DNA from: Cyanobacteria bacterium P01_F01_bin.150
GTDB taxonomy: Bacteria; Cyanobacteriota; Cyanobacteriia; CAKZMO01
NCBI GenBank assembly: GCA_039189765.1
Contig: JBCCYL010000023.1
Coordinates: 14,915 to 78,914, forward strand
Reading direction: 5' to 3'
DNA: 64,000 bases
This document shows, one piece after another, positions 1-64,000 of the stretch. A program made the translations under genes and the position numbers. A model generated the notes under the pieces. The model had not been told where the DNA came from and did no database searches. It was given only the letters and a program-made list of their open reading frames with translations. Each line of letters opens with the position of its first letter. The first letter of the stretch is position 1.

Positions 1-2
1 AT

Positions 3-1277
3 ATGTTCGACTTGGGCGAATTTGACCAGAAGGGCAGTGTACGCACCAAGTACGGTAACCGTCAGCAGTATCTGGACGCGATCGCCTCCCTCCATGACAA
101 CGGCATCCAAGTCTATGCTGATGCGGTCCTCAATCACCGCATGGGCGGGGATAAAACCGAAACCATGAAGGCAACCCCTTTCCCCCAAGACAATCGTCTC
201 CAGCCAAAGGGGGATTTACACGAAATTGAAAGCTACACTCATTTCACCTTTCCCGGTCGTCAGGGCAAATATTCTGAGTTTGAGTGGCACTGGTGGCATT
301 TTGATGCGGTGGACTACAACACCCGTGGTAGCGATGGCAATACGGTCTATTTGCTTGAAGGAAAAGTGTTTGACGACTACGTAGCCCTTGAGAAGGGCAA
401 CTTTGCCTATCTGATGGGCTGTGACCTAGATTTTCAGAATGAATGGGTGCGTGGTGAAGTGACCCATTGGGGACAGTGGTATCTGGACACTACGGGAGTA
501 GATGGCTTCCGCCTAGACGCCATCAAGCATATTTCTTCCTGGTTTTTCCCACAATGGATCAAGGCCCTGGAAGACTATGCCAAGAAAGATTTATTTGTTG
601 TTGGCGAGTATTGGTACAACGATTTAGGCACCCTTCTGTGGTACATCGATGCGGTCCAGGGCAAAATGTCTGTTTTTGACGTACCTTTACATTACAATTT
701 CCATCAAGCTAGTAAGGCCGGCGGTCATTACAATATGGCCACTCTTCTTCACAATACTGTGATGCAAGCCCGACCTACCCATGCCGTAACCTTTGTGGAA
801 AATCACGATTCCCAACCGTTGCAGGCCTTAGAGTCTGTGGTGGAACCTTGGTTTAAGCCCTTAGCCTATGCCATTATTTTGCTGCGTCAGGAAGGGTATC
901 CCTGCGTGTTCCATGCGGACTACTATGGGGCGAACTACAGCGATCGCGGCTATGACATCTATATGCCCTCCCACCAATTCCTGATCGATAAGTTTCTGGA
1001 CGCCCGTCGTAATTATGCTTACGGTCCCCAGTATGACTACTTTGACCATTTCAATACCGTTGGCTGGACTCGTTTGGGCGATAAGGAACATCCCAAATGT
1101 ATGGCGGTGCTAATGAGTGATGGTCCCTTTGGGGCCAAGTGGATGGAGGTCGGAAAGCCCAACGTCAAACTGGTCGATATTACCGAGCATGTCAAAGACC
1201 CGGTGTACACTAACGATTGGGGCTGGGCCGAGTTTCTCTGCAATGGGGGTTCGGTGTCCGTCTGGGTAGAAGTCTAG
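3..1277 (+). CDS. amyA: Alpha-amylase (GH13, bacterial liquefying/cytoplasmic type), 5' end outside window
   Basis: GH13 motifs DAVLNH, GFRLDAIKH (nucleophile D), VGEYW, FVENHD. Confidence 0.93.
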   Translation: MFDLGEFDQKGSVRTKYGNRQQYLDAIASLHDNGIQVYADAVLNHRMGGDKTETMKATPFPQDNRLQPKGDLHEIESYTHFTFPGRQGKYSEFEWHWWHFDAVDYNTRGSDGNTVYLLEGKVFDDYVALEKGNFAYLMGCDLDFQNEWVRGEVTHWGQWYLDTTGVDGFRLDAIKHISSWFFPQWIKALEDYAKKDLFVVGEYWYNDLGTLLWYIDAVQGKMSVFDVPLHYNFHQASKAGGHYNMATLLHNTVMQARPTHAVTFVENHDSQPLQALESVVEPWFKPLAYAIILLRQEGYPCVFHADYYGANYSDRGYDIYMPSHQFLIDKFLDARRNYAYGPQYDYFDHFNTVGWTRLGDKEHPKCMAVLMSDGPFGAKWMEVGKPNVKLVDITEHVKDPVYTNDWGWAEFLCNGGSVSVWVEV

Positions 1278-1286
1278 GGCGCGATT

Positions 1287-1961
1287 ATGGCTATCCTCGA
1301 TGCTAAAAAGTCATACACCTTTAGCCAACTTGGTAAGCTGACAGTGCCGACAGACGAGTTGCTAGCAGAATTTGGCTACCAATTTAGTCGTCGGCACATT
1401 GAGCTACCCCAAGCAACAGGCGATTTAAAGGAAACGTTAGCGCAAATCGAGGTTACCCGACAGCGAATCGATCGCATTCTTCCCCTCGCTGACCTGGCGA
1501 ATGAAACGTCCCGCCGTGAAACTCTAATTGCGCCTGTAATCACTGATGTGGCAATTAATAGCCAGGCTCAGCTACGGATTGAATATGCGATCGCGGTCTC
1601 CAACTGGCTCCAGGGCGTGTTTGATTATTTGCTGATTAAAGCCTCTAGCCCTCAGTCTTTCAAATCCCCTTTCGGTCCGCTCCTGGTCGTAGAAGCTAAA
1701 CAAGAGGATTTGACCAAGGGGTTTAATCAAATGGCGGTGGAACTAATTGCCCTGGACCAATGGGAAAAAAGCCCATCGGTTGATGCATATCCGTCTTTTG
1801 TTGGTGCCGTTACCACCGGAGATATTTGGCGATTTGGCTGTCTAGATCGGGTCAACAAGTCTATCATTCAACATCTCTCCCTATACAGAGTCCCCGAGGA
1901 TCTTGAAGCAGTGGAGCGAATTTTAATCGGTATTTTAAGTAATTGGACACAATTAATTTAA
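1287..1961 (+). CDS. Conserved cyanobacterial hypothetical protein with PD-(D/E)xK nuclease-like motifs
   Basis: G.FDYLL...VVEAK...Q...EL..GAVTTG.IW.F pattern. Confidence 0.6.
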   Translation: MAILDAKKSYTFSQLGKLTVPTDELLAEFGYQFSRRHIELPQATGDLKETLAQIEVTRQRIDRILPLADLANETSRRETLIAPVITDVAINSQAQLRIEYAIAVSNWLQGVFDYLLIKASSPQSFKSPFGPLLVVEAKQEDLTKGFNQMAVELIALDQWEKSPSVDAYPSFVGAVTTGDIWRFGCLDRVNKSIIQHLSLYRVPEDLEAVERILIGILSNWTQLI

Positions 1962-1967
1962 TAAAAG

Positions 1968-2002
1968 TTGAGATGTGCGCTCCGGAGGGGCGCATATCTC
2001 AA
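1968..2002. terminator. Hairpin between convergent genes (probable terminator)
   Basis: TTGAGATGTGCGC / GCGCATATCTCAA stem flanked by A-rich tracts. Confidence 0.6.
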
Positions 2003-2029
2003 TAAAAATAATGTTGTCTAGGTGCTTAA

Positions 2030-2368
2030 TTACATGATTTGAAAGGGGCTGACGATATTTAGAAACTTGCGGATTTGCAGGATAAAAATTAGGTGTTGAG
2101 TCTCAGCGTTGAGTGAGGGGGGATCATCCGATTCTGCCAGGTCTTGCTGTAGCTCCACATATTCACTAGCCGTTAACGGTTCCCCATCAACGGGCGATCG
2201 CGCCTCCAGAATAATCTCCGTCCGCAAAATCTCTTCGGGCGTATCCTCTGGTGGCGGCAGAGCCACAGTGGATTGGGAGAATGGCAGCGTGGCGATCGCC
2301 ACGCTGCCGACGATTCCCATCACAATATGCTTTGGCAAACAACAGAAATAGAACTTACAGTTATTCAT
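2030..2368 (-). CDS. Conserved cyanobacterial hypothetical protein (start may be downstream)
   Basis: Signal-like N-terminus, then LPPPEDTPEEILRTEIILEARSPVDG.PLTA.EY motif. Confidence 0.7.
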   Translation of the reverse strand: MNNCKFYFCCLPKHIVMGIVGSVAIATLPFSQSTVALPPPEDTPEEILRTEIILEARSPVDGEPLTASEYVELQQDLAESDDPPSLNAETQHLIFILQIRKFLNIVSPFQIM

Positions 2369-2370
2369 CT

Positions 2371-2421
2371 CTATTTCTTCTCGACAATCTTACAAAGGAC
2401 TTTTCCAGAGACTGATTTCAT
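2371..2421 (-). pseudogene. Truncated HicA-like toxin remnant (MKSVSGKVLCKIVEKK*)
   Basis: 16-codon ORF matching the typical HicA N-terminal helix (MKSxSGKxLCKIVExKGW), directly downstream of hicB; stops where GW would follow. Confidence 0.6.
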
Positions 2422-2482
2422 AGTGGGAGTTCCCCTTGGAGTTGATTGAGACTATTAAATCAGGTCAGCTTCGGCATTGGTC

Positions 2483-2686
2483 TCATAGCGAGAGTTCCAC
2501 TAACTGCTTTTCTGGGTCAATTGGCTCTTGCTCACTAGCAACCTCCAGCCAGCCCTCAACCGCTTCTTCTAGCATCTTCACTAACTCGTCATAGCTCTCT
2601 CCCCAAGTGTGACAGCCCGGTAATGCAGGAACCGAGCCACACCACACCCCGTCCTCTTCTTTCCAAATGACTGCTTTAAGTTTCAT
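2483..2686 (-). CDS. hicB: HicB family antitoxin (short form)
   Basis: MKLKAVIWKEEDGVWCGSVPALPGCHTWGESYDE...EAVEGWL; likely start ATG 2686. Confidence 0.85.
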   Translation of the reverse strand: MKLKAVIWKEEDGVWCGSVPALPGCHTWGESYDELVKMLEEAVEGWLEVASEQEPIDPEKQLVELSL

Positions 2687-2796
2687 TTCTGAGACCTTGA
2701 ACATCAACTTGAAGATTTCTGGTCTAATTGTGGCATGGGGTGCGATCGCTACCAACCCCCATACTCTTCAGACAACATTGGTGCTGCCACTAGTGG

Positions 2797-3714
2797 CTAA
2801 GCTGCCACCGAATTCGGCACCGAATCCAGCAGCTCCTGTACCAAGGTTTTGGCTCGATGACCGCTACTGGGAATTAGGCGGTGGGCTAGAACTGCAATCG
2901 CCAATTCCTTTACATCGTCCGGGATCACAAAATCTCGCCCTTTCAAAAAAGCTAGAGCTTGGCTGGTCCGATGAAGTGCCACAGTGCCCCTGGGACTGAC
3001 TCCCAATCGAATATCGTTATGATCACGGGTCGCTCGGACCAAGGCTAAAATATAGCGCTGAACATTATCCTTAACTCTGACCTGGGCACAGGCATCCCGT
3101 AATTGTTTCACCTCTGCTAGCGAGATACATGGCTCAATCTTTTGGGACGCTTTGCCATCCTGCAACCGCTGTAGCATCTGTAATTCTTCTGATTCCGACG
3201 GATAGCCCAAACTCAACGAGAGGCTAAAACGATCCATTTGGGCCTCAGGCAGAGGAAACGTCCCTTGATACTCCACTGGGTTCTGGGTGGCAATGACAAA
3301 AAACGGTTCAGGCACAGAGCGAGACACGCCATCCGTTGTCACCTGGTGTTCTTCCATCACCTCTAGCAATGCAGACTGGGTACGAGGAGTCGCTCGGTTA
3401 ATCTCATCCGTGAGCAATATGTTTCCAAAGACTGGTCCCTGTAAAAACTCAAACTCTCCGGTCTGCGGATTCCAAATATTAGTTCCAGTAACATCAGTCG
3501 GTAACAGGTCTGGAGTACACTGCACTCGCTTAAAAGAACCATCAATTGAGCGAGCTAAAGACTTAGCCAGCAGGGTTTTGCCCACACCAGGTACATCTTC
3601 TAACAAAACATGACCGCCAGAAAAAAGTGCGGTTAAAACAAGCTGAATCTCTTGCTCTTTACCAACAATGGCACGACCTAAATTGCTGATTAAGCGTTCA
3701 ATACTCTCTCTCAT
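2797..3714 (-). CDS. moxR: MoxR family AAA+ ATPase
   Basis: LEDVPGVGKT Walker A, RVQCTPDLLPTD, DEINRATPRTQSALLE, ATQNPVEYQGTFPLPEAQMDRF. Confidence 0.95.
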   Translation of the reverse strand: MRESIERLISNLGRAIVGKEQEIQLVLTALFSGGHVLLEDVPGVGKTLLAKSLARSIDGSFKRVQCTPDLLPTDVTGTNIWNPQTGEFEFLQGPVFGNILLTDEINRATPRTQSALLEVMEEHQVTTDGVSRSVPEPFFVIATQNPVEYQGTFPLPEAQMDRFSLSLSLGYPSESEELQMLQRLQDGKASQKIEPCISLAEVKQLRDACAQVRVKDNVQRYILALVRATRDHNDIRLGVSPRGTVALHRTSQALAFLKGRDFVIPDDVKELAIAVLAHRLIPSSGHRAKTLVQELLDSVPNSVAA

Positions 3715-3996
3715 ATATTCTCCTCATATGATCCTCTTCATAAAGGTTTCACCTCGAACAGGATTGCCATTGTGATAGTTGTGTGGAGATCACCTAAATC
3801 GCAACGAGGAAAAACATACGAGTCTAATTTATCTAAATACTGATATGACCTGAACTAGCCAGGCAGTAATCAGGAACGGTGTCCTTTCTCCCAGTATGGT
3901 CACGCCACGTAGGTAGCGTAGGCCATTTAAATAAGATCCATATGATCCGGGCTTTATCCTCGTTGTGACAATGACCCTACTGGAGAGAGTACCCAA

Positions 3997-4176
3997 TTAC
4001 TCATCATCATCGTCATCTTCATCGTCTTCAGGATAGACAAAGCTAGCAGACTGGCCGGTTAGAACAGACTTGCCTTGGGACAGTGCCCTCTCTGCTTGAA
4101 GACGAGCCTTTCCTTTCCAGACAGCACGACGCATACTGCGCTTAGATTTAGACGTTCGTTTCTTTGGAACTGCCAT
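3997..4176 (-). CDS. rpmF: 50S ribosomal protein L32 (59 aa; absent from supplied ORF track)
   Basis: Manual translation [59 protein letters not shown]. Confidence 0.95.
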
Positions 4177-4274
4177 GATTTAGTGGGTTAGTTGACAACC
4201 TTTCAATAATAGAGCATCGGGTCTTCTCTTGCCACATAAAAATCAACTTGCTACCCTGACCTAAGTAAGCAGGC

Positions 4275-4355
4275 GGGATTTCGTTTTAAGGCGAAACAGA
4301 ATTAACGGCGGTATGGACGCGACGCGCCCACACCGCCCGCCTAACGTTGATACCC
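4275..4355 (+). repeat. ~80-bp two-hairpin dispersed element, family 1, copy A
   Basis: GGGATTTCGTTTTAAGGCGAAAC - GC-rich hairpin - CGCCTAACGTTGATACCC. Confidence 0.85.
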
Positions 4356-4370
4356 GGCAGGAGGGCACTG

Positions 4371-5246
4371 GTGAAAACAGCAGGTAATACAGTCATCTTA
4401 GGCTGTGGATATGTGGGACAAAGAGTTGCCCAGACTTGGTTAAATCAAGGGTTAGGCGTAGTCGTAACCACCACCACAGCGTCTAAAGTGTCAGAGTTAG
4501 AAGCGATCGCGAGCAATGACAATCGTCATCCCACAGCAGTTGTTATGCAAGGCAACGACGCCAATGCCTTAACAAAGCTATTGTCAGGACAAGACACGTT
4601 ACTGGTGTCATTAGCGCCCCATAGAGGCGGGTCCTACAAAGATACCTATTTAGCAACGGCCCAGACCCTAGCCCAGGTGCTCCCTCAAACATCAATCAAG
4701 CAGGTGATTTACACCAGCAGCTTTGGCGTCTATGGCAACCATGGAGGCCATTGGGTCACTGAAGAAACGGCGATCGCCCCCACTACGGACAGTCGTCAAA
4801 TACTTGCCGACTCTGAAAAGTATTTGTTAGACATCGCTTCTGAGAAACTACTGGTGTGCATACTACGCTTAGGTGGCATCTACGGTCCTGGCCGCGAGCT
4901 ATTGAGAATTTTCCAACGGCTGTCTGGCACCACAGCAGATGGGGATGGAAAATCGCCCAGCAACTGGGTTCATGTGGATGATATCGTCGGCTCAATTGAT
5001 TTTGCGCAAGCCCATCGCCTCAGAGGTATTTACAACGTGGTTCAGGATACAATTTTGAGCCGTAGAGACCTGTTGGATCGGCTGTTTCAGACGTACAATC
5101 TACCAGGGGTGGAGTGGAATCCAAGCGTTGCGGGGCAGCGATCGCTCAACGTTAAAGTATCCAATCAAAAGTTAAGAGATGCAGGCTACTCTTTTATTCA
5201 CACTGATTTCTGGATTCCAGCCGACTACAAACTTCCTCAAACGTAA
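4371..5246 (+). CDS. NAD-dependent epimerase/dehydratase (atypical SDR)
   Basis: ILGCGYVG Rossmann motif, YTSS.GVYG, LRLGGIYGPGR; GTG 4371 after AGGAGG (TTG 4347 lies inside the repeat). Confidence 0.85.
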   Translation: MKTAGNTVILGCGYVGQRVAQTWLNQGLGVVVTTTTASKVSELEAIASNDNRHPTAVVMQGNDANALTKLLSGQDTLLVSLAPHRGGSYKDTYLATAQTLAQVLPQTSIKQVIYTSSFGVYGNHGGHWVTEETAIAPTTDSRQILADSEKYLLDIASEKLLVCILRLGGIYGPGRELLRIFQRLSGTTADGDGKSPSNWVHVDDIVGSIDFAQAHRLRGIYNVVQDTILSRRDLLDRLFQTYNLPGVEWNPSVAGQRSLNVKVSNQKLRDAGYSFIHTDFWIPADYKLPQT

Positions 5247-5249
5247 CTC

Positions 5250-6269
5250 ATGAAAATTGTTTATTTTGGTACCCCCCAATTTGCCGTCCCGAGCCTAGAA
5301 AAACTGTTCGAAGTTCCTGACATAAATGTGGTTGCTGTAGTGACGCAACCTGATAAACGGCGAGGACGAGGCAACAAATTAATTCCATCCCCCGTGAAAG
5401 CGATCGCCGTTGCCCACGATATTCCCGTATGGCAGCCCAAAAGCGTCAAAAAAGATGATGCAACGTTGGAACAGTTAGCGGCAGTCCAAGCGGATGCATT
5501 CGTGGTAGTAGCCTATGGCCAAATTTTGTCCCAGCAAATTCTAGATATGCCTCGGCTAGGCTGTATCAATGGTCATGGCTCTATTTTGCCGGAGTACCGA
5601 GGAGCCGCGCCGATTCAGTGGTGTTTAGTCCACGGCAAATCAGAAACGGGGATGACCTCCATGCTGATGGATGCGGGCATGGATACGGGACCCATGTTGC
5701 TTAAACGCACCGTACCCATTGGCTGGCTTGATACCACCTTAGACCTGGCGAAATCTTTGTCTGCTCTATCTGCAGAGCTGTTAGTGGAGACGCTCAATGG
5801 TTTAGACCAGGGCACCATTGAACCAATCCCCCAGGATAATGCTCAGGCCACCTATGCTCCGTTGATTAAAAAGGAGGACTACGGTTTGGACTGGTCCAAG
5901 TCGGCGATCGCCCTCCATAATCAAATTCGCGGCTTTTATCCCAACTGCGTCACCACGTTTCGAGACCAGTCTCTCAAAATTAAGGAATCGCTGCCCATTC
6001 ACCCATCGATTGCAGACGATCTGACCCAAACCCTACCGGAAACATTTACTGAGGCAATTTCCCAAGGCTTAGACCTTCTGCCCACTCTCGATTCGAGCCA
6101 AATCAAGCCAGGGACAGTGGTGGCTTTAGTTAAAAATACCGGAGCACTTGTTTGCACGGGCGATGGGCTGTTGCTGATTCGGGAGGCACAACTGGCAGGG
6201 AAGCGATCGCAATCCGGCTGGGATTTTGTCAACGGCACTCGCTTGGAGGTAGGGGAAAAGCTTAATTAA
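5250..6269 (+). CDS. fmt: Methionyl-tRNA formyltransferase
   Basis: [46 protein letters not shown]. Confidence 0.97.
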
Positions 6270-6275
6270 ATTTAC

Positions 6276-7268
6276 CTAAGCTGATTTAGGTAATATTTCT
6301 GTAGGGGATAAAGAAACTGACTCCACAGAAGCAGTCGGCAGATCGGGCGAGGGCTGCAGCCTTCCATCTTCCAGGTAGGTAATGTGGTCAGCAACATCTT
6401 TGATACGGGGATCGTGAGTGACCATCAAAACGGTGCGATCGCCTTCTTTCGCCAATCTACACAGCATTTCAATCACCATATGACCGCTGTGGGAGTCCAA
6501 CGCCGCAGTTGGCTCATCAGCCATGATTAAAGGAGGATTTCCAGCCAAGGCCCGGGCGATCGCCACCCGTTGCTTCTGCCCACCAGAAAGATTTTTCGGC
6601 AAGTGATTAGCTTTATCTCCCAACCCAACTTGTTCTAACCAGTACAGCGCCTCTTTACGAGCTTGTCGAGGGCGAATGCCGCGCATTTTAAGGGCAACCA
6701 CGATATTCTCAGTGGCAGTCAAAGCATCAAACAAATTGAAGCCTTGGAAAATAAAGCCAATGTTATTGAGACGAAACTTGGCTAGCTGCCGTTTGGACAG
6801 CTTAGTGATGTTTGTGCCCAAAAGGTTAACGTTACCCGCTATCGGGCTGAGGATGCCGCCTAAAATTGACAGCAGGGTAGTTTTGCCTGAACCTGATGGC
6901 CCCATCAGCAGCTGAACTGTGCCGGGTTGAATGCCCAAATTTACATCGTGGAGTACCGTCTGTGATTGGCTACCCGTCTGATACGTCATGCGGATATTGT
7001 GAGCGGCGATCGCATTCCCACTAATTGGAGTAGGCATTATAGAGGCGCTAGATACTACTAATACATCAGACTCCCGCCTCGAAGAGGCTTCATCAATATG
7101 GGGTAAGCAAGTAACCTGGCCATTTGCCATAACGTCATGCACTTTTACAGTATTGGATGCAGGAATAGAAGAACGCATTGGGTTAAGAGCATTTACTGAC
7201 CCAACAGGGCGGCGTCGAAGCAGCCGAGGAAATAGTACTGACGAATGAGTCATCGTTCTGGCACCCAT
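6276..7268 (-). CDS. ABC transporter ATP-binding protein (DevA/LolD/MacB-like); true start uncertain
   Basis: [45 protein letters not shown]. Confidence 0.9.
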
Positions 7269-7622
7269 AGTAAAAACGTTATAAAACCAAAGTAATCATG
7301 CATAAAGCACTCTAATATTCATTAGTCTGCGCAATGAGAAGAACGATGTTCAACAGTATACGCAAGGAAAAAAGGTTTGCTATCCCCTGACAGCAGGACT
7401 CCATTCGGTGATTTCAGTAGCTGAATCGATAAAGCAAGGAACCAATAGAGGCAAAAAACCTAGAACTTTAACTAAAACGCTACACATGAATACCTCAAAT
7501 AAAGAATCTGCTCCAATAGGAACAGATAAAATCAACATTGAATCAACCATAACTATAATCAAGCCTCAAGCTGAGACGTGGCTATTCCAGAAATGAGATT
7601 GTCCTGAATATTTTGCCAAAAT

Positions 7623-7702
7623 CGGGTTCCGCTCTAAAGTGGACTGATCAAATAATGGTGTGGGCACAAAGCACCCACACTACCCGCCTAAAATTGATAC
7701 CC
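7623..7702 (+). repeat. Family 1 element, copy B
   Basis: CGGGTTCCGCTCTAAAGTGGAC ... GGTGTGGG/CCCACACT hairpin ... CGCCTAAAATTGATACCC; flanks CCAAAAT/CAAAAAT. Confidence 0.8.
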
Positions 7703-8158
7703 CAAAAATCTACATTAGGAAAATCTATCCTGGGAAAAACCACATACCCTTGTTTTTGCCAAATCTACCTTGACCACGAAAAATGCTGATCCCTGCTGCT
7801 GGAAATTACGCAAATTCTGAGTCTTATCTCGATGCATGTAAGTTTACTCACGCCATACTCATTAAGAATTGAGTATTTTCTTGGAGGTAATCTCTGGCAT
7901 TGATCGCAGAAACTTAATATCAGCTATGACAATACATAGATTGACATGGCTTTGCTACCATTAAATTTGCGCAGACAGGTATGACTCGAAATTCTTTGTG
8001 GAACTTAGAGTTCAGAGTCCGTTCGATATCTCAGCATCGAGATTTATCTAGCCAGTAAAAAAGCCTGACAGAAGGTCAGGCCATACAAGGTGTTTTCTAC
8101 CCTATGCAAGGTGTCTGATTCAGTGTTCCCGGTCTTATCTCTCAAATTGCAATTTAGG

Positions 8159-8236
8159 GCTTAAAACTTAAGCAGGGAAGGATGTAATAGGATACTGGGG
8201 CGCTTTGAATCCCAGTATCGCGTTAAAATACAAACC
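8159..8236 (-). repeat. ~78-bp hairpin element, family 2, copy 1
   Basis: Homologous to 58536-58611; flanked by exact 9-bp direct repeat CAATTTAGG (8150-8158, 8237-8245). Confidence 0.75.
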
Positions 8237-8367
8237 CAATTTAGGCGAGTTTCGTTGTGAAGTAGGCCCTAATTGACAATGGAAACGCAAGCGTTACTGC
8301 TTTCTAGCTGAGTCGGTATTTTTAGGGCGGGGGGCGGGGCAAGAACCAGGGTATCCCGTCCATTTTT

Positions 8368-8431
8368 GCATTTTCTAGAAAATGCTTGGAGTATCCATTG
8401 CTGACGATTGCCCGATGGACGTTAGTATAAT
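8368..8431 (+). promoter_or_regulatory. Putative cysE promoter: perfect 18-bp palindrome and -10 TATAAT
   Basis: GCATTTTCTAGAAAATGC at 8368-8385; TATAAT at 8426-8431, 40 nt before the start codon. Confidence 0.45.
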
Positions 8432-8470
8432 GAGTGTTCATATTCTCATTCCCAACGGGGGCAACGCGTC

Positions 8471-9355
8471 GTGCTGTCAATGCTAGCTGCTGATTTTCAG
8501 ATTATTTTTGATCGCGATCCTGCGGCTCGAAACTGGATAGAGGTTTTACTTTGCTATCCAGGACTCCAAGCCATTATGCTTCATCGCTTAGCTCACAGCT
8601 TCTATACCCTCAAACTTCCGGTTATTCCTCGTTTAGTGTCTCACCTGTCGCGCTTTTTAACGGGGATTGAAATTCATCCTGGTGCAGTCATTGGCAAAGG
8701 GCTATGCATCGACCATGGGATGGGAGTGGTAATTGGGGAGACTGCAATTTTGGGAGATTACTGCTTAATTTATCAAGGAGTAACCCTTGGAGGAACCGGC
8801 AAAGAAACTGGAAAACGTCATCCTACCCTGGGCGATAACGTCGTCGTTGGGGCAGGCGCAAAAGTTCTTGGAAATCTGCAAATCGGGAATAATGTCCGGG
8901 TTGGCGCTGGATCTGTTGTACTAAGAAATGTACCTTCTGACTGTACCGTGGTTGGAGTCCCAGGGCGTATTGTTTACCGCTCTGGGGAGAAAACAGGGCC
9001 GCTGGAACATGGTCGGCTTCCTGATTCAGAAGCGCAAGTCATTCGATTATTGCTCGATCGCATTGAAACGCTGGAGCAACAAGTCCAATCACTTACCCAT
9101 CAAACCACGACTGTTAATGGCAATATTAATGGTAATAATAGTCGTGGAGGTGCTGCTTATGACACAGAAGTCTATGAGAAAAGAGGCATCTCATCCCATG
9201 AGGATGTTCATATTGAAAAAAAATCAACCGCTCTTGCAGCGAAGTCTCCTATCATTGCTAATAAAATGCCCGTGCCGTCGCGCCCCAAAGTAACTCAAAG
9301 CTGTCAGATCAAGGATAAAGTAATCGAACAGTTTCTAGATAGTTCGGGGCTATAA
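8471..9355 (+). CDS. cysE: Serine O-acetyltransferase
   Basis: RDPAAR, TGIEIHPGA, IDHGMGVVIGETA, GVTLGGTGKETGKRHPT. Confidence 0.97.
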   Translation: MLSMLAADFQIIFDRDPAARNWIEVLLCYPGLQAIMLHRLAHSFYTLKLPVIPRLVSHLSRFLTGIEIHPGAVIGKGLCIDHGMGVVIGETAILGDYCLIYQGVTLGGTGKETGKRHPTLGDNVVVGAGAKVLGNLQIGNNVRVGAGSVVLRNVPSDCTVVGVPGRIVYRSGEKTGPLEHGRLPDSEAQVIRLLLDRIETLEQQVQSLTHQTTTVNGNINGNNSRGGAAYDTEVYEKRGISSHEDVHIEKKSTALAAKSPIIANKMPVPSRPKVTQSCQIKDKVIEQFLDSSGL

Positions 9356-9370
9356 AGTCAACAAAGCAAC

Positions 9371-9955
9371 ATGGCCATTCAGAAATCACAGTACGAGGAA
9401 CTACTAGCAACCTACACGGATCATCAGGGCATGCTCCTGCTGCTCAAAAGGTTTCGTCCGTACCTAGAAATGTTGCCTAGCATGCGTCGCCCAGGAGAGA
9501 GTTTGATTACCATTCCCCTCCCTATTGTTCGGGTGCGAGAGGCAGCCCCAGCAAGCAGCCTCAATACCTCTACATTAGCTCCGGGTGACGCAGTTCGCTT
9601 ACCCTGCGATGTTGCAGTGTTGATGTGTGACCCAGACTGGAAGATAAAAACGGGAGTCGAGATTTTCGTATTTATTCATCGCCCCAATGAAGATTTCTCA
9701 GACTTGCTTGGGCGATGGCGGCAAACTCAACTGTGGCTTAACAAAGGCTATGATTGGAATATGCCTCCCCGATACCGACACATTTTTAGTGAAGGCGCAG
9801 AAGAATCCTACGCCCTATTCGTTATTTTGCCTGAAACGCCTGAGCGTATCCGACGAGGTCTTAATGGAGCTGCCCTGCCATACGTTTTGGAAAATGTGCC
9901 TGTAGCCAAGGACAATAGCGAAGAAGAGCCTTTGGAGCCGGAATTGATTGATTGA
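9371..9955 (+). CDS. Conserved cyanobacterial hypothetical protein
   Basis: 194-aa ORF 15 nt after cysE; RPYLEMLPSMRR, LPCD...CDPDWKIK motifs. Confidence 0.75.
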   Translation: MAIQKSQYEELLATYTDHQGMLLLLKRFRPYLEMLPSMRRPGESLITIPLPIVRVREAAPASSLNTSTLAPGDAVRLPCDVAVLMCDPDWKIKTGVEIFVFIHRPNEDFSDLLGRWRQTQLWLNKGYDWNMPPRYRHIFSEGAEESYALFVILPETPERIRRGLNGAALPYVLENVPVAKDNSEEEPLEPELID

Positions 9956-10146
9956 TATGTTAACGACGAAACCAAAACTTGAATACATACCACAATACTT
10001 TAACGCCATCACGCCAATTGATTTTCTTTCCGGCTTCGTATAAACGACCGTAATAAATATGAGATGCCTGTCTCATATATCCGCCAGAGACGACGGGAAA
10101 GAGCTACTTTCATCGTAAACTCTACTTCAAAAGTTAAACCGGATTG

Positions 10147-12672
10147 TTATGAGCCAACTAAGGACTTTATCTTCATCCAAAGCGATCGCAGCTTCCAAAA
10201 TTTGCTAGATTGGATGGCCTCAAGCTCCACTCTCAATTTTTGATTATCATCATTGAGTCTTTGAATAGAATTTTTAAGGTTTCGACAGTTCCTAGCGAGA
10301 GCTTTTCTTTTATCTCTAACTCTGCGAAGATCTGCTCGCTTTCTCTGCATTTTCTTTCGAGTCAGAGCTTGTTCTTGCTCTAGTTGTTTCTGAACAATAT
10401 TTAAACTAGTTTTTAAGCTCAAAATATGATCTTCCATCGCTGATAGTGCATATTTTGAATCATTTAAATCAGCTTCTAATTCTACAGTTTCTGCTTGATG
10501 ACTTACTTTATATTGGTCTTCTTGTTCCTCTTTTTCGGTGACATCTTGCGCTTCAGTGAGTACAGCCATTTCTTGTTGCACGTCTGCTGTTTCACTGCCG
10601 GGACTTGCATCAATATCCTCCTTAACCTTTGCTTCCGTACCGGAGTCTAGATTCAGACTATTGCTATCCTGTCCGTTTTCAAGGGATAGGGCCTGAAGCA
10701 ATGTATTGGCCTGGCTCTGCGCAACGAGCTTCATAGCAGAGCAAAAACCATTAGCTTCAACAATGTGTGGAAGCGTATTGTCTCCACCCTTCACTTTGGT
10801 TGCGACCAGTTCATTAAACTGAGTATCCGAAGAAATAAGAATTTGTATGGTCTTGAGATGGTCATCCACGTCCTCTAGCGTTCCTTCTAAGGCCGAATAT
10901 GTGGATAAAATGCAGCAATTCGGCAACCATGAATAAAACTGCTGCTGATTGCTGGGAACAATTAAGGATAAAGAAACTTGAAACTGACTGATTCGGCCCA
11001 CAATATCCAGTACATGATCTAGATCAGACGAAACTAATGCAGTCAGACTCTTTTGGTCTTTAAACACTGTTTTCATGAGTGTTTCAATGCCATAGGATTC
11101 AAGCAAAATATCACAGTCATGAGCTACCGCTCCTACATTGTCCGGAGTCAAGGTAAACTCTCTGACTCGAAAGAGATTTGCATCATCCGTTACATGTCTG
11201 GTTTCCAAAATAATCTCTACAAAGAAAGTTTGCCCACATTCCACCAAAGCACCATGCTCAGAGCTTAGAGGAATAGAACAGCGATGCCACACTCCCCGCG
11301 GAAAGCTATTCGAGAAAATCTTTTCAGAATTAATGAGAACAGAAATAGAGGGAGTATCGTCATCAGAAACATAAGGAATTAAGAATTCTAGCTGTAACTG
11401 TATTGAGGAGGCCGATTCCGTACGGAAAAATAACCTTGCTCTCTTGTACGCTATTCGTGATTTTTCCCCATCTTTCTGCATCTTCCACCCATTAAGGAGT
11501 CGAAACTTGGGCAATTCCTTACTTAAAAGAGGCAAATTTAAATAATTTTCAGGAATAAATTCGACCAGCCAGCTAATCCCTAGGGTCTGGTTTTGCAAGT
11601 GCTTTGTATACAAACCCGGTTGAACATCACCCTCAGGAAGGCTAATATTCGGTATCTTGATATCCTCCCGCTTAAATACTTGAAAATTGACGTCACCATT
11701 AGCATTTGAGAGAACTTCAAGGGCATCGTCAAAACTCCACTCACGGGGATGGGGAGAAACCTCATTCACAAAATTTGTAAAAACTCTAACACCAAGTTTA
11801 GAAGAATGTTCTTCAAAAGTCTGAACAAAGTCAGAGAACACTGGAACTTGTTCATTAATTCCACGCAAAACATCTGGATGGTCATTAAAAATAGAGGCTT
11901 CTACTTCTTTTGATAAATGATTGGCTCGGAATGGATCACTCATGGTCAACAAGTATCCACCAGGCTTCATCACTCGGAGACATTCCTGTAGCGATTGTGG
12001 AATATCTGATAAATGATGTAAGGCAGCGGTTGCAACGACAATATCAAAGTGATTATCCGGAAATGGTAAGTTTCGAGATGACCCCCCAAACCAGTGTAGT
12101 TGAGGATAATCAAACTTTCCTCGCATACAAAGTAAGGGACTAAACTCCAGGCATGTCACGTCCGCACCGTACGAATAGAACTTGAGGCTGTCGAACCCCA
12201 GCCCCGCGCCAACGTCTAAAACAGATTTCCCCTCCAGTGAAATGCCATTGGTTACAGTTTTGAAGAGTAAGTGTTCACGATAGCGATTCTCAAACCAAGC
12301 GGGTTTACTTGGAATTCCCTTTTCTGCTAGAACCTGATTTTTATTTAGAGCATGAGTGTACTCGTCAAGGAGATCAATCCAAAATACAAAATCCCGATCG
12401 CTCTTAAGTTTTTCCTGAGGGCTTTCATCATTCAAAAGAGCAGCACTGCTGTCGGTGTTTGCCGAAATTTCAATTAATCCCAAAACATCATCTGAAAAAA
12501 AAGTTCCTAGGTAGGGAACTCCATAAATCAGATCGTAGCTTCTATCACAACAGTCACAGCAAATGGCATTAAGATGGACACCATTTGATGAAACGTCAGG
12601 ATTATACTTGAGTGCTGAAGAATTACACGCAGGACATTGGGTATTTTCTAGACTAATTAATGTATTCAACAT
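10147..12672 (-). CDS. SAM-dependent methyltransferase with N-terminal Cys cluster (Trm112/Zn-ribbon-like) and C-terminal coiled coil; glycan-modifying
   Basis: CPAC...CCDCC, VLDVGAGLG, LPFPDNHFDIVV...LHH, LRVMKPGG; ends SSKFWKLRSLW. Confidence 0.8.
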   Translation of the reverse strand: MLNTLISLENTQCPACNSSALKYNPDVSSNGVHLNAICCDCCDRSYDLIYGVPYLGTFFSDDVLGLIEISANTDSSAALLNDESPQEKLKSDRDFVFWIDLLDEYTHALNKNQVLAEKGIPSKPAWFENRYREHLLFKTVTNGISLEGKSVLDVGAGLGFDSLKFYSYGADVTCLEFSPLLCMRGKFDYPQLHWFGGSSRNLPFPDNHFDIVVATAALHHLSDIPQSLQECLRVMKPGGYLLTMSDPFRANHLSKEVEASIFNDHPDVLRGINEQVPVFSDFVQTFEEHSSKLGVRVFTNFVNEVSPHPREWSFDDALEVLSNANGDVNFQVFKREDIKIPNISLPEGDVQPGLYTKHLQNQTLGISWLVEFIPENYLNLPLLSKELPKFRLLNGWKMQKDGEKSRIAYKRARLFFRTESASSIQLQLEFLIPYVSDDDTPSISVLINSEKIFSNSFPRGVWHRCSIPLSSEHGALVECGQTFFVEIILETRHVTDDANLFRVREFTLTPDNVGAVAHDCDILLESYGIETLMKTVFKDQKSLTALVSSDLDHVLDIVGRISQFQVSLSLIVPSNQQQFYSWLPNCCILSTYSALEGTLEDVDDHLKTIQILISSDTQFNELVATKVKGGDNTLPHIVEANGFCSAMKLVAQSQANTLLQALSLENGQDSNSLNLDSGTEAKVKEDIDASPGSETADVQQEMAVLTEAQDVTEKEEQEDQYKVSHQAETVELEADLNDSKYALSAMEDHILSLKTSLNIVQKQLEQEQALTRKKMQRKRADLRRVRDKRKALARNCRNLKNSIQRLNDDNQKLRVELEAIQSSKFWKLRSLWMKIKSLVGS

Positions 12673-12723
12673 GTTTCACACCGATTCATCTTGCAGTTTT
12701 TAGAGGTTTACCTAGCTAATCAC

Positions 12724-14106
12724 TTATCTTCCCAATAATCCTTTTAATTGAAACCATCGCGTTCTCAATTTCCAAAATTTACTTGATTCCATCTCTACTA
12801 TTTTTTCCTCTAAACCCTTAACAGATTGAGAGGCCTCACTTAGACTTTGAGATAGCTCAATATTTTTGGTCTTTTCTGCACTAACTGTATCTCGAAGAGA
12901 AGTAAGATGCACTTTTTGATTATCAATAAGAGTTTGCTTTTGCGTGAGATTATCCTGAGAGAGGCGAAGCTTTTCTCTAACTTCTCTAAGCTGTATTTGT
13001 TTGCGACTTAGGCTATTTTCAGAGTCCCTTAGCTGCTGCTGTAAAGTAGAGGTCTCCAAACGCTCTTTTCCGAGCTGTTTTTGATGCTCCTCTAGTTGAT
13101 CCCTCACAATCTCCAGTTGCGATCGCTCAAAGCATAGGTGAGTATTAAGTTCATTGAGCTTTGAGTACTGTTCTTCAAGCTGTTGTTCCGCATCTTTCAC
13201 CTGAACCTTTAGTTTGCCAGCTAATGCCTGTAGGGAGACAAGTTCTCCGCGAGTAGCATCTAGCTCATTGCATGAGGCATTCAAGGCCGCATTGAGACGA
13301 TCTCGTTCACTGTCTACCTGTTGTTGGGAACTCTTCAATTCTCTACGGGCTGATTGCAATTTCTCAGGAAGACTACTGTATAACTTAGGGATATTGGTCA
13401 GTGAAGGAAAGGCCAAAAAGTTTTCATAAAATGCATCAGAACCTGTAACCGATTCGCCAAGTTCACCATCGCTTAAAATTCGATGACATTGGTATCCATA
13501 GCTAATAAGTAAATCAAAAACATCTTGAGCCGTGCGGTTAACACCATCCAGCATGTTCTTTGAAATTTCAAATTGAATATAATGCAGCGCCTTGTTACTT
13601 AGAAGAGTTGATGCCCCTTCCAATACATCTCGTTCAACGCCTTCTACATCAATCTTGATAAAATCAATTTTACTAATATTATTCCTTCCACAGAATTTAT
13701 CTAAGGAGATAGCCTGTACCCAGTTTTCCTGGGCGATATGGACTCTCTTTGAAGGATCTTCTGGCTCCATCATAATCGGGTCTCCAAGGGAATTCCAGGC
13801 AGAGTAACCTATCGGAAATTCTCGGATTAGGACCTCTTTTTCATCAGCAAAAACCGCATTTTGATGGAGAATAATATTGCGACAGTCATATTGATCAACG
13901 CGCTTCTTTAGAGTCTCAAAAGTTGTCGCTGTAGGCTCAAAAGTATAGACCTTTCCTGTACTGCCAACCAATTGACTTAGAAGGATCGAATAGTCTCCAA
14001 TATGGGCTCCAACATCAAAGACAACCATACCCTCTTCAACTATCTTATTAACCAACAATTGCTCTGCAACCTCGGTATCAAAGACATAGTTATCTTGATC
14101 GGTCAT
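12724..14106 (-). CDS. FkbM family methyltransferase with long coiled coil
   Basis: FDVGAHIG, FEP, IDFIKIDVEG.E..VL.G; Q/E/L-rich heptads; ends SSKFWKLRTRW. Confidence 0.9.
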   Translation of the reverse strand: MTDQDNYVFDTEVAEQLLVNKIVEEGMVVFDVGAHIGDYSILLSQLVGSTGKVYTFEPTATTFETLKKRVDQYDCRNIILHQNAVFADEKEVLIREFPIGYSAWNSLGDPIMMEPEDPSKRVHIAQENWVQAISLDKFCGRNNISKIDFIKIDVEGVERDVLEGASTLLSNKALHYIQFEISKNMLDGVNRTAQDVFDLLISYGYQCHRILSDGELGESVTGSDAFYENFLAFPSLTNIPKLYSSLPEKLQSARRELKSSQQQVDSERDRLNAALNASCNELDATRGELVSLQALAGKLKVQVKDAEQQLEEQYSKLNELNTHLCFERSQLEIVRDQLEEHQKQLGKERLETSTLQQQLRDSENSLSRKQIQLREVREKLRLSQDNLTQKQTLIDNQKVHLTSLRDTVSAEKTKNIELSQSLSEASQSVKGLEEKIVEMESSKFWKLRTRWFQLKGLLGR

Positions 14107-14314
14107 TGAACGCTTAACTCCTTTGACTTGGCTGAAGGTAACTATTACGCTTTGTTGACTAAATAATTAGTCAGGGCTAGATCTGATGGCCTCACATATT
14201 TTTTGAAGGAAAGCTAACTTCAATATGAATTTTTACCGTGTGCAAGACTTAACTATCAACTATCTAGCGTCCACATTTTTTTCATTGGTACCAACATGAT
14301 ATAGCGAATACGGA

Positions 14315-17300
14315 CTATTCATGACTAGTGGGTAATCCTAAGGCTCTACGAATCTTGAATGAAGCCGAGCGCAAACGCCAAAACTTACTTGTCTTCATTG
14401 CAGCAATCGTGCCTTCAGCATCTAGCAGTTGGCTGCTTGCTTTGCTCAATTGGGTTTCAAGTTCCTGAGTTCTACCCTCTTTCTCTTGTAGTCGCCCTTC
14501 AAGATGCTGAAGGGTGTTGGCTTTCTCTTGTAGCTGTCCTTCGAGAGATTGGATACGCTCTAATAACGAATTATCGGTTGCACGAATAGTACTGACGTTG
14601 CTATGACTATCGTTACCAGCATTGCTACTGATGTCGCTGGCGATCGCATTCCCATCACGTTGAAGCTTTCTAAACGTTTCCCAGATATATGAACCCACCT
14701 TGGGTGACTGATTTTCCAATTGCTTTCCAGTGTCCAAGAGGACTTGAGAGACGATCTTTGCCATATTTTCCCAAGAAAACTTTGCACACTGTTCAAATCC
14801 GGCCTGGACAAAATGTTGCCGGATCTCAGGATGCTGAACTTTGTATAGCGCATCAATCAGTTCGTTAATACTTGAGGTGTCCACATAAATAACTGCATCA
14901 CCTCCCACCTCTGGAATAGAAGAGTGACGACCAGTAATCACAGGACAGCCACAGGCCATTGCCTCAGCGATTGGCAACCCAAATCCTTCATAAAGAGATG
15001 GATACACCAAAGCGATCGCCCCTGAATAGGCGGCCTTTAAATCCTCGTCACTTAAGCCAATAACAACCGTCTCAATACCATCGGACAAAGTTTGCAACTC
15101 TGGCTCTAGCTGAGGCTGACCACCCACGCAAACTACCGCAAACTCACTTTTATTAAGCAGTTGCGATAAAGCTCGAAAGAAGAAAACAGCATTTTTGTAT
15201 CCATTAACGCCAGTCCGATCCCCTACCATCAGGAAGTAAGGCTTATCAACACCGATCTTAGCCCTAACCTGCTGAATCTCATCCGGGCTAGCTGGAGAAA
15301 ACACCTGCTTGATACCACAGTGGGCAACAGTCACAGTCTCTGGATCAATCGCAGGGAAGAACTGACATAAATCCTTCGCCGTACTTTGGGAGATAGTAAT
15401 GTAGCTAGAGGCATGAACAATACCTAAATGCTTTTCCTTCCAGCCCGTCTGGGTTAAGTCTGCCCCGATGACTTCAGGAATCATGTCGTAGGCCATGAAA
15501 ACTGACGGCGTTGTTAAAGGAGTGGTGTAGTAGCTAGAAATAAACAGGTCAGCACCTTTTTCATCACAGATTTCCTGCAACATTTCAGCATCAGCAGCAG
15601 TTTTATCGTAATCATAGGCACGCACAGGGCGATATCTTAACCCTGGGATTCTAGGAGCAGTACCGTCTCTATCTAAAATGACTAGATGCTCAGCAAAGCC
15701 TGTTTTAACCCATTCCTTCATCAAAGAACGCCACACCTGGGCAATACCTGATTCACCAAACTGGAAGAACACACCATCAATTACGATCTGGGGAAATGGC
15801 TTCTTTATGGTCTGACTACGATGCTGCATCTCTTCAAAAGTCAAAAATGTCCAATTATCTGATTCAGGCTCACGTGCAAGTAAGGGAACAATTCCGCTGG
15901 TCTGTGCGGGTTCGACTAATGTGTCATCATCAACCCAACCAAAATAATCGCGCAATAACACTGGGAAATCTTGCTGCTGTTGAAGCGTTTTCCACTGTGC
16001 AACTGCATCACTATAACCATAGTAGGATTCTTTGAATTTGAGCTGCATTTCTGTCACATAAGCAAAGTGCTGAAACACTAAATTTGCCCGTAGAGTTTCA
16101 GCGTGCAGAAAAGGCTTGACTCCAGCAACATCTTCCTCATCCCCATTCGGCAGAACACGAACAAGCTTTGGTGGCTCATGGGCAGCCCACTTCATTCCTG
16201 GCTCATACCGCCATACCCGCAACCATTCTTGAGCAGGATTTTGCGCATAACAGTTGCGACTGCTGATGATGAGCTGCTCTCCCACAAAATAATTACACCA
16301 GAAATATGCTGCTGTTTTGTCAGGACGATCGACAAACATTTGCCACAACGTATTGATTTGCTCTACAGTCCAAAGCTCATCAACATCAATCTGCCATAGT
16401 AAACAGCCTTCTTGAATGGATTGGAGCGGAGCATTAACCATCTCTCGCTTACCGTCCCAAAATTCGCCCTCAGGCTTTCGATAAATGGAAATGCTGTCAG
16501 GATAAGCTTCCGCTAGCTCATCAAGATACTCCTTTGTTCCATCATGACTGCGCCCCTGATGATGAACGTCATCAATCACCTGACCACCAAGGTCAACACT
16601 CCAAGCCGTATCGTGCTTTAAAGCCGCAACTCCCTCAACAATATGCCAGTGCCACCGGAACGGAAGCTGCTTTAGAACATCCAGGTGATAACGGATAAAC
16701 GGCTCACCATTGAGAACAATAGTAAAAAAATGAATAGGCATATCCGATTGGGAAGGTTGAGGCGATCGCAGTATTGGATATTGCTCAACCCGTTCAAAAA
16801 TCGAATAGCCATTGCGCAACGCAATGTTTTGCTCTATCAGGACGTAATTTGGATCATTTAAGAGACGATGATGACTGTTATAGTTTTTATAAGTGCAGAT
16901 ATCATCTAACAGTATGAACTTTGATCCGTAGACCTGCTCTAATTCTACCTCTCCTGTAAATTCTGAACCATCAATCAGCACTAAATCAAACCGCTCGATA
17001 TTCCGCTCTTTCTTAATAAGCTGAATTCCATTAGCAGAAACGCCGGAATTTCTAACATAGTTAACGTCTTGCTGCAACCAACCCACCACTTGTTCAACAG
17101 GATATTGATTGAGGGGAGTTTGCTTTGAATGATAGAACTGCTCAACCTGAAGTGGATCCGGAAAAGCCTCTAAATCAACCGAAGAAACGTTATAGCAATG
17201 CACAAACGAGTCGCTTTCGTAGTGGCTTTTCAGTGATTCAAAACGCGGCTTCGAGACCTCCATACAAAATAGTTGAGGAGAATTCGGATTTTTTCTCAAG

Positions 17301-17467
17301 CCCTTAACAAATGCTTCGGTGCTACCTTGCCCAGAGGATGAACCAATTTCTAAAACAGTCTTGACACTCGGGTCACAAGCAAATCGCTGGATCGCCTGAT
17401 AAAAATCATCATTTTTAATTTCAGGCGCAATAATATTATTAAGTTCTGAGTCAGATACTGAATTCAT
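14315..17467 (-). CDS. Multidomain glycosyltransferase (methyltransferase-like + GT-A-like + GT4 + coiled coil)
   Basis: VLEIGSSSG and LIDGSEF; LWQIDVDE; YPSLYEGFGLPIAEAMACGCPVI; ends TSKFWRLR; likely start ATG 17467. Confidence 0.88.
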   Translation of the reverse strand: MNSVSDSELNNIIAPEIKNDDFYQAIQRFACDPSVKTVLEIGSSSGQGSTEAFVKGLRKNPNSPQLFCMEVSKPRFESLKSHYESDSFVHCYNVSSVDLEAFPDPLQVEQFYHSKQTPLNQYPVEQVVGWLQQDVNYVRNSGVSANGIQLIKKERNIERFDLVLIDGSEFTGEVELEQVYGSKFILLDDICTYKNYNSHHRLLNDPNYVLIEQNIALRNGYSIFERVEQYPILRSPQPSQSDMPIHFFTIVLNGEPFIRYHLDVLKQLPFRWHWHIVEGVAALKHDTAWSVDLGGQVIDDVHHQGRSHDGTKEYLDELAEAYPDSISIYRKPEGEFWDGKREMVNAPLQSIQEGCLLWQIDVDELWTVEQINTLWQMFVDRPDKTAAYFWCNYFVGEQLIISSRNCYAQNPAQEWLRVWRYEPGMKWAAHEPPKLVRVLPNGDEEDVAGVKPFLHAETLRANLVFQHFAYVTEMQLKFKESYYGYSDAVAQWKTLQQQQDFPVLLRDYFGWVDDDTLVEPAQTSGIVPLLAREPESDNWTFLTFEEMQHRSQTIKKPFPQIVIDGVFFQFGESGIAQVWRSLMKEWVKTGFAEHLVILDRDGTAPRIPGLRYRPVRAYDYDKTAADAEMLQEICDEKGADLFISSYYTTPLTTPSVFMAYDMIPEVIGADLTQTGWKEKHLGIVHASSYITISQSTAKDLCQFFPAIDPETVTVAHCGIKQVFSPASPDEIQQVRAKIGVDKPYFLMVGDRTGVNGYKNAVFFFRALSQLLNKSEFAVVCVGGQPQLEPELQTLSDGIETVVIGLSDEDLKAAYSGAIALVYPSLYEGFGLPIAEAMACGCPVITGRHSSIPEVGGDAVIYVDTSSINELIDALYKVQHPEIRQHFVQAGFEQCAKFSWENMAKIVSQVLLDTGKQLENQSPKVGSYIWETFRKLQRDGNAIASDISSNAGNDSHSNVSTIRATDNSLLERIQSLEGQLQEKANTLQHLEGRLQEKEGRTQELETQLSKASSQLLDAEGTIAAMKTSKFWRLRSASFKIRRALGLPTSHE

Positions 17468-17492
17468 AGGTTCAAGGATTGGGACTTGAGTA

Positions 17493-18365
17493 CTAGAAAT
17501 TGGCAGGGTTGCCCAATTCCCCCCTAAGTTTCTCATACTTGGTGCACAATTCTTGATGTTCTGCTACGAGAGCTTCGTACTGTGCTTTCACTGCATCCCT
17601 CTCAGCTTCAGCCGATGCGAACCACTCCCGTAAATTGACTACAAATTCTTGAAACTTGAGCAATCTTCGATTAACCCAATATGATTCCTTGTAGAGGGGA
17701 AAATTATTTTGAATGCGATAGGACTCTGGAACAGCTAGACGGATTTGACTAGATAGGCCACCCGCATAATAAGAGGCCAACGTTCGAGGATAGTGACAGA
17801 GTTTTACAGACTCACTGTAGACCATGCGTAAGAACCATTCATAATCGGATGAAATACGATAGCTTTCATTGAACATGCCCACTCGTGACGAAAACAAGTT
17901 AGCTCTGGCTAAACTTGCTTGATGAGGAAGGCACCCGCAGATCATTTCATCAGGAATACTTTCGGGAGGTGGTGGCTCAACCAAAATTGTTTTCCCAGAT
18001 GGATAACGTACTTCCAAGTTTCCGTATAGGAAGTCACAAGTTGGATGCTGAGATAGAAACGATGCAGCATCTTCAATAGCTCTTTCATCCTGAAGATAAT
18101 CATCAGCATTGAGAAATCCGATAAAGTCTCCGGCTGCATATCGAATCCCTTTATTCATCGCTTCATAAATTCCTCCATCAGGTTCACTAATAAAGCAACT
18201 AATGCGGTGAGCATACTTTTGAATAATTTCTTTGGTGCCGTCGGTGGAATTTCCATCGACAACGATATATTCAGTATTAGGAAAGGTTTGATCAACGACA
18301 CTCTTAATCGCTGTTTCTATAAAATCCTCTGCATTTCTACATACAGTGATAATCGAAATCTTCAC
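17493..18365 (-). CDS. GT2 glycosyltransferase (WcaE-like)
   Basis: KISIITVCRN, VVDGNSTDGT, SEPDGGIYEAMNKGI, FLNADD; likely GTG 18365. Confidence 0.92.
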   Translation of the reverse strand: MKISIITVCRNAEDFIETAIKSVVDQTFPNTEYIVVDGNSTDGTKEIIQKYAHRISCFISEPDGGIYEAMNKGIRYAAGDFIGFLNADDYLQDERAIEDAASFLSQHPTCDFLYGNLEVRYPSGKTILVEPPPPESIPDEMICGCLPHQASLARANLFSSRVGMFNESYRISSDYEWFLRMVYSESVKLCHYPRTLASYYAGGLSSQIRLAVPESYRIQNNFPLYKESYWVNRRLLKFQEFVVNLREWFASAEAERDAVKAQYEALVAEHQELCTKYEKLRGELGNPANF

Positions 18366-18789
18366 AGGATAGTTAATCTCCAGTAGCAAGAGGAACAGAG
18401 CAATCATCACTAGAAGAGGTCTGAAAAGTTTTTAACTGTCAAAAGTTTTTGTCAGTGATACATGGATCCGCTCACACGTATTAATACGAAGACAGGCCCA
18501 ATACCAGCAAAGTTTAGATATGCGATACCAATCTATCTGCTACCAATATCACCAACCCTTCTCAGATATCTTCTTTATACCGAAAGTTGACCTTACGTCA
18601 TATCTCTAATCTACACCAAAACCTATTTTTTCTTTAAGCACGGACCAAAGCCTTTGCCATTTCCTGGATTTACTACTTTGCACAGATGCTATGGTACTAA
18701 CGGGCTTCTACTTTTACATTTCTATTTTTATTTCGCCCTTTAGTGCTTTCTCCTCATGTAGCAATAATCGATAACGTCCCTAATTGCGC

Positions 18790-18869
18790 GAGTATCAACT
18801 TTGGGCGGGTAGTGGGGGAGGGGACATTCATACTACCGCCAACTGTGTTTCGCATTAAAACGAAACCTC
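18790..18869 (-). repeat. Family 1 element, copy C
   Basis: Reverse strand GAGGTTTCGTTTTAATGCGAAAC ... CGCCCAAAGTTGATACTC. Confidence 0.8.
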
Positions 18870-19038
18870 TTCCGATGTATGCTGAGCTAACTGTCTTTGT
18901 GCATCAGTTAGTCGTTCTTCAAGTCATCTAACAACAGTCAGACCACAAAGTATTCCATCAATGAATGATATTTGCCGCCAAATCCTTGAAACTTAAAATT
19001 GCCATTTTCAGAGAAAGCTGCTTTGCCAATAGCTCTGT

Positions 19039-20925
19039 TTACTCAACACTCTCTAAATATATTTGCTCTGACAAATCCTTTCGAATAAAAATTCTCAAAT
19101 TTGGGATATCAGCCTTTATCTCAGCATAACAAGGATTTATCTTGCAAAAATTTGGCATGGTAACGTGTTGTTCATAAGCCTCTTTCGCCTTCAACAACTG
19201 TGGATAGGAGGCAGATGTTGAATCAATCGATTGAGTAGGAACCGTCTTGTTTGTCATGACAACCACGTCATGTTGAGCCTCCCATTCGCTAAAAAATCCC
19301 CAGAATAGTGTTATTGTCCATTTCTCGTTAGAGGATACAAAAAACAGGGATGGATCATATGTAATATTGATGTGCCGATCTAGTTGTATTGAAATTTTAT
19401 TAAATAAGCCAATTAAGTAGTCATATTCTGCTTTCTTAGATTTAAATTCATATGTTTCTGAACGTTGTGAGTACTGAGTAAGCTTATGCTTAGTCTCAGC
19501 TAGCATATATGATGTAGCTGCTATTTGAAGGATGATAAATAAAATAAAAACAGCAAATTTTATGTTGCTTACCGATTTATTTTTTTTAAGGTATAAATAT
19601 GATTCTAATTCATAGATTTTTAGTAATCCTATGATAAAAAATACGATGCCAATATGGAGATAAAATCCCCAGAGTCTATCTACCAAGATAATGATTGGTA
19701 AAATAGAAAAAGATGACAATGTGACCAACACTAGACCGGGATACTGAGTCGGATTTGCTAAGAATTTTAACCTTGATTTTATTAGCGATATTAAAATTAA
19801 AAGAATACCCAATATGAAAATAATAAATAGAATGGCGGAGGGCACCTCAGACCAATCATCAAGAATAAATTCTGCCCAAGATAAAATACTAACTCTGCTA
19901 TCATCTGCTCCATGCCCAGTACTTAAGAATGTCCATTGCAACCAGGCTGAAGTTCCCGTAGGTATCTTTAAGACAGCAACGGGAACCGCTATAGCAAATC
20001 CAAATATAAAGACTCCGATAGTTTTAAGCCATGTTGATGGAAACCTCAAGATTTTATTTTTATCCATGAGGTGGGTAAGGCCAGGGCTTAGTATGCAAAA
20101 TACTCCAACTAGAATTGGGAGAAGTGTTGTTAATGTTTCTTTCGATAAATGATTTTCAATGCTGGGGATTTTTGTGCGATATTCTAGCAAACCATATGCA
20201 ATCTCATAGATTCCAAACCCTATAATAACAACTGGCAGTAAGAATTTATTGATATTTCTATTGCCGCAGATATTTGGAAATGACACCCATTGATTGAGCT
20301 TAAACTGTTGGATTAAAGATAATCCTATGATGAAGGGTAATGATGTAAAAACAGAAATTTTTGAGCCAAATGCTAAGCCGAAAAATATCCAGTAGTATCC
20401 AAATTTAAAGGAGTGTTTAAATGCCAGTATAAGGAATATAGAAAAAAACAAAAGTAATATTGGTTCAGGCTTAGGCATCGTTGCATAGTAGGATGTTGCC
20501 GGAAGAACCGTTAAAGTCCACAATCCTATTCCTCGAACGATCCAAGATTTGAGAAAATACAACGATAATATGATGTAAGCAGCTAGTTGGAATATTACCT
20601 GGGCCATCCGAGTTGCATAGATTTGCCCACTTGCGCCAAAGAGACGCTCTGGGATAGCGGCAATAAGGGCGGATGCATTCCATAAAATCCTCCCATATCG
20701 ATGATCGTCACCATCAATAACGGTATCAATCCAACTGTTCAAGTCTGATGGGTGGAGTAGTCTGTCCACACCGTCAAACGTAATGATTTCATCCATGAAC
20801 AAGACATAGCGACCATGTAGTAAATCCGAGTTAGCCTGATGGGATAGATACAGAGATACGATTAAAGCACCTGCAAAAAGTGCCACTCCAAGGAACCGAT
20901 CAATTTTAGACAGTGAGTTGGTCAT
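19039..20925 (-). CDS. Polytopic membrane protein, probable GT-C fold (lipid-donor) glycosyltransferase
   Basis: Many TM helices, acidic FMDE motif in the loop after TM1, PKPE motif, soluble C-terminal domain; markedly AT-rich. Confidence 0.6.
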   Translation of the reverse strand: MTNSLSKIDRFLGVALFAGALIVSLYLSHQANSDLLHGRYVLFMDEIITFDGVDRLLHPSDLNSWIDTVIDGDDHRYGRILWNASALIAAIPERLFGASGQIYATRMAQVIFQLAAYIILSLYFLKSWIVRGIGLWTLTVLPATSYYATMPKPEPILLLFFSIFLILAFKHSFKFGYYWIFFGLAFGSKISVFTSLPFIIGLSLIQQFKLNQWVSFPNICGNRNINKFLLPVVIIGFGIYEIAYGLLEYRTKIPSIENHLSKETLTTLLPILVGVFCILSPGLTHLMDKNKILRFPSTWLKTIGVFIFGFAIAVPVAVLKIPTGTSAWLQWTFLSTGHGADDSRVSILSWAEFILDDWSEVPSAILFIIFILGILLILISLIKSRLKFLANPTQYPGLVLVTLSSFSILPIIILVDRLWGFYLHIGIVFFIIGLLKIYELESYLYLKKNKSVSNIKFAVFILFIILQIAATSYMLAETKHKLTQYSQRSETYEFKSKKAEYDYLIGLFNKISIQLDRHINITYDPSLFFVSSNEKWTITLFWGFFSEWEAQHDVVVMTNKTVPTQSIDSTSASYPQLLKAKEAYEQHVTMPNFCKINPCYAEIKADIPNLRIFIRKDLSEQIYLESVE

Positions 20926-21114
20926 TCTACTTGCATGGTCTCCTGAAGAAAAGCAAAAATCTTGTAAAGTAGTCCAAACTGAAGTCTGAAGCAGTATTGA
21001 CTGTTCTTAGCATCAGCAGTTCTCCGATGACGCAAGAAACTGTCCTGCGTTTTTTGCATCTCAAATATGATATTAATTAAGAGCAATATTACTCTTTAAA
21101 GCGCAAGTATAGTC

Positions 21115-23271
21115 TTGACTATGAGCTTTTGGTTGGCCCTTCAATCTAATATCCCTATCACTGTTGAAGAAAAGCGATCGCTTCGAACCCTTCATTTCAG
21201 CCCTTTCTTCGTGATGGGATTAGGCATTCGTTTGCTCTTAATCTTAATAGCGTTTCCAAAGACACAGCAAGATTGGTTTCTACCCTTTATCTCTACCCCA
21301 CTTGCCTCCAAAATCCCAGCACTTTTGAATCCTTGGGGCACGTATCTCAGTTCTGGGGGAAATGCGTTGTCATTTCCCTATGGGATCATCATGTATTTGG
21401 CTTATTTACCTTTAACAGGATTGGGATGGCTGGTTGATCAAGGGTTACACATCAATTGGTTGGCGAAAGTCGGTTTTGGCCTGACATCGCTACTGTTTGA
21501 TTATGGGGTACTGATTGGCATTGCTTGCTTGGCTCGCAAGTATTCGGAAGGGCTTTTACTACTTACATACTGGTGCTCTCCAATTGTCATCTTCATTCTT
21601 TACTGGCATGGGCAATTAGACGTACTGCCCGTGCTGCTGCTTGTTTGGGGGCTGTGCCTGCTTCAATGGAATAGCCCAGTTGCAGGAGGTATTGCTTTAG
21701 GGTTTGCGATTTCTAGCAAGTTCAGCATGCTGATTGCGATACCCTTTATCCTAATTTATCTTTATCGCAATCTACGACTACGGGAACAGCTTTGGACCCT
21801 AGCTGGAACAACTCTCATAACGGTTCTATTAACCATTGTCCCTTTTTTACAATCACCTGCATTCGTTGAGATGGTGATGCAATCGCGCGAAATACAGCGC
21901 ATTTATACCGTTCATTTGAGCTATGGTGATGATTTAAAATTATTTTTGTTGCCGTTTATTTACATTCTTTCTCTCTATCTTGTTTGGCGCCTAAAACGCA
22001 TTACTCTTGACCTGTTTATTATTTCAGTTGGGTTGGGTTTCTTTTCCCTGCTTTTGCTGCTACCGCCGGGGGCAGGGTGGTTCTTATGGATTATGCCCTT
22101 CTTAACGTTTTATCAGCTACGGTCACGGGGTGACTATTTGTGGATTACCTTCCCATTTTTTGGCCTGTACCTCAGTTATGGCCTCTTGTATTCCACGGGT
22201 GCAGATATTCCACTGCTAAACCTTAATTTAAGCGATTCTCTGGCTATCAATACTGTTTTATCGACTTCGATCAATCGCTCTATCTTATTCACTCTGTTGC
22301 AAGCATTCGGGCTGCTGATTTGCGCTCGGATGTATGCATTTGGCATACGGCGTAATAACTACTATCGAATGAGTCGCCGACCGCTTGCCATTGGAATCAG
22401 CGGTGATTCGGGCTCTGGCAAGGATACTCTCGTTCAAGGGATTGCAGACATATTGGGCACAAACGCAATCAGCCCTGTTTCAGGTGATGACTATCACAAG
22501 TGGGAGCGAAATCATCCGATGTGGTCGGCACGAACTCACCTTAATCCCAATGCAAATAATCTTTCGCGTCTTACTCAAGACATCTCTGTTCTATTAGATG
22601 GTCAGTTCATCTGGAAGCGAGAGTACGACCATTCAACCGGAAAATTCACGAACCCGATAAAAATACCAAGTCGTGATTTTGTTATCGTTAGCGGTCTGCA
22701 TACGCTGTATCTCAAGAGACTTAGGGAGCAACTGGATCTGAAAATTTTCCTTGATATTGATGAGGATTTACGGATTCACTGGAAAGCGAAGCGTGATCAG
22801 ATAGACAGAGGACACAACCAGGCAGATGTGGCTGTTGCGATCGCCCAGCGCCAGCCAGATAGTCAGCAATTTATTCATAGTCAATCGCGCTATGCCGATC
22901 TGATTTTTAAGTTAGCTCCCGTCAATCCTAATTATCTGGAGGCTTATGGGCGATCGCCGCGATTAAAGCTCTTTGTACAGATGGCAAATGGATTTTTTCA
23001 TGAAAGCCTCGTACATAATCTTGTTGCTTTGTGCGGGATGCATGTTGATGTTGAGCAGTCTGAACACTTAGACTTCATTCATCTTTGTATTGAAGGCGAC
23101 GCTGATAAAGATGACATCTCAGAAATTGCTAGACTCTTGATTCCAAATTTAGATGACTTGGTCGTTAGGCAGCCAAATTGGTATGAGGGATGTTCTGGTT
23201 TAATGCAGGTTATTGTTCTGGCTCATATCTCAGATCGTCTACACCAAGGGAGAAACTACCGCCATGCTTAA
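21115..23271 (+). CDS. Fusion: GT-C-like (GT87/PIG-M-like) membrane domain + phosphoribulokinase/uridine kinase-family P-loop domain
   Basis: ~410 hydrophobic residues with FPYG, HGQLD, SKF motifs; then IGISGDSGSGKDT, GDDYHKWER, YDHSTGKF, KIFLD...W...RD...RG. Confidence 0.75.
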   Translation: MTMSFWLALQSNIPITVEEKRSLRTLHFSPFFVMGLGIRLLLILIAFPKTQQDWFLPFISTPLASKIPALLNPWGTYLSSGGNALSFPYGIIMYLAYLPLTGLGWLVDQGLHINWLAKVGFGLTSLLFDYGVLIGIACLARKYSEGLLLLTYWCSPIVIFILYWHGQLDVLPVLLLVWGLCLLQWNSPVAGGIALGFAISSKFSMLIAIPFILIYLYRNLRLREQLWTLAGTTLITVLLTIVPFLQSPAFVEMVMQSREIQRIYTVHLSYGDDLKLFLLPFIYILSLYLVWRLKRITLDLFIISVGLGFFSLLLLLPPGAGWFLWIMPFLTFYQLRSRGDYLWITFPFFGLYLSYGLLYSTGADIPLLNLNLSDSLAINTVLSTSINRSILFTLLQAFGLLICARMYAFGIRRNNYYRMSRRPLAIGISGDSGSGKDTLVQGIADILGTNAISPVSGDDYHKWERNHPMWSARTHLNPNANNLSRLTQDISVLLDGQFIWKREYDHSTGKFTNPIKIPSRDFVIVSGLHTLYLKRLREQLDLKIFLDIDEDLRIHWKAKRDQIDRGHNQADVAVAIAQRQPDSQQFIHSQSRYADLIFKLAPVNPNYLEAYGRSPRLKLFVQMANGFFHESLVHNLVALCGMHVDVEQSEHLDFIHLCIEGDADKDDISEIARLLIPNLDDLVVRQPNWYEGCSGLMQVIVLAHISDRLHQGRNYRHA

Positions 23272-24046
23272 ACAACTTAATGGCGACAAATCATCATTGA
23301 CTAGACCCGATGCGGTTCTGTTTGATACGGACAACACGCTTTACGCATATCCTCCTGCCAAAAAAAAGGCAGATCGTGCGGTAGAAGAGAAGGCTGGTAA
23401 CTTGCTGGGTATCACGCCAGAAGTATTTCGAATGGCCTATAAACAAGCAAGGCGTGAAATTAAAGACCAGTTAGGGCATACGGCCAGTAGCCATAGCCGC
23501 TTACTCTACTTCCAGAGAATGCTAGAACTGCTTGGATTTAAGGCACAACTGCTTATTGCCCTTGACTTAGAGCAAACTTTCTGGCGTACGTTTCTGGCTA
23601 ACGCGCCATTGTTTCCAGGGGTTATGGACGTATTGGATGATTTACGCAGTAACAATATTCCGATTGCAATCGTCACCGATCTAACCGCCCATATTCAACT
23701 TCGGAAGCTGACCTATTTTCATCTTGAAGAAACCTTTGATGCGGTGGTGACATCTGAGGAAGTGGGAGCTGATAAACCTGATCCACGAAATTTTGAACTA
23801 GTCCTTAAAAAGTTGAGCATAAGCTCTTATACTCAAATCTGGATGGTGGGAGATAACCCCGCAACAGACATCGTAGGGGGACGGCATATTAATGCAGTCA
23901 CATTTCAGAAAATTCATTCTGGTGTCCGCGTAGGAACAGGCAATGAAACGCCTGACTTTACATTTGAAAATTTTAATGAGTTAGGACGATGCATTATGGA
24001 TGTATTGTCTAGCACCGATTCTCAAAAGAAGGAACTTGCAAGATAA
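23264..24046 (+). CDS. HAD-superfamily hydrolase (phosphatase)
   Basis: FDTDNTL motif I, IVTD, KPDP, MVGDN..TD; ATG 23264 overlaps the upstream stop. Confidence 0.9.
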   Translation: MLKQLNGDKSSLTRPDAVLFDTDNTLYAYPPAKKKADRAVEEKAGNLLGITPEVFRMAYKQARREIKDQLGHTASSHSRLLYFQRMLELLGFKAQLLIALDLEQTFWRTFLANAPLFPGVMDVLDDLRSNNIPIAIVTDLTAHIQLRKLTYFHLEETFDAVVTSEEVGADKPDPRNFELVLKKLSISSYTQIWMVGDNPATDIVGGRHINAVTFQKIHSGVRVGTGNETPDFTFENFNELGRCIMDVLSSTDSQKKELAR

Positions 24047-24127
24047 GGGGATTCGTTTCAAAGTGAAACAAACTCAACGGTAGTGGAGGCGCTCCGCGTC
24101 CCCACTACGCGCCTAAAGTTGATATTC
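24047..24127 (+). repeat. Family 1 element, copy D
   Basis: GGGGATTCGTTTCAAAGTGAAAC ... CGCCTAAAGTTGATATTC; exact 8-bp flanking direct repeat CAAGATAA. Confidence 0.85.
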
Positions 24128-24159
24128 CAAGATAATAGCGATGTTAGTAATCGTGAATG

Positions 24160-24747
24160 CTAAAGTATCCATCGCTCAGGCATTTTGGTACAAACTGCAT
24201 CCATAATCATGTCTTGCTTTGTCAGCTCTAACTGTAAAGACTGGAGCATTTCTGGTGGATGGCTCTGTAGCTCAGGGGAGACTAAACATAGACGGAAGCC
24301 TGCGTCTTTAAGACGCTCATAGTCTTGCTTGGTAAGCGGAAATCGAGTAAATACATCAACCCATATCCATTGCACCATTCCCGCCAGGGTTAACGCAGTT
24401 TCAATCGACTCATATTCAGACACTCTGACCGCACATCGGGATTCCCCTAAGCGGGCAGTCTTAATCAGAAAAGGAAAGGACTGATCCAGAAAAAAGAAAT
24501 CTTGGATATTATGCTTGTCCATTAACGCTAGCAGTCGGTCTTCCAGTCCCTCTTCTTTTACGTTTAAGATAATTAATCCATGCTGATAGCCCATTAACCA
24601 TTCTTCCAGCGCGATCGCCTCCACAAACGGGTCGTGATGAACAACTAGCTTATCCCCATAGCTGCGAATATCAATTTCTACACCCCATTCGGGTCTGGTG
24701 TCTTTGAGCAAATCTAGAGTATTACGTCGATGATGAATAATAAGCAT
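24160..24747 (-). CDS. Glycerophosphodiester phosphodiesterase (PLC-like TIM barrel) family protein
   Basis: HRRN, GVEIDIR, VVHHDP, LNVKE, VSPEL, AVCT motifs. Confidence 0.75.
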   Translation of the reverse strand: MLIIHHRRNTLDLLKDTRPEWGVEIDIRSYGDKLVVHHDPFVEAIALEEWLMGYQHGLIILNVKEEGLEDRLLALMDKHNIQDFFFLDQSFPFLIKTARLGESRCAVRVSEYESIETALTLAGMVQWIWVDVFTRFPLTKQDYERLKDAGFRLCLVSPELQSHPPEMLQSLQLELTKQDMIMDAVCTKMPERWIL

Positions 24748-24852
24748 AGGTTGGCCACGAATGGAATGTCATATACTGTTGATTGGCTCATATATTGAGG
24801 TACTCTACACCCCAATATCTTGTTAAATTCTTCTTAAACCTTGGATTGAGAA

Positions 24853-25572
24853 TTAACGGCTCTCTATAAGCTGTAGGCGGCGACGCAATTCCCAGGTAAA
24901 GTCAATTGTACGTTTAATGAACTTTAGCTTAGCTTTCCAATTAATATTCCATCGAGAAATTCCGTGCGCTCGTTCCCCAAAACGAACCTCAAATCGAATA
25001 ATTTTAAACTTACTTTTGAGGGCCAGATAATAGCAATACAAGTCAAGGGAAAAATCATAAGGAGGATCCTGCCAACGGTTAAAAAAGCTAGCTGAGAAAA
25101 GATTAGGCTGGGCATTAATTTCCCATAGTGGAACCCGTAAAACTATCGTTTCAAATATAGCCATCCCAATGGTAAAAAATACGTCACTCAATGGACGCCC
25201 TTTTCGAGAGCCTTTGACATAAGTTTGCTCAGGATCTGCACTTTTTTCAAGCAGCCGTAATCCATCTAAAACATCTTTTGGGTCAGTCTGCATATCGGCA
25301 TGAGTCCAACCTAAAAACCGAGAGTTAGCAGCTTTTAGCCCTGCTAAAATTCCATATCCGTAGCCCTGATTAACCTCAACAATTACGGCCCTAGCAAAAG
25401 GGTAACTTGGCAACAGGTCCGCAAGCACAACCTGCGTATCGTCCGTCGAACCATTATCAACCAAGATGACTTCAACATCATCCCTATTCATCACCTGGGC
25501 AAAACGTTCCAGGATTAAAGGGATGTTTGGAGCTTCGTTGTAACATGGCAGCACAAGGGACAGCGTTTTCAT
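24853..25572 (-). CDS. GT2 glycosyltransferase, polyprenol-phosphate glycosyltransferase (DPM1/GtrB-like)
   Basis: LSLVLPCYNE, VDNGSTDDT, NQGYGYGI, HADMQTDP, F.ERAHG.S. Confidence 0.85.
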   Translation of the reverse strand: MKTLSLVLPCYNEAPNIPLILERFAQVMNRDDVEVILVDNGSTDDTQVVLADLLPSYPFARAVIVEVNQGYGYGILAGLKAANSRFLGWTHADMQTDPKDVLDGLRLLEKSADPEQTYVKGSRKGRPLSDVFFTIGMAIFETIVLRVPLWEINAQPNLFSASFFNRWQDPPYDFSLDLYCYYLALKSKFKIIRFEVRFGERAHGISRWNINWKAKLKFIKRTIDFTWELRRRLQLIESR

Positions 25573-25640
25573 GCTGATTAAAAGGTTATAGATGCTAAAG
25601 ATCAAGATGTGAGTAGCATAGCATCCGTTTGGCCTCGTTT

Positions 25641-26066
25641 CTAAGGACGATATTTTTGAGAGATATTCCGAGCATTCGGAGCCTTGAAGACAAGCAGCTT
25701 CATCCCCAAAAAATTGAGTAAGGCTGAGATGGAAGTGGAAACTAAAAATGCAATATTGATGCGAAATGAAAGACTAGTGGGCAGTAGCGACAGCATGTAA
25801 GCATTAACGCCAACGTTTACCACCAAGTTAGTTCCATAAACGGCAATAAATCGAAGAGCCTGTCTAATATTGGCAGATCCCGCTGAGAAGGTCCATGTGC
25901 GATTGACTTGATATGCGTAAGCCGTGCCGCATAGAAAACTGATTGCCTTGGCAAAAGATGGTGGCAACCAGAATAAAAGAGTTTTGTAGACCAATAAGTC
26001 AATAAGAACAGTACTGCCTCCTGTTAGGAGAAAGCGAAATAGCTGGGTGCGGGTTGATCTTGCCAT
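25641..26066 (-). CDS. GtrA family flippase
   Basis: RFLLTG..., VNRTWTF, LNFLGMKLLVF; four TM segments, 141 aa. Confidence 0.9.
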   Translation of the reverse strand: MARSTRTQLFRFLLTGGSTVLIDLLVYKTLLFWLPPSFAKAISFLCGTAYAYQVNRTWTFSAGSANIRQALRFIAVYGTNLVVNVGVNAYMLSLLPTSLSFRINIAFLVSTSISALLNFLGMKLLVFKAPNARNISQKYRP

Positions 26067-26102
26067 TGGTCAGAGCATCTGCAAATAAGGAAAGTCAGCG
26101 GT

Positions 26103-27761
26103 CTAAGATAGGGAGGGAGTAAGACGACTGGGGCGCATGGGTTCTAGGGCTGGCTGGCTCAGATTTGTTTTCTCTGAAGCATGCCAACGGTCGCCCTCCC
26201 ACCGATAGGGATGGCTGTCCCATTTATGAAAGCAAGATTGCCAGTACTCAAACGTTTTCAGGTCACTGGGTGTTCCCCAACAGAGATAATGATCAATCTC
26301 AAAAGTGACGCACTGGTAGCCGAGGGCGATCGCATCTTCAATGCAGCTATCAACATAGAACTCACCGTTTACGCGGCCATCTCGCTCAATCATCCGCTGG
26401 GCCGCAGCCTTAAAAATCTCTGTTGACCGGAAGGTAAAGGTACCTATGATGATAGGATCAGTCGCAGGGTCAGCTAACGGCTGTTTAACCGACACCCCTG
26501 TCACCCTATCACCCTCCGTTTTAACCCAGCCGTACATCTCTGGATGCTGAACTGCACCAGGATGACCACGCGTTACCCAGACAATGCAATCGACCTCTGG
26601 CCTATTGACGACCTGGGAAAATTGTTCTGGGTCAAATAAAACGCCATGATCGCAAGCGCTAATAGTTAAAGGCGCGGCATTGTCAATTTGATCGAGGGCC
26701 GCTAAGCAAGTCCGGGCTTGACCATCGGTCACAGCATCCAGCAGTGTAAAGGTGGGGTCAGTAAACTGTTCCTTAAGGATTCGGGTCAAGCCTTCGTTCG
26801 TTGCAGTGTGTTCTTTTAGGCAAACAAAGGCATAGTGCTGAGTTGCGGGTAAGCTATCTACAGCCTGCGCCACCATCGGCTTGACAGACACTGGAATTAA
26901 TGGCTTAGGGACCGTGTAGCCTGCGTTACGGAAGCGACTGCCGTGACCAGCCATGGGAATTAAAGTCGTTCCAGGCAACGGTTGTGCTGACGACGGTACA
27001 GACGTTATCAAATCTCGAAAGGCATTGGACCAGCGCTGGTATTCTTCTAGATCCTGGGGCGTGCCCCACTGCATAAAGTGCTGTAGTTCATAGACAGAGA
27101 CGGATAGTCCGGCCTGCACCATTAGGTTATAAACAACGCTGCAATAATATTCTCCTTTGACCTGAATATCCCGCTCCATCGTTTCCGTGAAAAAACGTTT
27201 TACGTAGCGCCCTTTGGCAAAATAGTAGGTGCCGCTGGAGGCAAACTCCTCCATTTTGTTATCTGTAAAGGGTTGCTTTTCCTGAATTTCTTGCATCCAC
27301 CCGTTTTCAACTCGCATAAATGCATAGTTGGTTTTTCCTAGAGAATGGGGATGAAATCCTTTATAAGCAGGCACACAGCCATCGGCTTGGCAGTCTTTGA
27401 CCCACTGCTTAAAGTGATGGAAATCCCAATAGCAAGTAAAGTCGCAATAGTTAACGATGGTCGGCGTTTCATCATCGATAACATCAAACGCCTGACTTAC
27501 CGCATATACGGGACCTTTCTTGTGAGGGGCGATCGGCACAATTTTTCCGGTGGGACAATACCGATACAAAATATCGGTCATTGCCGTGGTTTCCAAATGG
27601 TCTTGATTACAGATAAAAACAACATCAGTTTCCCCAGGAAACATATCCACCACATGGGCAATAATGGGCTTGCCTTCAACCTCAATCAGCGGTTTTGGCA
27701 CTGTGTAGCCTGCTCGCCGAAATCGTTCCCCAAACCCTGACATTGGAATAATAATTTTCAT
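26103..27761 (-). CDS. Tandem double nucleotidyltransferase (two NTP_transferase domains)
   Basis: IIPMSGFGERF..GY..PKPLI and LIPMAGHGSRF..GY..PKPLI; each domain ends GE[YF]Y...WGTP.DL. Confidence 0.88.
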   Translation of the reverse strand: MKIIIPMSGFGERFRRAGYTVPKPLIEVEGKPIIAHVVDMFPGETDVVFICNQDHLETTAMTDILYRYCPTGKIVPIAPHKKGPVYAVSQAFDVIDDETPTIVNYCDFTCYWDFHHFKQWVKDCQADGCVPAYKGFHPHSLGKTNYAFMRVENGWMQEIQEKQPFTDNKMEEFASSGTYYFAKGRYVKRFFTETMERDIQVKGEYYCSVVYNLMVQAGLSVSVYELQHFMQWGTPQDLEEYQRWSNAFRDLITSVPSSAQPLPGTTLIPMAGHGSRFRNAGYTVPKPLIPVSVKPMVAQAVDSLPATQHYAFVCLKEHTATNEGLTRILKEQFTDPTFTLLDAVTDGQARTCLAALDQIDNAAPLTISACDHGVLFDPEQFSQVVNRPEVDCIVWVTRGHPGAVQHPEMYGWVKTEGDRVTGVSVKQPLADPATDPIIIGTFTFRSTEIFKAAAQRMIERDGRVNGEFYVDSCIEDAIALGYQCVTFEIDHYLCWGTPSDLKTFEYWQSCFHKWDSHPYRWEGDRWHASEKTNLSQPALEPMRPSRLTPSLS

Positions 27762-27781
27762 AGTCCCGTTATTTTTATCCG

Positions 27782-28843
27782 TTATGCGGCCATTTCCAAC
27801 GCTTTACGATACTTTTCTGCATCCCAATCGGTTAGTTCTAAACATTGCTGATCCGACAGGAGATGCACATCAGTCCCACATGGCACCCGAAGTAAGACAT
27901 CTGCCTGGGCTTGTAGCATTGCTTCGGTCGCAGGGGATGCACCGTTCAACAAAATCACGCCTACCTTGGGAATAATCACGTAGGTAATGTCTTGCTGCCA
28001 CTTTTCAGACACGGTTGCCACATAGTCTGGGATGTTGTTGGTTTCAGTTGCAACAACAGGTCGTACACCACAAAATACAACATGGTCGGGATAGGCAGGA
28101 TTGCATTGTGCTAGCTCAAGGGTCCGCTCATCGGTGGCGATCGCCTGAATAACGGGTGCTTTAGGTAGAAATGCACCAGGAATAGTGTCCACCACAGCCT
28201 GAAGCTGGCTTAAATCAGGCGGGGAATACGATCTGGGTTCAAGATGTAAGCGCTGAATAACTTCTGCCTGCAAAGCTTCAGCCGATTGCAGAGTGTCACC
28301 CCCAACCACTAGTCCATGATTTTCTAGGATTAACACATCGACTCTTGCGTCACCTTTGACGGTGCGAGTATCGCCCACAACAGAGGCGATCGCCCTCGTC
28401 AAAGGTTTACCAGGTCGGCAGTAGGGAATCCACTGCCACGATAGTCCCCGTAGCTTCTCTGCCATCCTATCCTGACTGCCCATCGGTAACGTATGGGCAA
28501 TAACGTCTACAGAATGGCAATGCAAAACAGCGCGATGGGGCATTAACGTATGTAGCGTCGTTTCAATGGAGGGCCGCAGGGATGAACCAGACAATGATTT
28601 AAAGGGTCTGCTAAAGCTAGATGGACTCTCTATTTCATCCCAAATCTCTGCCAAATCTAGCGGAAGGAAAATGTCGTCAGTCAAAGCATTGGCCAACGAC
28701 TTCCCTGATGCTTTAACCCATAACACTCCATATTCTTTGATAGATGTGTTGCCACCAGAGGCTTGAATTAATGACGAATCAGCCCCCATCTGAGCGGAGA
28801 CTTCTCGAAGATACTGTAGATCTTCAGGCTCTTTAATATCCAT
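27782..28843 (-). CDS. Class II aldolase/adducin family protein (rhamnulose-1-P aldolase-like)
   Basis: GGNTSIK, VKASG, RPSIETTLH, VLHCHS, LENHGL, PDHVVF; likely start ATG 28843. Confidence 0.85.
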   Translation of the reverse strand: MDIKEPEDLQYLREVSAQMGADSSLIQASGGNTSIKEYGVLWVKASGKSLANALTDDIFLPLDLAEIWDEIESPSSFSRPFKSLSGSSLRPSIETTLHTLMPHRAVLHCHSVDVIAHTLPMGSQDRMAEKLRGLSWQWIPYCRPGKPLTRAIASVVGDTRTVKGDARVDVLILENHGLVVGGDTLQSAEALQAEVIQRLHLEPRSYSPPDLSQLQAVVDTIPGAFLPKAPVIQAIATDERTLELAQCNPAYPDHVVFCGVRPVVATETNNIPDYVATVSEKWQQDITYVIIPKVGVILLNGASPATEAMLQAQADVLLRVPCGTDVHLLSDQQCLELTDWDAEKYRKALEMAA

Positions 28844-28938
28844 AACGACTGCGATAAGCAAACGCCTCGCTGATTTTGGTGCAAATCTTACCACACCAGA
28901 GTGGTGACCGCTACAGATTTTCTTAAGAAACCTCACGA

Positions 28939-30912
28939 TTAGGCAGGATAAATGCGGAGGCGACGATTGGGTTCCTCGCCAAAACTGGATGACTTGAGTC
29001 GATAGTGCTCAATCAGTTCATGCTGCATCTTGCGGATATTGGCCGAACGGGGTAGAAGTTCCACGGGTTGTCCCTTGGGCAGGACAATTTGTTCAACCGC
29101 CAGACGAGCTTCTTCCAAAGCTTCCAGCTCATTTTCATTACCATTTCTACTGAACAGGGTTAGGTTAATTGGCTCGTCAACTCCACCCTCATCGATTCGT
29201 AGGATCCGCCGTAGTGCCCGAATCATCTGGGGCATATTGTTCGACTTAACGGTGTAGATCGGCAACTCCCGAACCTTTGCTAAATGACGCAGTTTGGAGT
29301 GATTTTTGACGTGACTCCTTAGCGCCAGTACGGCATCTGCACTATCCAGATCTTTAGTCAGAACTACAGGCATTTCCAATGTTTGAATCACTTGTTCAAG
29401 ACTATGACGACTTACTGCGTAGGGATAGACATGCAGCGGCAAATCTTCGCCATTGGGTCCCATCTCTAACCCGTCTTGAGCAATGGGAGTAGAGTCTTGC
29501 TCAAGCGTTTGCCCTGTTGAAGCCTGGGATGATCGAACTGAATTTCGAGCGGCAAAGGATTCACTCAATAACTTATCAAACTGCTGATGGGGACTAGCGT
29601 ACTGGGGTGGCACCACCGCAGTAGATAACGGCACACCGTTAAACCCAGCCTGGTCAGAGGCAGGCAGAGGATTCATGCGGCCTGAAATGCGCCAACCCTT
29701 TTTTCTTTTCGATCGTTTTCCATTAGACCAGCCCACACTTGAGGCTGGCGCAGTGGGCGGATAGGGAACATCAGGCTGCTCACGAGTGACTTCTACCTTG
29801 CCAGACTCTTTAACTGCCCGTACCTGAGGGTTAGGCAATCGCCCCCTCAACAAACTATCCACGGTATTGGACACATTATCGTGAACCGTCCAGCGATATC
29901 GCTCCAACATTTCAATGGCAATCTCAAAAGTAGGAGGAGCCTTACGCTCTAGGACACTCTTCTGGCTACCCCGGCGGCGGGCCTCATCATCACCGAGGGT
30001 GACAGACTGGATTCCCCCCACTAAATCCGATAGGGTTGGATTTTTAATCAGGTTTTCAATCTGGTTACCGTGGGCAGTCCCTACAAGCTGAACCCCTCGC
30101 TCGGCAATCGTACGAGCCGCTAAAGCTTCTAATTCGGTGCCAATTTCATCAATAACCACGACCTCAGGCATGTGATTTTCCACGGCCTCAATCATCACCT
30201 GATGCTGTAGCTCGGGACGGGCCACCTGCATACGACGGGCACGACCAATGGCAGGGTGGGGAATATCACCATCTCCAGCAATCTCATTAGAGGTGTCAAT
30301 GATAACGACTCGCTTGCCCAAGTCATCTGCCAAAACTCGGGCAATCTCCCGTAAGGCAGTCGTTTTACCTACGCCAGGGCGACCTAGAAGAAGGATGGAC
30401 TGGCCTAGACCCACCAAATCCTGAATCATGCCGATGGTGCCAAAAATAGCCCGTCCCACTCGACACGTCAGACCAATAACCTCCCCTGCTCGGTTGCGCA
30501 TGGCGCTAATTCGATGCAAGGTACGCTCAATTCCCGCCCGATTATCGCCACTAAACTGGCCAATTTGATCGACACAAGCATTTATATCGTCTGCCGTAAT
30601 CAGGGTTTCGGAAATATATTCAGCACGATCAGGAAAGCGAACTTCGGGCAGACGCCCTAAATCCATGATCACTTCGACTAAACGGTCTTTATCCGGATGG
30701 TCCACGATCGCTTTACGAATATGAGCTGGAAAAATGGCAAGCAGCTGCTCTAAGTCATCTGCAGCCACTCGCTCGACCATTTCTAAATTGTCTAAAGGGT
30801 TATTTTCCACAGCCATCTCCGGCGTAGAATCTCCTTCAGAGTCGTTAGCAATGTTTTTTGAAAATCGAGCATCAGGGCGGGAATAGGACGAATCGTGACG
30901 GTTTAAGGCCAT
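28939..30912 (-). CDS. ycf45: Ycf45 / SpoIIIAA-like AAA ATPase with R3H domain
   Basis: GRPGVGKTT, DTSNEIAGDGD, IDEIG, GTAHG; C-terminal R..QH..IE.Y.L.S.S.GEEP.RR. Confidence 0.9.
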   Translation of the reverse strand: MALNRHDSSYSRPDARFSKNIANDSEGDSTPEMAVENNPLDNLEMVERVAADDLEQLLAIFPAHIRKAIVDHPDKDRLVEVIMDLGRLPEVRFPDRAEYISETLITADDINACVDQIGQFSGDNRAGIERTLHRISAMRNRAGEVIGLTCRVGRAIFGTIGMIQDLVGLGQSILLLGRPGVGKTTALREIARVLADDLGKRVVIIDTSNEIAGDGDIPHPAIGRARRMQVARPELQHQVMIEAVENHMPEVVVIDEIGTELEALAARTIAERGVQLVGTAHGNQIENLIKNPTLSDLVGGIQSVTLGDDEARRRGSQKSVLERKAPPTFEIAIEMLERYRWTVHDNVSNTVDSLLRGRLPNPQVRAVKESGKVEVTREQPDVPYPPTAPASSVGWSNGKRSKRKKGWRISGRMNPLPASDQAGFNGVPLSTAVVPPQYASPHQQFDKLLSESFAARNSVRSSQASTGQTLEQDSTPIAQDGLEMGPNGEDLPLHVYPYAVSRHSLEQVIQTLEMPVVLTKDLDSADAVLALRSHVKNHSKLRHLAKVRELPIYTVKSNNMPQMIRALRRILRIDEGGVDEPINLTLFSRNGNENELEALEEARLAVEQIVLPKGQPVELLPRSANIRKMQHELIEHYRLKSSSFGEEPNRRLRIYPA

Positions 30913-30939
30913 AAATTCAAGGACTAATAGTCGATAGAC

Positions 30940-32397
30940 TTACAGATGGACAGAAGAACCGACATGGGAGGACATGCCACTGGCAGGCATGTCCCTCGCT
31001 TCAGACATCGGGACCGGTATCGTAGAAGCAATAGGATGATTAGTCCCATTACTCTGTGTGAGTGTTTTGAGCGGAGAAATAAGTGAAGATGCGATTTGAA
31101 CGGCTTCACTCAATAGCTCTGGCACAGTCTCTAGACAATTAGGCGAGTATTCATTGGATAAGCGAAAGGACGATGATAAAGGGGGCTGTCGAGGGCTGGC
31201 TGATTGACTATCCGCATGGGTGGGATAGTTGGCCAGTGCCTCTAGGACCGGAGCAAGGCGTTTACGGGCATAGCTGCCGTAGGCGACACCCGCCAGTGGG
31301 GGTCGAGGTAATAGATCTAGGCGTCGTAGGGTGGGAACGGTATGATCATTGGTTCCTCCTGCTAACTGAACAAACCCTGGGAGATGAGCTGCGATCGCCT
31401 TTTGGGCGAGCTGAACCGTCGCCCGAGTAGCACTTTTACCAATATCCCCACTCATAGGCCGACCGTCGGTTTGCCATAGTAAGGCTCCCGGTAAGGGCTG
31501 TCGCCCACCGTCCGTCATGATGTGGTGGAGCGATCGCAAATAACCTATGTAAGGATCATTATCACTGTAACTATCCGGACTTGCACTATCCCCTTGGGCC
31601 TTGGGCACATCTGGGCAACTAATTGCCACCAACTTTAGGTGGTCAATATGGGGCCGGAGTTGACGCCAAAGGGTCCGGAATTGCTCAGTTCGGCCTACCT
31701 GTGTATGGATCTCAATAGCATCCACCTGAGGCAGCAGCGTTGGTGCAATCACAGCCGGTGACACCATGTAAGACTGGGCCTCAATATGTTGAATTGGGCA
31801 CACCGGCATACAGCGACCACAGCCGTAGCAACGCTCGCGAAGGACGCCCACCGGCAATGAAGCGGCACCTAAGTCTGATGCCTGTGCTCCTGACTCCAAT
31901 ATTGATGGTAAAGAGCCTGCCACTGATGACCCTGGTGACCAATCGGAGGGAAAGACAATGGCATCAGCAGGGCAAATGCGCTCACATGGACGGCGGCAAT
32001 CCGGAGGGCATCGTTCCGGATCAAAAGCTGCTTTACGGAAGTGAGGATCTTCACCATCGTTGAGGCTCACCATCAACCAAGGGGATTGAATGGTTATATC
32101 CGAACTAAACTCAGGAGCAGAAGAATCTTGTTCAAACGGGCCGTAAATCCAGGAGCCAAGCAGATGACTAACGGATTGCTCCCTGACTAGAGCCTTCATT
32201 GCTCGAATTCCTTCACGAGCAGACGCGACAACGGCAGGGTCGGCAGCGACGTCGATACAGTCAGCGCCCGCCAAAGCGTAAGCCAATGTTAAATTTCTAA
32301 CGTCGGGTAGATGCTGAAAGCTTGCACCACAGATTAGCTTAAACCAACAGCTATCCTGCAACGATTGTAGAGGATGAGAATATAGCAAATTAATCAC
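30940..32397 (-). CDS. ldpA: Circadian input Fe-S protein LdpA
   Basis: WFKLICGAS, DPHFRKA, CPPDCRRPCERICP and CYGCGRCMPVCP clusters, QTDGRPMSGDIG; start tentative (GTG 32397). Confidence 0.93.
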   Translation of the reverse strand: MINLLYSHPLQSLQDSCWFKLICGASFQHLPDVRNLTLAYALAGADCIDVAADPAVVASAREGIRAMKALVREQSVSHLLGSWIYGPFEQDSSAPEFSSDITIQSPWLMVSLNDGEDPHFRKAAFDPERCPPDCRRPCERICPADAIVFPSDWSPGSSVAGSLPSILESGAQASDLGAASLPVGVLRERCYGCGRCMPVCPIQHIEAQSYMVSPAVIAPTLLPQVDAIEIHTQVGRTEQFRTLWRQLRPHIDHLKLVAISCPDVPKAQGDSASPDSYSDNDPYIGYLRSLHHIMTDGGRQPLPGALLWQTDGRPMSGDIGKSATRATVQLAQKAIAAHLPGFVQLAGGTNDHTVPTLRRLDLLPRPPLAGVAYGSYARKRLAPVLEALANYPTHADSQSASPRQPPLSSSFRLSNEYSPNCLETVPELLSEAVQIASSLISPLKTLTQSNGTNHPIASTIPVPMSEARDMPASGMSSHVGSSVHL

Positions 32398-32536
32398 CCT
32401 TAGCGGGTAATCACGACTCAGAACACCCATTGGGATGCCCCTTATGGTCAGTGTACTACGATCTCCAAAAGTTCTGCACGGAGGGCTTAGCATTTCGTCA
32501 AGCGTTTACCCTGGCCGTATTCCAGAATACACCGAA

Positions 32537-34927
32537 CTATTGGGCCATCCGTCGACCAATGGCTGTTGCCCAGCGATCGCCCATCGTCTCTACTCCCACA
32601 TTAACCAGCTCTACTCCATCACTGGTTTTAATGCTGAATGATTGAGTGTCTCCAACCATCCCCAGGCTTTCCCAATGTTCCTTCAGATTTTGGCTTAGAT
32701 AGGTTTCCCAATCAGCAACATGCTCAGGAGCAACCGAGACGATAATTCTCGCCCCGCCTTCACCAAAGAGGACACGGTCCCAGCGTTGAGAAGCAGTGGA
32801 GGCGATCGCCAGCTTAATTTCAGCACCTTTGCGTTCACCGGAACCCAAACTAGCAATACACGATTCAGCCAGAGCAACGGCCAGCCCCCCCTCTGAGCTA
32901 TCATGGGCCGACCGAATCCAGCCATTGGCAATACCCTCTCGGCAAGCAGTTTGCACCTGTTTTTCCAAATCAACATCCACCGTCGGTGGCTGGCCAGTTA
33001 CCTTATGGTGAACAGTTGCTAGATATTCAGAACCGCCCAGTGTGATTAGCGAATCGACGGTTCCACCATCACCGACCGTCCATCCAGACCCTGCTCCCAA
33101 TAGATAAATGATGTCTCCAGTTTGGTGCCAACTTTGGCCACAGGATTGACGTACATCGGTTAACAAACCCACCATTCCGACAACCGGGGTGGGATAAATT
33201 GGCTGAGGATTGCCATCAGAATCGAGCGTTTCGTTATACAACGAAACATTCCCCCCCGTAACGGGAGTGGAAAAGACCTCGCAGGCTTCAGCTAATCCTT
33301 TACAAGCATTAGCCAACTGCCAGTAGCCGATGGGCTTTTCAGGACTGCCAAAGTTAAGATTGTCCGTGACCGCCAAAGGCTCAGCCCCCACACAGCTCAG
33401 GTTACGAGCCGCTTCTGCCACCGCCATTTTTGCCCCCTCATAGGGATTTAAATAGACATAGCGAGGATTACAGTCCAGCGTCGAGGCAATACCGCGTACA
33501 CAGTCTTGAGGGTTAGCCGCAGGGGTAATGGATTGGGGCCGAATGCGGACAACAGCCGCATCAGCCCCTCCCGGAAAACACACCGTGTTGTTTTGAACCT
33601 GATGGTCATATTGGCGATAGACCCACTGCTTAGAAGCAACCGTTGGGCTATCCAGAATAGTTAACAATACCTCAGACCAAGATCTATTTTGACCATCAAC
33701 TTGAATCCCCTGCACCGTCGCATCTGGCAGCTGATCATCGGTCCATTTCCATGCCGATTGAGCGTAGGCAGGCGGTTCCGCCATAAGCTCATGGTGATAA
33801 ATTGGCGTATTATCAGCCAAGGCTGTTGCCGGAATTTCAGCCGCCACCTCATCTTCAAATAAAATACGCACAACTGGCTCTTCAATCACCGTTCCAGCCA
33901 CCACAGCATGGAGTTCCCAACGATGAAAAATATCAATTAGCTCCTGTTCACGGCCTTTTTCCGCCACAAACAACATACGTTCCTGGGACTCGGACAACAG
34001 ATATTCGTACGGCACCATGCCCGTTTCTCGATTTGGAATCAAATCAAGGTCCAGTTCAATCCCCAAATTTCCCTTTTGGGCCATTTCGGCGGTGGAGCAG
34101 GTAATTCCAGCCGCCCCCATGTCTTGAGCGGCTACCACCGCTCCGGTCTTGAAAGCTTCCAAACAAGCTTCAATCAAGGATTTCTCTAAAAACGGATCGC
34201 CTACCTGCACCGCTGGCCGATCATCCATCGATTCATCAGTCAACTCTGCACTAGCAAAGCTGGCTCCACCCATACCGTCTCTACCGGTGGTCGAACCGAC
34301 ATACAGAACTGGATTGCCCACTCCCGACGCTCCAGCCTTAACAATTTCATCCGTTTCCATCACACCAATAGCCATGGCATTTACCAATGGATTGCCGCTA
34401 TAGGCTGGGTCAAAAAACACTTCTCCTCCCACTGTTGGGACTCCTACGCAGTTTCCATAATGGGAGATACCTGCGACCACACCACTAAATAAACGACGAG
34501 TGTTGGCATCATCTAAAGATCCAAAGCGCAGGGAGTTTAGAACAGCAATTGGCCTAGCCCCCATGGTGAAGATGTCACGGAGAATGCCGCCTACGCCAGT
34601 GGCAGCTCCCTGAAACGGCTCCACTGCGGAGGGATGGTTGTGGGATTCAACCTTAAAGGCAATCCGATAGCCATCACCAGCATCAATTACCCCAGCATTT
34701 TCTCCGGGACCAACCAGAATGCGATCGCCCTCAGTGGGAAATTGACTCAGCAAAGGCCGAGAATTTTTATAGCAGCAGTGCTCAGACCACATCACTCCAA
34801 ACATACCCAATTCGGCCTTGTTCGGATGGCGCCCTAACCGCTGAACAATATCTTCGTACTCAACGGGCTTAATGCCTTCGGATGCAATTTCTTCAGGAGA
34901 GAACGGTGCAGTAGCGAGTGCAGACAT
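32537..34927 (-). CDS. purL: Phosphoribosylformylglycinamidine synthase subunit PurL
   Basis: [40 protein letters not shown]; likely start ATG 34927. Confidence 0.97.
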
Positions 34928-35054
34928 ATCAAACCTCTGGAACCCTGGGTGATAAGCAAACAAGGTTCCATTTTATAGGAAACATGACAAGAACCTGACC
35001 ACAACATAGAACATATCTATTGCGTAAGCCTTCTTCATAATCACTCACTCTTTA

Positions 35055-35135
35055 GGGGTTCCAACGTAAAGCGGAACAGGTTGGTGGGAAATGGGGGCAC
35101 GACGCGCCCCCATTTCCCGCCTTAAGTTGATACTC
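35055..35135 (+). repeat. Family 1 element, copy E
   Basis: GGGGTTCCAACGTAAAGCGGAAC ... GGGAAATGGGGG/CCCCCATTTCCC ... CGCCTTAAGTTGATACTC; flanks share CTTTA. Confidence 0.85.
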
Positions 35136-35446
35136 GCCTTTAGCAAGCAAAATTATATCTAGCCATACGCAGTAATAAATATCCAATTTTCCTGACATTT
35201 AATTGCAGAATTGAACAATGAGTAGGAAATGTACATATCTGAAAATACAAGCAAGAGTAGAATGGCATCATCGTTCTGCCTTTGCCCCTCGACTGCTAGC
35301 GCCATAGCAACAGTCTCTTGTCAACGCTGTGGCGAATCTATCCATCAAGAGGTATTATGTTTTATTAACGTTTGTGAAGTTAAAGTCTACAATATGCAAT
35401 TGCTAGTGGACTAGTCGGTGTATCAATTTATCTGACCTTTTATTTC

Positions 35447-36619
35447 TTGGAAATTAATAGTTTGATAGTCAAGTTTACTCGCAATGCTAAGCATCCATTT
35501 CTTCTATGGAGCAGTCTTGTAATCAGTACTGCTGTAAGTGTCTGTTTAATAGCTCCAGCCCAGGCTCAGAGAGCATCCTGGAGAATAGCTCAAGGCACAT
35601 TGGAAACGACGCAGGCCGCACAGAGTAGCGAAGGGCAGATTAATGAGCAGATTAACGATTTGTTGCGCCAAGCTCGTGAACTAGCAGATTCTCAGCAATT
35701 TGCGCAAGCACTGGAACTCTATGAGCGTGCTTCTATTTTGGAGCCTGATAATGCCCGTATTTTTTCAGGTATTGGGTATTTACAGACTCGGCAAGATAAT
35801 CATCTTGCCGCGATTGCAGCCTACCAGAGAGCGATCGCCATTGAACCTGATGACGTGCATTTTTTGTATGCTCTAGCTCATAGTCTTGCCTGGGCTGGAG
35901 ATGACGCCGAGGCAGCCCAATCTTATCAACGAGTGTTAACCCTGGACAATGAAAATGTAAATGCATGGCAGGGGCTTGGCGTTGTGGCCATGCGACTCAA
36001 TGATTTTGACACTGCCATGACAGCCTTTCAAAAAGTGGCAGAGTTACAACCAGACAATGTAGATGTTCAAGAGTTTATTGCAGCACTTCTAATTAAGCAA
36101 GAGCTTTATGAAGATGCCATTAACATCCTAAAGCAAGCAGAGTCTGTCGTTCCCCGTCGAGGCAGCATTCATCTGAACCTTGGAGTGGCTTGGGTCAACT
36201 TAAATGATATTGACGCTGGATTAGAGGCATTCCAGCGAGCAGCGGAAGTTTCTCCTTTAGATCCACGCCCTCACTTACAAATCGGGGACATTTTGCGTGC
36301 TCAAGATGACTTGGCAGGAGCAGTTCGTTCTTACCAAAGAGCAGCAGCCTTAGATCCAACATCCATTGAGGCTCAAGCATTGGTCGGAGACGTTTACTTC
36401 CAAAAAGAAGATTATTTAAGAGCAGTCGTTGCCTATCGTGAAGTTATTACTCTAAACCCCAATGAACCAGAGGCTTATTATCAGCTAGGGCGAGCACTCC
36501 AAAAGCGCGATCGCACGGATGAAGCAATGGAGGCATATAGTCGTGCCCGTCAACTTTTTGAGCAGCAGGGCAAACAAGATGGCGTCGAAAGAGTTGAGGA
36601 CCGACTCGCAGATTTTTAA
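35447..36619 (+). CDS. Exported tetratricopeptide-repeat protein
   Basis: Signal peptide (..APAQA), multiple 34-aa TPR units (A..Y.RA..L.P). Confidence 0.88.
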   Translation: MEINSLIVKFTRNAKHPFLLWSSLVISTAVSVCLIAPAQAQRASWRIAQGTLETTQAAQSSEGQINEQINDLLRQARELADSQQFAQALELYERASILEPDNARIFSGIGYLQTRQDNHLAAIAAYQRAIAIEPDDVHFLYALAHSLAWAGDDAEAAQSYQRVLTLDNENVNAWQGLGVVAMRLNDFDTAMTAFQKVAELQPDNVDVQEFIAALLIKQELYEDAINILKQAESVVPRRGSIHLNLGVAWVNLNDIDAGLEAFQRAAEVSPLDPRPHLQIGDILRAQDDLAGAVRSYQRAAALDPTSIEAQALVGDVYFQKEDYLRAVVAYREVITLNPNEPEAYYQLGRALQKRDRTDEAMEAYSRARQLFEQQGKQDGVERVEDRLADF

Positions 36620-36850
36620 CTTTTGTTGCGAATCATAACATCATGTGGCAACTCTAGACAATTCTTATATGCTCTGAGCCAATTTGCTTGGTATCCTTTA
36701 CAGGCGCATGGATCGTTATCTGCTTGCAAAGTGAATCACAATCCTGCGAGAGGAGTTCTGATTTCCGATATTACTTTGCGGCAGAAATGCGACATGTGAT
36801 TGACAGGCTTATAGTCTGCATCGTATGCGAACATATAGGGCAAGCAAGCA

Positions 36851-37930
36851 ATGGTAGATTCTCTCAAAAAACCAGCAGAATTTGATGAGATGCGTCCTGG
36901 AGTGAAGGCTCCAGCGAAGGAAACAATTCTTACGCCTCGTTTTTACACAACTGACTTTGAAGAAATGGCCGCAATGGACGTCTCTATCAATGAGGACGAA
37001 CTGCGTGCGATTTTGGCAGAGTTTAAGGTTGACTACAATAGACACCACTTTGTTCGAGACGAAGAGTTCAATCAATCCTGGGACCACATTGATGGTGAAA
37101 CTCGCAGGCTATTTATTGAGTTTCTGGAGCGATCCTGTACGGCTGAATTTTCAGGATTCTTGCTCTACAAGGAGCTGTCTCGTCGTCTCAAGAAAACAAA
37201 TCCTCTGTTGGCAGAGGGCTTTAAGCTGATGTCTCGTGATGAGGCTCGTCACGCTGGATTCTTAAACAAGGCTCTTGCTGACTTTAATCTAACCTTGGAT
37301 TTGAGCTTCTTAACAAAGAACCGTAGCTATACCTTCTTTAAGCCCAAGTTCATCTTCTATGCCACGTTTTTGTCGGAAAGAATTGGCTACTGGCGCTATA
37401 TCACTATCTATCGTCACCTAGAGGCAAGCCCTGAGAACCGGGTTTATCCTATCTTCCGCTTCTTTGAAAACTGGTGTCAGGATGAGAACCGTCATGGTGA
37501 CTTTTTTGATGCGGTAATGCGTGCCCGTCCTGATATCTTGAACGACTGGAGAGCACGCCTATGGTGTCGGTTCTTCCTACTGTCGGTATTTGCCACGATG
37601 TACTTGAACGATATTCAGCGTTCAGGATTCTACGAGGCTCTGGGTATCGATGCCCGTGAGTACGATATGTTTGTAATCGAGAAAACAAACATAACTGCAG
37701 GGCGAGTATTTCCCGTCATTCTAGATGTTAACCATCCTCAGTTTTACGCTCGTCTAGATACCTGTACGGAAAATAATAGTCGTTTGGCTGAGATTGCTGA
37801 GTCAGATGGGTGGAAACCTGTGAAGTTCCTCAGAAAACTGCCACTTTATCTGTCTAATGCTTGGCAGCTAATAATGCTCTATTTCATCAAGCCTCTTGAT
37901 CCAACAAAGCTTGAAGGAGAAGTGCACTAA
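36851..37930 (+). CDS. acsF: Mg-protoporphyrin IX monomethyl ester oxidative cyclase
   Basis: [41 protein letters not shown] di-iron motifs. Confidence 0.97.
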
Positions 37931-38000
37931 ACAAGTACGTTTCTAGGAGATTAAATAGCGGAGTAATATTACCCCGTTATTTCATTCCATCTTGCTTAGG

Positions 38001-38082
38001 ATAGAAGCCAAGGTAAGGAGAAACAAGTTTGCGGGGAATAGGACGCACATTGCCCTCCATTTCCGGCCTTAGTTTGACGTCC
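38001..38082 (+). repeat. Family 1 element, degenerate copy J
   Basis: ...GGTAAGGAGAAAC...GGGGAATAGG...CCATTTCCGGCCTTAGTTTGACGTCC; boundaries approximate. Confidence 0.45.
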
Positions 38083-38377
38083 CCCTTCTTAGTCATAGAG
38101 CACAGGCAATGTATGGATTGTGCCAAATTTATTTCTCCATGGCGCATGTTATCATCTTTAGAAAAGATAAAATCCTCTGGAAAGCTTTAGGGTCCAGGGG
38201 ATTTTATGTGAGATGGGTTCAATACAGAGCAGTACTAGCGATTATTAAGCCGGTTAAAATTCCTCAATAAAGGGGTTTGGTTCTAGGGTGAAATTAAGCA
38301 TAGACGGTAATCGAAGCTCAATAGCCCTTACCCCAGCGTTCAACTTTGATATTAATGTACGACAAGGAGCAAATAAT

Positions 38378-38704
38378 ATGGATGGAATTGGAGTATGGGT
38401 GGCGATCGCCTACGGAGTCCTTGCCGCCGTTGGAGGCGTAGTCGGCTATCGTAAAGTCAAAAGTAAAATGTCGTTGATTTCTGGATTAGTCAGCGGTATT
38501 TTACTGATTGTTAGTGGAGCGATCGCTCAAAGTGGCATCATGTTGGGCTACTGGTCTGCTATAGTCGTGACGTCGCTTCTATTAGTCGTATTTTCCATGC
38601 GTCTGATCAAGACTAAGAAATTTATGCCTGCGGGGGTAATGCTGATTGCGGGCATTGTTACCCTTGCAACCTTTGGCTGGGATAAGCTATCGGCAATCAG
38701 CTAA
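38378..38704 (+). CDS. TMEM14/FAX family membrane protein
   Basis: AYGVL..VGG..GY.K.KS.MSLISG, R..KTKKFMPAG; ATG 38378 after AAGGAG. Confidence 0.88.
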   Translation: MDGIGVWVAIAYGVLAAVGGVVGYRKVKSKMSLISGLVSGILLIVSGAIAQSGIMLGYWSAIVVTSLLLVVFSMRLIKTKKFMPAGVMLIAGIVTLATFGWDKLSAIS

Positions 38705-38727
38705 GCCTAAGCCCTTGCAAAAGAATT

Positions 38728-38772
38728 AAACAGGCGGTGTGGATGAGAGCCATTCACACTGCCTGTTTTTTT
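38728..38772. terminator. Intrinsic terminator
   Basis: AAACAGGCGGTGTGGATG / CATTCACACTGCCTGTTT stem plus T-run. Confidence 0.75.
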
Positions 38773-39041
38773 ACATTTAGCTTTACGTAAAAACTGCGCT
38801 TACATAGATTGCTATACACATCGATCCGGAATCTTAAGCTCTTCCCCTGAAGCATATCGTGGAATGAATTGGCAAGATGAACATAGTACAAACAAATACA
38901 AGCGTGAAGATAATTCTATAAATGGACAGATGTGTCCATAAGAAGTGCCAATTTCAATACAGACAATGGAACGTGGAGGCGGGCTTCGCCCATCTCCACG
39001 TTCCAAAATCAAACCGGATCACTATACATGAGGTAAATAAT

Positions 39042-39281
39042 ATGTCTGCCCCTTTTTCACCTCTGCAACGATTTGCGATTGGTGCTGGATTAAGTAGCGT
39101 CATGGTTCTGTTCTTTTTCTTGACTTCCATGTATGCGACTCACAAGTCTTTAGGAGATATGGGAAGTGTTCAAGTGGGCGTGGCGATCGCCCTCCCTCTT
39201 TTCTGTGGAGTTATTGCAGCCATCAAAAACGACAAGTTTCTTGAGCGTTTGGCTAACGTCTTAGAAAACTTACACCTATAG
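39042..39281 (+). CDS. Small hypothetical membrane protein (2 TM)
   Basis: GAGG RBS before ATG 39042; two hydrophobic segments. Confidence 0.6.
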   Translation: MSAPFSPLQRFAIGAGLSSVMVLFFFLTSMYATHKSLGDMGSVQVGVAIALPLFCGVIAAIKNDKFLERLANVLENLHL

Positions 39282-39289
39282 CGGATAGC

Positions 39290-39368
39290 TGTAGACACTT
39301 TTATTAAGATGAGACGTTTCTGTGGGGGATTGAAGCCTCCACAGAAAGACGCCCTAACCAATGTGACC
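39290..39368. repeat. Hairpin element flanked by ATAGCT direct repeats
   Basis: TTTCTGTGGGGG/CCTCCACAGAAA stem; ATAGCT at 39284-39289 and 39369-39374. Confidence 0.45.
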
Positions 39369-39385
39369 ATAGCTATTTCAACCGG

Positions 39386-39465
39386 AGAGTTTCGCGTTAA
39401 AACGAAACCAAATGAACGGTCTTGTGCGACCTTCGCACTCTACGATTGGCCTAAAGTTGATCCCC
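39386..39465 (+). repeat. Family 1 element, copy G
   Basis: AGAGTTTCGCGTTAAAACGAAAC ... GGCCTAAAGTTGATCCCC; flanks share TTCAAC. Confidence 0.75.
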
Positions 39466-39544
39466 CTTCAACATGGTAGATTAAAACCCTAATGACATAA
39501 TAAAGAGGATACCCATTATTTAATCATTAGGACATCCTTCTCCC

Positions 39545-40219
39545 GTGACAAACTTGCCGACAAACCCCTCTACTCTCCTTCGTCCGGGGCAACGGACAAA
39601 GTTAGACGAATCAGACGATACTCTGTTCTATGACTATCCTCGGTTTGTTACCCATGTTGATGATGGATTTATTCAACAATTGACCGCGCTGTATCGCGAT
39701 CGCCTCCAACCTCAATTTCATATTTTAGATATGATGAGTAGCTGGGTCTCACACTTGCCTGACGATGTAGAGTTTGATTCTGTGATTGGTCACGGTTTAA
39801 ATGAAGAAGAATTAGCTCGTAACCCCAAATTCGATCGTTACGTCGTTCAAAACCTAAACCAGAGTCAAACCCTACCCTTTGGGGATCAACAATTTGATGC
39901 GGTACTCAACGCCGTGTCTGTTCAATACCTCCAGCAGCCTGAGGCAATTTTCGCTGAGATTTATCGAGTCCTAAAGCCAAATGGAATTTCGATTATCAGC
40001 TTTTCCAATCGGATGTTTTATCAGAAGGCAATCCAGGCATGGCGAGACGGTTCTGAACGCCAGCGGGTAGGATTGGTCAAAAAATATTTCCAGTCTGTTA
40101 AAGGCTTTACGGAGCCTGAGATCCTTGCCAAAACGTCATCAGTTCCTATCATTTTACAAATGATAGGGATGGGGGGAGGTGATCCATTCTATGCAGTAGT
40201 GGCCCGTAAAGGCTCCTAG
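39545..40219 (+). CDS. Class I SAM-dependent methyltransferase
   Basis: PRFVTHVD, ILDMMSSWVSHLP, FDAVLNAVSVQYL, SFSNRMF. Confidence 0.9.
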   Translation: MTNLPTNPSTLLRPGQRTKLDESDDTLFYDYPRFVTHVDDGFIQQLTALYRDRLQPQFHILDMMSSWVSHLPDDVEFDSVIGHGLNEEELARNPKFDRYVVQNLNQSQTLPFGDQQFDAVLNAVSVQYLQQPEAIFAEIYRVLKPNGISIISFSNRMFYQKAIQAWRDGSERQRVGLVKKYFQSVKGFTEPEILAKTSSVPIILQMIGMGGGDPFYAVVARKGS

Positions 40220-40293
40220 AAGATGATAGTTATGATGACACATCATCTAATCCCCTATTTCAAGAGGCAGAGCAGATATTTGTACTGAGAACC

Positions 40294-40605
40294 CTACAGA
40301 TACGCCTGGATGTCTTCACCACAGGTATCAGCCAAATAACATAGGGCGCGGAAGCGAAGACCTACAAGCTGATCATACAAAGGATTCAATTTGCAGAGGG
40401 GTGGAATATAGAACAGAGTACGTCCCATAACGTTAACGTCTCGCTCAAAAGGACACTGGGAAGGGATCAGGCGAGCAAAACGATGGGCAGCCCTAGGGTC
40501 TTGAATCTCAATACTGTCGATCCAATTGCGGATAGGAGCCAAGGGGTCAAAGATTTTTTTCCAGGGAATCAATGCAGACTGCGATCTGACTATTGAAGAG
40601 CGCAT
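40294..40605 (-). CDS. Mo-dependent nitrogenase C-terminal domain-containing protein
   Basis: LIPSQCPFERD...IPPLCKLNPLYDQLVGLRFRAL.YLAD.CGED. Confidence 0.9.
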   Translation of the reverse strand: MRSSIVRSQSALIPWKKIFDPLAPIRNWIDSIEIQDPRAAHRFARLIPSQCPFERDVNVMGRTLFYIPPLCKLNPLYDQLVGLRFRALCYLADTCGEDIQAYL

Positions 40606-41137
40606 AACTTCAGTAACCTCGATACGTTGTATGTTGAAGAGAAATGTACGTTCCTATATTGAAGATACAAACAGAACATGCCTATTTCTTGAAGGAATTT
40701 GAAAATCTCACCAGTCTTTTCTAAAGCTCAGATAAATTATTCAAACCTCATAAATGCACCAAGCCTATTACCCTCAAGATACACTCCTAAAGCTATTAGG
40801 AACCCGCGATATTTACGGATGTATTTAACCTAAGTTTGCCCGCTATGTCAGCTAGGGTAAACCTTAGCATCCTGTACACAATCCTATATTGACGGATCTA
40901 TCGCTTTCTGAAGATAAGACTGGCTGATTATCGACTTGCGATCACATTTGCCAGAAAAAATACGCATTAGTTACTTAAAAAGATAAGGGTATTTTTTGTA
41001 TCAAAGACAACATTTTTCAAACCAATATTGGCTCAAGTCCGTCTCTTCTTCGGACATAAAGCACAATCTTCCCGTCTTACATTATATTTAAGTCCATTTT
41101 TTATTCTGTCATCTGTTTGACAAAATGAGCCTAAGTC

Positions 41138-41217
41138 CGGATTTCATTTTAAGGCGAAATAAAATTAACGGTAGTGGGGCGCGATGTGCCCCCACTACCC
41201 ACCGAAAGTAGATATCC
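41138..41217 (+). repeat. Family 1 element, copy F
   Basis: CGGATTTCATTTTAAGGCGAAAT ... GGTAGTGGGG/CCCCACTACC ... CACCGAAAGTAGATATCC; flanks CTAAGTC/CTAAATT. Confidence 0.85.
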
Positions 41218-41250
41218 CTAAATTCTAAAAATCTTTGGAAAAGGGGTTTC

Positions 41251-41284
41251 AAATAAAAACCGCAGAGGAATTTCCCTCTGCGGC
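41251..41284 (-). terminator. Intrinsic terminator of ileS
   Basis: Minus strand CCGCAGAGG-GAAATT-CCTCTGCGG followed by TTTTTATTT. Confidence 0.8.
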
Positions 41285-41319
41285 CTGCTCAAACATAACA
41301 CTAAAGTTGCCAGAAGCGA

Positions 41320-44214
41320 TTAATAGCTGCGCTTTAGGGCTTTAACGCATCGTTCACATAGAAAAGGATGCTCGGCAGTTTGTCCGAGTTTAATGTAATA
41401 ATTCCAGCAACGAGCGCATTTCTGGCCATCTGCATCGGTTACGCCAATAGCCAAGCTATCGGAAAAGGAATGATATTTCATCTTTTTCACCGGGTCTGCA
41501 CTTTCAGTCAGCTCCACTTGAGAGGTGAGGAAGAGATAGCGCAGTTCATCAATGCTATTTCCGCTTAGATCTCCAGGATTCAGGTGTTGCAGTTGAGCAA
41601 GCAGATCAGCATCTGCTACATAGATCAACACTTTTGCATCTAAAGAGGAGCCAATAGCTTTATCAGCACGGGCCTGTTCCAGCACCTTATTCACTTCATC
41701 TCGAATTGTGCGTAGCTTAGCCCAGGACTCCACGAGATCAGGCTGACTCCACTGCTGCTCCATTTTGACCCAACCGGCCTGAAAAACAGAACGATGGGAG
41801 GTGTCATAGGGTAAGAACTGCCAGATATCCTCCGCCATATGGGACAGGACAGGGGCGATCGCCCTAGCCAAATTTTCGATAGCCACGGCCAGAACAGTCT
41901 GGCAACTACGACGACGGTGGGAGTTTTCGCTACTGATATAGAGACGGTCCTTGGCAATATCTAGATAGAAGTTAGACAGATCGACCACACAGAAGTTTTG
42001 AATCGTTTGGAAAAAGCGGAAAAACTGGAAGGACTCAAAGGCATCGGTGACTTCCGCAAATACCTCCGTAATTCGATGCAGCATGTACTGATCCAGCTCT
42101 GGCAGATCTTCGTAGGCGATCGCATCCGTAGCTGGGTTGAAATCGTGCAGATTACCAATTAGAAACCGAGACGTGTTGCGAATCTTGCGATATACATCAG
42201 CCATTTGCTTCAAAATATTTTTGCCCAGGGGCACATCGGAGGAATAGTCCACGGACGAGACCCATAGTCGTAGCACATCGGCTCCATAGGGCGGCTCTTG
42301 CTTTTTATTATTGCCTCCTTCAATCACCACCTTGGGATCAACCACGTTCCCCAAAGACTTACTCATCTTGCGCCCGTTTTCATCCAGGGCAAAGCCGTGG
42401 GTCAGAACGGTCTTGTAGGGCGCACAATCATTTGTAGCGACGCTGGTAAGCAAGCTGGACTGGAACCAACCGCGATGCTGGTCTGAGCCTTCCAAATACA
42501 TATCGACGGGATACTGGAGGCCTTCCCGCTGACGGGCGACCGCTGCCCAGGAGGAACCGGAGTCAAACCATACGTCCATGGTGTCGGTGCCGCGACGGTA
42601 GGTTTTGCCGTTGTTGCGATAGGATTCCGGCAGAAGATCGTTAATATCCATTTCCCACCAGGCATCGGCCCCGTGTTCGCGAATAATCGCCTGAATATGG
42701 GCGATGGTCTCTTCATTCATCAGCACATCCCCGGTGGCTTCGTCATAAAAGGCGGGAATGGGAACGCCCCAGGTTCGCTGACGGGAAATACACCAGTCAG
42801 AGCGATCGCCCACCATGGCAGTAATACGATTTTCGCCTTGAGCCGGGATCCATCGAACATCGGAAATAGCCTGCATGGCCTGATCCCTGAATCCTTCCAC
42901 CGACGCAAACCACTGTTCAGTGGCCCGGAAGATCGTTGGTTTTTTGGTACGCCAGTCATAGGGATAGCGGTGACCATACGGTTCCTGCTTAAGTAAGGAT
43001 TTTGCCTCTTCCAACGCAGTGATAATGGCCGCATTAGCGTCCTTCAGCACGTTTAGACCTTCAAATGGCCCCGCCTCTGCGGTCATCACCCCCGCCTCGT
43101 TAACCGGACAAAGGATCGGCAAGCCATAGCGTTGACCCACCGCAAAGTCATCCTGACCGTGGCCAGGAGCAGTATGCACTAGCCCTGTACCGGATTCGGT
43201 GGTAACATAATCCCCACCGATAACCACCGGACTTTCCCGATCATAAAGGGGATGACGATAGGTCGTATGCTCTAGCTCCTGGCCCTTGAGGACGGCTTTT
43301 TCCACTAGCTCCACTCCAAATGTCGCGGCAAGGGATTCAATTAAATCCTTGGCTACAATTAGGTGGGAAAAAGCAATGGTATCGGCATTATCACCTGTGA
43401 CCTCCACCACGGAATAGGCCAAATCAGGGTTTAAGGCAACGGCTAAGTTAGCAGGAATGGTCCAGGGCGTTGTGGTCCAGATCGCCACGCCAAGATTATC
43501 CAAATATGGAGTCAGAGCCGCGCTAGCAGCATCCGATGCCGCAACGACGGGAAAGGCGGCATAGATACTCTGAGAGGTATGCCCTTCAGGATATTCTAAT
43601 TCTGCTTCTGCTAAGGCTGTACGAGAGCTGGGACTCCAATGGACGGTCTTTAAGCCTCGATAGATAAAGCCCTTGAGGACCATCTCACCAAAGACGCCAA
43701 TTTGGGCCGCTTCATATTCCGGCAGCAGAGTGAGGTAAGGAGTATCCCAATCCCCCCAAACCCCATACCGTTTAAAGCTTTCCCGCTGCTGATCAACCTG
43801 CTTTAAGGCCCATTCCTTCGCTTTTTTCCTGAGTTGGATCGGCGTTAACTCTCGACGCTCGGAGGACTTCATCGCCTGGAGCACTTTTAGCTCAATCGGC
43901 AACCCGTGACAGTCCCACCCCGGAATATAGCGAACCTTCCGCCCCTGCAAAAGCTGATATTTATTAATGGTGTCCTTTAAAATCTTGTTGAGGGCGTGAC
44001 CAATATGCAGTGCTCCGTTGGCATAGGGAGGACCATCATGCAGCACAAATGGTTCTCCAGGATTTTCAATGGCAAGGGTCTCGTAAATCTTTTCTTCCGC
44101 CCAAAACTTTTGCAGTTCAGGTTCTCGCTTGACGGAATTGGCCCGCATAGAGAAGTCAGTTTTAGGCAAGTTTACGGTGTCTTTGTAGCTTACTGCTTGT
44201 GTCACGATTGCCAA
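41320..44214 (-). CDS. ileS: Isoleucine--tRNA ligase
   Basis: HDGPPYANG..HIGH, WTTTPWT, DWCISRQR, KMSKS, C-terminal CARC...CERC. Confidence 0.98.
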   Translation of the reverse strand: MAIVTQAVSYKDTVNLPKTDFSMRANSVKREPELQKFWAEEKIYETLAIENPGEPFVLHDGPPYANGALHIGHALNKILKDTINKYQLLQGRKVRYIPGWDCHGLPIELKVLQAMKSSERRELTPIQLRKKAKEWALKQVDQQRESFKRYGVWGDWDTPYLTLLPEYEAAQIGVFGEMVLKGFIYRGLKTVHWSPSSRTALAEAELEYPEGHTSQSIYAAFPVVAASDAASAALTPYLDNLGVAIWTTTPWTIPANLAVALNPDLAYSVVEVTGDNADTIAFSHLIVAKDLIESLAATFGVELVEKAVLKGQELEHTTYRHPLYDRESPVVIGGDYVTTESGTGLVHTAPGHGQDDFAVGQRYGLPILCPVNEAGVMTAEAGPFEGLNVLKDANAAIITALEEAKSLLKQEPYGHRYPYDWRTKKPTIFRATEQWFASVEGFRDQAMQAISDVRWIPAQGENRITAMVGDRSDWCISRQRTWGVPIPAFYDEATGDVLMNEETIAHIQAIIREHGADAWWEMDINDLLPESYRNNGKTYRRGTDTMDVWFDSGSSWAAVARQREGLQYPVDMYLEGSDQHRGWFQSSLLTSVATNDCAPYKTVLTHGFALDENGRKMSKSLGNVVDPKVVIEGGNNKKQEPPYGADVLRLWVSSVDYSSDVPLGKNILKQMADVYRKIRNTSRFLIGNLHDFNPATDAIAYEDLPELDQYMLHRITEVFAEVTDAFESFQFFRFFQTIQNFCVVDLSNFYLDIAKDRLYISSENSHRRRSCQTVLAVAIENLARAIAPVLSHMAEDIWQFLPYDTSHRSVFQAGWVKMEQQWSQPDLVESWAKLRTIRDEVNKVLEQARADKAIGSSLDAKVLIYVADADLLAQLQHLNPGDLSGNSIDELRYLFLTSQVELTESADPVKKMKYHSFSDSLAIGVTDADGQKCARCWNYYIKLGQTAEHPFLCERCVKALKRSY

Positions 44215-44501
44215 TTTGAATAAGGTGGACGAATTTTTAAAGATCAGCCACCATTATCAACCACAACCTCCCAATGCTACAAGGTCTCCATATGCTTAAC
44301 GGGAGAATAGGCCGTTTCATGTCCTACTTCTCCCGTCGCAAAGACCTCTATTTATATTCTCGCTCCCAGCGTCCTGCGGGGAATGCCATCTCGATCCAGA
44401 GTCTCAGGATGGCCATTGGAGCCAGAGTCTCCAATAGCAGTTCCCAGTCTCCGGCTAGGAACTAGAGGCAATGAGCAAAGGCCTCCACTAAAACATAAGC
44501 A

Positions 44502-45011
44502 CTAATCTTGATGAGACGCCATATAGCGAATAATGTCACCTCGGGTCAAAATGCCAACGACTTCTTTCTGGTCATTGACTACAATTAGGCGATGAACATT
44601 TCGACGGTGCAGTAATTTGGCCGCAGCTTGCAGGGATTCATCCGATTGAATGGTGATCACTGATTTAGTCATTACGTCTCCCACCAACTGCCCCAGAGCC
44701 TTGTGGAGTTCTTTTTCAAAGGTAGCCGGATTTTCCAGATAGATTACGCTATCAAGCACCATGATGTAGGGCGGTGGATTAGCACCCGTTTCTTGCCACA
44801 TCAAATCGCCTTCAGAAATAACGCCTACCAGTTGATTATCCTCATCAATCACAGGCATCCCACTGATGCGATGGTCCGCAATTAATTTAACCGCAGTGCG
44901 TAAAGGCGTGGCGGATGTTACCGAAATAGGGTTGGATGTCATCACATCCGTCACAGCGGGAGCAGTAGTTAGGGTCAACATAAGCAAAAGACCGGTGAAC
45001 GGTACCCACAA
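44502..45011 (-). CDS. CBS domain protein (start uncertain)
   Basis: V.DVMT, ISGMPV, GVISEGDL, GILTRGDI: a CBS pair. Confidence 0.88.
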   Translation of the reverse strand: MWVPFTGLLLMLTLTTAPAVTDVMTSNPISVTSATPLRTAVKLIADHRISGMPVIDEDNQLVGVISEGDLMWQETGANPPPYIMVLDSVIYLENPATFEKELHKALGQLVGDVMTKSVITIQSDESLQAAAKLLHRRNVHRLIVVNDQKEVVGILTRGDIIRYMASHQD

Positions 45012-45099
45012 TACATCTTTATCCTTATTGTAAGAACGGATGCTTGGGGAACCGGCAACGCCACACGTTTCTACATATTTGTTTTGTTACATTACCACG

Positions 45100-45265
45100 C
45101 TCCTAGGGCCCTGACCTCACCTTTTGGGGTAGGCGATAAACAGTTGTAGACCCCTGGATTCTAAGAGCCTAGGCGATCGCCAAGATCCCAGGGGTCTTAC
45201 CTCATGCTTCTTGGGGGGCAATAAACGTTTTTAGACCCCTGGGATCTGAGAGCCTACGAGATCGC
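45100..45265. repeat. Diverged ~85-bp tandem duplication with GACCCCTGG hairpin, overlapping the GST stop codon
   Basis: ACCTCA at 45114 and 45199; AGACCCCTGG.....AGAGCCTA...GATCGC at 45148 and 45233. Confidence 0.7.
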
Positions 45266-46334
45266 GCCCATGCTGATCCCAAAGATTATCGATATCTGGA
45301 CCTCGGGGAATAATTTGCCCCGGGTTGAGGGGAAACAGGTTACCGTAATAGTCTCGCTTCACTGCATCGAGATCGCAGGTCTCAGCCACCCCTGGTAGCT
45401 GATACATATCTCTCAGATAAGGGCCAAGGTTTGCATAGTCCTGAATGCGACGCCGATTGCACTTGAAGAGGCCGTAGTAGACAATATCGAAGCGAAACAG
45501 GGTCGTAAACAATCGCACATCGGCAAGGGTCACAGTCGGCCCACACAAGTATCGCTGATGGGTGAGAGCGGTATCAATGTCATCTAACATGGCAAATAGC
45601 TGATCACAGGCTTGGTCGTAGGCAACTTGGCTTTGGGCAAACCCACAGCGGTATACGCCATTATTTACAGCATGGTAGATCTTCTTATTCCAATCATCGA
45701 TGATGGGTTTAAGGGCATCGGGATAGAGATTGAGGGAGGGATTTTGGGCGATCGCATCAAATTCCCCATTGAGGATCTCAATAATCTCAGCACTCTCGTT
45801 ATTAACAATAGTTTGGGTCTGACTATCCCACAGCACAGGCACAGTGGAGCGACCATCGTATCCAGTTTGAGCGAGGCGATAAAATTCTTTAAGCGTACGA
45901 CAGCCCCTTGCAGATGCCTGGGTTTGATCCTCAAAAACCCAACCGCCATCGTTCACAGATGGCTCCACAACGGTAACGGGAATTGATTCTGCCAGACCTT
46001 TTAAGGCTCGTACCACCAAGGTTCGATGTGCCCAAGGACAGCCCATACCGACATAGAGGTGATAGCGCCCCGCTTCAGTTAGGTATGACATATTGCCAGA
46101 ATCAAGCTCCTGATCCTCTCTTTTCGCTCGAACCCAATGCCGAAATTGACTCTCAGGCCGAAGATAGGCCCCTGATTTACTCCGGGGCGCAATTTGGGAC
46201 ATCATCGTATGCCACATGGTGGACCACACCCATTTTCCGGTTTGGACAATCAACCGACCGGGAAGAGCAACGTTAACGTTAGGCCGCTTTGATTTTGACG
46301 GAGACAGGTTGGAATTAGAGCGATTTTGAGTCAT
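45231..46334 (-). CDS. Glutathionyl-hydroquinone reductase (YqjG/ECM4, Xi-class GST)
   Basis: GRYHLYV..GCPWAHR, TVPVLWD, IVNNESAEI, NNGVYRCGFA, TLFRFD.VY. Confidence 0.92.
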   Translation of the reverse strand: MTQNRSNSNLSPSKSKRPNVNVALPGRLIVQTGKWVWSTMWHTMMSQIAPRSKSGAYLRPESQFRHWVRAKREDQELDSGNMSYLTEAGRYHLYVGMGCPWAHRTLVVRALKGLAESIPVTVVEPSVNDGGWVFEDQTQASARGCRTLKEFYRLAQTGYDGRSTVPVLWDSQTQTIVNNESAEIIEILNGEFDAIAQNPSLNLYPDALKPIIDDWNKKIYHAVNNGVYRCGFAQSQVAYDQACDQLFAMLDDIDTALTHQRYLCGPTVTLADVRLFTTLFRFDIVYYGLFKCNRRRIQDYANLGPYLRDMYQLPGVAETCDLDAVKRDYYGNLFPLNPGQIIPRGPDIDNLWDQHGRDLVGSQIPGV

Positions 46335-46719
46335 AACGTTCGTAGAGTTCCAACGGCAGAGAATCGGGGTCTTGAAAGAAGGTAAAGCGCTTTCCAGTCA
46401 ATTCATCAAAGCGAATGGGTTCGGTTTCAACTCCTGCTTGGTTGAGGTGGGCGATCGCCCCTTCCAAGTCATCCACCGCAAACGCCAAATGCCTTAGACC
46501 ACAAGATTCAGGAAAGCTAGGACGTTCCGGCGGCTCAGGGAAAGAAAAGAGTTCAATCTGCGCACCATTGCCCACAGCCAAATCCAACTTATAGGAATGA
46601 CGGGCAGACCGGAAGGTTTCTTGGATAATGGAAAACCCAAGAATCTCAGTATAGAAATATTTGGATCGATCGTAGTCCGAACAAATAATCGCAACGTGGT
46701 GGATCTGACGAATCTTCAT
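46315..46719 (-). CDS. VOC family glyoxalase-like protein (YaeR-like)
   Basis: IHHVAIICSDY, IELFSFP, GLRHLAF.V, FFQDPD.LPLELYE; likely start ATG 46719. Confidence 0.9.
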   Translation of the reverse strand: MKIRQIHHVAIICSDYDRSKYFYTEILGFSIIQETFRSARHSYKLDLAVGNGAQIELFSFPEPPERPSFPESCGLRHLAFAVDDLEGAIAHLNQAGVETEPIRFDELTGKRFTFFQDPDSLPLELYERYDSKSL

Positions 46720-46751
46720 GTTTATAGTGAAGTGAGAAATAGCCATATACA

Positions 46752-46784
46752 AGATCCCCGAGTTCTCCAAGAACCCAGGGATCT
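46752..46784. repeat. Palindromic repeat AGATCCCC...GGGATCT
   Basis: AGATCCCCGAGTTCT-CCA-AGAACCCAGGGATCT imperfect inverted repeat between ccmK4 and the VOC gene. Confidence 0.6.
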
Positions 46785-46809
46785 GATGCGTATTTCGTAC
46801 CATAAAAGC

Positions 46810-47172
46810 CTAGCTACCAGGAAGGCTAGGAGAATTATTTGCCATCACCAAAGGTTCTTCCACGGCCCGGCGATACTGCTCAACCTCTTCCGTGTATTCA
46901 ATCGGTAGAACCCCAACAACGTTTTCGTGGGGACGAGGAATGATCACCCAGGTTTCCAAAACGCCACCAGGAGCATTTTTAGCGGCTTCCACTCCAGCCG
47001 CCATTGCAGCCTTAACTTCAGCCACATCTCCCCGAATATTGATGCAAAACCGAGCACTTCCAGCTCGGATATAGTTAATTAGCGTCACACGACCCGCCTT
47101 TACCATCGCATCAGCGGCCGCCAATACTGGGGGAAATCCTTTCGTCTCTAGTGATCCAACTGCCTGTGGCAT
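46810..47172 (-). CDS. ccmK4: Carboxysome shell hexamer protein CcmK4
   Basis: AVGSLETKGFP..LAAADAMVKAGRVT...RAGSARF..NIRGDV.EV...LETWVIIPRPHENV. Confidence 0.92.
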   Translation of the reverse strand: MPQAVGSLETKGFPPVLAAADAMVKAGRVTLINYIRAGSARFCINIRGDVAEVKAAMAAGVEAAKNAPGGVLETWVIIPRPHENVVGVLPIEYTEEVEQYRRAVEEPLVMANNSPSLPGS

Positions 47173-47264
47173 TCGTTATCTCCTCTAATAAACGCCCGTT
47201 CTAAACCTTACACCCTAACGTCCACACTCTTAAACAAATTCTTGAGGAGGGCGGAGGAGGGAAA

Positions 47265-47373
47265 AAGGCAGAAGGCAGAAGGCAGAAGGCAAAAAAGCTA
47301 ACTCCCTCCCCAACTCTCGAACTCCCTAACTCCCTAATGCCTTAACGCCCTAACGCCTTAACTCCCCAATTCT
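47265..47373 (+). repeat. Short tandem repeats: (AAGGCAG)x~4 and eight degenerate octamers (YTAACKCC)
   Basis: 47265-47291 heptamers; 47310-47373 ccaactct cgaactcc ctaactcc ctaatgcc ttaacgcc ctaacgcc ttaactcc ccaattct. Confidence 0.85.
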
Positions 47374-47388
47374 TCAATCCAAAATGCC

Positions 47389-47991
47389 CTAGACTTTCGT
47401 CAGCGTGGGAGTATTCTTCGAAGCAATCACCCGTTCACACCATGAGTCCGGCCATGCCCACTGGTAGTGACATTCCTTAGGTGTTCCCCAACAAAGCGAT
47501 AGATATAGCTCCGATTGCCCCACATCCAGTTCCACCCACTCCGCATCCGCCGCCAACCGTTCTACATCGCTAATCCCCACTTGGGTTGGCTCAGACTGCT
47601 TACGCGATTCTCCAGTGAGCCATAGCAACATGCCGTCAGTGCCTTGACGCCAAAAGTCTAGTATTGAAGACTTAGCATCCATCATCATCCTTTTATCGGC
47701 TTCAATGGGGATCAATTGGCCATGAATCTCAGGAACCTCTACTGTTTGCCCCCGAAACTGACGAGTTTGCCAGATAATTCCTGACACCTCGTGTTCTCGC
47801 TGATAATCATGGATCTGCCGCCGAAAATCCTGATAGGCAAACACTTTGCTCAGCTTTTCCGTGCCTAATGCTTTAGCCACCACTGGATTACTCAATCGTT
47901 GATCCGAAGACATAACGATCCGTTCTCCCTTCCAGGTTGCCCGGAGTTCATTGTCTAAAATTTCAATCAACTGCTCAGTGGTGTAGCTCAT
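47389..47991 (-). CDS. Conserved cyanobacterial hypothetical protein
   Basis: YTTEQLIEILD.EL.A..KGER, YQDFR.QIH.YQREH.VSGIIW. Confidence 0.75.
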   Translation of the reverse strand: MSYTTEQLIEILDNELRATWKGERIVMSSDQRLSNPVVAKALGTEKLSKVFAYQDFRRQIHDYQREHEVSGIIWQTRQFRGQTVEVPEIHGQLIPIEADKRMMMDAKSSILDFWRQGTDGMLLWLTGESRKQSEPTQVGISDVERLAADAEWVELDVGQSELYLSLCWGTPKECHYQWAWPDSWCERVIASKNTPTLTKV

Positions 47992-48058
47992 GGGATTTCC
48001 TGTATTGTTGCCCCTTTTAGCCCATCAACCCTTCAGCGGAAGCATTTACGCAAAAAGC

Positions 48059-48259
48059 TTAATCCAAGTAGCCCAACATGTCATCCATATCTTCCGTTGT
48101 ATTACTCGCAATGGGTCGATTCTGCGGTAAAGGTGACGGCTTGGGCCGACGGATATCAATTTTGCCTCTGGTCGGGACAGCAGCGATGTTGCCTCCGGCA
48201 ATAGCGATGTCCCCTTGAGAATCTGGGGCAGGAATCAGATCTCGTGGATCAGATGACAT
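48059..48259 (-). CDS. Small hypothetical protein
   Basis: AAGGAGG RBS upstream; LPQNRPIA...LGYLD C-terminus. Confidence 0.65.
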   Translation of the reverse strand: MSSDPRDLIPAPDSQGDIAIAGGNIAAVPTRGKIDIRRPKPSPLPQNRPIASNTTEDMDDMLGYLD

Positions 48260-48430
48260 GATGGCCTCCTTATTTAACGCACATTTTTGTGCTTTTCGTA
48301 TGAATGTTTAGTAAGGGTAACTATAGGATTGACTCTATTGCTACATGCCCATTGTCCTACAAAAGACTACGGTCTTGCATCGACATTTGTTATGCGATCG
48401 CCTTAAAAAAGTTATCGTTCTATTACGTAA

Positions 48431-49105
48431 TCATAATTCTCTTTGGAGCCAGATCCCTCGCAGTCCCGCCGCTGTTGCACCTTCATAGTCTTCTTTGAGG
48501 CTATCACCAATATGCCATGCCTGACCAGGAGAACATTGATGCTTCTCCAAAGCTGCATTGAAAATGATTACGCTTGGCTTAGCCGCTCCCACATCGGTAG
48601 ACACTGTAATCGAGTCAAAAAAGCCTGTCAGTTCCAGCGCCAACAATACTCGATGAATTCGACTGTCAAAATTCGACACAATTCCCATTGCAACTCCCTG
48701 TTGCCTATAGTGCATCAGGGTTTTAAGCGTATCTTCATAGATAAACCATGGAGCAGCAGTGGCAAAGTGCTCGTAAAGCGTATCGAAGAAATGGTCAAAG
48801 TGAGTAAACTGCTCCAATACTCCAACCCTTTGAAAGGTTTGCTGGGCAATCGCCTTCCACCACTCAAACTCACGCGCAGGAATACTATATATGTCAACAT
48901 CAGGAAATGCCATCGGTGGAGCCGCTTTAAACGCCTTGTAAAAAGCATCATCAATCGCCCCAGCATCCCCATGAACGCCATAGGGACGAGCCAGCTCTGC
49001 ATAGATTTCACCAACGCTGCCCTTCACACCAAATAAGGTTCCAACAGCATCAAAAAAGATAACCTGCGGTGGATCGTAAACGGATTGAGAATTAAAGTGA
49101 CTCAT
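48431..49105 (-). CDS. HAD-IA family hydrolase (REG-2-like)
   Basis: FFDAVGTLF, VSNFDSR, AAKP, HIGDS..EDY.GA..AG. Confidence 0.92.
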   Translation of the reverse strand: MSHFNSQSVYDPPQVIFFDAVGTLFGVKGSVGEIYAELARPYGVHGDAGAIDDAFYKAFKAAPPMAFPDVDIYSIPAREFEWWKAIAQQTFQRVGVLEQFTHFDHFFDTLYEHFATAAPWFIYEDTLKTLMHYRQQGVAMGIVSNFDSRIHRVLLALELTGFFDSITVSTDVGAAKPSVIIFNAALEKHQCSPGQAWHIGDSLKEDYEGATAAGLRGIWLQREL

Positions 49106-49122
49106 TACAACAGCTATTTAGG

Positions 49123-50328
49123 CTACACCGACAGTAAATCTTGAAGCGGTTTTGTTACCCAATTTAATCCCACTTTAATTTGGTGGTCAAAAGTAGGCAT
49201 GCGGTAGAGATAGGCCAGGCGTCGTGCGACATGGGCTAAAGGACCATCTATATTAATCCCCAGTCCGGTAAGAGTAGCGTTATTCAGACCTAGGGTCATC
49301 ATTTCGCCCAAATGCTGATAGCGAAAGGGCAAAAGGGGGCGATCGCATTCACTAGCCCAGATATTCCAAGCCGTATACTGGGCCTGTTGTAACGTTGATT
49401 GGGCGGTGGAGAACACCCGTTGGCCAGTAGCATCAAAGCTTTCAGCCAAATCACCCAGGGCAAAAACGTCAGAACGATCAATGGCTTGTAGTTTGGTATT
49501 AACCTTTATTTGATGACGCTCAGTCTTAGCAAGGGGTAATGTTTTTACAATATCTGCCACCTTAGTCCCCACGGTCCACAACACAATATCTACAGGCAGC
49601 TCATCTTTTTGATCCCGGTAGGACAAGGTGATAGTATCAGCGCTGATTCCACTGACGGAGGTTTCTAGATCCAGTAGAACGCGGCGATCGCTCAATGCTT
49701 TTAGGGCCGCATCCCGATTAAAGTCTGGAGATGCGCGCAAAATCTGGTCCGCCATTTCAATAATGCGGAGCCGACCGCGATCGCCCAGCCGTTCAGCGAG
49801 TTTGCAGGCTAGCTCTACTCCACTGTACCCCCCGCCAACCACCGCCACCCGAATTTTTTCCTGGTCGGACTGTTCCAGCGGCTTTAATGCTTGTTCCAAA
49901 CGATAAGCATCCGTCACGGTACGAAAAGGAATGGCATGGTCTATAGCTCCAGGCACCAAATCCATTGGAGTTTCCCCACCCAATGCCAAGACAAGATAGT
50001 CATAATTCAGCACGCTCCGATCCGCCAATTCGACACTCTTGTGATCCACGTCAATATTGGCAACCGCCTGTTGCTGAAAATGAATTGGCGTTCCCTCCAA
50101 TAGCTCAGAAAAGGGGGGCGCGATTTCCCAAGTTTCCAATTCTCCCGTGAGCAGTTCGTAGAGTAGTGGGACAAAAAGGAAGCGATCGCGCTGATCCACC
50201 AGAGTAATTTGAGGCGGAGCAGAGGACTGCCATGGAAACTGGGTGAGATTAAGAGCCGTGTAAAGCCCTCCAAATCCCCCACCCAGGACACAAATACAAG
50301 GGCTTGAAGTAGTTCCAGACTGGGTCAT
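49123..50328 (-). CDS. ndbB: Type II NAD(P)H dehydrogenase NdbB (demethylphylloquinone reductase-like)
   Basis: ICVLGGGFGGLYTAL, RFLFVPLLYEL..GELETWEIAPPF, VVGGGYSGVELA. Confidence 0.88.
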   Translation of the reverse strand: MTQSGTTSSPCICVLGGGFGGLYTALNLTQFPWQSSAPPQITLVDQRDRFLFVPLLYELLTGELETWEIAPPFSELLEGTPIHFQQQAVANIDVDHKSVELADRSVLNYDYLVLALGGETPMDLVPGAIDHAIPFRTVTDAYRLEQALKPLEQSDQEKIRVAVVGGGYSGVELACKLAERLGDRGRLRIIEMADQILRASPDFNRDAALKALSDRRVLLDLETSVSGISADTITLSYRDQKDELPVDIVLWTVGTKVADIVKTLPLAKTERHQIKVNTKLQAIDRSDVFALGDLAESFDATGQRVFSTAQSTLQQAQYTAWNIWASECDRPLLPFRYQHLGEMMTLGLNNATLTGLGINIDGPLAHVARRLAYLYRMPTFDHQIKVGLNWVTKPLQDLLSV

Positions 50329-50513
50329 GGGTACTGTCGATAAATCTTCTTACAAGTGACCAGAGAGAATGGCGTTGTTACTAAAGTTTAGAGGCTAAAA
50401 CTCAGGCCATACTCCGTCTATCAGGATAACAATGTTATCTAATCACCACACGGTGTTTATGTAAAAATATAAGCGCTTTTGGAAAATCCAAAAGCGCCTG
50501 TGAACCCACGCTA

Positions 50514-50917
50514 TGGGGGCAGAGGGACTTGAACCCTCACGACTTTTAAAGGTCAACGGATTTTCATCCTTCCGCAACTTTCGTCGCTGCCTAATATCTA
50601 ACTAAGACGTATCTAACTAGAATTGGGCTTTAAGGATCGGACCCTCCCTTTACCCTCGACTGTACGTTAGGGTAGCTCCCGTCGGGCCTCTGCACCTTCC
50701 GAACCAATGCTCGCAGATAATGAGCAATAACTCGGCTTGGCTCAGGATTGCCTTGCCTTATAAGCAAATGCCCTTAGACCATGTAAAGCTGTCAAAGAGC
50801 GATTGCTTGAGGAAAAGGTTTAGGTTTCCCTGAGTTTGAGAGCTTACACTTGAACAATTTCTCGCCCAAGGCTCAGTTTCCTAAGTCCGCAGCGTCTACC
50901 AATTCCGCCATGCCCCC
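50514..50917 (-). tRNA. trnL: tRNA-Leu(UAA): exon 1 50917-50883, exon 2 50564-50514
   Basis: GGGGGCATGGCGGAATTGGTAGACGCTGCGGACTT ^ AAAATCCGTTGACC...GAGGGTTCAAGTCCCTCTGCCCCCA; acceptor GGGGGCA/TGCCCCC; long variable arm. Confidence 0.96.
50565..50882 (-). ncRNA. Group I self-splicing intron in the tRNA-Leu anticodon (318 nt)
   Basis: Inserted after U34, terminal G; core motifs AAACTCAGGGAAACCTAAA, GGCAATCCTGAGCCAAGC, GGTGCAGAGGCCCGACGGGAGCTACCCTAACG, GAGGGTAAAGGGAGGGTCC. Confidence 0.95.
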
Positions 50918-51266
50918 TTATAAAGCAATCTGAGAACAATTTGCTCCCAGCCAGAATTGACTGCTAAATAATTTCAACACTATTCTGTCGTCGATGCAAT
51001 CAATATGTCGAATTATGTGGTTTTCCTGACCTGACGTAATAAATGTACGCGTTTAAACAACAGGCATGCGATCGCGGGAAAAAGTCTGTTTTTTTAGGCG
51101 GCATGATGGGGGGCCTGTTCTTTGAGTGGCGATCGCCGCTCCCCACTGAAGGAGGAGAGAGAAACTGATAGGATATAACCAGCTTTATATAGAGCAATCG
51201 AGCTAGTGCTCGACATGCGTAAATGCAGGTGTTCTAATTATTCACTTAATTTTGATACTTTGAAAT

Positions 51267-51512
51267 ATGGATATCCTTATTAATCTTTTACAATTTGGCC
51301 AAGCTCACGCCATGGCGTTGCTTCTATACATTGTTTTTGGAGGCACTTACCTAATTGTTGGACCTGCATTGGTCATGCTCTATTTGAATAAGCGTTGGTA
51401 TACAGCAGGCTCTATTGAACGCCTGTTTATGTATTCTGCGGTATTCTTTTTCTTCCCTGGTTTATTACTCTTCAGTCCATTTATCAACTATCGTCCCCAG
51501 AAGTCTTCCTAG
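51267..51512 (+). CDS. ndhL: NAD(P)H-quinone oxidoreductase subunit L
   Basis: YL..RWY.AGSIERLFMY..VFFFFPGLLLFSPF.N.RP; ndhL-DUF3007-trpA order. Confidence 0.93.
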   Translation: MDILINLLQFGQAHAMALLLYIVFGGTYLIVGPALVMLYLNKRWYTAGSIERLFMYSAVFFFFPGLLLFSPFINYRPQKSS

Positions 51513-51518
51513 AGAATT

Positions 51519-51576
51519 CAGAATAACGGTGCTGTGGGCGCGACGTGCCCACAGCACTTGCCTAAAGTTAGTACCC
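51519..51576 (+). repeat. Family 1 element, 5'-truncated copy I
   Basis: AACGGTGCTGTGGGCGC-GAC-GTGCCCACAGCAC-TTGCCTAAAGTTAGTACCC. Confidence 0.7.
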
Positions 51577-51599
51577 GAGTAAGGTAGCAGGTTAGTGTA

Positions 51600-51914
51600 A
51601 TGCGACGCATTGATGCGATTGGTGTAGGGTTAGCGGTACTTATCCTAGGGGGTGGACTATTTGTTGGGTTCCGAGCGTTTGGGTTCGATAGCGCCAAGGC
51701 TGGGATATGGAGTCAAGCTGTATTTATTTCCCTTTTGATTGTTTGGGTCCTGTCCTATGTGTTTAGGGCTGGCACGGGCAACATGACCTTAAATCAACAA
51801 CTAGACGATTACGAAGATGCGGTTTTACAGAAGCGTCTGGATGAGATGACACCTGAGCAATTAGCGGAACTCCAAGCAAAGTTGAATGATGGCGCCTCGC
51901 AAGAGGACACCTAA
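51600..51914 (+). CDS. DUF3007 family protein
   Basis: MRRIDAIG, AGIWSQA, W..SYVFR...MT..QQL.DYEDAVLQKRL. Confidence 0.92.
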   Translation: MRRIDAIGVGLAVLILGGGLFVGFRAFGFDSAKAGIWSQAVFISLLIVWVLSYVFRAGTGNMTLNQQLDDYEDAVLQKRLDEMTPEQLAELQAKLNDGASQEDT

Positions 51915-51953
51915 CAATTAAGTTCGAGATGTCAGTACAGGCATAGGATGCAC

Positions 51954-52016
51954 CACAGCCAATTCCTGATGGGCACACGTTCGTATTGCCCATCAGGAAT
52001 TGGCTGTGTGTTTTTT
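51954..52016 (+). terminator. Perfect 22-bp inverted repeat plus T-run
   Basis: CACAGCCAATTCCTGATGGGCA (51954-51975) / TGCCCATCAGGAATTGGCTGTG (51987-52008), then TGTTTTTT. Confidence 0.65.
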
Positions 52017-52101
52017 CACGCAGGTCCTTAGTCTCGACTGTCAGTCGCCATAGCTGCACTTATTCGATAAGCTAGGTACGGTCTAATCACAATAAAAAAG
52101 T

Positions 52102-52902
52102 ATGGTTTCCGTTTCTGAACGTATGAATGCGCTGCGCGATCGCGGCCAATGTGCCTTAGTTCCATTTATCACGGCTGGCGATCCAGACTTGGAAACAACA
52201 GCAAAGGCGCTTAAAATTCTCGATCAAAACGGAGCCGATGTCCTTGAGCTTGGCGTTCCTTACTCTGACCCACTTGCTGATGGGCCTGTTATTCAAGCGG
52301 CAGCGACCCGTGCCCTGGAAAATGGGGTGACCTTGGACAATGTATTAGATTTGGTCAAAGAGTTAAGTCCATCCATGCAAGCGCCCATTGTTCTTTTCAC
52401 ATACTACAATCCGATCTTGAACCGAGGGATTGATACGTTTCTAAAGCAGCTTGCAGATGCAGGGGTCAAAGGGTTGGTTGTTCCTGATTTGCCGTTGGAA
52501 GAAACGGATAATTTGATGACGCCCGCCCGGCAATTTGGCATTGAGCTAACTCTTCTGGTAGCCCCTACTAGCCCAATGGAGAGAATTGAAGCGATCGCGC
52601 ACAAATCAGAGGGATTTATTTATCTTGTGAGTGTAACTGGAGTAACGGGCGTTCGAACAACGATCGAAAGTCGAGTCCAAGACATGTTAATGGCCCTGGG
52701 CAAAATAACAGACAAGCCCATCGGGGTAGGCTTTGGCATTTCCCAACCAGGTCATGCCCGACAAATGCGTGAATGGGGTGCAAATGCGGTGGTGGTCGGC
52801 AGTGCTTTCGTAAAGCGTCTTGCGGAGGGAACACCCAGTAATGGGCTTCAATCCATTGAGACCTTTTGCCGATCATTAAAAGCAGCGCTCATAGATGATT
52901 GA
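52102..52902 (+). CDS. trpA: Tryptophan synthase alpha chain
   Basis: [52 protein letters not shown]. Confidence 0.98.
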
Positions 52903-52910
52903 ACTAGGCC

Positions 52911-53354
52911 CTAATTTGAGTCTTCCAATGCAGCCTGAATTCTTTTCAAACTGATAGACCGGGCTGCAACCGTGATTTGTCGTTTTTCTATTTGCACAAA
53001 CACATTGCCTGAGAAAAAAGATCTTAATCCAGAACGCTGGTAAAGTGCAATATCGTCGTCGAAACGTTCGCTCTCTTCGCTTACCTCGTACCCCATATCA
53101 GCCAAGATCGTTTCTAATAGCTTTAGCAACTTAGTTGGGCTTGCACTAGATACGGAGAATGTTGTAGTGCGGTTAAAATACCCTCCAGCCATTCCTCCCA
53201 ACAGCCCTATAAGCAGGCCAAACTGTTGCGGGAATCCACTGTCAAGCCCCAGCCCCGTAGCGCGAAGAGCGATCGCCGTCATGATAATTGTGGTTGTCAC
53301 AAAGTAGTATAAAAAAGTCGATGCAAACCCAGGTCCAAAGCGCATAATACCCAT
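52911..53354 (-). CDS. Hypothetical membrane protein
   Basis: GPGF..TFLYYF; two TM segments; YFNRT motif. Confidence 0.7.
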   Translation of the reverse strand: MGIMRFGPGFASTFLYYFVTTTIIMTAIALRATGLGLDSGFPQQFGLLIGLLGGMAGGYFNRTTTFSVSSASPTKLLKLLETILADMGYEVSEESERFDDDIALYQRSGLRSFFSGNVFVQIEKRQITVAARSISLKRIQAALEDSN

Positions 53355-53639
53355 ATCTCTATGTTATGAACAGAGCATAGCCATGCTTGCGGGGCGATTG
53401 GTACCTTAATAAATTATAAAGATATCTTAACTAAGTATGCCCCTGGCATGGTGACATAAAACTCAACATATAAGCCAGCCGATCAAACATTTTGGGCGTG
53501 GAAGCTATCTAAATGGTTGATTTGGTCGATTAAATCCCATATCACTGTTGACGATGCTACATCTTGATATTGAAATCACGATTGCACAAATATAAAATAA
53601 ATATTAAATTTAAGTAACTTATTCCATTAGGTTTACGCA

Positions 53640-53870
53640 ATGCCTCGTCTTGATGCTGCCATTATTCGGTTCCTATGGTCTGTTGTAGAAAAGCAGGCAC
53701 AATTTATTTCTGGGTTAAACGACGAAGCCATTAAAACCTGGCTTGTGCGCCAGGTTCAAGAACGTATTTTTCTGAGTCCTGAAGAAATTGAGGAAATAAA
53801 CCACTACATTCGCTTAAGACTAATGCTGATTCGTGATATCGCAGAATCCTGTGCAGCGAATTCACCATAG
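53640..53870 (+). CDS. Small conserved cyanobacterial hypothetical protein
   Basis: LWSVVE..Q......L.D.....WLV.QV.....LS.EE......YI..R..LIRDIA pattern. Confidence 0.65.
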   Translation: MPRLDAAIIRFLWSVVEKQAQFISGLNDEAIKTWLVRQVQERIFLSPEEIEEINHYIRLRLMLIRDIAESCAANSP

Positions 53871-53879
53871 GCCGCAGAG

Positions 53880-54833
53880 TCAGTCCAGGGTATTGAGATA
53901 AAGATATGGATCTTGAGCAATCCATCCAGACGGTGAGTTTAATCGTACTTCGAAATGGAGGTGGGGCGCGGTCACGCTACCACTTTGCCCCGACAGTCCG
54001 ATTTGCTCCCCCATCCCTACCGCGTCTCCCAGCTCCACCGTAATGTCAGATAGCTGGGCATATCGAGTCTGGACCCCACGCTCATGATTAATCACGACTA
54101 ATTTTCCATAACTGCCTCTTTCGCCCGCAAAGGCAACCGTCCCTTCCGCCACTGATATCACCGTCGAACCCATGGCCGCTTCAAAATCAAGGCCGCTATG
54201 AAATGTCGCTGGGACATCGGCAGACGGCTGTTGCCAGCCATAGCCAAGGGCGATCGCGCCCCCATTCTGTAGGGGTAGGGAATTAAAGGTCAGGGGTTCT
54301 GGCTGAGCCGATTGAGTCGCCAGTCCAGATGTAACCTGTCCCCCTAAGCCAGGAACAAACACCTGATTTGGCGGCGTCACGCCACACCCGTTTGACTCAA
54401 ATAGAACGTCAGCCCTTATTCCAAACTGATCGGCCAATTCTTGCCAAGTTGTTCCCGAGGGCACAGCATACAGCGCTCCATTGTGTGGAGGAATGTTTAA
54501 GCGATCGCCCACGGTCAGCGCATCTCTCTGGATTGATGGATTAACCGCCATAATGGAGCCTGGCAATAAGCCATAAACTGTGGCGACGGATTCCAGCGTT
54601 TCACCGGTCTGTAGCTCATGGGTGGTCATTTGGTCTATGACCGATGGTGGACATCCCGTAATATCGGTATCGGTGGCCTCAACCGTGACCCCAGGTTGAA
54701 CACTACTGCCCAACAGCCCCAACGCAACAACCATGCTCCAACCGAACCGTAACTGGCCCGTAAGCGGCTTAACAGACTGCTCTTTCACTGTGGATTGGAT
54801 AGCGCCCGGCTGACGACTGAACTGACGTTTCAT
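53880..54833 (-). CDS. LysM-domain M23 family peptidase
   Basis: Two LysM-like repeats; FHSGLDF (HxxxD), TRYAQL, PHLHFEVR. Confidence 0.92.
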   Translation of the reverse strand: MKRQFSRQPGAIQSTVKEQSVKPLTGQLRFGWSMVVALGLLGSSVQPGVTVEATDTDITGCPPSVIDQMTTHELQTGETLESVATVYGLLPGSIMAVNPSIQRDALTVGDRLNIPPHNGALYAVPSGTTWQELADQFGIRADVLFESNGCGVTPPNQVFVPGLGGQVTSGLATQSAQPEPLTFNSLPLQNGGAIALGYGWQQPSADVPATFHSGLDFEAAMGSTVISVAEGTVAFAGERGSYGKLVVINHERGVQTRYAQLSDITVELGDAVGMGEQIGLSGQSGSVTAPHLHFEVRLNSPSGWIAQDPYLYLNTLD

Positions 54834-54999
54834 AACTATTTTGATTAAGGTAAAAGCGGCGACTCACCATTGAACACGAATTCTTTTAACAGACATTCGC
54901 TAATCACCTATTTCTTTCCATTCAACTCCCATTCCATAATATCCAGATTAATCTTTCAGAGTTTTCTTATAAAAAAATTTTTCGTCCGCAGAATAATTA

Positions 55000-55077
55000 G
55001 AGTATCAATTTTAGATGGGTAATGTGGACGCGACGCGCCCACATCACCGCTAACGTTTCGCCTTAAAACGAAACCCA
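55000..55077 (-). repeat. Family 1 element, copy H
   Basis: Reverse strand TGGGTTTCGTTTTAAGGCGAAAC ... GGTGATGTGG/CCACATTACC ... CATCTAAAATTGATACTC. Confidence 0.85.
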
Positions 55078-55228
55078 TAGAAATTTATAAAGCTGGCACA
55101 ATACTGGAGCGGAATCCGATTTCTCCAGTAAGCTTATTATTGGAGGATAAATTAAAGACATCGTTGTTTGTCCCTACCCTCTTAGCAGCAACCCAGCGTT
55201 TCTGTAGCCCAGTAAAGGAAAAGCACAC

Positions 55229-56455
55229 ATGGCGTTTTCATTCAAAGCATTAACAACGGGTGCATTGCTTATCACCCTTGGTGGAGTCTTGGGCATTAGC
55301 GGATACCATTGGGTAACTTTAAATACTCAATTCAAAGAAAACGCTGAGCATCAGATTGCCAACAGTCTTCCGTCTAGAGACGAAGCGTTGGACATACCGA
55401 CAAATCCGACCTCCTCAACCATATCCACCATTGCCCCTGTCGGTCCTAATTTTATTGCCGATGCGGTGGAACAAGTGGGTCCTGCGGTAGTGCGTATTGA
55501 TGCCGAAAAATCTCTCTCTAACCAAATTGACCCGTTTCAAAACCCTTTATTTCGACGTTTTTTTGGCGATGAAGACACACAGCCAGAAAGGATGGAGACC
55601 GGCACAGGCTCTGGGTTTATTTTGAGCGCAGACGGTAGACTCATTACCAATGCCCACGTCATTGATGGAGCAGACGTGGTGAAGGTGACCCTTAAAGACG
55701 GACGCATCTATGAGGGGAAAGTAATGGGGACTGACACTGTCACCGATGTAGCCGTGATTAAAATTGAGGCGACGGATTTACCGACAGTCCAAATCGGTAG
55801 TTCAGAACAGCTAATGCCAGGGCAATGGGCGATCGCCATCGGTAATCCTTTAGGGCTTGATAATACCGTTACTGCAGGCATCATTAGTGCGATCGATCGA
55901 TCCAGTAGTCAAGTTGGCGTTCCGTCCAAGCGAGTTCGTTTTATCCAAACGGATGCGGCCATTAATCCAGGTAATTCCGGTGGTCCACTCCTCAATGATC
56001 GAGGCGAAGTGGTGGGCATTAACACTGCTATTAGGGCCAATGCTCAGGGGTTAGGCTTTGCAATTCCCATCGAAACAGCATTTCGCATTGCCAATCAATT
56101 GTTTGCGACGGGGGAAGCCAGTCATCCATACATTGGCATTCAAATGATGGACTTGACGAATGAACGCAAAGAACACATCAATCAAGCTCAAGCCCTTGAT
56201 CGACCCATTCAAGAAGATGAAGGAGTATTAGTTCTAAAGGTATTGGACGACACTCCTGCCGATGAAGCGGGCCTCAAGCCAGGGGATTTTATCCTCAAAA
56301 TTAATGATGTTGAAATTAAAACGGCATCAGACGTGCAACAACAGGTGAACAAAAGCACCATTGGTCAAGCACTAAACGTCTCAATTCGCCGTTATGGTGA
56401 ATTCCTAGAACTGCAACTGCTACCAACTCGTATGCCCAAAGAACAGTTGGGATAG
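55229..56455 (+). CDS. HtrA/HhoA/HhoB family serine protease with PDZ domain
   Basis: GSGFI, TNAHV, TDVAV, QTDAAINPGNSGGPL, C-terminal PDZ. Confidence 0.95.
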   Translation: MAFSFKALTTGALLITLGGVLGISGYHWVTLNTQFKENAEHQIANSLPSRDEALDIPTNPTSSTISTIAPVGPNFIADAVEQVGPAVVRIDAEKSLSNQIDPFQNPLFRRFFGDEDTQPERMETGTGSGFILSADGRLITNAHVIDGADVVKVTLKDGRIYEGKVMGTDTVTDVAVIKIEATDLPTVQIGSSEQLMPGQWAIAIGNPLGLDNTVTAGIISAIDRSSSQVGVPSKRVRFIQTDAAINPGNSGGPLLNDRGEVVGINTAIRANAQGLGFAIPIETAFRIANQLFATGEASHPYIGIQMMDLTNERKEHINQAQALDRPIQEDEGVLVLKVLDDTPADEAGLKPGDFILKINDVEIKTASDVQQQVNKSTIGQALNVSIRRYGEFLELQLLPTRMPKEQLG

Positions 56456-56605
56456 AGACATCAAGTTGGCCTCCAACAAAACACACAAAAGATATTTCTC
56501 AATAAAAAGTACTTGGGGTAAAGACAACACCCAAGCCCGTATGAGCAGAGAAAGCAAAGAATCGACGAAGAACCTACTTTAGCCAACGCAGTTCTACGCA
56601 AAAAA

Positions 56606-56971
56606 TTAATCGTTTTCGGAGGGATTATCTGGCTCAGTTAAGCCATTAAAGAGAGGGCTGGCTAAGTCTTCAAGCTCCATACGCTGCTCCATGCGGCGTA
56701 AGAAGTATCCAGTCATCATTGCAGAGGCCAATAAACTAGCTAAATTCTCCCGGTCAGTGGTGACCTGCACATTAAAGGCTTCGGAGGGTAATACGCCGAC
56801 TAGCCCCTGAACATTCTGCGAGATAATTTGCTTGATGTCTGAACTCACGGAACGAGCAACCATGGACAGCACTTCAGGAGATTGATGTTGCATGTACTGC
56901 AAAAGCGGATTCACGGTCGCTTCTTCATCTTGACTGTCGAAGAAGTTTGAATTGTGAGGATGAAACGTCAT
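56606..56971 (-). CDS. DUF760 family protein
   Basis: NPLLQY.Q...PE, NVQGL.G.LP, RENLA.LLASAMMTGYFLR.ME.R. Confidence 0.9.
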   Translation of the reverse strand: MTFHPHNSNFFDSQDEEATVNPLLQYMQHQSPEVLSMVARSVSSDIKQIISQNVQGLVGVLPSEAFNVQVTTDRENLASLLASAMMTGYFLRRMEQRMELEDLASPLFNGLTEPDNPSEND

Positions 56972-57116
56972 AAGGTGTGATCGTCTTACTTTGAGATCCA
57001 TTGTTACATTTATACACCCCATTGTGGAGAAACAGTCCAGAGTAAAAATCCTGAGTTCATCGTAAAAACTAGAATTAGGGCCTTTACATGAGGAAGATAC
57101 AGGGAAAATAAAAGAA

Positions 57117-57611
57117 TTAGGCTGTCTTATTAAAAGGATGTGGTAACGATTCTACCTGAAAATATTGATAAAACTTATTGGTAACCTGTAACCAGTAGGA
57201 CCGGCCTTCACTTTGGCGCCGTTTTCGCACAAATCCCATAGTAACGAGTTCGCTTACATGAGTATAGGCACCTGAACCGCGTAATTCAATCAGTTCAGTC
57301 TGTGAAATTGGACCTTTGAGGGCGATCGCCGCCAAAGTACGCAGCTTACCTACGCCTAAATCTAAAGGGACCAAAGTATCGACTAATTTTTGGTATGTGG
57401 AACGTAACTGAAGCGCATATCCATTAGGAGTTTCAGCAATTTCTAAAGCGCCCTGACGATGGGCATAGGTATCCATCAATTCCAGCAGCGCTTCTTCCGT
57501 CGTTTTGCGATCGCACCCCGCATATTCAGCCATCTGACTAATGGACAGCGGCTGTCCCTTTAGATAAAGAATAGCCTCTAGCCGATTGGATAAAGATGGT
57601 TCATTGGCCAT
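57117..57611 (-). CDS. scpB: SMC-Scp complex subunit ScpB
   Basis: LEAILY, LRTLAAIALK.PI.Q.EL..LRG, GRSY..VT..F..YF. Confidence 0.92.
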   Translation of the reverse strand: MANEPSLSNRLEAILYLKGQPLSISQMAEYAGCDRKTTEEALLELMDTYAHRQGALEIAETPNGYALQLRSTYQKLVDTLVPLDLGVGKLRTLAAIALKGPISQTELIELRGSGAYTHVSELVTMGFVRKRRQSEGRSYWLQVTNKFYQYFQVESLPHPFNKTA

Positions 57612-57623
57612 AGTGATATCTCT

Positions 57624-58475
57624 TTAATCTAAATTATGTCCGGTTAATTCTACAAAGATATCTTCCAGATTAGACGAGCGAACGAGTAATCCAGCCTTAT
57701 TCTCCTGCTGAGTTAAATATTGCTCTGCGTCCTGCACCGTTGGGAAAAACTGGTAATCCCAGCGATCGCCAGCCTGTCGCATCAATAGACCTTCACCATG
57801 GCGCTGTTTCAGCTCATCCAGGGTGCCCATTTCAATTAAAGTCCCTGCATCCATAATGCCAATGCGATCGCACAGATACTCCACCTCTTCCATGTAGTGG
57901 GTCGTCAGCAACATTGTCATTCCCTGCTGATTTAGTCCTTTAATAATTTCCCAAAGCCGTCGTCGGGTCTGAGGGTCTAATCCTACCGTCGGTTCATCTA
58001 AAAATAGAATCTGGGGTTGATGCAGCAGTGCTCGGGCAATTTGGAGACGACGCTTCATTCCCCCCGATAGAGTCTTGACCATGGCATCCCGCTTATCCAC
58101 TAGCTCTACATAGTCAAGCCACCGACTAATGGATTCCTTCCGCTGGGGCTGGGGAATATGATGCATTCGCCCATGAAACTCCATATTTTCCCAAACGGTT
58201 AAATCATCATCCACGCTGACTTGTTGAAGCACCACCCCAATTTGCTGCTTAACGCCTGCGGCCTGCCGCACCACATCGTACCCGGCCACGACAATATCCC
58301 CTTGGGTGGGCTGGGTCAGGGTGGTCAGCATTCGAATCGTGGTAGATTTCCCTGCGCCATTGGGGCCAAGTAGCCCAAAAATCTCACCAGATTGAATGGT
58401 CAGTGACAGATCATTGACCACAACGTTGTTGTTATAGACTTTGTGGACGTTTTGTAAGCAAACAGCAGGCAGCAT
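57624..58475 (-). CDS. ABC-2 type exporter ATP-binding protein (NodI/DrrA-like)
   Basis: GPNGAGKST, LSGGMKRRL, LDEPTVGLDP, TTHYMEE. Confidence 0.92.
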   Translation of the reverse strand: MLPAVCLQNVHKVYNNNVVVNDLSLTIQSGEIFGLLGPNGAGKSTTIRMLTTLTQPTQGDIVVAGYDVVRQAAGVKQQIGVVLQQVSVDDDLTVWENMEFHGRMHHIPQPQRKESISRWLDYVELVDKRDAMVKTLSGGMKRRLQIARALLHQPQILFLDEPTVGLDPQTRRRLWEIIKGLNQQGMTMLLTTHYMEEVEYLCDRIGIMDAGTLIEMGTLDELKQRHGEGLLMRQAGDRWDYQFFPTVQDAEQYLTQQENKAGLLVRSSNLEDIFVELTGHNLD

Positions 58476-58535
58476 AAAACAAAAAATTAAAAGCCAGACT
58501 CTAAATTATTACTAAAAGTAAAGTATCACTTATTC

Positions 58536-58611
58536 GGCGTAAGTTTTAAGCTGGAAAAAAGCTGACGGAGTGTTGGGGCTGCGCCCCAACACTCCGTTTT
58601 AAAATACAAGC
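58536..58611 (-). repeat. Family 2 element, copy 2
   Basis: ACGGAGTGTTGGGGC/GCCCCAACACTCCGT stem; ends like 8159-8236; flanks CACTTATTC/CATTTATTC. Confidence 0.75.
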
Positions 58612-58643
58612 CATTTATTCTTCTTGAGGAGGGAAGTAGGTAA

Positions 58644-60992
58644 TCATGGCTGAAAGCGTCGTAATCGCAGGGCATTAGTGACCACGGACACGGAACTAAA
58701 GGCCATTGCTGCGCCAGCGATAATTGGATTGAGCAACCAGCCAAACAAAGGGTAGAGCAGCCCGGCGGCAATGGGAATGCCTGCAACGTTGTAAATAAAC
58801 GCGAAAAAGAGATTTTGGCGAATATTGCGCATGGTGGCTCGGGATAGCTGAATGGCGGTGACAATGCCCTGGAGGTCTCCAGAAATCAGGGTAATATCGC
58901 TAGCAGCGATCGCCACATCCGTCCCTGTCCCAATCGCCATACCCACATCTGCCTGCGCCAGGGCCGGAGCATCGTTAATGCCATCTCCCACCATTGCCAC
59001 TAAAGTCCGTGCTTTCTGGCCTTGTCCCTGCTCTTGACTTCGGCCCTGTTTTCCATTCCGTTTTGGCCTAAATTGCTGGAGGTGTTTAATCTGGGCGGCT
59101 TTTTGGTCCGGGCGGACCTCTGCGATAACGTGGGAGATATTGACTTGGCGGGCGATCGCATCCGCTGTCCGCTGATTATCTCCCGTTAACATCACCACCT
59201 TGAGCCCCATCTGCTGAAGCGTTTTGATGGCCTGGACCGATGAGGGTTTAATGGCATCAGCAATGGCCAAAATCGCTTCAACTTGACCATCCACTGCCAT
59301 CCACACTATGGTTTTGCCGGATGCTTCCAGATTCTGCCAAAGCTCCTGAAAGTATATGGTATTTAATCCCAACTCAGTCATCCAGCGATAAGAACCGATC
59401 TGGAGCCAATGCCCCAACACCTCTCCTTGCACTCCACACCCAGGAACGGCTGAAAAATCCTGCACATTAGTTAAAGTTGGGGCACTTAGAGCATCAATCT
59501 GTACATCTTGTTCCTGTGCGTATTGCATCACCGCATCCGCCAGGGGATGCTCTGAATTCCGTTCCAGTAAAGCAGCCCATTTAAGCAGTCGTAGTTCATT
59601 GCCATTGGTCGTTCCCCGGACAGTTAGATAGTCCGTAACGGTGGGCTGACCTTGGGTAATCGTTCCTGTTTTATCAAGAACAATCGTGTGAATACTGTGG
59701 GCAAGCTCCAGGCTATCGGCCCCTTTGATCAAAATTCCATGTTCTGCGCCTTTACCAGTACCCACCATAATTGATGTGGGCGTTGCCAACCCCAGGGCAC
59801 AGGGACAGGCAATAATTAGCACCCCCACCGTTGGAATAAGCGCACGGCTTAAAGTGCCAGTGATGCCATACCAGAGGATAAAGGTAAGGAGAGCAATCGC
59901 CATTACCCCCGGCACAAACCACTGTGTCACCTGATCGGCCAGTCGTTGAATCGGCGCTTTAGATCCTTGGGCCTGATGCACCAGCTTAATAATTTGAGCC
60001 AGAACGGTATCTTTACCGACCCTAGTCGCGGTGAATGTAAAACTTCCAGTTTTATTTAAAGTAGCCCCAATAATTTCATCACCAGGGTGCTTTTGGACGG
60101 GCAGACTTTCTCCAGTCACCATCGACTCATCCAGCGTAGCAGTGCCATGCAGCAGTGTTCCATCTACCGGAATTTTTTCCCCCGGTCGCACTCGAATGAC
60201 ATCTCCAACCACCACCGCCGCAATCGGCAGATCCAGTTCTTGTCCGTCCCTAATAATCCGGGCGGTTTTAGCCTGTAGTCCCATCAGCTTACGAATCGCA
60301 TCAGAGGTTTGGGCTTTTGCCCGCTGTTCGAGCGATCGCCCCAGCAAAAGCAGGGCAATAATCACAGCCGCCGCTTCAAAATACACATCCGGCTGCAGTC
60401 CTTGCTGGATAAACCACTGGGGATAAACGGTGGGAAATAACGAATATAAAAAGGCAGTGCCTGTCCCCAAAGCCACTAGGGTATCCATCGTGGCCGTACG
60501 CCGTTTCCAGGCATTCCAGGCATTGACAAAAAATGAACGGCCAGCCCAGGTCATCACAGGCAGGGTAAGAACAAGCTGTAGCCAAGGATTATGCAGCCCA
60601 CTTTGCAACCACAGGGGGATAAACGGTAGCGATAGCCCGGTCATCGCAGGGAATGAACCCACTACCAGCAAGCCGCCAATGACCAGACTGACGACAACCC
60701 TGCACTGAAGCTGTCGGTGTGCTTCTTCCCGTTCAATTCGTTCGCTATCGTCCAAAGAGATAAACCCATCGCCTTCAATAAGCTGCGCAGTGTAACCAGC
60801 AGCTTCGATAGCGGCTTTAATTTTGTCGGTCGCCACCCGGACAGGATTATAGGTAACAGTGGCTTGTTCAGTCCCAAAGTTAACGTGACAGGTATTGACA
60901 CCAGCCACAGACTCGATCGCGTCCTCAATCGTCTTGGCACAAGCAGCACAGGCCATGCCCCGTAGCTTGAAAATTTCAGTATCGAGCGTCAT
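58644..60992 (-). CDS. pacS: Copper-translocating P1B-type ATPase (PacS-like)
   Basis: GMACAAC HMA domain, [47 protein letters not shown]. Confidence 0.9.
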
Positions 60993-61069
60993 GGCTAAAT
61001 TCCTCTATGATGGTAGCGATCGCAATGGTTGAGAGTCTTTGGAAGCGTTTTACTATCAACCTCAGTTTT

Positions 61070-61101
61070 ATTGTCAACTCTCCAGCCGACTAGATGGTCA
61101 A
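61070..61101 (-). promoter_or_regulatory. MerR/CueR-type promoter of the Cu-ATPase
   Basis: -35 TTGACC, 20-nt spacer with imperfect dyad ACCATCTAGTC/GGCTGGAGAGT, -10 GACAAT. Confidence 0.55.
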
Positions 61102-61379
61102 GGGTAGCAACTTACGGTAATGTTGGCTTGTATTAAAATGAAGTTCTTGAATTTTGAGAAATGTTAAAAGGACTATTTTCGTATCAAAAAACACTTTCAT
61201 TTTTTTACTTCTCATTCAACATTAAGGAATAGGAAAAGTTTGTCTTTACACTAATTGAGGTTCTCTTTTTTTGACAATCTCAATAGATTATTGAGGTTCT
61301 TTTCATAGAGATGGCCATTGATTAATGAATGTTTTTCAGTGGCTGTAGTTCAGGTTTGATAATAGTTTTAGACATATAG

Positions 61380-61688
61380 GCTTCTAGGGTTCCGATGAAT
61401 AATCTGCATACAGTCATCCGACTTTGATTTCCAGGCAGAAAGTTGAACGTAAAGCTTTACTTCATTTATCGCTGGATTCAAAAATACAAACGGATTGCTT
61501 AGGCGATTTCTCGAAGTAAATATACCGACGACGATGGGTTACGCTGTCGCTAATCCATCCTACAAGCGGTACATTCTTTTTCGGAAATAGCCTGATAAGT
61601 AAGGTTCTTTCATGACTGGACCGAGAGACGCAAGCAGTTTGATGGCCTCAACCATTAAGCTGTTCACGGAGGGATAAAAGCCCGGGAG
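61380..61688 (+). promoter_or_regulatory. Guanidine-I (ykkC-yxkD) riboswitch aptamer with ~210-nt insertion in the P1 apical loop
   Basis: 5' half GCTTCTAGGGTTCCGATGAA (61380-61399); 3' half TTCATGACTGGACCGAGAGACGC, P2, CACGGAGGGATAAAAGCCCGGGAG (61609-61688). Confidence 0.82.
61533..61563 (-). repeat. GTAG-type REP element
   Basis: Minus strand GTAGGATGGATTAGCGACAGCGTAACCCATC: GTAG tetranucleotide plus imperfect palindrome. Confidence 0.75.
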
Positions 61689-61745
61689 AAAGAAGTGGTT
61701 ACTTGCTCGTAGCTGCCTACTTTTCCTGGGCTTTTGAATTTATTT
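61677..61745 (+). terminator. Riboswitch expression-platform terminator
   Basis: AAAAGCCCGGGAGAAAG pairs with CTTTTCCTGGGCTTTT, T-rich tail; overlaps the aptamer 3' end. Confidence 0.8.
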
Positions 61746-61806
61746 AATTAGCTGAATTACTGTTAATACGTTTACCTATTTTGACCATTTTCTAGGAGCT
61801 GTAGAT

Positions 61807-63321
61807 ATGGAAAGCAAACTAATTGCTTGGGGAATTATTATATTCCTCCTGGCAACCTTAGGCATTGGCGTATGGGCTTCAAAACAAATAAAAGGAGATA
61901 GCGTTAACTTCCTGGTGGCCGGAAGGGGCATGGTTCTTCCATTGGCAGCGGCCACCCTTATGGCCCAATCCGTTGACTCAAATGCCACCCTAGGGAATAC
62001 CGATCTATCCTCTGCATTTGGATTTTGGGCTGGTGCATCCTTGCCCATTGGCCTAGCCCTGTGCCTGTTCCTGACTGGGCTGTTTTATGCCAAACCGATG
62101 AACAGAATGGGGTTGATTACCTTACCGGATTTCTACCGTGTTAAGTACGGACGACTAACGGAGGTGGTGGCCTCCGTTATTATGGTCCTGAGTTTTGCAT
62201 TTTTACTGGCTGGAAATTTAGTGGCAGGAGGGTACCTATTCCAAACCTTCTTGGGCACCAGCTATACGATGGGGGTAATTGGTGTAGCTCTTTTAGTGTT
62301 TGTGTACACAGTCAGTGGCGGTCTTTTTGCAGTGGCCTATACCGATGTGGTGCAGGTGGGAATTGCCCTAGTTGGTTCTCTCGTTTTGATTGGCTATGTC
62401 AGTACGACCTTTGGACTTGTCATTCCGCCTGGGACCGGTCCCTTTGCTCTTGAACAATTGACCTCACCAGATGCGGGAGCGGCCATTAATTGGGCGACCC
62501 TATTGGCGTTGGGATTAGGTGACATTGTAGCGATCGACTTTATGGCACGGGTATTTGCAGCAGAGAGTCCTGAAACTGCTCAAAGAGCCTGCTTTATCGG
62601 CTGTGCAGGGACTCTGATTATTGGCATTCCCTTTTCGCTGATTGCCTTGTCCTCAAATTCCATTTTAGAACAAGCCGGAGTGACGGCAGATGGGCCAGTT
62701 TTGTTTTCCCTGTTGGAAAATGTGATTCCTCCAGTTCTAAGCTTGGTGATTATTGTGGCCATTATGGCAGCGTCTCTTTCAACGGGGGATGGGGCTATTT
62801 TAGGAACTTCATCGGTGATGGCTCACAATATTATGGGCATCCGCCATGGTTCGGGACATGATGAGGGACATGGTGTCAATAAAGGCGATCGCCTTTTGCT
62901 AATCACCCGTATTATGGCGGCGGTAATTACCTTGATGGGAGTCTTTTTTGCTCTCCGGGTTCCTCAAACAGGTTCGTTACTGCTGCTTGCGTTTGACCTT
63001 GGCTTTGCGGGGCTAGTGGTCCCTTTGACCGGAGGCCTCTTCTGGTATCGCTCAACCTGGCAGGGGGCAATGGCCTGCATTATCACAGGATCTTTAACTC
63101 GATTGGTGATGTTTGTCTTGATGCCAACCATGTTTGGGGTAGACAATACCTTGCTTTATATCCCCAATAGTTTATTTACCGCTGGGTTTGATGGTATCCC
63201 TACGCTGATTAGTCCTCTGATCGGTCTGATTGCCTTTGTTACAGTGTCCAATCTGACCTACACTCCGCCCAAGCCTGATCGTCGTGCCCTTGAACGCCAG
63301 ATGTCTGAAGTGGCGCGTTGA
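61807..63321 (+). CDS. Sodium:solute symporter (SSS) family transporter
   Basis: ~13 TM; FLVAGR, TLPDFYR..YG, YTVSGGL.AVAYTDV.Q, AASLST.D; AGGAG RBS. Confidence 0.92.
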   Translation: MESKLIAWGIIIFLLATLGIGVWASKQIKGDSVNFLVAGRGMVLPLAAATLMAQSVDSNATLGNTDLSSAFGFWAGASLPIGLALCLFLTGLFYAKPMNRMGLITLPDFYRVKYGRLTEVVASVIMVLSFAFLLAGNLVAGGYLFQTFLGTSYTMGVIGVALLVFVYTVSGGLFAVAYTDVVQVGIALVGSLVLIGYVSTTFGLVIPPGTGPFALEQLTSPDAGAAINWATLLALGLGDIVAIDFMARVFAAESPETAQRACFIGCAGTLIIGIPFSLIALSSNSILEQAGVTADGPVLFSLLENVIPPVLSLVIIVAIMAASLSTGDGAILGTSSVMAHNIMGIRHGSGHDEGHGVNKGDRLLLITRIMAAVITLMGVFFALRVPQTGSLLLLAFDLGFAGLVVPLTGGLFWYRSTWQGAMACIITGSLTRLVMFVLMPTMFGVDNTLLYIPNSLFTAGFDGIPTLISPLIGLIAFVTVSNLTYTPPKPDRRALERQMSEVAR

Positions 63322-63425
63322 GGAATGTATGCCTTGCCTGGCGATCGTCTATGTTAGGGTTATTGGGAGGGCGATCGCCATCAGTCATCAAAACGCGATG
63401 TTACTTTATAGCTGATAGACGCAAC

Positions 63426-63878
63426 TCAAGCAACATTAGCGACAGTTCGAGTCATCTTAATATGTGGAACTCCGGTTTGGGGCGACGGAAAAACTTTGCC
63501 GATGGCAGTAAAACCCGACCGCTGGTAAAACCCGACTTTGGTGACTCTGGCATGGAGGACTAGATGTATTGCACCTTGGGCGATCGCCCTTTCCACCAGC
63601 GTCTCCAAAATCCGCCGCCCCAATCCCTGCATTTGATAGCTAGGTTCCACCACCATTTGATAAATCTGAAATTCATTGGGGCTATTTTGCCCCAGTTGAC
63701 CATAGGCTAGGAGCTGATTTGTTTGCTCGTCTACCAAGGCTAGGTGCTGATGGTGTTTTTCTTGGGGGGAGGCGATCGTATCAAACGCAATACCATGCAC
63801 CTTATAAAACAGTCGGTAGCGAAGCTGAAGCGCTTGAGCGTACTCGGGACTATCTATTTCGATCAGCTTTAAATGCAT
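63426..63878 (-). CDS. GNAT family N-acetyltransferase
   Basis: QMVVEPSYQMQGLGR, LHAR...GFYQRSGF, PHIKM. Confidence 0.9.
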   Translation of the reverse strand: MHLKLIEIDSPEYAQALQLRYRLFYKVHGIAFDTIASPQEKHHQHLALVDEQTNQLLAYGQLGQNSPNEFQIYQMVVEPSYQMQGLGRRILETLVERAIAQGAIHLVLHARVTKVGFYQRSGFTAIGKVFPSPQTGVPHIKMTRTVANVA

Positions 63879-64000
63879 AGAATTTTAATTCTGAGCTTCC
63901 AACGTGGTGGGGGGGGGGGGGGGCCCCCCCCCCCCAAAACATAAGAAAAAAACAAAAATAATAAGTTGTTAGATAAGAGAAATTAAAAGTGGTAAAGAAA

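What the first reader, a model, noticed from the sequence alone, without database searches (positions are those of the whole stretch)
19039..28843. Eight-gene module: possible undescribed pathway making an unusual (keto)sugar and attaching it via a lipid carrier
Seen, clustered: class II aldolase/epimerase, tandem double nucleotidyltransferase, GtrA flippase, DPM1-like GT2, PLC/GDPD-like phosphodiesterase, HAD phosphatase, a GT-C-like protein fused to a PRK-like kinase, and a second GT-C-like protein. Established: GT2 + GtrA + GT-C is the three-component system for extracytoplasmic glycan decoration via polyprenyl-P-sugar, normally using common NDP-sugars. Phosphoribulokinases and class II aldolases/epimerases act on ketose phosphates. 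Inference: the five extra activities build a dedicated donor, plausibly an activated ketopentose such as ribulose or xylulose, possibly tapped from Calvin-cycle intermediates. From memory (unverified), nucleotidyltransferase + PDE-like + HAD sets also occur in capsule loci with ketofuranose branches. The sugar identity is a hypothesis only.
Basis: partly seen in the sequence, partly recalled or inferred. Interest (0 to 1): 0.78.

Follow-up and report, generated by a model that had tools for sequence, protein, structure and literature searches.

The report
Mobile envelope-glycosylation cassette fed by ribulose bisphosphate
This is a real, widely shared and apparently unstudied set of genes that seems to turn a ribulose phosphate into an unusual lipid-carried sugar and attach it to a glycan on the outside of the cell membrane.

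Summary
Seven form a cassette conserved in order across many phyla: class II aldolase-like, tandem nucleotidyltransferase, GtrA, DPMS-like GT2, GDPD-fold protein, GT-C/phosphoribulokinase fusion, HAD phosphatase. Among 80 loci holding the fusion, the partners lie within 10 kb in 37 to 75. The eighth gene is a true GT-C (Z 22), but of a variable family.

New evidence concerns the sugar's origin.
- The HAD is closest to the haloarchaeal ribulose-1,5-bisphosphate 5-phosphatase.
- The kinase motifs are intact in 69 of 69 non-cyanobacterial cassettes. They have decayed only in three cyanobacterial ones, whose hosts carry RuBisCO.
- This points to ribulose 5-phosphate, then the 1,5-bisphosphate, then the 1-phosphate.

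How the sugar is activated, and whether it stays a ketose, is inference only.

The cassette also sits on E. coli, Azospirillum and Hirschia plasmids, often beside ABC-type O-antigen genes. Nine literature searches found no description. The closest published system starts from PRPP and differs. This scan flagged the same cassette twice before in other genomes.

The parts
19039..20925 (-). Second GT-C glycosyltransferase (628 aa). It is a variable accessory of the cassette and is transcribed divergently from the fusion gene.
   Evidence: No Pfam or NCBIfam hit. 77 homologues were found, one named RgtA/B/C/D-like by UniRef. The AF2 model has pLDDT 91.6. VIA-align gives ALG12 Z 22.2/429 aligned, Pmt about 20.8, ArnT 20.6/427 and STT3 about 20, against 6.6 or less for unrelated chains. 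D45-E46 are invariant in the first loop. It is present beside the cassette in 2 of 80 loci.
21115..22359 (+). GT-C-like membrane domain of the fusion protein (about residues 1-415). The database gene call starts two codons later.
   Evidence: Weak ALG3 hit. 20 of the 120 listed relatives carry precomputed PF09594 (GT87) and 4 carry ALG3. Positions 76-215 of the family profile match GPI mannosyltransferase 1 at E 8.9e-7. No acidic residue is invariant in the first loop, and the window has N at both semi-conserved D positions.
22366..23271 (+). Phosphoribulokinase-like kinase domain of the fusion protein (about residues 418-718).
   Evidence: PF00485 at 3.3e-34. NF005655 phosphoribulokinase scores 210.6 bits (cut-off 236) against 91.9 for uridine kinase. 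Profile against PDB: PRK 6hzk 1.4e-46, 9qkn 3e-46, uridine kinases about 1e-25. The P-loop, DDYH, YDH, GLH, KRD and RGH motifs are all kept. It is 36% identical to the genome's own PRK.
23213..24046 (+). HAD phosphatase, closest to ribulose-1,5-bisphosphate 5-phosphatase. Its likely start at 23264 overlaps the end of the fusion gene.
   Evidence: NF053830 scores 181.3 bits over the full length (cut-off 330); the next family scores 95 bits. The next HAD in the same genome scores 53 bits on that model. D21, D23, T25, K171 and D202 are invariant in 24 sequences.
24160..24747 (-). GDPD-fold protein of an undescribed family (195 aa). It is the most conserved protein of the cassette.
   Evidence: No Pfam hit in 0 of 29 members, and nothing by sequence in PDB. 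AF2 pLDDT 95; the top fold matches are GDPD enzymes. It is 47-68% identical across phyla, with 41 invariant columns. There are 334 representative clusters at E 1e-30 among 1.84 billion. Natural fusions exist to the tandem nucleotidyltransferase, GT61, GT2 and an IMPase-family phosphatase.
24853..25605 (-). Polyprenyl-phosphate glycosyltransferase of the DPMS/GtrB/ArnC type (GT2). Its likely start is 25569.
   Evidence: PF00535 at 6.8e-20. The family profile matches P. furiosus DPMS 5mlz over 2-224 of 237 positions at 7.5e-16, then ArnC and GtrB. GtrA and GT2 lie in one open frame in 5 loci.
25641..26066 (-). GtrA-family small membrane protein, the proposed flippase or partner of the GT2.
   Evidence: PF04138 at 1.4e-18 over the full length. 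Found in 37 of 80 loci. A methyltransferase occupies its slot in 17 loci.
26103..27761 (-). Tandem double nucleotidyltransferase (552 aa).
   Evidence: PF00483 and PF12804, two stretches each. Both halves keep the invariant GxGxR, PK and D motifs in 26 sequences. Only weak hits to GlmU, RmlA and HddC-type enzymes.
27782..28936 (-). Class II aldolase/epimerase-family protein. Its likely start is 28843 (353 aa).
   Evidence: PF00596 at 1.4e-17. The best NCBIfam hits are the N-terminal halves of bifunctional rhamnulose-1-phosphate aldolase/dehydrogenases. E94, H108, H110, H176 and the GGN-S-K motif are invariant. The profile's best solved match is 3m4r at 1.1e-22, followed by fuculose-1-phosphate aldolases.

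Best explanation
This is a self-contained, horizontally mobile cassette for decorating an envelope glycan outside the cytoplasmic membrane. It makes its own donor from a pentulose phosphate.

Proposed order of steps:
1. The kinase domain of the fusion protein phosphorylates ribulose 5-phosphate to ribulose 1,5-bisphosphate. This is inferred from family and motifs.
2. The HAD removes the 5-phosphate to give ribulose 1-phosphate, which can close to a furanose. This is inferred from its closest characterised family.
3. The class II aldolase-family protein changes the sugar's configuration, most simply by retro-aldol/aldol epimerisation at C4 to L-xylulose 1-phosphate. This step is speculative.
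4. The tandem nucleotidyltransferase and the GDPD-fold protein together produce a nucleotide-activated pentose with the phosphate on the anomeric carbon. Their coupling is supported by natural fusions. The chemistry is speculative.
5. The DPMS-like GT2 with GtrA puts the sugar on polyprenyl phosphate and moves it across the membrane. This is inferred from family membership.
6. One or both GT-C proteins transfer it to an acceptor, here probably the product of the neighbouring ABC-type O-polysaccharide genes. This is inferred from context.

My best guess for the sugar is a ketopentofuranose (ribulose or xylulose).
For: 1. Conservation and collinearity hold across loci whose titles name at least seven phylum-level groups. 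In 4 of 5 acidobacterial genomes where the nucleotidyltransferase is not next to the core, an orthologue (54-57% identical) lies elsewhere, with the aldolase-like gene beside it.

2. Fusions tie the parts together:
   - GtrA-GT2 in one frame in 5 loci.
   - Nucleotidyltransferase-GtrA in 2 loci.
   - GDPD-nucleotidyltransferase in both orders.
   - GDPD-GT2, GDPD-GT61 and GDPD-IMPase phosphatase.

3. The kinase is closer to phosphoribulokinases than to uridine kinases.

4. The HAD scores 181 bits on the RuBP 5-phosphatase model, against 95 for the next family and 53 for the next HAD in this genome. The haloarchaeal enzyme is strictly specific for RuBP and yields ribulose 1-phosphate (PMC9700705, passages read).

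5. A natural experiment points to RuBP.
   - Of 74 fusion proteins, the catalytic motifs are lost only in L003 (partly), L004 and L005. All three are cyanobacterial.
   - All 69 non-cyanobacterial proteins keep them.
   - The HAD stays intact and 62-73% identical in those three.
   - RuBisCO large subunit is found in all four cyanobacterial host genomes, only as end-of-contig fragments in one.
   - In 5 of 5 sampled non-cyanobacterial hosts, the fusion is the only strong PRK-family match. One host also has a 104-bit 200-aa ORF.

6. The GT2 is of the DPMS/ArnC/GtrB type, GtrA is present, and GT-C is supported.

7. Context is consistent.
   - The window has a Wzt-like ABC ATPase, methyltransferases and large GT4 and GT2 genes at 4-18 kb.
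   - The Azospirillum plasmid copy lies inside a cluster with an ABC permease and ATPase, gmd, GT1/GT4 genes and methyltransferases.
   - The E. coli IncR plasmid carries the whole eight-gene set as overlapping genes beside IS26.
Against: - Both key assignments fall below NCBI's curated cut-offs: PRK 210.6 against 236, and RuBP phosphatase 181 against 330. Neither is an orthologue by that standard.
- The arginine in the canonical PRK motif DPRANN is asparagine in the window's protein. Its role in ribulose-phosphate binding is recalled, not tested.
- Ribulose 1-phosphate carries its phosphate on a non-anomeric carbon. A DPMS-like GT2 could not use its simple NDP derivative as a glycosyl donor. 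The step that solves this is unknown, and no NDP-ketopentose is known to me.
- The aldolase-like protein barely matches the Ru1P aldolase model (E 0.0058). It is missing within 10 kb in 21 of 80 loci.
- GtrA was detected in only 37 of 80 loci.
- The GT-C domain of the fusion has no invariant acidic residue in its first loop, and the window's copy has N at both semi-conserved D positions. It may not be the catalytic transferase.
- Canonical PRK was not found in the two Prochlorococcus single-cell assemblies. The argument there rests on RuBisCO and on the record titles.
- The three kinase-dead proteins are few and partly related.
- The cassette is in only 2 of 5,426 complete E. coli genomes. It gives no support for a link to the xylulose-bearing E. 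coli O95/O97 antigens.
Confidence: 0.6

Rival explanations
1. The framework is the same (lipid carrier, GT-C transfer, ribulose-bisphosphate entry), but the sugar delivered is an aldopentofuranose such as D-arabinofuranose or ribofuranose. One of the unassigned enzymes (the GDPD-fold protein or the aldolase-like protein) would convert ribulose 1-phosphate into a pentofuranose 1-phosphate. This is the reverse of the chemistry of methylthioribose-1-phosphate and ribose-1,5-bisphosphate isomerases (recalled). The nucleotidyltransferase would then make an ordinary NDP-pentofuranose.
For: It removes the anomeric-phosphate problem using known chemistry. The nucleotidyltransferase belongs to the sugar-1-phosphate family. 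GT-C enzymes are the known users of polyprenyl-phosphate pentofuranoses (PMC11127046, abstract and discussion read).
Against: No member of the e2b2 isomerase family is in the cassette. Going through the bisphosphate is a long way round to ribose 1-phosphate. In Kelly et al. 2024, every solved glycan with a pentofuranose side chain and a genome sequence already had a PRPP-based system. No known structure therefore calls for this route.
Confidence: 0.17
2. The GT2/GtrA/GT-C part transfers a common sugar from a common NDP-sugar. The kinase, HAD, aldolase-like and GDPD-fold proteins would serve another purpose. One option is a short ribulose-bisphosphate shunt to dihydroxyacetone phosphate and glycolaldehyde, like the haloarchaeal pathway. 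Another is the supply of a non-sugar substituent.
For: The kinase/HAD/class II aldolase trio mirrors the last steps of the haloarchaeal non-carboxylating pentose bisphosphate pathway, where the HAD and aldolase genes form an operon. GDPD enzymes normally hydrolyse glycerophosphodiesters.
Against: The kinase is fused to a GT-C domain, and the GDPD-fold protein is fused to nucleotidyltransferases and glycosyltransferases in other organisms. A catabolic shunt gives no reason for either fusion. The aldolase-like protein is not close to the Ru1P aldolase family. A cassette carried on a 33-kb plasmid with nothing else metabolic reads as one pathway.
Confidence: 0.1
3. The kinase domain acts on a nucleoside or on a membrane-bound substrate rather than on ribulose 5-phosphate, and the resemblance to PRK and RuBP phosphatase is only family-level.
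For: Both scores are below curated cut-offs. The best single PDB hit is deposited as 'uridine kinase' (9qkn). Fusion to a membrane domain could mean a membrane-bound substrate.
Against: PRK models and structures outscore uridine kinases by about 20 orders of magnitude in E-value. 9qkn scores next to two entries (9qko, 9qkp) deposited as cyanobacteria-specific phosphoribulokinase. Loss of the motifs only in RuBisCO-bearing hosts is hard to explain otherwise.
Confidence: 0.08

Closest known systems
Gtr-type three-component O-antigen glycosylation (GtrA, GtrB, serotype-specific GT-C), with its relatives ArnC/ArnT and DPMS-based systems
   Same: It has a DPMS-like GT2 that loads polyprenyl phosphate, a GtrA-family protein and GT-C transferases. 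It is mobile, sits next to O-antigen genes, and has a variable GT-C.
   Different: Gtr systems take a housekeeping UDP-sugar. This cassette adds five enzymes: a PRK-like kinase, an RuBP-phosphatase-like HAD, a class II aldolase-like protein, a tandem nucleotidyltransferase and a GDPD-fold protein. One GT-C is fused to the kinase. Two GT-C proteins are usual.
PRPP-based three-component pentofuranose systems (polyprenyl phosphoribose synthase with HAD phosphatase, MATE flippase, GT136 GT-C; Kelly et al. 2024, PMC11127046) and mycobacterial decaprenyl-phospho-arabinose synthesis
   Same: A pentose is added outside the cytoplasm from a polyprenyl-phosphate donor by GT-C enzymes. A HAD phosphatase removes a 5-phosphate. 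Auxiliary epimerases diversify the sugar.
   Different: No UbiA-like synthase, no PRPP and no MATE protein is present. The lipid donor would be made by a GT2 from a nucleotide sugar, and the entry metabolite appears to be ribulose bisphosphate. That paper does not mention ketoses, ribulose or nucleotidyltransferases.
Haloarchaeal non-carboxylating pentose bisphosphate pathway (RuBP 5-phosphatase plus Ru1P aldolase; PMC9700705)
   Same: The HAD's nearest characterised family is the RuBP 5-phosphatase. A class II aldolase-family gene travels with it.
   Different: The haloarchaeal pathway is catabolic, is fed by ribose-1,5-bisphosphate isomerase and ends in triose. Here RuBP would come from a PRK-like kinase, the aldolase-like protein belongs to another subfamily, and the genes sit in a glycosylation cassette.
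Kdo and sialic-acid activation (remote phosphate removed by a HAD, then a nucleotidyltransferase activates a 2-ketose)
   Same: The logic of dephosphorylating a keto-sugar phosphate before nucleotide activation (recalled).
   Different: Those nucleotidyltransferases belong to another family and make CMP-sugars for Leloir-type transferases. No GDPD-fold enzyme or lipid-phosphate carrier is involved.

Membership tests
Gtr-type three-component glycosylation system | GT2 that transfers a sugar to polyprenyl phosphate (GtrB/DPMS/ArnC type) | tested here: met
   PF00535. The family profile matches DPMS 5mlz over nearly its whole length at 7.5e-16, then ArnC and GtrB. Activity was not tested.
Gtr-type three-component glycosylation system | GtrA-family small membrane protein | tested here: met
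   PF04138 at 1.4e-18 over 117 of 117 profile positions. Detected in only 37 of 80 related loci.
Gtr-type three-component glycosylation system | GT-C fold transferase | tested here: met
   628-aa protein: Z 22.2 to ALG12 and about 20 to ArnT, Pmt and STT3. Fusion N-domain: GT87 and ALG3 Pfam hits in relatives and a GPI mannosyltransferase 1 profile match at 8.9e-7. The fusion's fold was not predicted.
Gtr-type three-component glycosylation system | Donor taken from the housekeeping UDP-sugar pool | not testable with these tools
   Five extra conserved enzymes argue for a dedicated donor. No assay was possible.
PRPP-based pentofuranose three-component system (Kelly et al. 2024) | UbiA-like polyprenyl phosphoribose synthase | tested here: not met
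   No such domain among the cassette's proteins. A GT2 stands in its place.
PRPP-based pentofuranose three-component system (Kelly et al. 2024) | MATE-family flippase | tested here: not met
   None in the cassette. GtrA is present instead.
Phosphoribulokinase | P-loop and PRK signature motifs | tested here: met
   The P-loop, DDYH, YDH, GLH, KRD and RGH motifs are aligned with Synechococcus PRK. They are kept in the window's protein, in cyanobacterial L006 and in all 69 non-cyanobacterial relatives.
Phosphoribulokinase | Score above the curated family cut-off | tested here: not met
   NF005655 scores 210.6 bits against a cut-off of 236, and only positions 3-209 of 326 are matched.
Phosphoribulokinase | Phosphorylates ribulose 5-phosphate at C1 | not testable with these tools
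   Indirect support only: the motifs decay only in RuBisCO-bearing hosts.
Ribulose-1,5-bisphosphate 5-phosphatase (NF053830) | HAD catalytic motifs | tested here: met
   D21, D23, T25, K171 and D202 are invariant in 24 sequences.
Ribulose-1,5-bisphosphate 5-phosphatase (NF053830) | Score above the curated cut-off | tested here: not met
   181.3 bits against 330. It is still far above the next family (95 bits) and the genome's other HADs (53 bits).
Glycerophosphodiester phosphodiesterase (GDPD) | GDPD TIM-barrel fold | tested here: met
   The top Foldseek matches are GDPD structures, at E 1.4e-8 to 1e-5 and TM 0.63-0.75.
Glycerophosphodiester phosphodiesterase (GDPD) | Match to the Pfam GDPD model | tested here: not met
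   0 of 29 members match any relevant Pfam family at E up to 1. No PDB hit by sequence or profile.
Glycerophosphodiester phosphodiesterase (GDPD) | Catalytic His/Arg and metal-binding Glu/Asp pattern | tested here: inconclusive
   H6, R7, E24, D26 and H38 are invariant and resemble the GDPD pattern as I recall it. They were not mapped residue by residue onto a solved active site.
Class II aldolase/epimerase family | Three zinc-binding histidines, a catalytic glutamate and a phosphate-binding motif | tested here: met
   E94, H108, H110, H176 and G30-G31-N32-S34-K36 are invariant in 25 sequences. Their roles are assigned by recalled analogy to fuculose-1-phosphate aldolase.

The most novel reading that the evidence does not exclude
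The cassette would encode the missing route to nucleotide-activated ketofuranoses. A ketose 1,n-bisphosphate loses its remote phosphate. One nucleotidyltransferase half makes the C1-linked NDP-ketose. The GDPD-fold enzyme uses the neighbouring anomeric hydroxyl to form a 1,2-cyclic phosphate and open it to the 2-phosphate. The second half then makes a true NDP-ketofuranose donor.

This would explain three things:
- the tandem nucleotidyltransferase;
- its fusions to the GDPD-fold protein;
- the paralogous GDPD-like + phosphatase + nucleotidyltransferase sets that lack a kinase, which could start from fructose or sedoheptulose bisphosphate.

It would also supply the unknown biosynthesis of xylulofuranose and fructofuranose residues in bacterial O-antigens and capsules.
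Probability: 0.15. Interest if true: 0.9.

Novelty: new variant of a known kind. Interest (0 to 1): 0.74.

Why it matters
- It would add a third way of building lipid-linked donors for glycosylation outside the cytoplasm, alongside UDP-hexose/GtrB and PRPP/UbiA-type synthases.
- It would give the Calvin-cycle enzyme family a role in envelope biogenesis in heterotrophs.
- How bacteria activate ketopentoses such as xylulose is an open question. The Yersinia enterocolitica O:10 locus holds nothing for its L-xylulose side chain (PMC11380512, section 11 read). A review of E. coli O antigens states that O95 and O97 contain xylulofuranose (PMC7685785, passages read).
- The cassette is compact and plasmid-borne in E. 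coli, so the pathway can be tested directly in laboratory strains and in vitro.
- Ketofuranosides are acid-labile (recalled), so such decorations may have been missed in glycans prepared by mild-acid hydrolysis.

Tried and rejected
Literature. Nine searches found no description of the cassette.
- Searches returned 0 papers.
- Searches returned nothing on it.
- looked for a paper behind the PDB entries 9qkn/9qko ('cyanobacteria specific phosphoribulokinase') and found none.

Sequence route for the 195-aa protein. Pfam, NCBIfam, and PDB by sequence and by profile all gave nothing. Only the fold search worked.

Link to known xylulose glycans.
- The E. coli plasmid cassette was searched against 5,426 complete E. 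coli genomes in near and distant DNA modes. It hit only 2 plasmids.
- The Scandinavium paralogue region hit none.
This neither supports nor excludes the link.
- Genomes of Y. enterocolitica O:10 and O:5,27, C. jejuni RM1221 and Devosia submarina could not be reached by name.

Other attempts.
- Phage records hold no relative of the 195-aa protein.
- The promoter and terminator scan of 18.3-29.2 kb gave fewer sites than shuffles. Nothing can be said about transcription units.
- Profile-profile comparison of the two GT-C families gave only 23.7% probability. They are not shown to be close relatives.
- Nucleotidyltransferase and aldolase profiles against PDB gave family-level hits only. Substrate could not be inferred.
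- Canonical PRK was not found in the two Prochlorococcus single-cell assemblies.
- No complex prediction was run, because I make no claim of direct binding.

Full report
**Observation**

The window comes from a 10.6-Mb genome that I take to be cyanobacterial, because an LdpA gene lies just downstream.

Pfam and NCBIfam confirm six of them:
- a PRK/uridine-kinase domain at the C-terminus of a 718-aa membrane protein;
- a HAD hydrolase;
- a GT2;
- a GtrA-family protein;
- a protein with two nucleotidyltransferase domains;
- a class II aldolase-family protein.

The two proteins without any family hit were tested by structure.
- The 195-aa protein folds with pLDDT 95. Its best matches are all glycerophosphodiester phosphodiesterases.
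- The 628-aa protein folds with pLDDT 91.6. It aligns with GT-C glycosyltransferases at Z about 20-22 over 360-470 residues, while unrelated chains stay at Z 6.6 or less.

The N-terminal membrane domain of the fusion is GT-C-like by sequence.
- 20 of the 120 listed relatives carry the GT87 Pfam family.
- The family profile matches GPI mannosyltransferase 1 at 8.9e-7.

**Is it a unit?**

A scan of one genome per species found 108 relatives of the fusion protein, and the best 80 loci were kept. Record titles name:
- Cyanobacteria, including Prochlorococcus;
- nine acidobacterial bins;
- Eisenbacteria, Peribacteria, Dehalococcoidia, Manganitrophaceae and a Chitinophaga-labelled bin;
- many Alpha-, Beta- and Gammaproteobacteria, including Lysobacter, Sphingomonas, Rhodopseudomonas, Pseudoroseomonas and Pelagibacteraceae.

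Within 10 kb of the fusion gene, tblastn at 1e-5 finds:

| Partner | Loci of 80 |
|---|---|
| GDPD-fold protein | 75 |
| HAD | 70 |
| GT2 | 70 |
| Tandem nucleotidyltransferase | 66 |
| Aldolase-like protein | 59 |
| GtrA | 37 |
| Window's other neighbours | 0-3 |

Several misses are short contigs.

The usual order, on one strand, is aldolase-like, nucleotidyltransferase, GtrA, GT2, GDPD-fold, fusion, HAD. In the window the last two genes are inverted and converge on the rest.

Where the nucleotidyltransferase is not adjacent, an orthologue lies elsewhere in 4 of 5 genomes, with the aldolase-like gene beside it.

Open frames join several of the genes in other organisms:
- GtrA to GT2 in 5 loci, and the nucleotidyltransferase to GtrA in 2;
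- the GDPD-fold domain to the tandem nucleotidyltransferase in both orders;
- the GDPD-fold domain to GT2, to GT61 glycosyltransferases and to an inositol-monophosphatase-family phosphatase.

A methyltransferase replaces GtrA in 17 loci.

The 628-aa protein itself recurs in only 2 of 80 loci. However, 43 of 51 loci with enough flanking DNA have another large polytopic protein at the edge of the cassette. In 22 loci this is a GT87-family protein. The unit is therefore seven conserved genes plus a variable second GT-C.

**Distribution**

The GDPD-fold family has 334 representative clusters at E 1e-30 among 1.84 billion proteins.

In a sample of 401 cyanobacterial genomes, 9 match at 1e-10. Apart from the window's own genome, only three of these are strong (35-50% identity). 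The cassette is therefore rare and patchy in this phylum.

It lies on plasmids of Azospirillum brasilense, Hirschia baltica and E. coli.
- On the 33-kb IncR E. coli plasmid, all eight gene types overlap one another and end next to IS26.
- Only 2 of 5,426 complete E. coli genomes hold it, both on plasmids.
- No phage record holds it.

**Where the sugar comes from**

The kinase domain scores 210.6 bits on NCBI's phosphoribulokinase subfamily model (cut-off 236), against 91.9 bits on uridine kinase. Its profile hits cyanobacterial PRK structures at 1e-46 and uridine kinases at about 1e-25. It keeps the P-loop, DDYH, YDH, GLH, KRD and RGH motifs in alignment with Synechococcus PRK.

The HAD's best family, by a wide margin, is the haloarchaeal ribulose-1,5-bisphosphate 5-phosphatase. 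It scores 181 bits over the full length, with the next family at 95 and the genome's next HAD at 53. It remains below the cut-off of 330. That enzyme is strictly specific for RuBP and yields ribulose 1-phosphate, seen in cyclised form. In haloarchaea it forms an operon with a class II Ru1P aldolase (PMC9700705, passages).

A comparison across hosts adds independent weight.
- Among 74 fusion proteins, the kinase motifs are lost only in L003 (partly), L004 and L005.
  - All three are cyanobacterial, and two are labelled Prochlorococcus.
  - The window and L006 are intact, and so are all 69 non-cyanobacterial proteins.
- The HAD in the three kinase-dead cassettes keeps every catalytic residue and is 62-73% identical to the window's.
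- RuBisCO large subunit is found in all four cyanobacterial host genomes, in one only as fragments at contig ends.
- Canonical PRK is found in two of them, but not in the two Prochlorococcus single-cell assemblies.
- In five non-cyanobacterial hosts, the fusion is the only strong PRK-family match.

The simplest reading is that the kinase exists to supply RuBP and becomes dispensable where the Calvin cycle already does so. The sample is small, and its members are related.

**What happens next is inference**

The aldolase-like protein keeps the three histidines, the glutamate and the phosphate-binding motif of class II aldolases. It is closest to the aldolase halves of bifunctional rhamnulose-1-phosphate aldolases, not to the Ru1P aldolase (E 0.0058).

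As I recall, rhamnulose-type enzymes join dihydroxyacetone phosphate and glycolaldehyde to L-xylulose 1-phosphate, and fuculose-type enzymes to D-ribulose 1-phosphate. A C4 epimerisation by cleavage and re-joining is therefore a reasonable guess.

Both halves of the nucleotidyltransferase keep their signature residues.

The GT2 is of the dolichol-phosphate-mannose synthase type. It should therefore need a donor with the diphosphate on the anomeric carbon. Ribulose 1-phosphate has its phosphate next to that carbon, not on it.

Two solutions are conceivable:
- isomerisation to an aldopentofuranose 1-phosphate;
- migration of the phosphate from C1 to C2.

The second would use the recalled GDPD habit of activating the hydroxyl next to the phosphodiester and passing through a cyclic phosphate. 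It would give a role to both nucleotidyltransferase halves and to their fusions with the GDPD-fold protein.

Distant paralogues of the GDPD-fold protein (26-32% identical) on plasmids of Scandinavium and Rhizobium sit directly before a HAD phosphatase and near nucleotidyltransferase-like genes, with no kinase. This would fit entry from bisphosphates that every cell has. None of this chemistry was tested.

**Acceptor**

In the window, the cassette follows genes typical of ABC-transporter-dependent O-polysaccharide synthesis:
- a Wzt-like ATPase;
- two methyltransferases, one with a coiled coil;
- a 1073-aa GT4;
- a GT2.

On the Azospirillum plasmid it lies inside a cluster with an ABC transporter permease and ATPase, gmd and GT1/GT4 genes. 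In the Herbaspirillum-labelled bin, GDP-mannose dehydratase and a reductase-like gene follow it.

Yersinia enterocolitica O:10 has a D-rhamnan with L-xylulofuranose side chains, and its O-antigen locus holds nothing for xylulose (PMC11380512, section 11). A review states that E. coli O95 and O97 contain xylulofuranose (PMC7685785, passages). Other xylulose glycans are listed in PMC8707391 (passages). The parallel is suggestive, but I could not reach those genomes.

**Comparison with what is known**

The cassette works like a Gtr-type three-component system and meets its three structural criteria. It differs in carrying a donor pathway of its own.

The closest published concept is the PRPP-based three-component system for pentofuranoses (PMC11127046: abstract, first part of the discussion and a term search). 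That system uses a UbiA-like synthase, a MATE protein and GT136. The text contains none of the words ketose, ribulose, xylulose or nucleotidyltransferase.

Nine literature searches found no description of the present cassette. Public records give its genes only generic names such as uridine kinase, HAD family hydrolase and PI-PLC/GDPD family protein.

Two earlier notes of this scan, on other genomes, describe the same cassette and reached a similar reading. My conservation, fold and motif tests were made independently of them.

**Verdict**

I rate it a new variant of a known kind of system. It has a modest chance of revealing a new class of sugar nucleotide.

Noticed in passing
window 4347-18410: A gene set typical of ABC-transporter-dependent O-polysaccharide synthesis. 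It holds an NAD-dependent epimerase-family protein, a formyltransferase, a Wzt-like ABC ATPase (6276-7268), a hexapeptide transferase, an 841-aa methyltransferase, an FkbM methyltransferase with a coiled coil, a 1073-aa GT4 and a GT2 with a coiled-coil tail. It is the likely acceptor pathway for the cassette.
   Followed up: partly
window 19039-20925: The second GT-C gene lies in the most AT-rich part of the window: GC is 0.37 at 18-20 kb, against 0.43-0.52 further into and beyond the cassette. This could reflect separate acquisition or just membrane-protein composition.
   Followed up: no
L003, L004, L005 (fusion gene at about 10001-12100 or 8019-10148): The kinase domain has lost its P-loop and other motifs in these three cyanobacterial cassettes, while the membrane domain and the HAD stay conserved. 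These are pseudokinase versions of the fusion.
   Followed up: yes
window 22342-23268 against PDB: The best solved relatives over the whole kinase domain are recent entries: 9qkn (deposited as uridine kinase) and 9qko/9qkp (deposited as cyanobacteria-specific phosphoribulokinase). I found no paper for them. G406 and G409 each hold two matches above the PRK cut-off, which may be this paralogue.
   Followed up: partly
L093 8962-10231; L094 8896-11825: Distant paralogues of the GDPD-fold protein on Scandinavium and Rhizobium plasmids are each followed directly by a HAD phosphatase. They lie near genes annotated as GT2 that are in fact homologues of the cassette's nucleotidyltransferase (27-33% identity). 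The Scandinavium set lies in an ABC-transporter glycan locus.
   Followed up: partly
L091 (E. coli plasmid NZ_CP145712.1) 6022-17325: The whole cassette lies on a 33-kb IncR plasmid, next to an IS26 transposase. An identical copy is on a second E. coli plasmid from a bullfrog isolate.
   Followed up: yes
L095 (Hirschia baltica pHbal01) 8652-11185: Next to the cassette there is a second glycosyltransferase + GtrA pair with a UDP-glucuronate decarboxylase-family gene, possibly a separate lipid-linked pentose system. The plasmid's 753-aa 'GT2' beside the aldolase-like gene may be a fused nucleotidyltransferase.
   Followed up: no
window 28939-34963: Downstream of the cassette lie an R3H/AAA ATPase with a phosphotyrosine-phosphatase-like domain, the circadian input protein LdpA, and PurL. 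None recurs beside the cassette elsewhere.
   Followed up: no

Follow-up and report, generated by a model that had tools for sequence, protein, structure and literature searches.

A guanidine-I riboswitch locus with a transposable element in the P1b region of its aptamer in Cyanobacteria bacterium P01_F01_bin.150

In the present study, a locus of Cyanobacteria bacterium P01_F01_bin.150 has been analysed in which a guanidine-I (ykkC) aptamer is divided into its conserved 5′ strand and its 3′ part by an enlarged P1b region of 224 nt (61394-61617, + strand), and this region contains a 91-nt MITE (61502-61592, + strand) that belongs to a multi-copy family of the same genome. All coordinates refer to the window, which is the whole stretch of 64,000 nucleotides under analysis. 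The aptamer core is intact and it is followed by an intrinsic terminator of the usual design and by the gene of a sodium:solute symporter. Judged by every sequence criterion, the database score excepted, the locus is a guanidine-I riboswitch. On balance we consider it somewhat more probable than not that it is a working transcription-termination ON switch for the symporter gene and that its P1b was enlarged in two steps; the order of these insertion events and the continued switching are what we infer from the features described below.

Anatomy of the aptamer, its detection and the downstream gene

The order of the elements along the + strand was found to be GCTTC-CTAGGGTTCC, GATGAA, 209 further bases, TTCATGACT, GGACCGAGAG and GACGC. 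The aptamer 5′ strand (61380-61393), which can be read directly from the sequence, consists of the P1 5′ arm GCTTC (61380-61384) and of CTAGGGTTCC (61384-61393), and it is the block that is invariant in the alignment of 29 relatives. The P1b region behind it is closed by a stem of ATGAA (61395-61399) with TTCAT (61609-61613), continued by AATCT with AGGTT (5 + 5 pairs), and in the folds it closes as a three-way junction. The 3′ part begins at 61618 with GGACCGAGAG (61618-61627), which supplies the P1a 3′ strands and the internal loop, and with the P1 3′ arm GACGC (61627-61631), so that this element spans 61618-61631. It is followed by the P2 hairpin of about 13 pairs between AGCAGTTTGATGG and CCATTAAGCTGTT (61633-61664), which is seen in the folds as well as in the Rfam alignment, and by the 3′ conserved core CACGGAGGGATAAAAGCCCGGGAG (61665-61688), which includes the three pairs of P3 between GGG (61671-61673) and CCC (61681-61683). 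All of these elements lie on the + strand. In P1, four of the five positions of GCTTC and GACGC form standard pairs and there is a single U.C mismatch, while the GG/CC and CC/GG pairs of P1a are present.

In the aptamers of 30 relatives the P1b loop measures 18-71 nt, against 224 nt at this locus. All 30 share one layout, namely xGCTT-CTAGGGTTCC, a loop that opens with G(A/G) and closes with TG.CT, and then GG.CCGAGAG-AAGC. The P01_F01_bin.150 locus matches this layout except for the length of the loop and for the P1 3′ arm, which reads ACGC instead of AAGC, and the flanks of CTAGGGTTCC also agree with the relatives' pattern GCTT-CTAGGGTTCC-GA...TGACT. The core nucleotides CUAGGGUUCC, GG.CC.AGAG and CACGG.GGGA.AAAAGCCCGGGAG are present. 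By inspection of the alignment, the locus retains every one of the 39 columns that are invariant among 29 relatives (L037 was omitted as a near duplicate of L036). The sole deviation of the core is an A replacing the 90%-conserved U of GGUCC, and the same A occurs in the L048 aptamer of genome G009. The initial annotation had proposed a guanidine-I aptamer split in the apical region of P1b, with its two halves about 210 nt apart. This proposal agrees with the 39 retained positions, with the layout of the relatives and with a 3′ match in Rfam, and the separation was found to be 224 nt between the conserved blocks CTAGGGTTCC and GGACCGAGAG, or 209 nt if it is counted from one arm of the closing stem to the other.

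The 10-mer CTAGGGTTCC has 15 copies on the two strands of the 10.6-Mb genome, where about 20 are expected, and the 3′ core motif occurs a single time in the whole assembly. A same-strand copy of the 10-mer would hence be met within about 230 nt upstream of this core by chance with a probability of ~1e-4. On these counts, chance does not account for the distant CTAGGGTTCC that precedes the single 3′ core of the genome.

With the Rfam model RF00442, the native locus gave a match at 61594-61690 alone, which scored 35 bits against a gathering cut-off of 63, and the cut-off is missed because the model is unable to span 224 nt. In this alignment the P1 strand is deleted and TAAGGTTCT (61600-61608) substitutes as the 5′ strand. 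The same match is the only one of RF00442 in the 10.6-Mb assembly, and the only guanidine-I riboswitch of P01_F01_bin.150 thereby goes unannotated. A covariance model constructed from 29 relatives produced a local match at 61587-61695 (48.1 bits) which does not bridge the insert; when the halves were searched apart with this model, the 3′ part reached 38.4 bits and the 5′ half was not recovered. The truncation that had been foreseen for covariance models is therefore seen with both of them. The effect of excision was studied with an nhmmer sequence profile of the 29-relative alignment on coordinate-edited sequence. On the native sequence the profile gave two separate matches, one at profile positions 39-125 (50.1 bits) and one at positions 6-32 (13.1 bits), the latter being the aptamer 5′ strand as a match of its own. 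Deletion of 61400-61608 gave one match over profile positions 6-125 with 67.9 bits, and deletion of the MITE together with one copy of its target duplication (61502-61595) gave one match of 61.8 bits. The full-length match expected after removal of 61400-61608 was thus obtained (67.9 vs 50.1 bits), by a sequence profile, which is weaker than an Infernal search.

The intrinsic terminator (61676-61745, + strand) is intact, as had been stated earlier, and is composed of a 5′ arm (61676-61692), a 3′ arm (61720-61735) and a T-rich tail. Its 5′ arm, starting with AAAAGCCCGGGAG, overlaps the P3 3′ strand and GGGAG, and its design is equal to that in the leaders of eight relatives. In guanidine-I ON switches, the bound ligand keeps the terminator segment in the aptamer and termination fails. 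A promoter scan of the + strand gave no site near 61370; the only + strand site was at 61029-61056, and the number of sites was not above that in shuffled sequences. Transcriptional control by a guanidine-I riboswitch has been confirmed at gdmH of Synechocystis sp. PCC 6803 (PMC12704784).

The gene behind the terminator (61807-63321, + strand; AGGAG at 61795-61799) encodes a protein of 504 aa of the sodium:solute symporter family, assigned by Pfam (PF00474, E = 1.9e-29) and NCBIfam. Its ORF is intact and its nearest ortholog, in G009, has 89% amino acid identity. Orthologs of this symporter lie directly behind full-length, over-cut-off guanidine-I aptamers in G005, G006, G010, G011 and G024, and likewise at 4 of the 20 metagenome loci scanned (L089, L090, L091 and L093), the best metagenome ortholog being 78% identical; the more distant orthologs were found without a guanidine-I aptamer. 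As the close orthologs also follow guanidine-I aptamers, the symporter may be regarded as a candidate guanidine-regulon transporter. The Synechocystis study mentions an unidentified low-affinity uptake route (PMC12704784), and our literature search found no paper joining a guanidine riboswitch with a solute symporter. The contig that carries the 89% ortholog (L063, G009:C586) stops inside the terminator, at the place where the riboswitch would begin, and a repeat at this contig end might be the cause of the break. A CopA-like P-type ATPase gene is located upstream of the symporter locus in divergent orientation. The HIP1 octamer, a hallmark of cyanobacteria, occurs 11,400 times in the genome, where about 120 occurrences are expected. 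Elsewhere in the window, a long palindrome of a G-run and a C-run was noticed at 63880-63942, at the end of the region of a GNAT acetyltransferase gene, and it gives weak, chance-level Rfam matches to blv_FSE and Clostridiales-2.

The MITE, the hairpin next to it and enlarged aptamers of relatives

The MITE at 61502-61592 was delimited by the alignment of 33 near-full copies in the genome, the riboswitch copy counted, and its ends fall exactly where they had first been placed. It consists of terminal inverted repeats, GGCGATTTCTCGAA... and ...TTCGGAAATAGCC, around an inner palindrome; the repeats are paired in the fold, which has an energy of -30.6 kcal/mol (z = -4.0). A search at E <= 1e-5 gave 42 matches. 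When the ends were searched at <=3 mismatches, 51 left and 45 right ends were found, mostly paired about 91 nt apart, and six copies are paired about 114 nt apart owing to an extra insert of 23 nt. Identical 3-nt flanks are present in 25 of the 33 copies (14 TAA, 7 TTA, 2 CTA and 2 TCA), which points to a 3-bp T(W)A target duplication. At the riboswitch, the comparison of flanks over the 33 copies gives TTA (61499-61501) as the left duplication copy and TGA (61593-61595) as the right one, with one mismatch to TTA, i.e. two of three bases equal. The riboswitch copy differs from the consensus at 4 of 91 positions (95.6% identity).

No pair of these ends lying 340-3900 bp apart, as a parent IS would have, was found in the 350-contig assembly, which is weak evidence, as bins frequently lack IS copies for reasons of assembly. 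In the order (17 genomes), high-identity copies are confined to P01_F01_bin.150; G003 has three full-length copies at 76%, and 10 of the 16 other genomes have the inner palindrome, of about 32 nt, by itself. The MITE family is nested or composite. The inner palindrome (61532-61564) was seen to be dispersed independently, e.g. with 22 matches in G011, and its central loop is inverted in 3 of the 33 MITE copies.

The initial annotation had described two mobile hairpins in the insert. This holds for 61502-61592, the repeat with 33 copies, and it does not hold for 61400-61501, which proved unique in the genomes searched: further copies were absent from its own genome, from the 16 other genomes of the order and from 400 genomes of the class, where matches of 23-46 nt were found at chance level only. 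The first unit, placed earlier at about 61408-61500, is confirmed by the fold as a self-pairing hairpin, whereas its mobility is not borne out by any second copy in the genomes searched. From the fold and the copy searches, this unit 1 (61411-61499, + strand) is a long imperfect hairpin of unique sequence with an energy of -20.1 kcal/mol (z = -2.4; 4 of 200 shuffles equally stable). When the MITE was deleted in silico, unit 1 stacked on the closing stem to give one continuous P1b of about 130 nt, and the TTA target is situated near the base of the unit 1 hairpin, on its 3′ side. To judge from the sequence, 61400-61501 appears to be a long P1b peculiar to the lineage, and the 134-nt P1b loop of G013, also of unique sequence, is a comparable case. 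Our reading is that a long lineage-specific P1b was later hit by one MITE, rather than that two mobile elements were stacked. The search for an empty site, which had been suggested as a check, gave neither an empty-site allele nor a second genome with the insertion among the relatives, the contigs of sequencing runs and the metagenome orthologs, and hence no sign that the insertion has been retained over time.

The survey with RF00442 covered 61 genomes, i.e. the genome itself and 60 relatives, and returned 49 rows, of which 41 exceeded the cut-off and 8 fell short of it; the rows came from 36 genomes. The eight sub-threshold rows correspond to five loci, one of them the P01_F01_bin.150 locus, and all five have a complete core together with an enlarged P1b or P2. 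In G013 (L078, G013:C460) the sub-threshold aptamer has a P1b loop of 134 nt of unique sequence. In G006 (L076, G006:C273) and G010 (L077, G010:C470), also sub-threshold, P2 is enlarged to about 97 nt, the insert of G006 being unique. In G026 (L080, G026:C74:221700-222300, minus strand) the aptamer lies at about G026:C74:221915-222145 and has a P2 of 146 nt, of which about 107 nt are a multi-copy repeat unrelated to the 61502-61592 MITE, with 8 further copies at >=90% identity in G026 and 30 further matches overall. This aptamer is 78 nt upstream of an intact arginase-family, gdmH-like ORF, and in Rfam it is broken into two pieces, which score 44.9 and 31 bits and are both below the cut-off. 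The P1b loops of G036 and G059 (71 and 69 nt) are of unique sequence and contain no repeats. The earlier idea that P1b is the one tolerant spot of this aptamer is not supported, as P2 is enlarged in G006, G010 and G026, and in G026 by a multi-copy repeat. The P1b repeat of P01_F01_bin.150 and the P2 repeat of G026 together show that mobile hairpins have entered guanidine-I aptamers at least two times, and in different helices.

Folding of the leader and competing explanations

The history that we favour would have two steps. The lineage would have had, or would have gained, a long unique hairpin that brought P1b to about 130 nt, and the 91-nt MITE, whose family is active in the genome, would then have transposed into the TTA near the base of this hairpin, duplicating its target and turning the P1b stem into a three-way junction. 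Unit 1 and the MITE would each fold on themselves and thereby bring the 5′ strand beside the 3′ part, so that P1, P1a, P2, P3 and the ligand pocket could still form. Guanidine binding would keep the GCCCGGGAG segment in the aptamer, the overlapping terminator would be blocked and the symporter gene would be transcribed.

The folding of the full leader is consistent with this explanation. In the MFE fold of 61375-61745 the insert is bridged by pairing; this fold has z = -4.3, and none of 100 shuffles was as stable. The pairing of the two halves across the gap, which had been proposed at the outset, is accordingly seen in the model, with ATGAA and TTCAT paired as claimed and with P1 at 4/5 pairs including its U.C mismatch; on this modelling, the helices P1, P1a, P1b, P2 and P3 can form. 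The fold cost of the aptamer, defined as the energy needed to impose the consensus P1, P1a and P3 pairs relative to the free ensemble, was 7.1 kcal/mol in the native sequence; it fell to 5.3 when the MITE was removed and to 4.9 when the whole insert was removed, so the insert raises it by about 2 kcal/mol. In 29 correctly anchored relatives the fold cost ranged from 1.2 to 10.0 kcal/mol, and 5 of the 29 were above the native value. L035 was excluded from this set since its anchor landed on the second GGCCCGAGAG, in its P2; with L035 the set (n = 30) has a mean of 3.5 and a maximum of 11.5. A bulged P1 register, GCUU/AAGC with a 4-nt bulge, was also considered and was rejected, since the contiguous register is favoured over it by about 7 kcal/mol.

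In the MFE folds of the nascent RNA, 61380-61398 is first paired with the left end of the MITE (61499-61517), and the consensus P1/P1a/P1b closure appears from a transcript end of 61640-61680 on. The early pairing comprises about 14 pairs and persists until the right arm of the MITE has been transcribed. These folds suggest that it may possibly act as a kinetic trap or delay, which they do not require.

The most serious rival to a working switch is one that was killed recently, and we regard this as rather unlikely though deserving of weight. According to it, the MITE and the P1 mismatch hinder the timely folding of the aptamer, the default terminator always forms and the symporter is silenced, while the core looks intact merely through the shortness of time. 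The copy of the MITE is young, at 95.6% identity to its consensus, and with only 4 of 91 differences the time since insertion may have been too short for decay of a dead switch; the intact core is for this reason weak evidence for function. The P1 U.C mismatch is found in none of the 29 correctly anchored relatives, which have five standard P1 pairs without exception. Moreover, the native fold cost exceeds that of 24 of the 29 relatives, and the transient pairing of the 5′ strand with the left end of the MITE in the nascent-chain folds would act in the same direction. At the thresholds used, the aptamer and the symporter were both missing from the three same-genus genomes (85-97% complete), and the locus may therefore be dispensable. 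On the other hand, at a divergence of about 4% some 1-2 neutral changes would be expected in the 39 invariant positions and none was seen, which is a weak argument; the symporter ORF of 504 aa is intact, the MFE fold still closes, and an independent repeat-bearing aptamer stands before an intact gdmH-like ORF in G026.

It is improbable, in our estimation, that the MITE hairpin has a leader function of its own, as a site of RNase III or RNase E processing or as a pause site, by which it would alter the half-life of the mRNA or the timing of the switch while guanidine sensing by the aptamer is preserved. RNases cleave certain MITE hairpins, for instance those of the Correia and ERIC elements. 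The hairpin at the locus is long and nearly perfect (-30.6 kcal/mol, z = -4.0, as given above), and its four private substitutions (three A-to-G and one C-to-T on the + strand) all maintain or better the RNA pairing, as judged by inspection of the fold. However, four substitutions are too few to speak of selection, as this outcome would be met by chance in about 1 of 10 cases given the transition bias, and the other copies of the MITE stand in unrelated contexts.

That the working aptamer is confined to the 3′ unit (61594-61690), in which TAAGGTTCT (61600-61608) would serve as the 5′ strand, the upstream CTAGGGTTCC being a leftover or a coincidence, is very improbable. Both covariance models do favour a local alignment on the native sequence (35 and 48.1 bits), but such a unit would be without any P1 strand, 4-6 model positions are deleted in its alignments, it departs from the 29 relatives at two of their invariant positions and its score is below the Rfam cut-off. 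Besides, the folds use the AGGTT of this unit as the 3′ arm that extends P1b, and the upstream CTAGGGTTCC is exact and has the right flanks.

Least probable of all is an assembly artefact in which a repeat was misplaced in the leader during assembly of the metagenome bin: the bin has 350 contigs and the MITE more than 30 copies, but both flanks are parts of one aptamer and carry the 3-bp duplication of the MITE family, and contigs of run X1, which is probably the source sample and hence not fully independent of the assembly, match 60900-61584 and 61564-62300 without difference and so cross each junction between the MITE and unique sequence. The contigs of three runs included no joint that skips the MITE, two minor runs covering the conserved parts only.

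Comparison with known systems and meaning of the locus

The locus shares with the guanidine-I class RF00442, for which the gdmH switch of Synechocystis sp. PCC 6803 is an example (PMC12704784), the core, the helices and a terminator overlapping GCCCGGGAG; the organisms belong to the same class, and orthologs of the downstream gene stand behind ordinary aptamers. It differs in the 224-nt P1b with a transposable element, in its score of 35 against 63 bits, and in the regulated gene, which is a sodium:solute symporter and not gdmH or the gimABC transporter. The 61502-61592 MITE resembles, in its general features, the Nezha and Microcystis MITEs of cyanobacteria (PMC3184786) in its small size, its terminal inverted repeats, its short target duplication, its many copies and its stable fold, whereas it is without an IS-sized partner in the assembly and contains a nested palindrome that spreads alone. 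In the leader of the pneumococcal trp genes, a BOX element is present between two T-box riboswitches and the authors concluded that the regulation appears to persist (Croucher et al. 2011, PMC3049150). In both cases the transcribed leader of a riboswitch includes a mobile hairpin repeat, but the BOX element lies between two complete aptamers, whereas the MITE of P01_F01_bin.150 is placed inside a helix of a single aptamer. The reviews PMC10969869 and PMC3184786 make general remarks on repeats and riboswitches. Our search of the openly accessible literature found no report of a MITE inside a riboswitch aptamer.

For a structured RNA of another kind, Vioque in 1997 (Nucleic Acids Res 25:3471) is said to have described STRR repeats inside the RNase P RNA gene of heterocyst-forming cyanobacteria. 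The likeness would be that a structured RNA of cyanobacteria makes room for repetitive DNA in one of its peripheral helices; the STRR are tandem heptamer repeats in a ribozyme, whereas the present case is a transposon-like MITE in a ligand-sensing switch.

A wider proposition can be put forward only tentatively, and we lean slightly to doubting it as a whole: the outer helices of cyanobacterial guanidine-I riboswitches may be recurrent and tolerated landing sites of MITEs, the switch of P01_F01_bin.150 may work although its aptamer, at about 310 nt, has roughly three times the usual size, and annotation based on thresholds may systematically overlook giant functional sensors of this kind. A dead switch would make the locus an ordinary transposon lesion in a regulatory RNA. 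If it works, it would be a natural experiment in which one of the peripheral helices of a ligand-sensing RNA has taken up over 200 nt of foreign sequence that folds on itself, and it would bear on the evolution of riboswitches and on the co-option of mobile hairpins into RNA structure. It would further bear on the choice of graft sites in guanidine sensors, which are already tools in cyanobacteria (PMC12704784). The cut-offs of covariance models overlook loci with enlarged stems, and this is a blind spot of annotation. Hence, the main value of this locus lies in providing a natural test of the tolerance of a riboswitch to insertion, together with an example of that blind spot.
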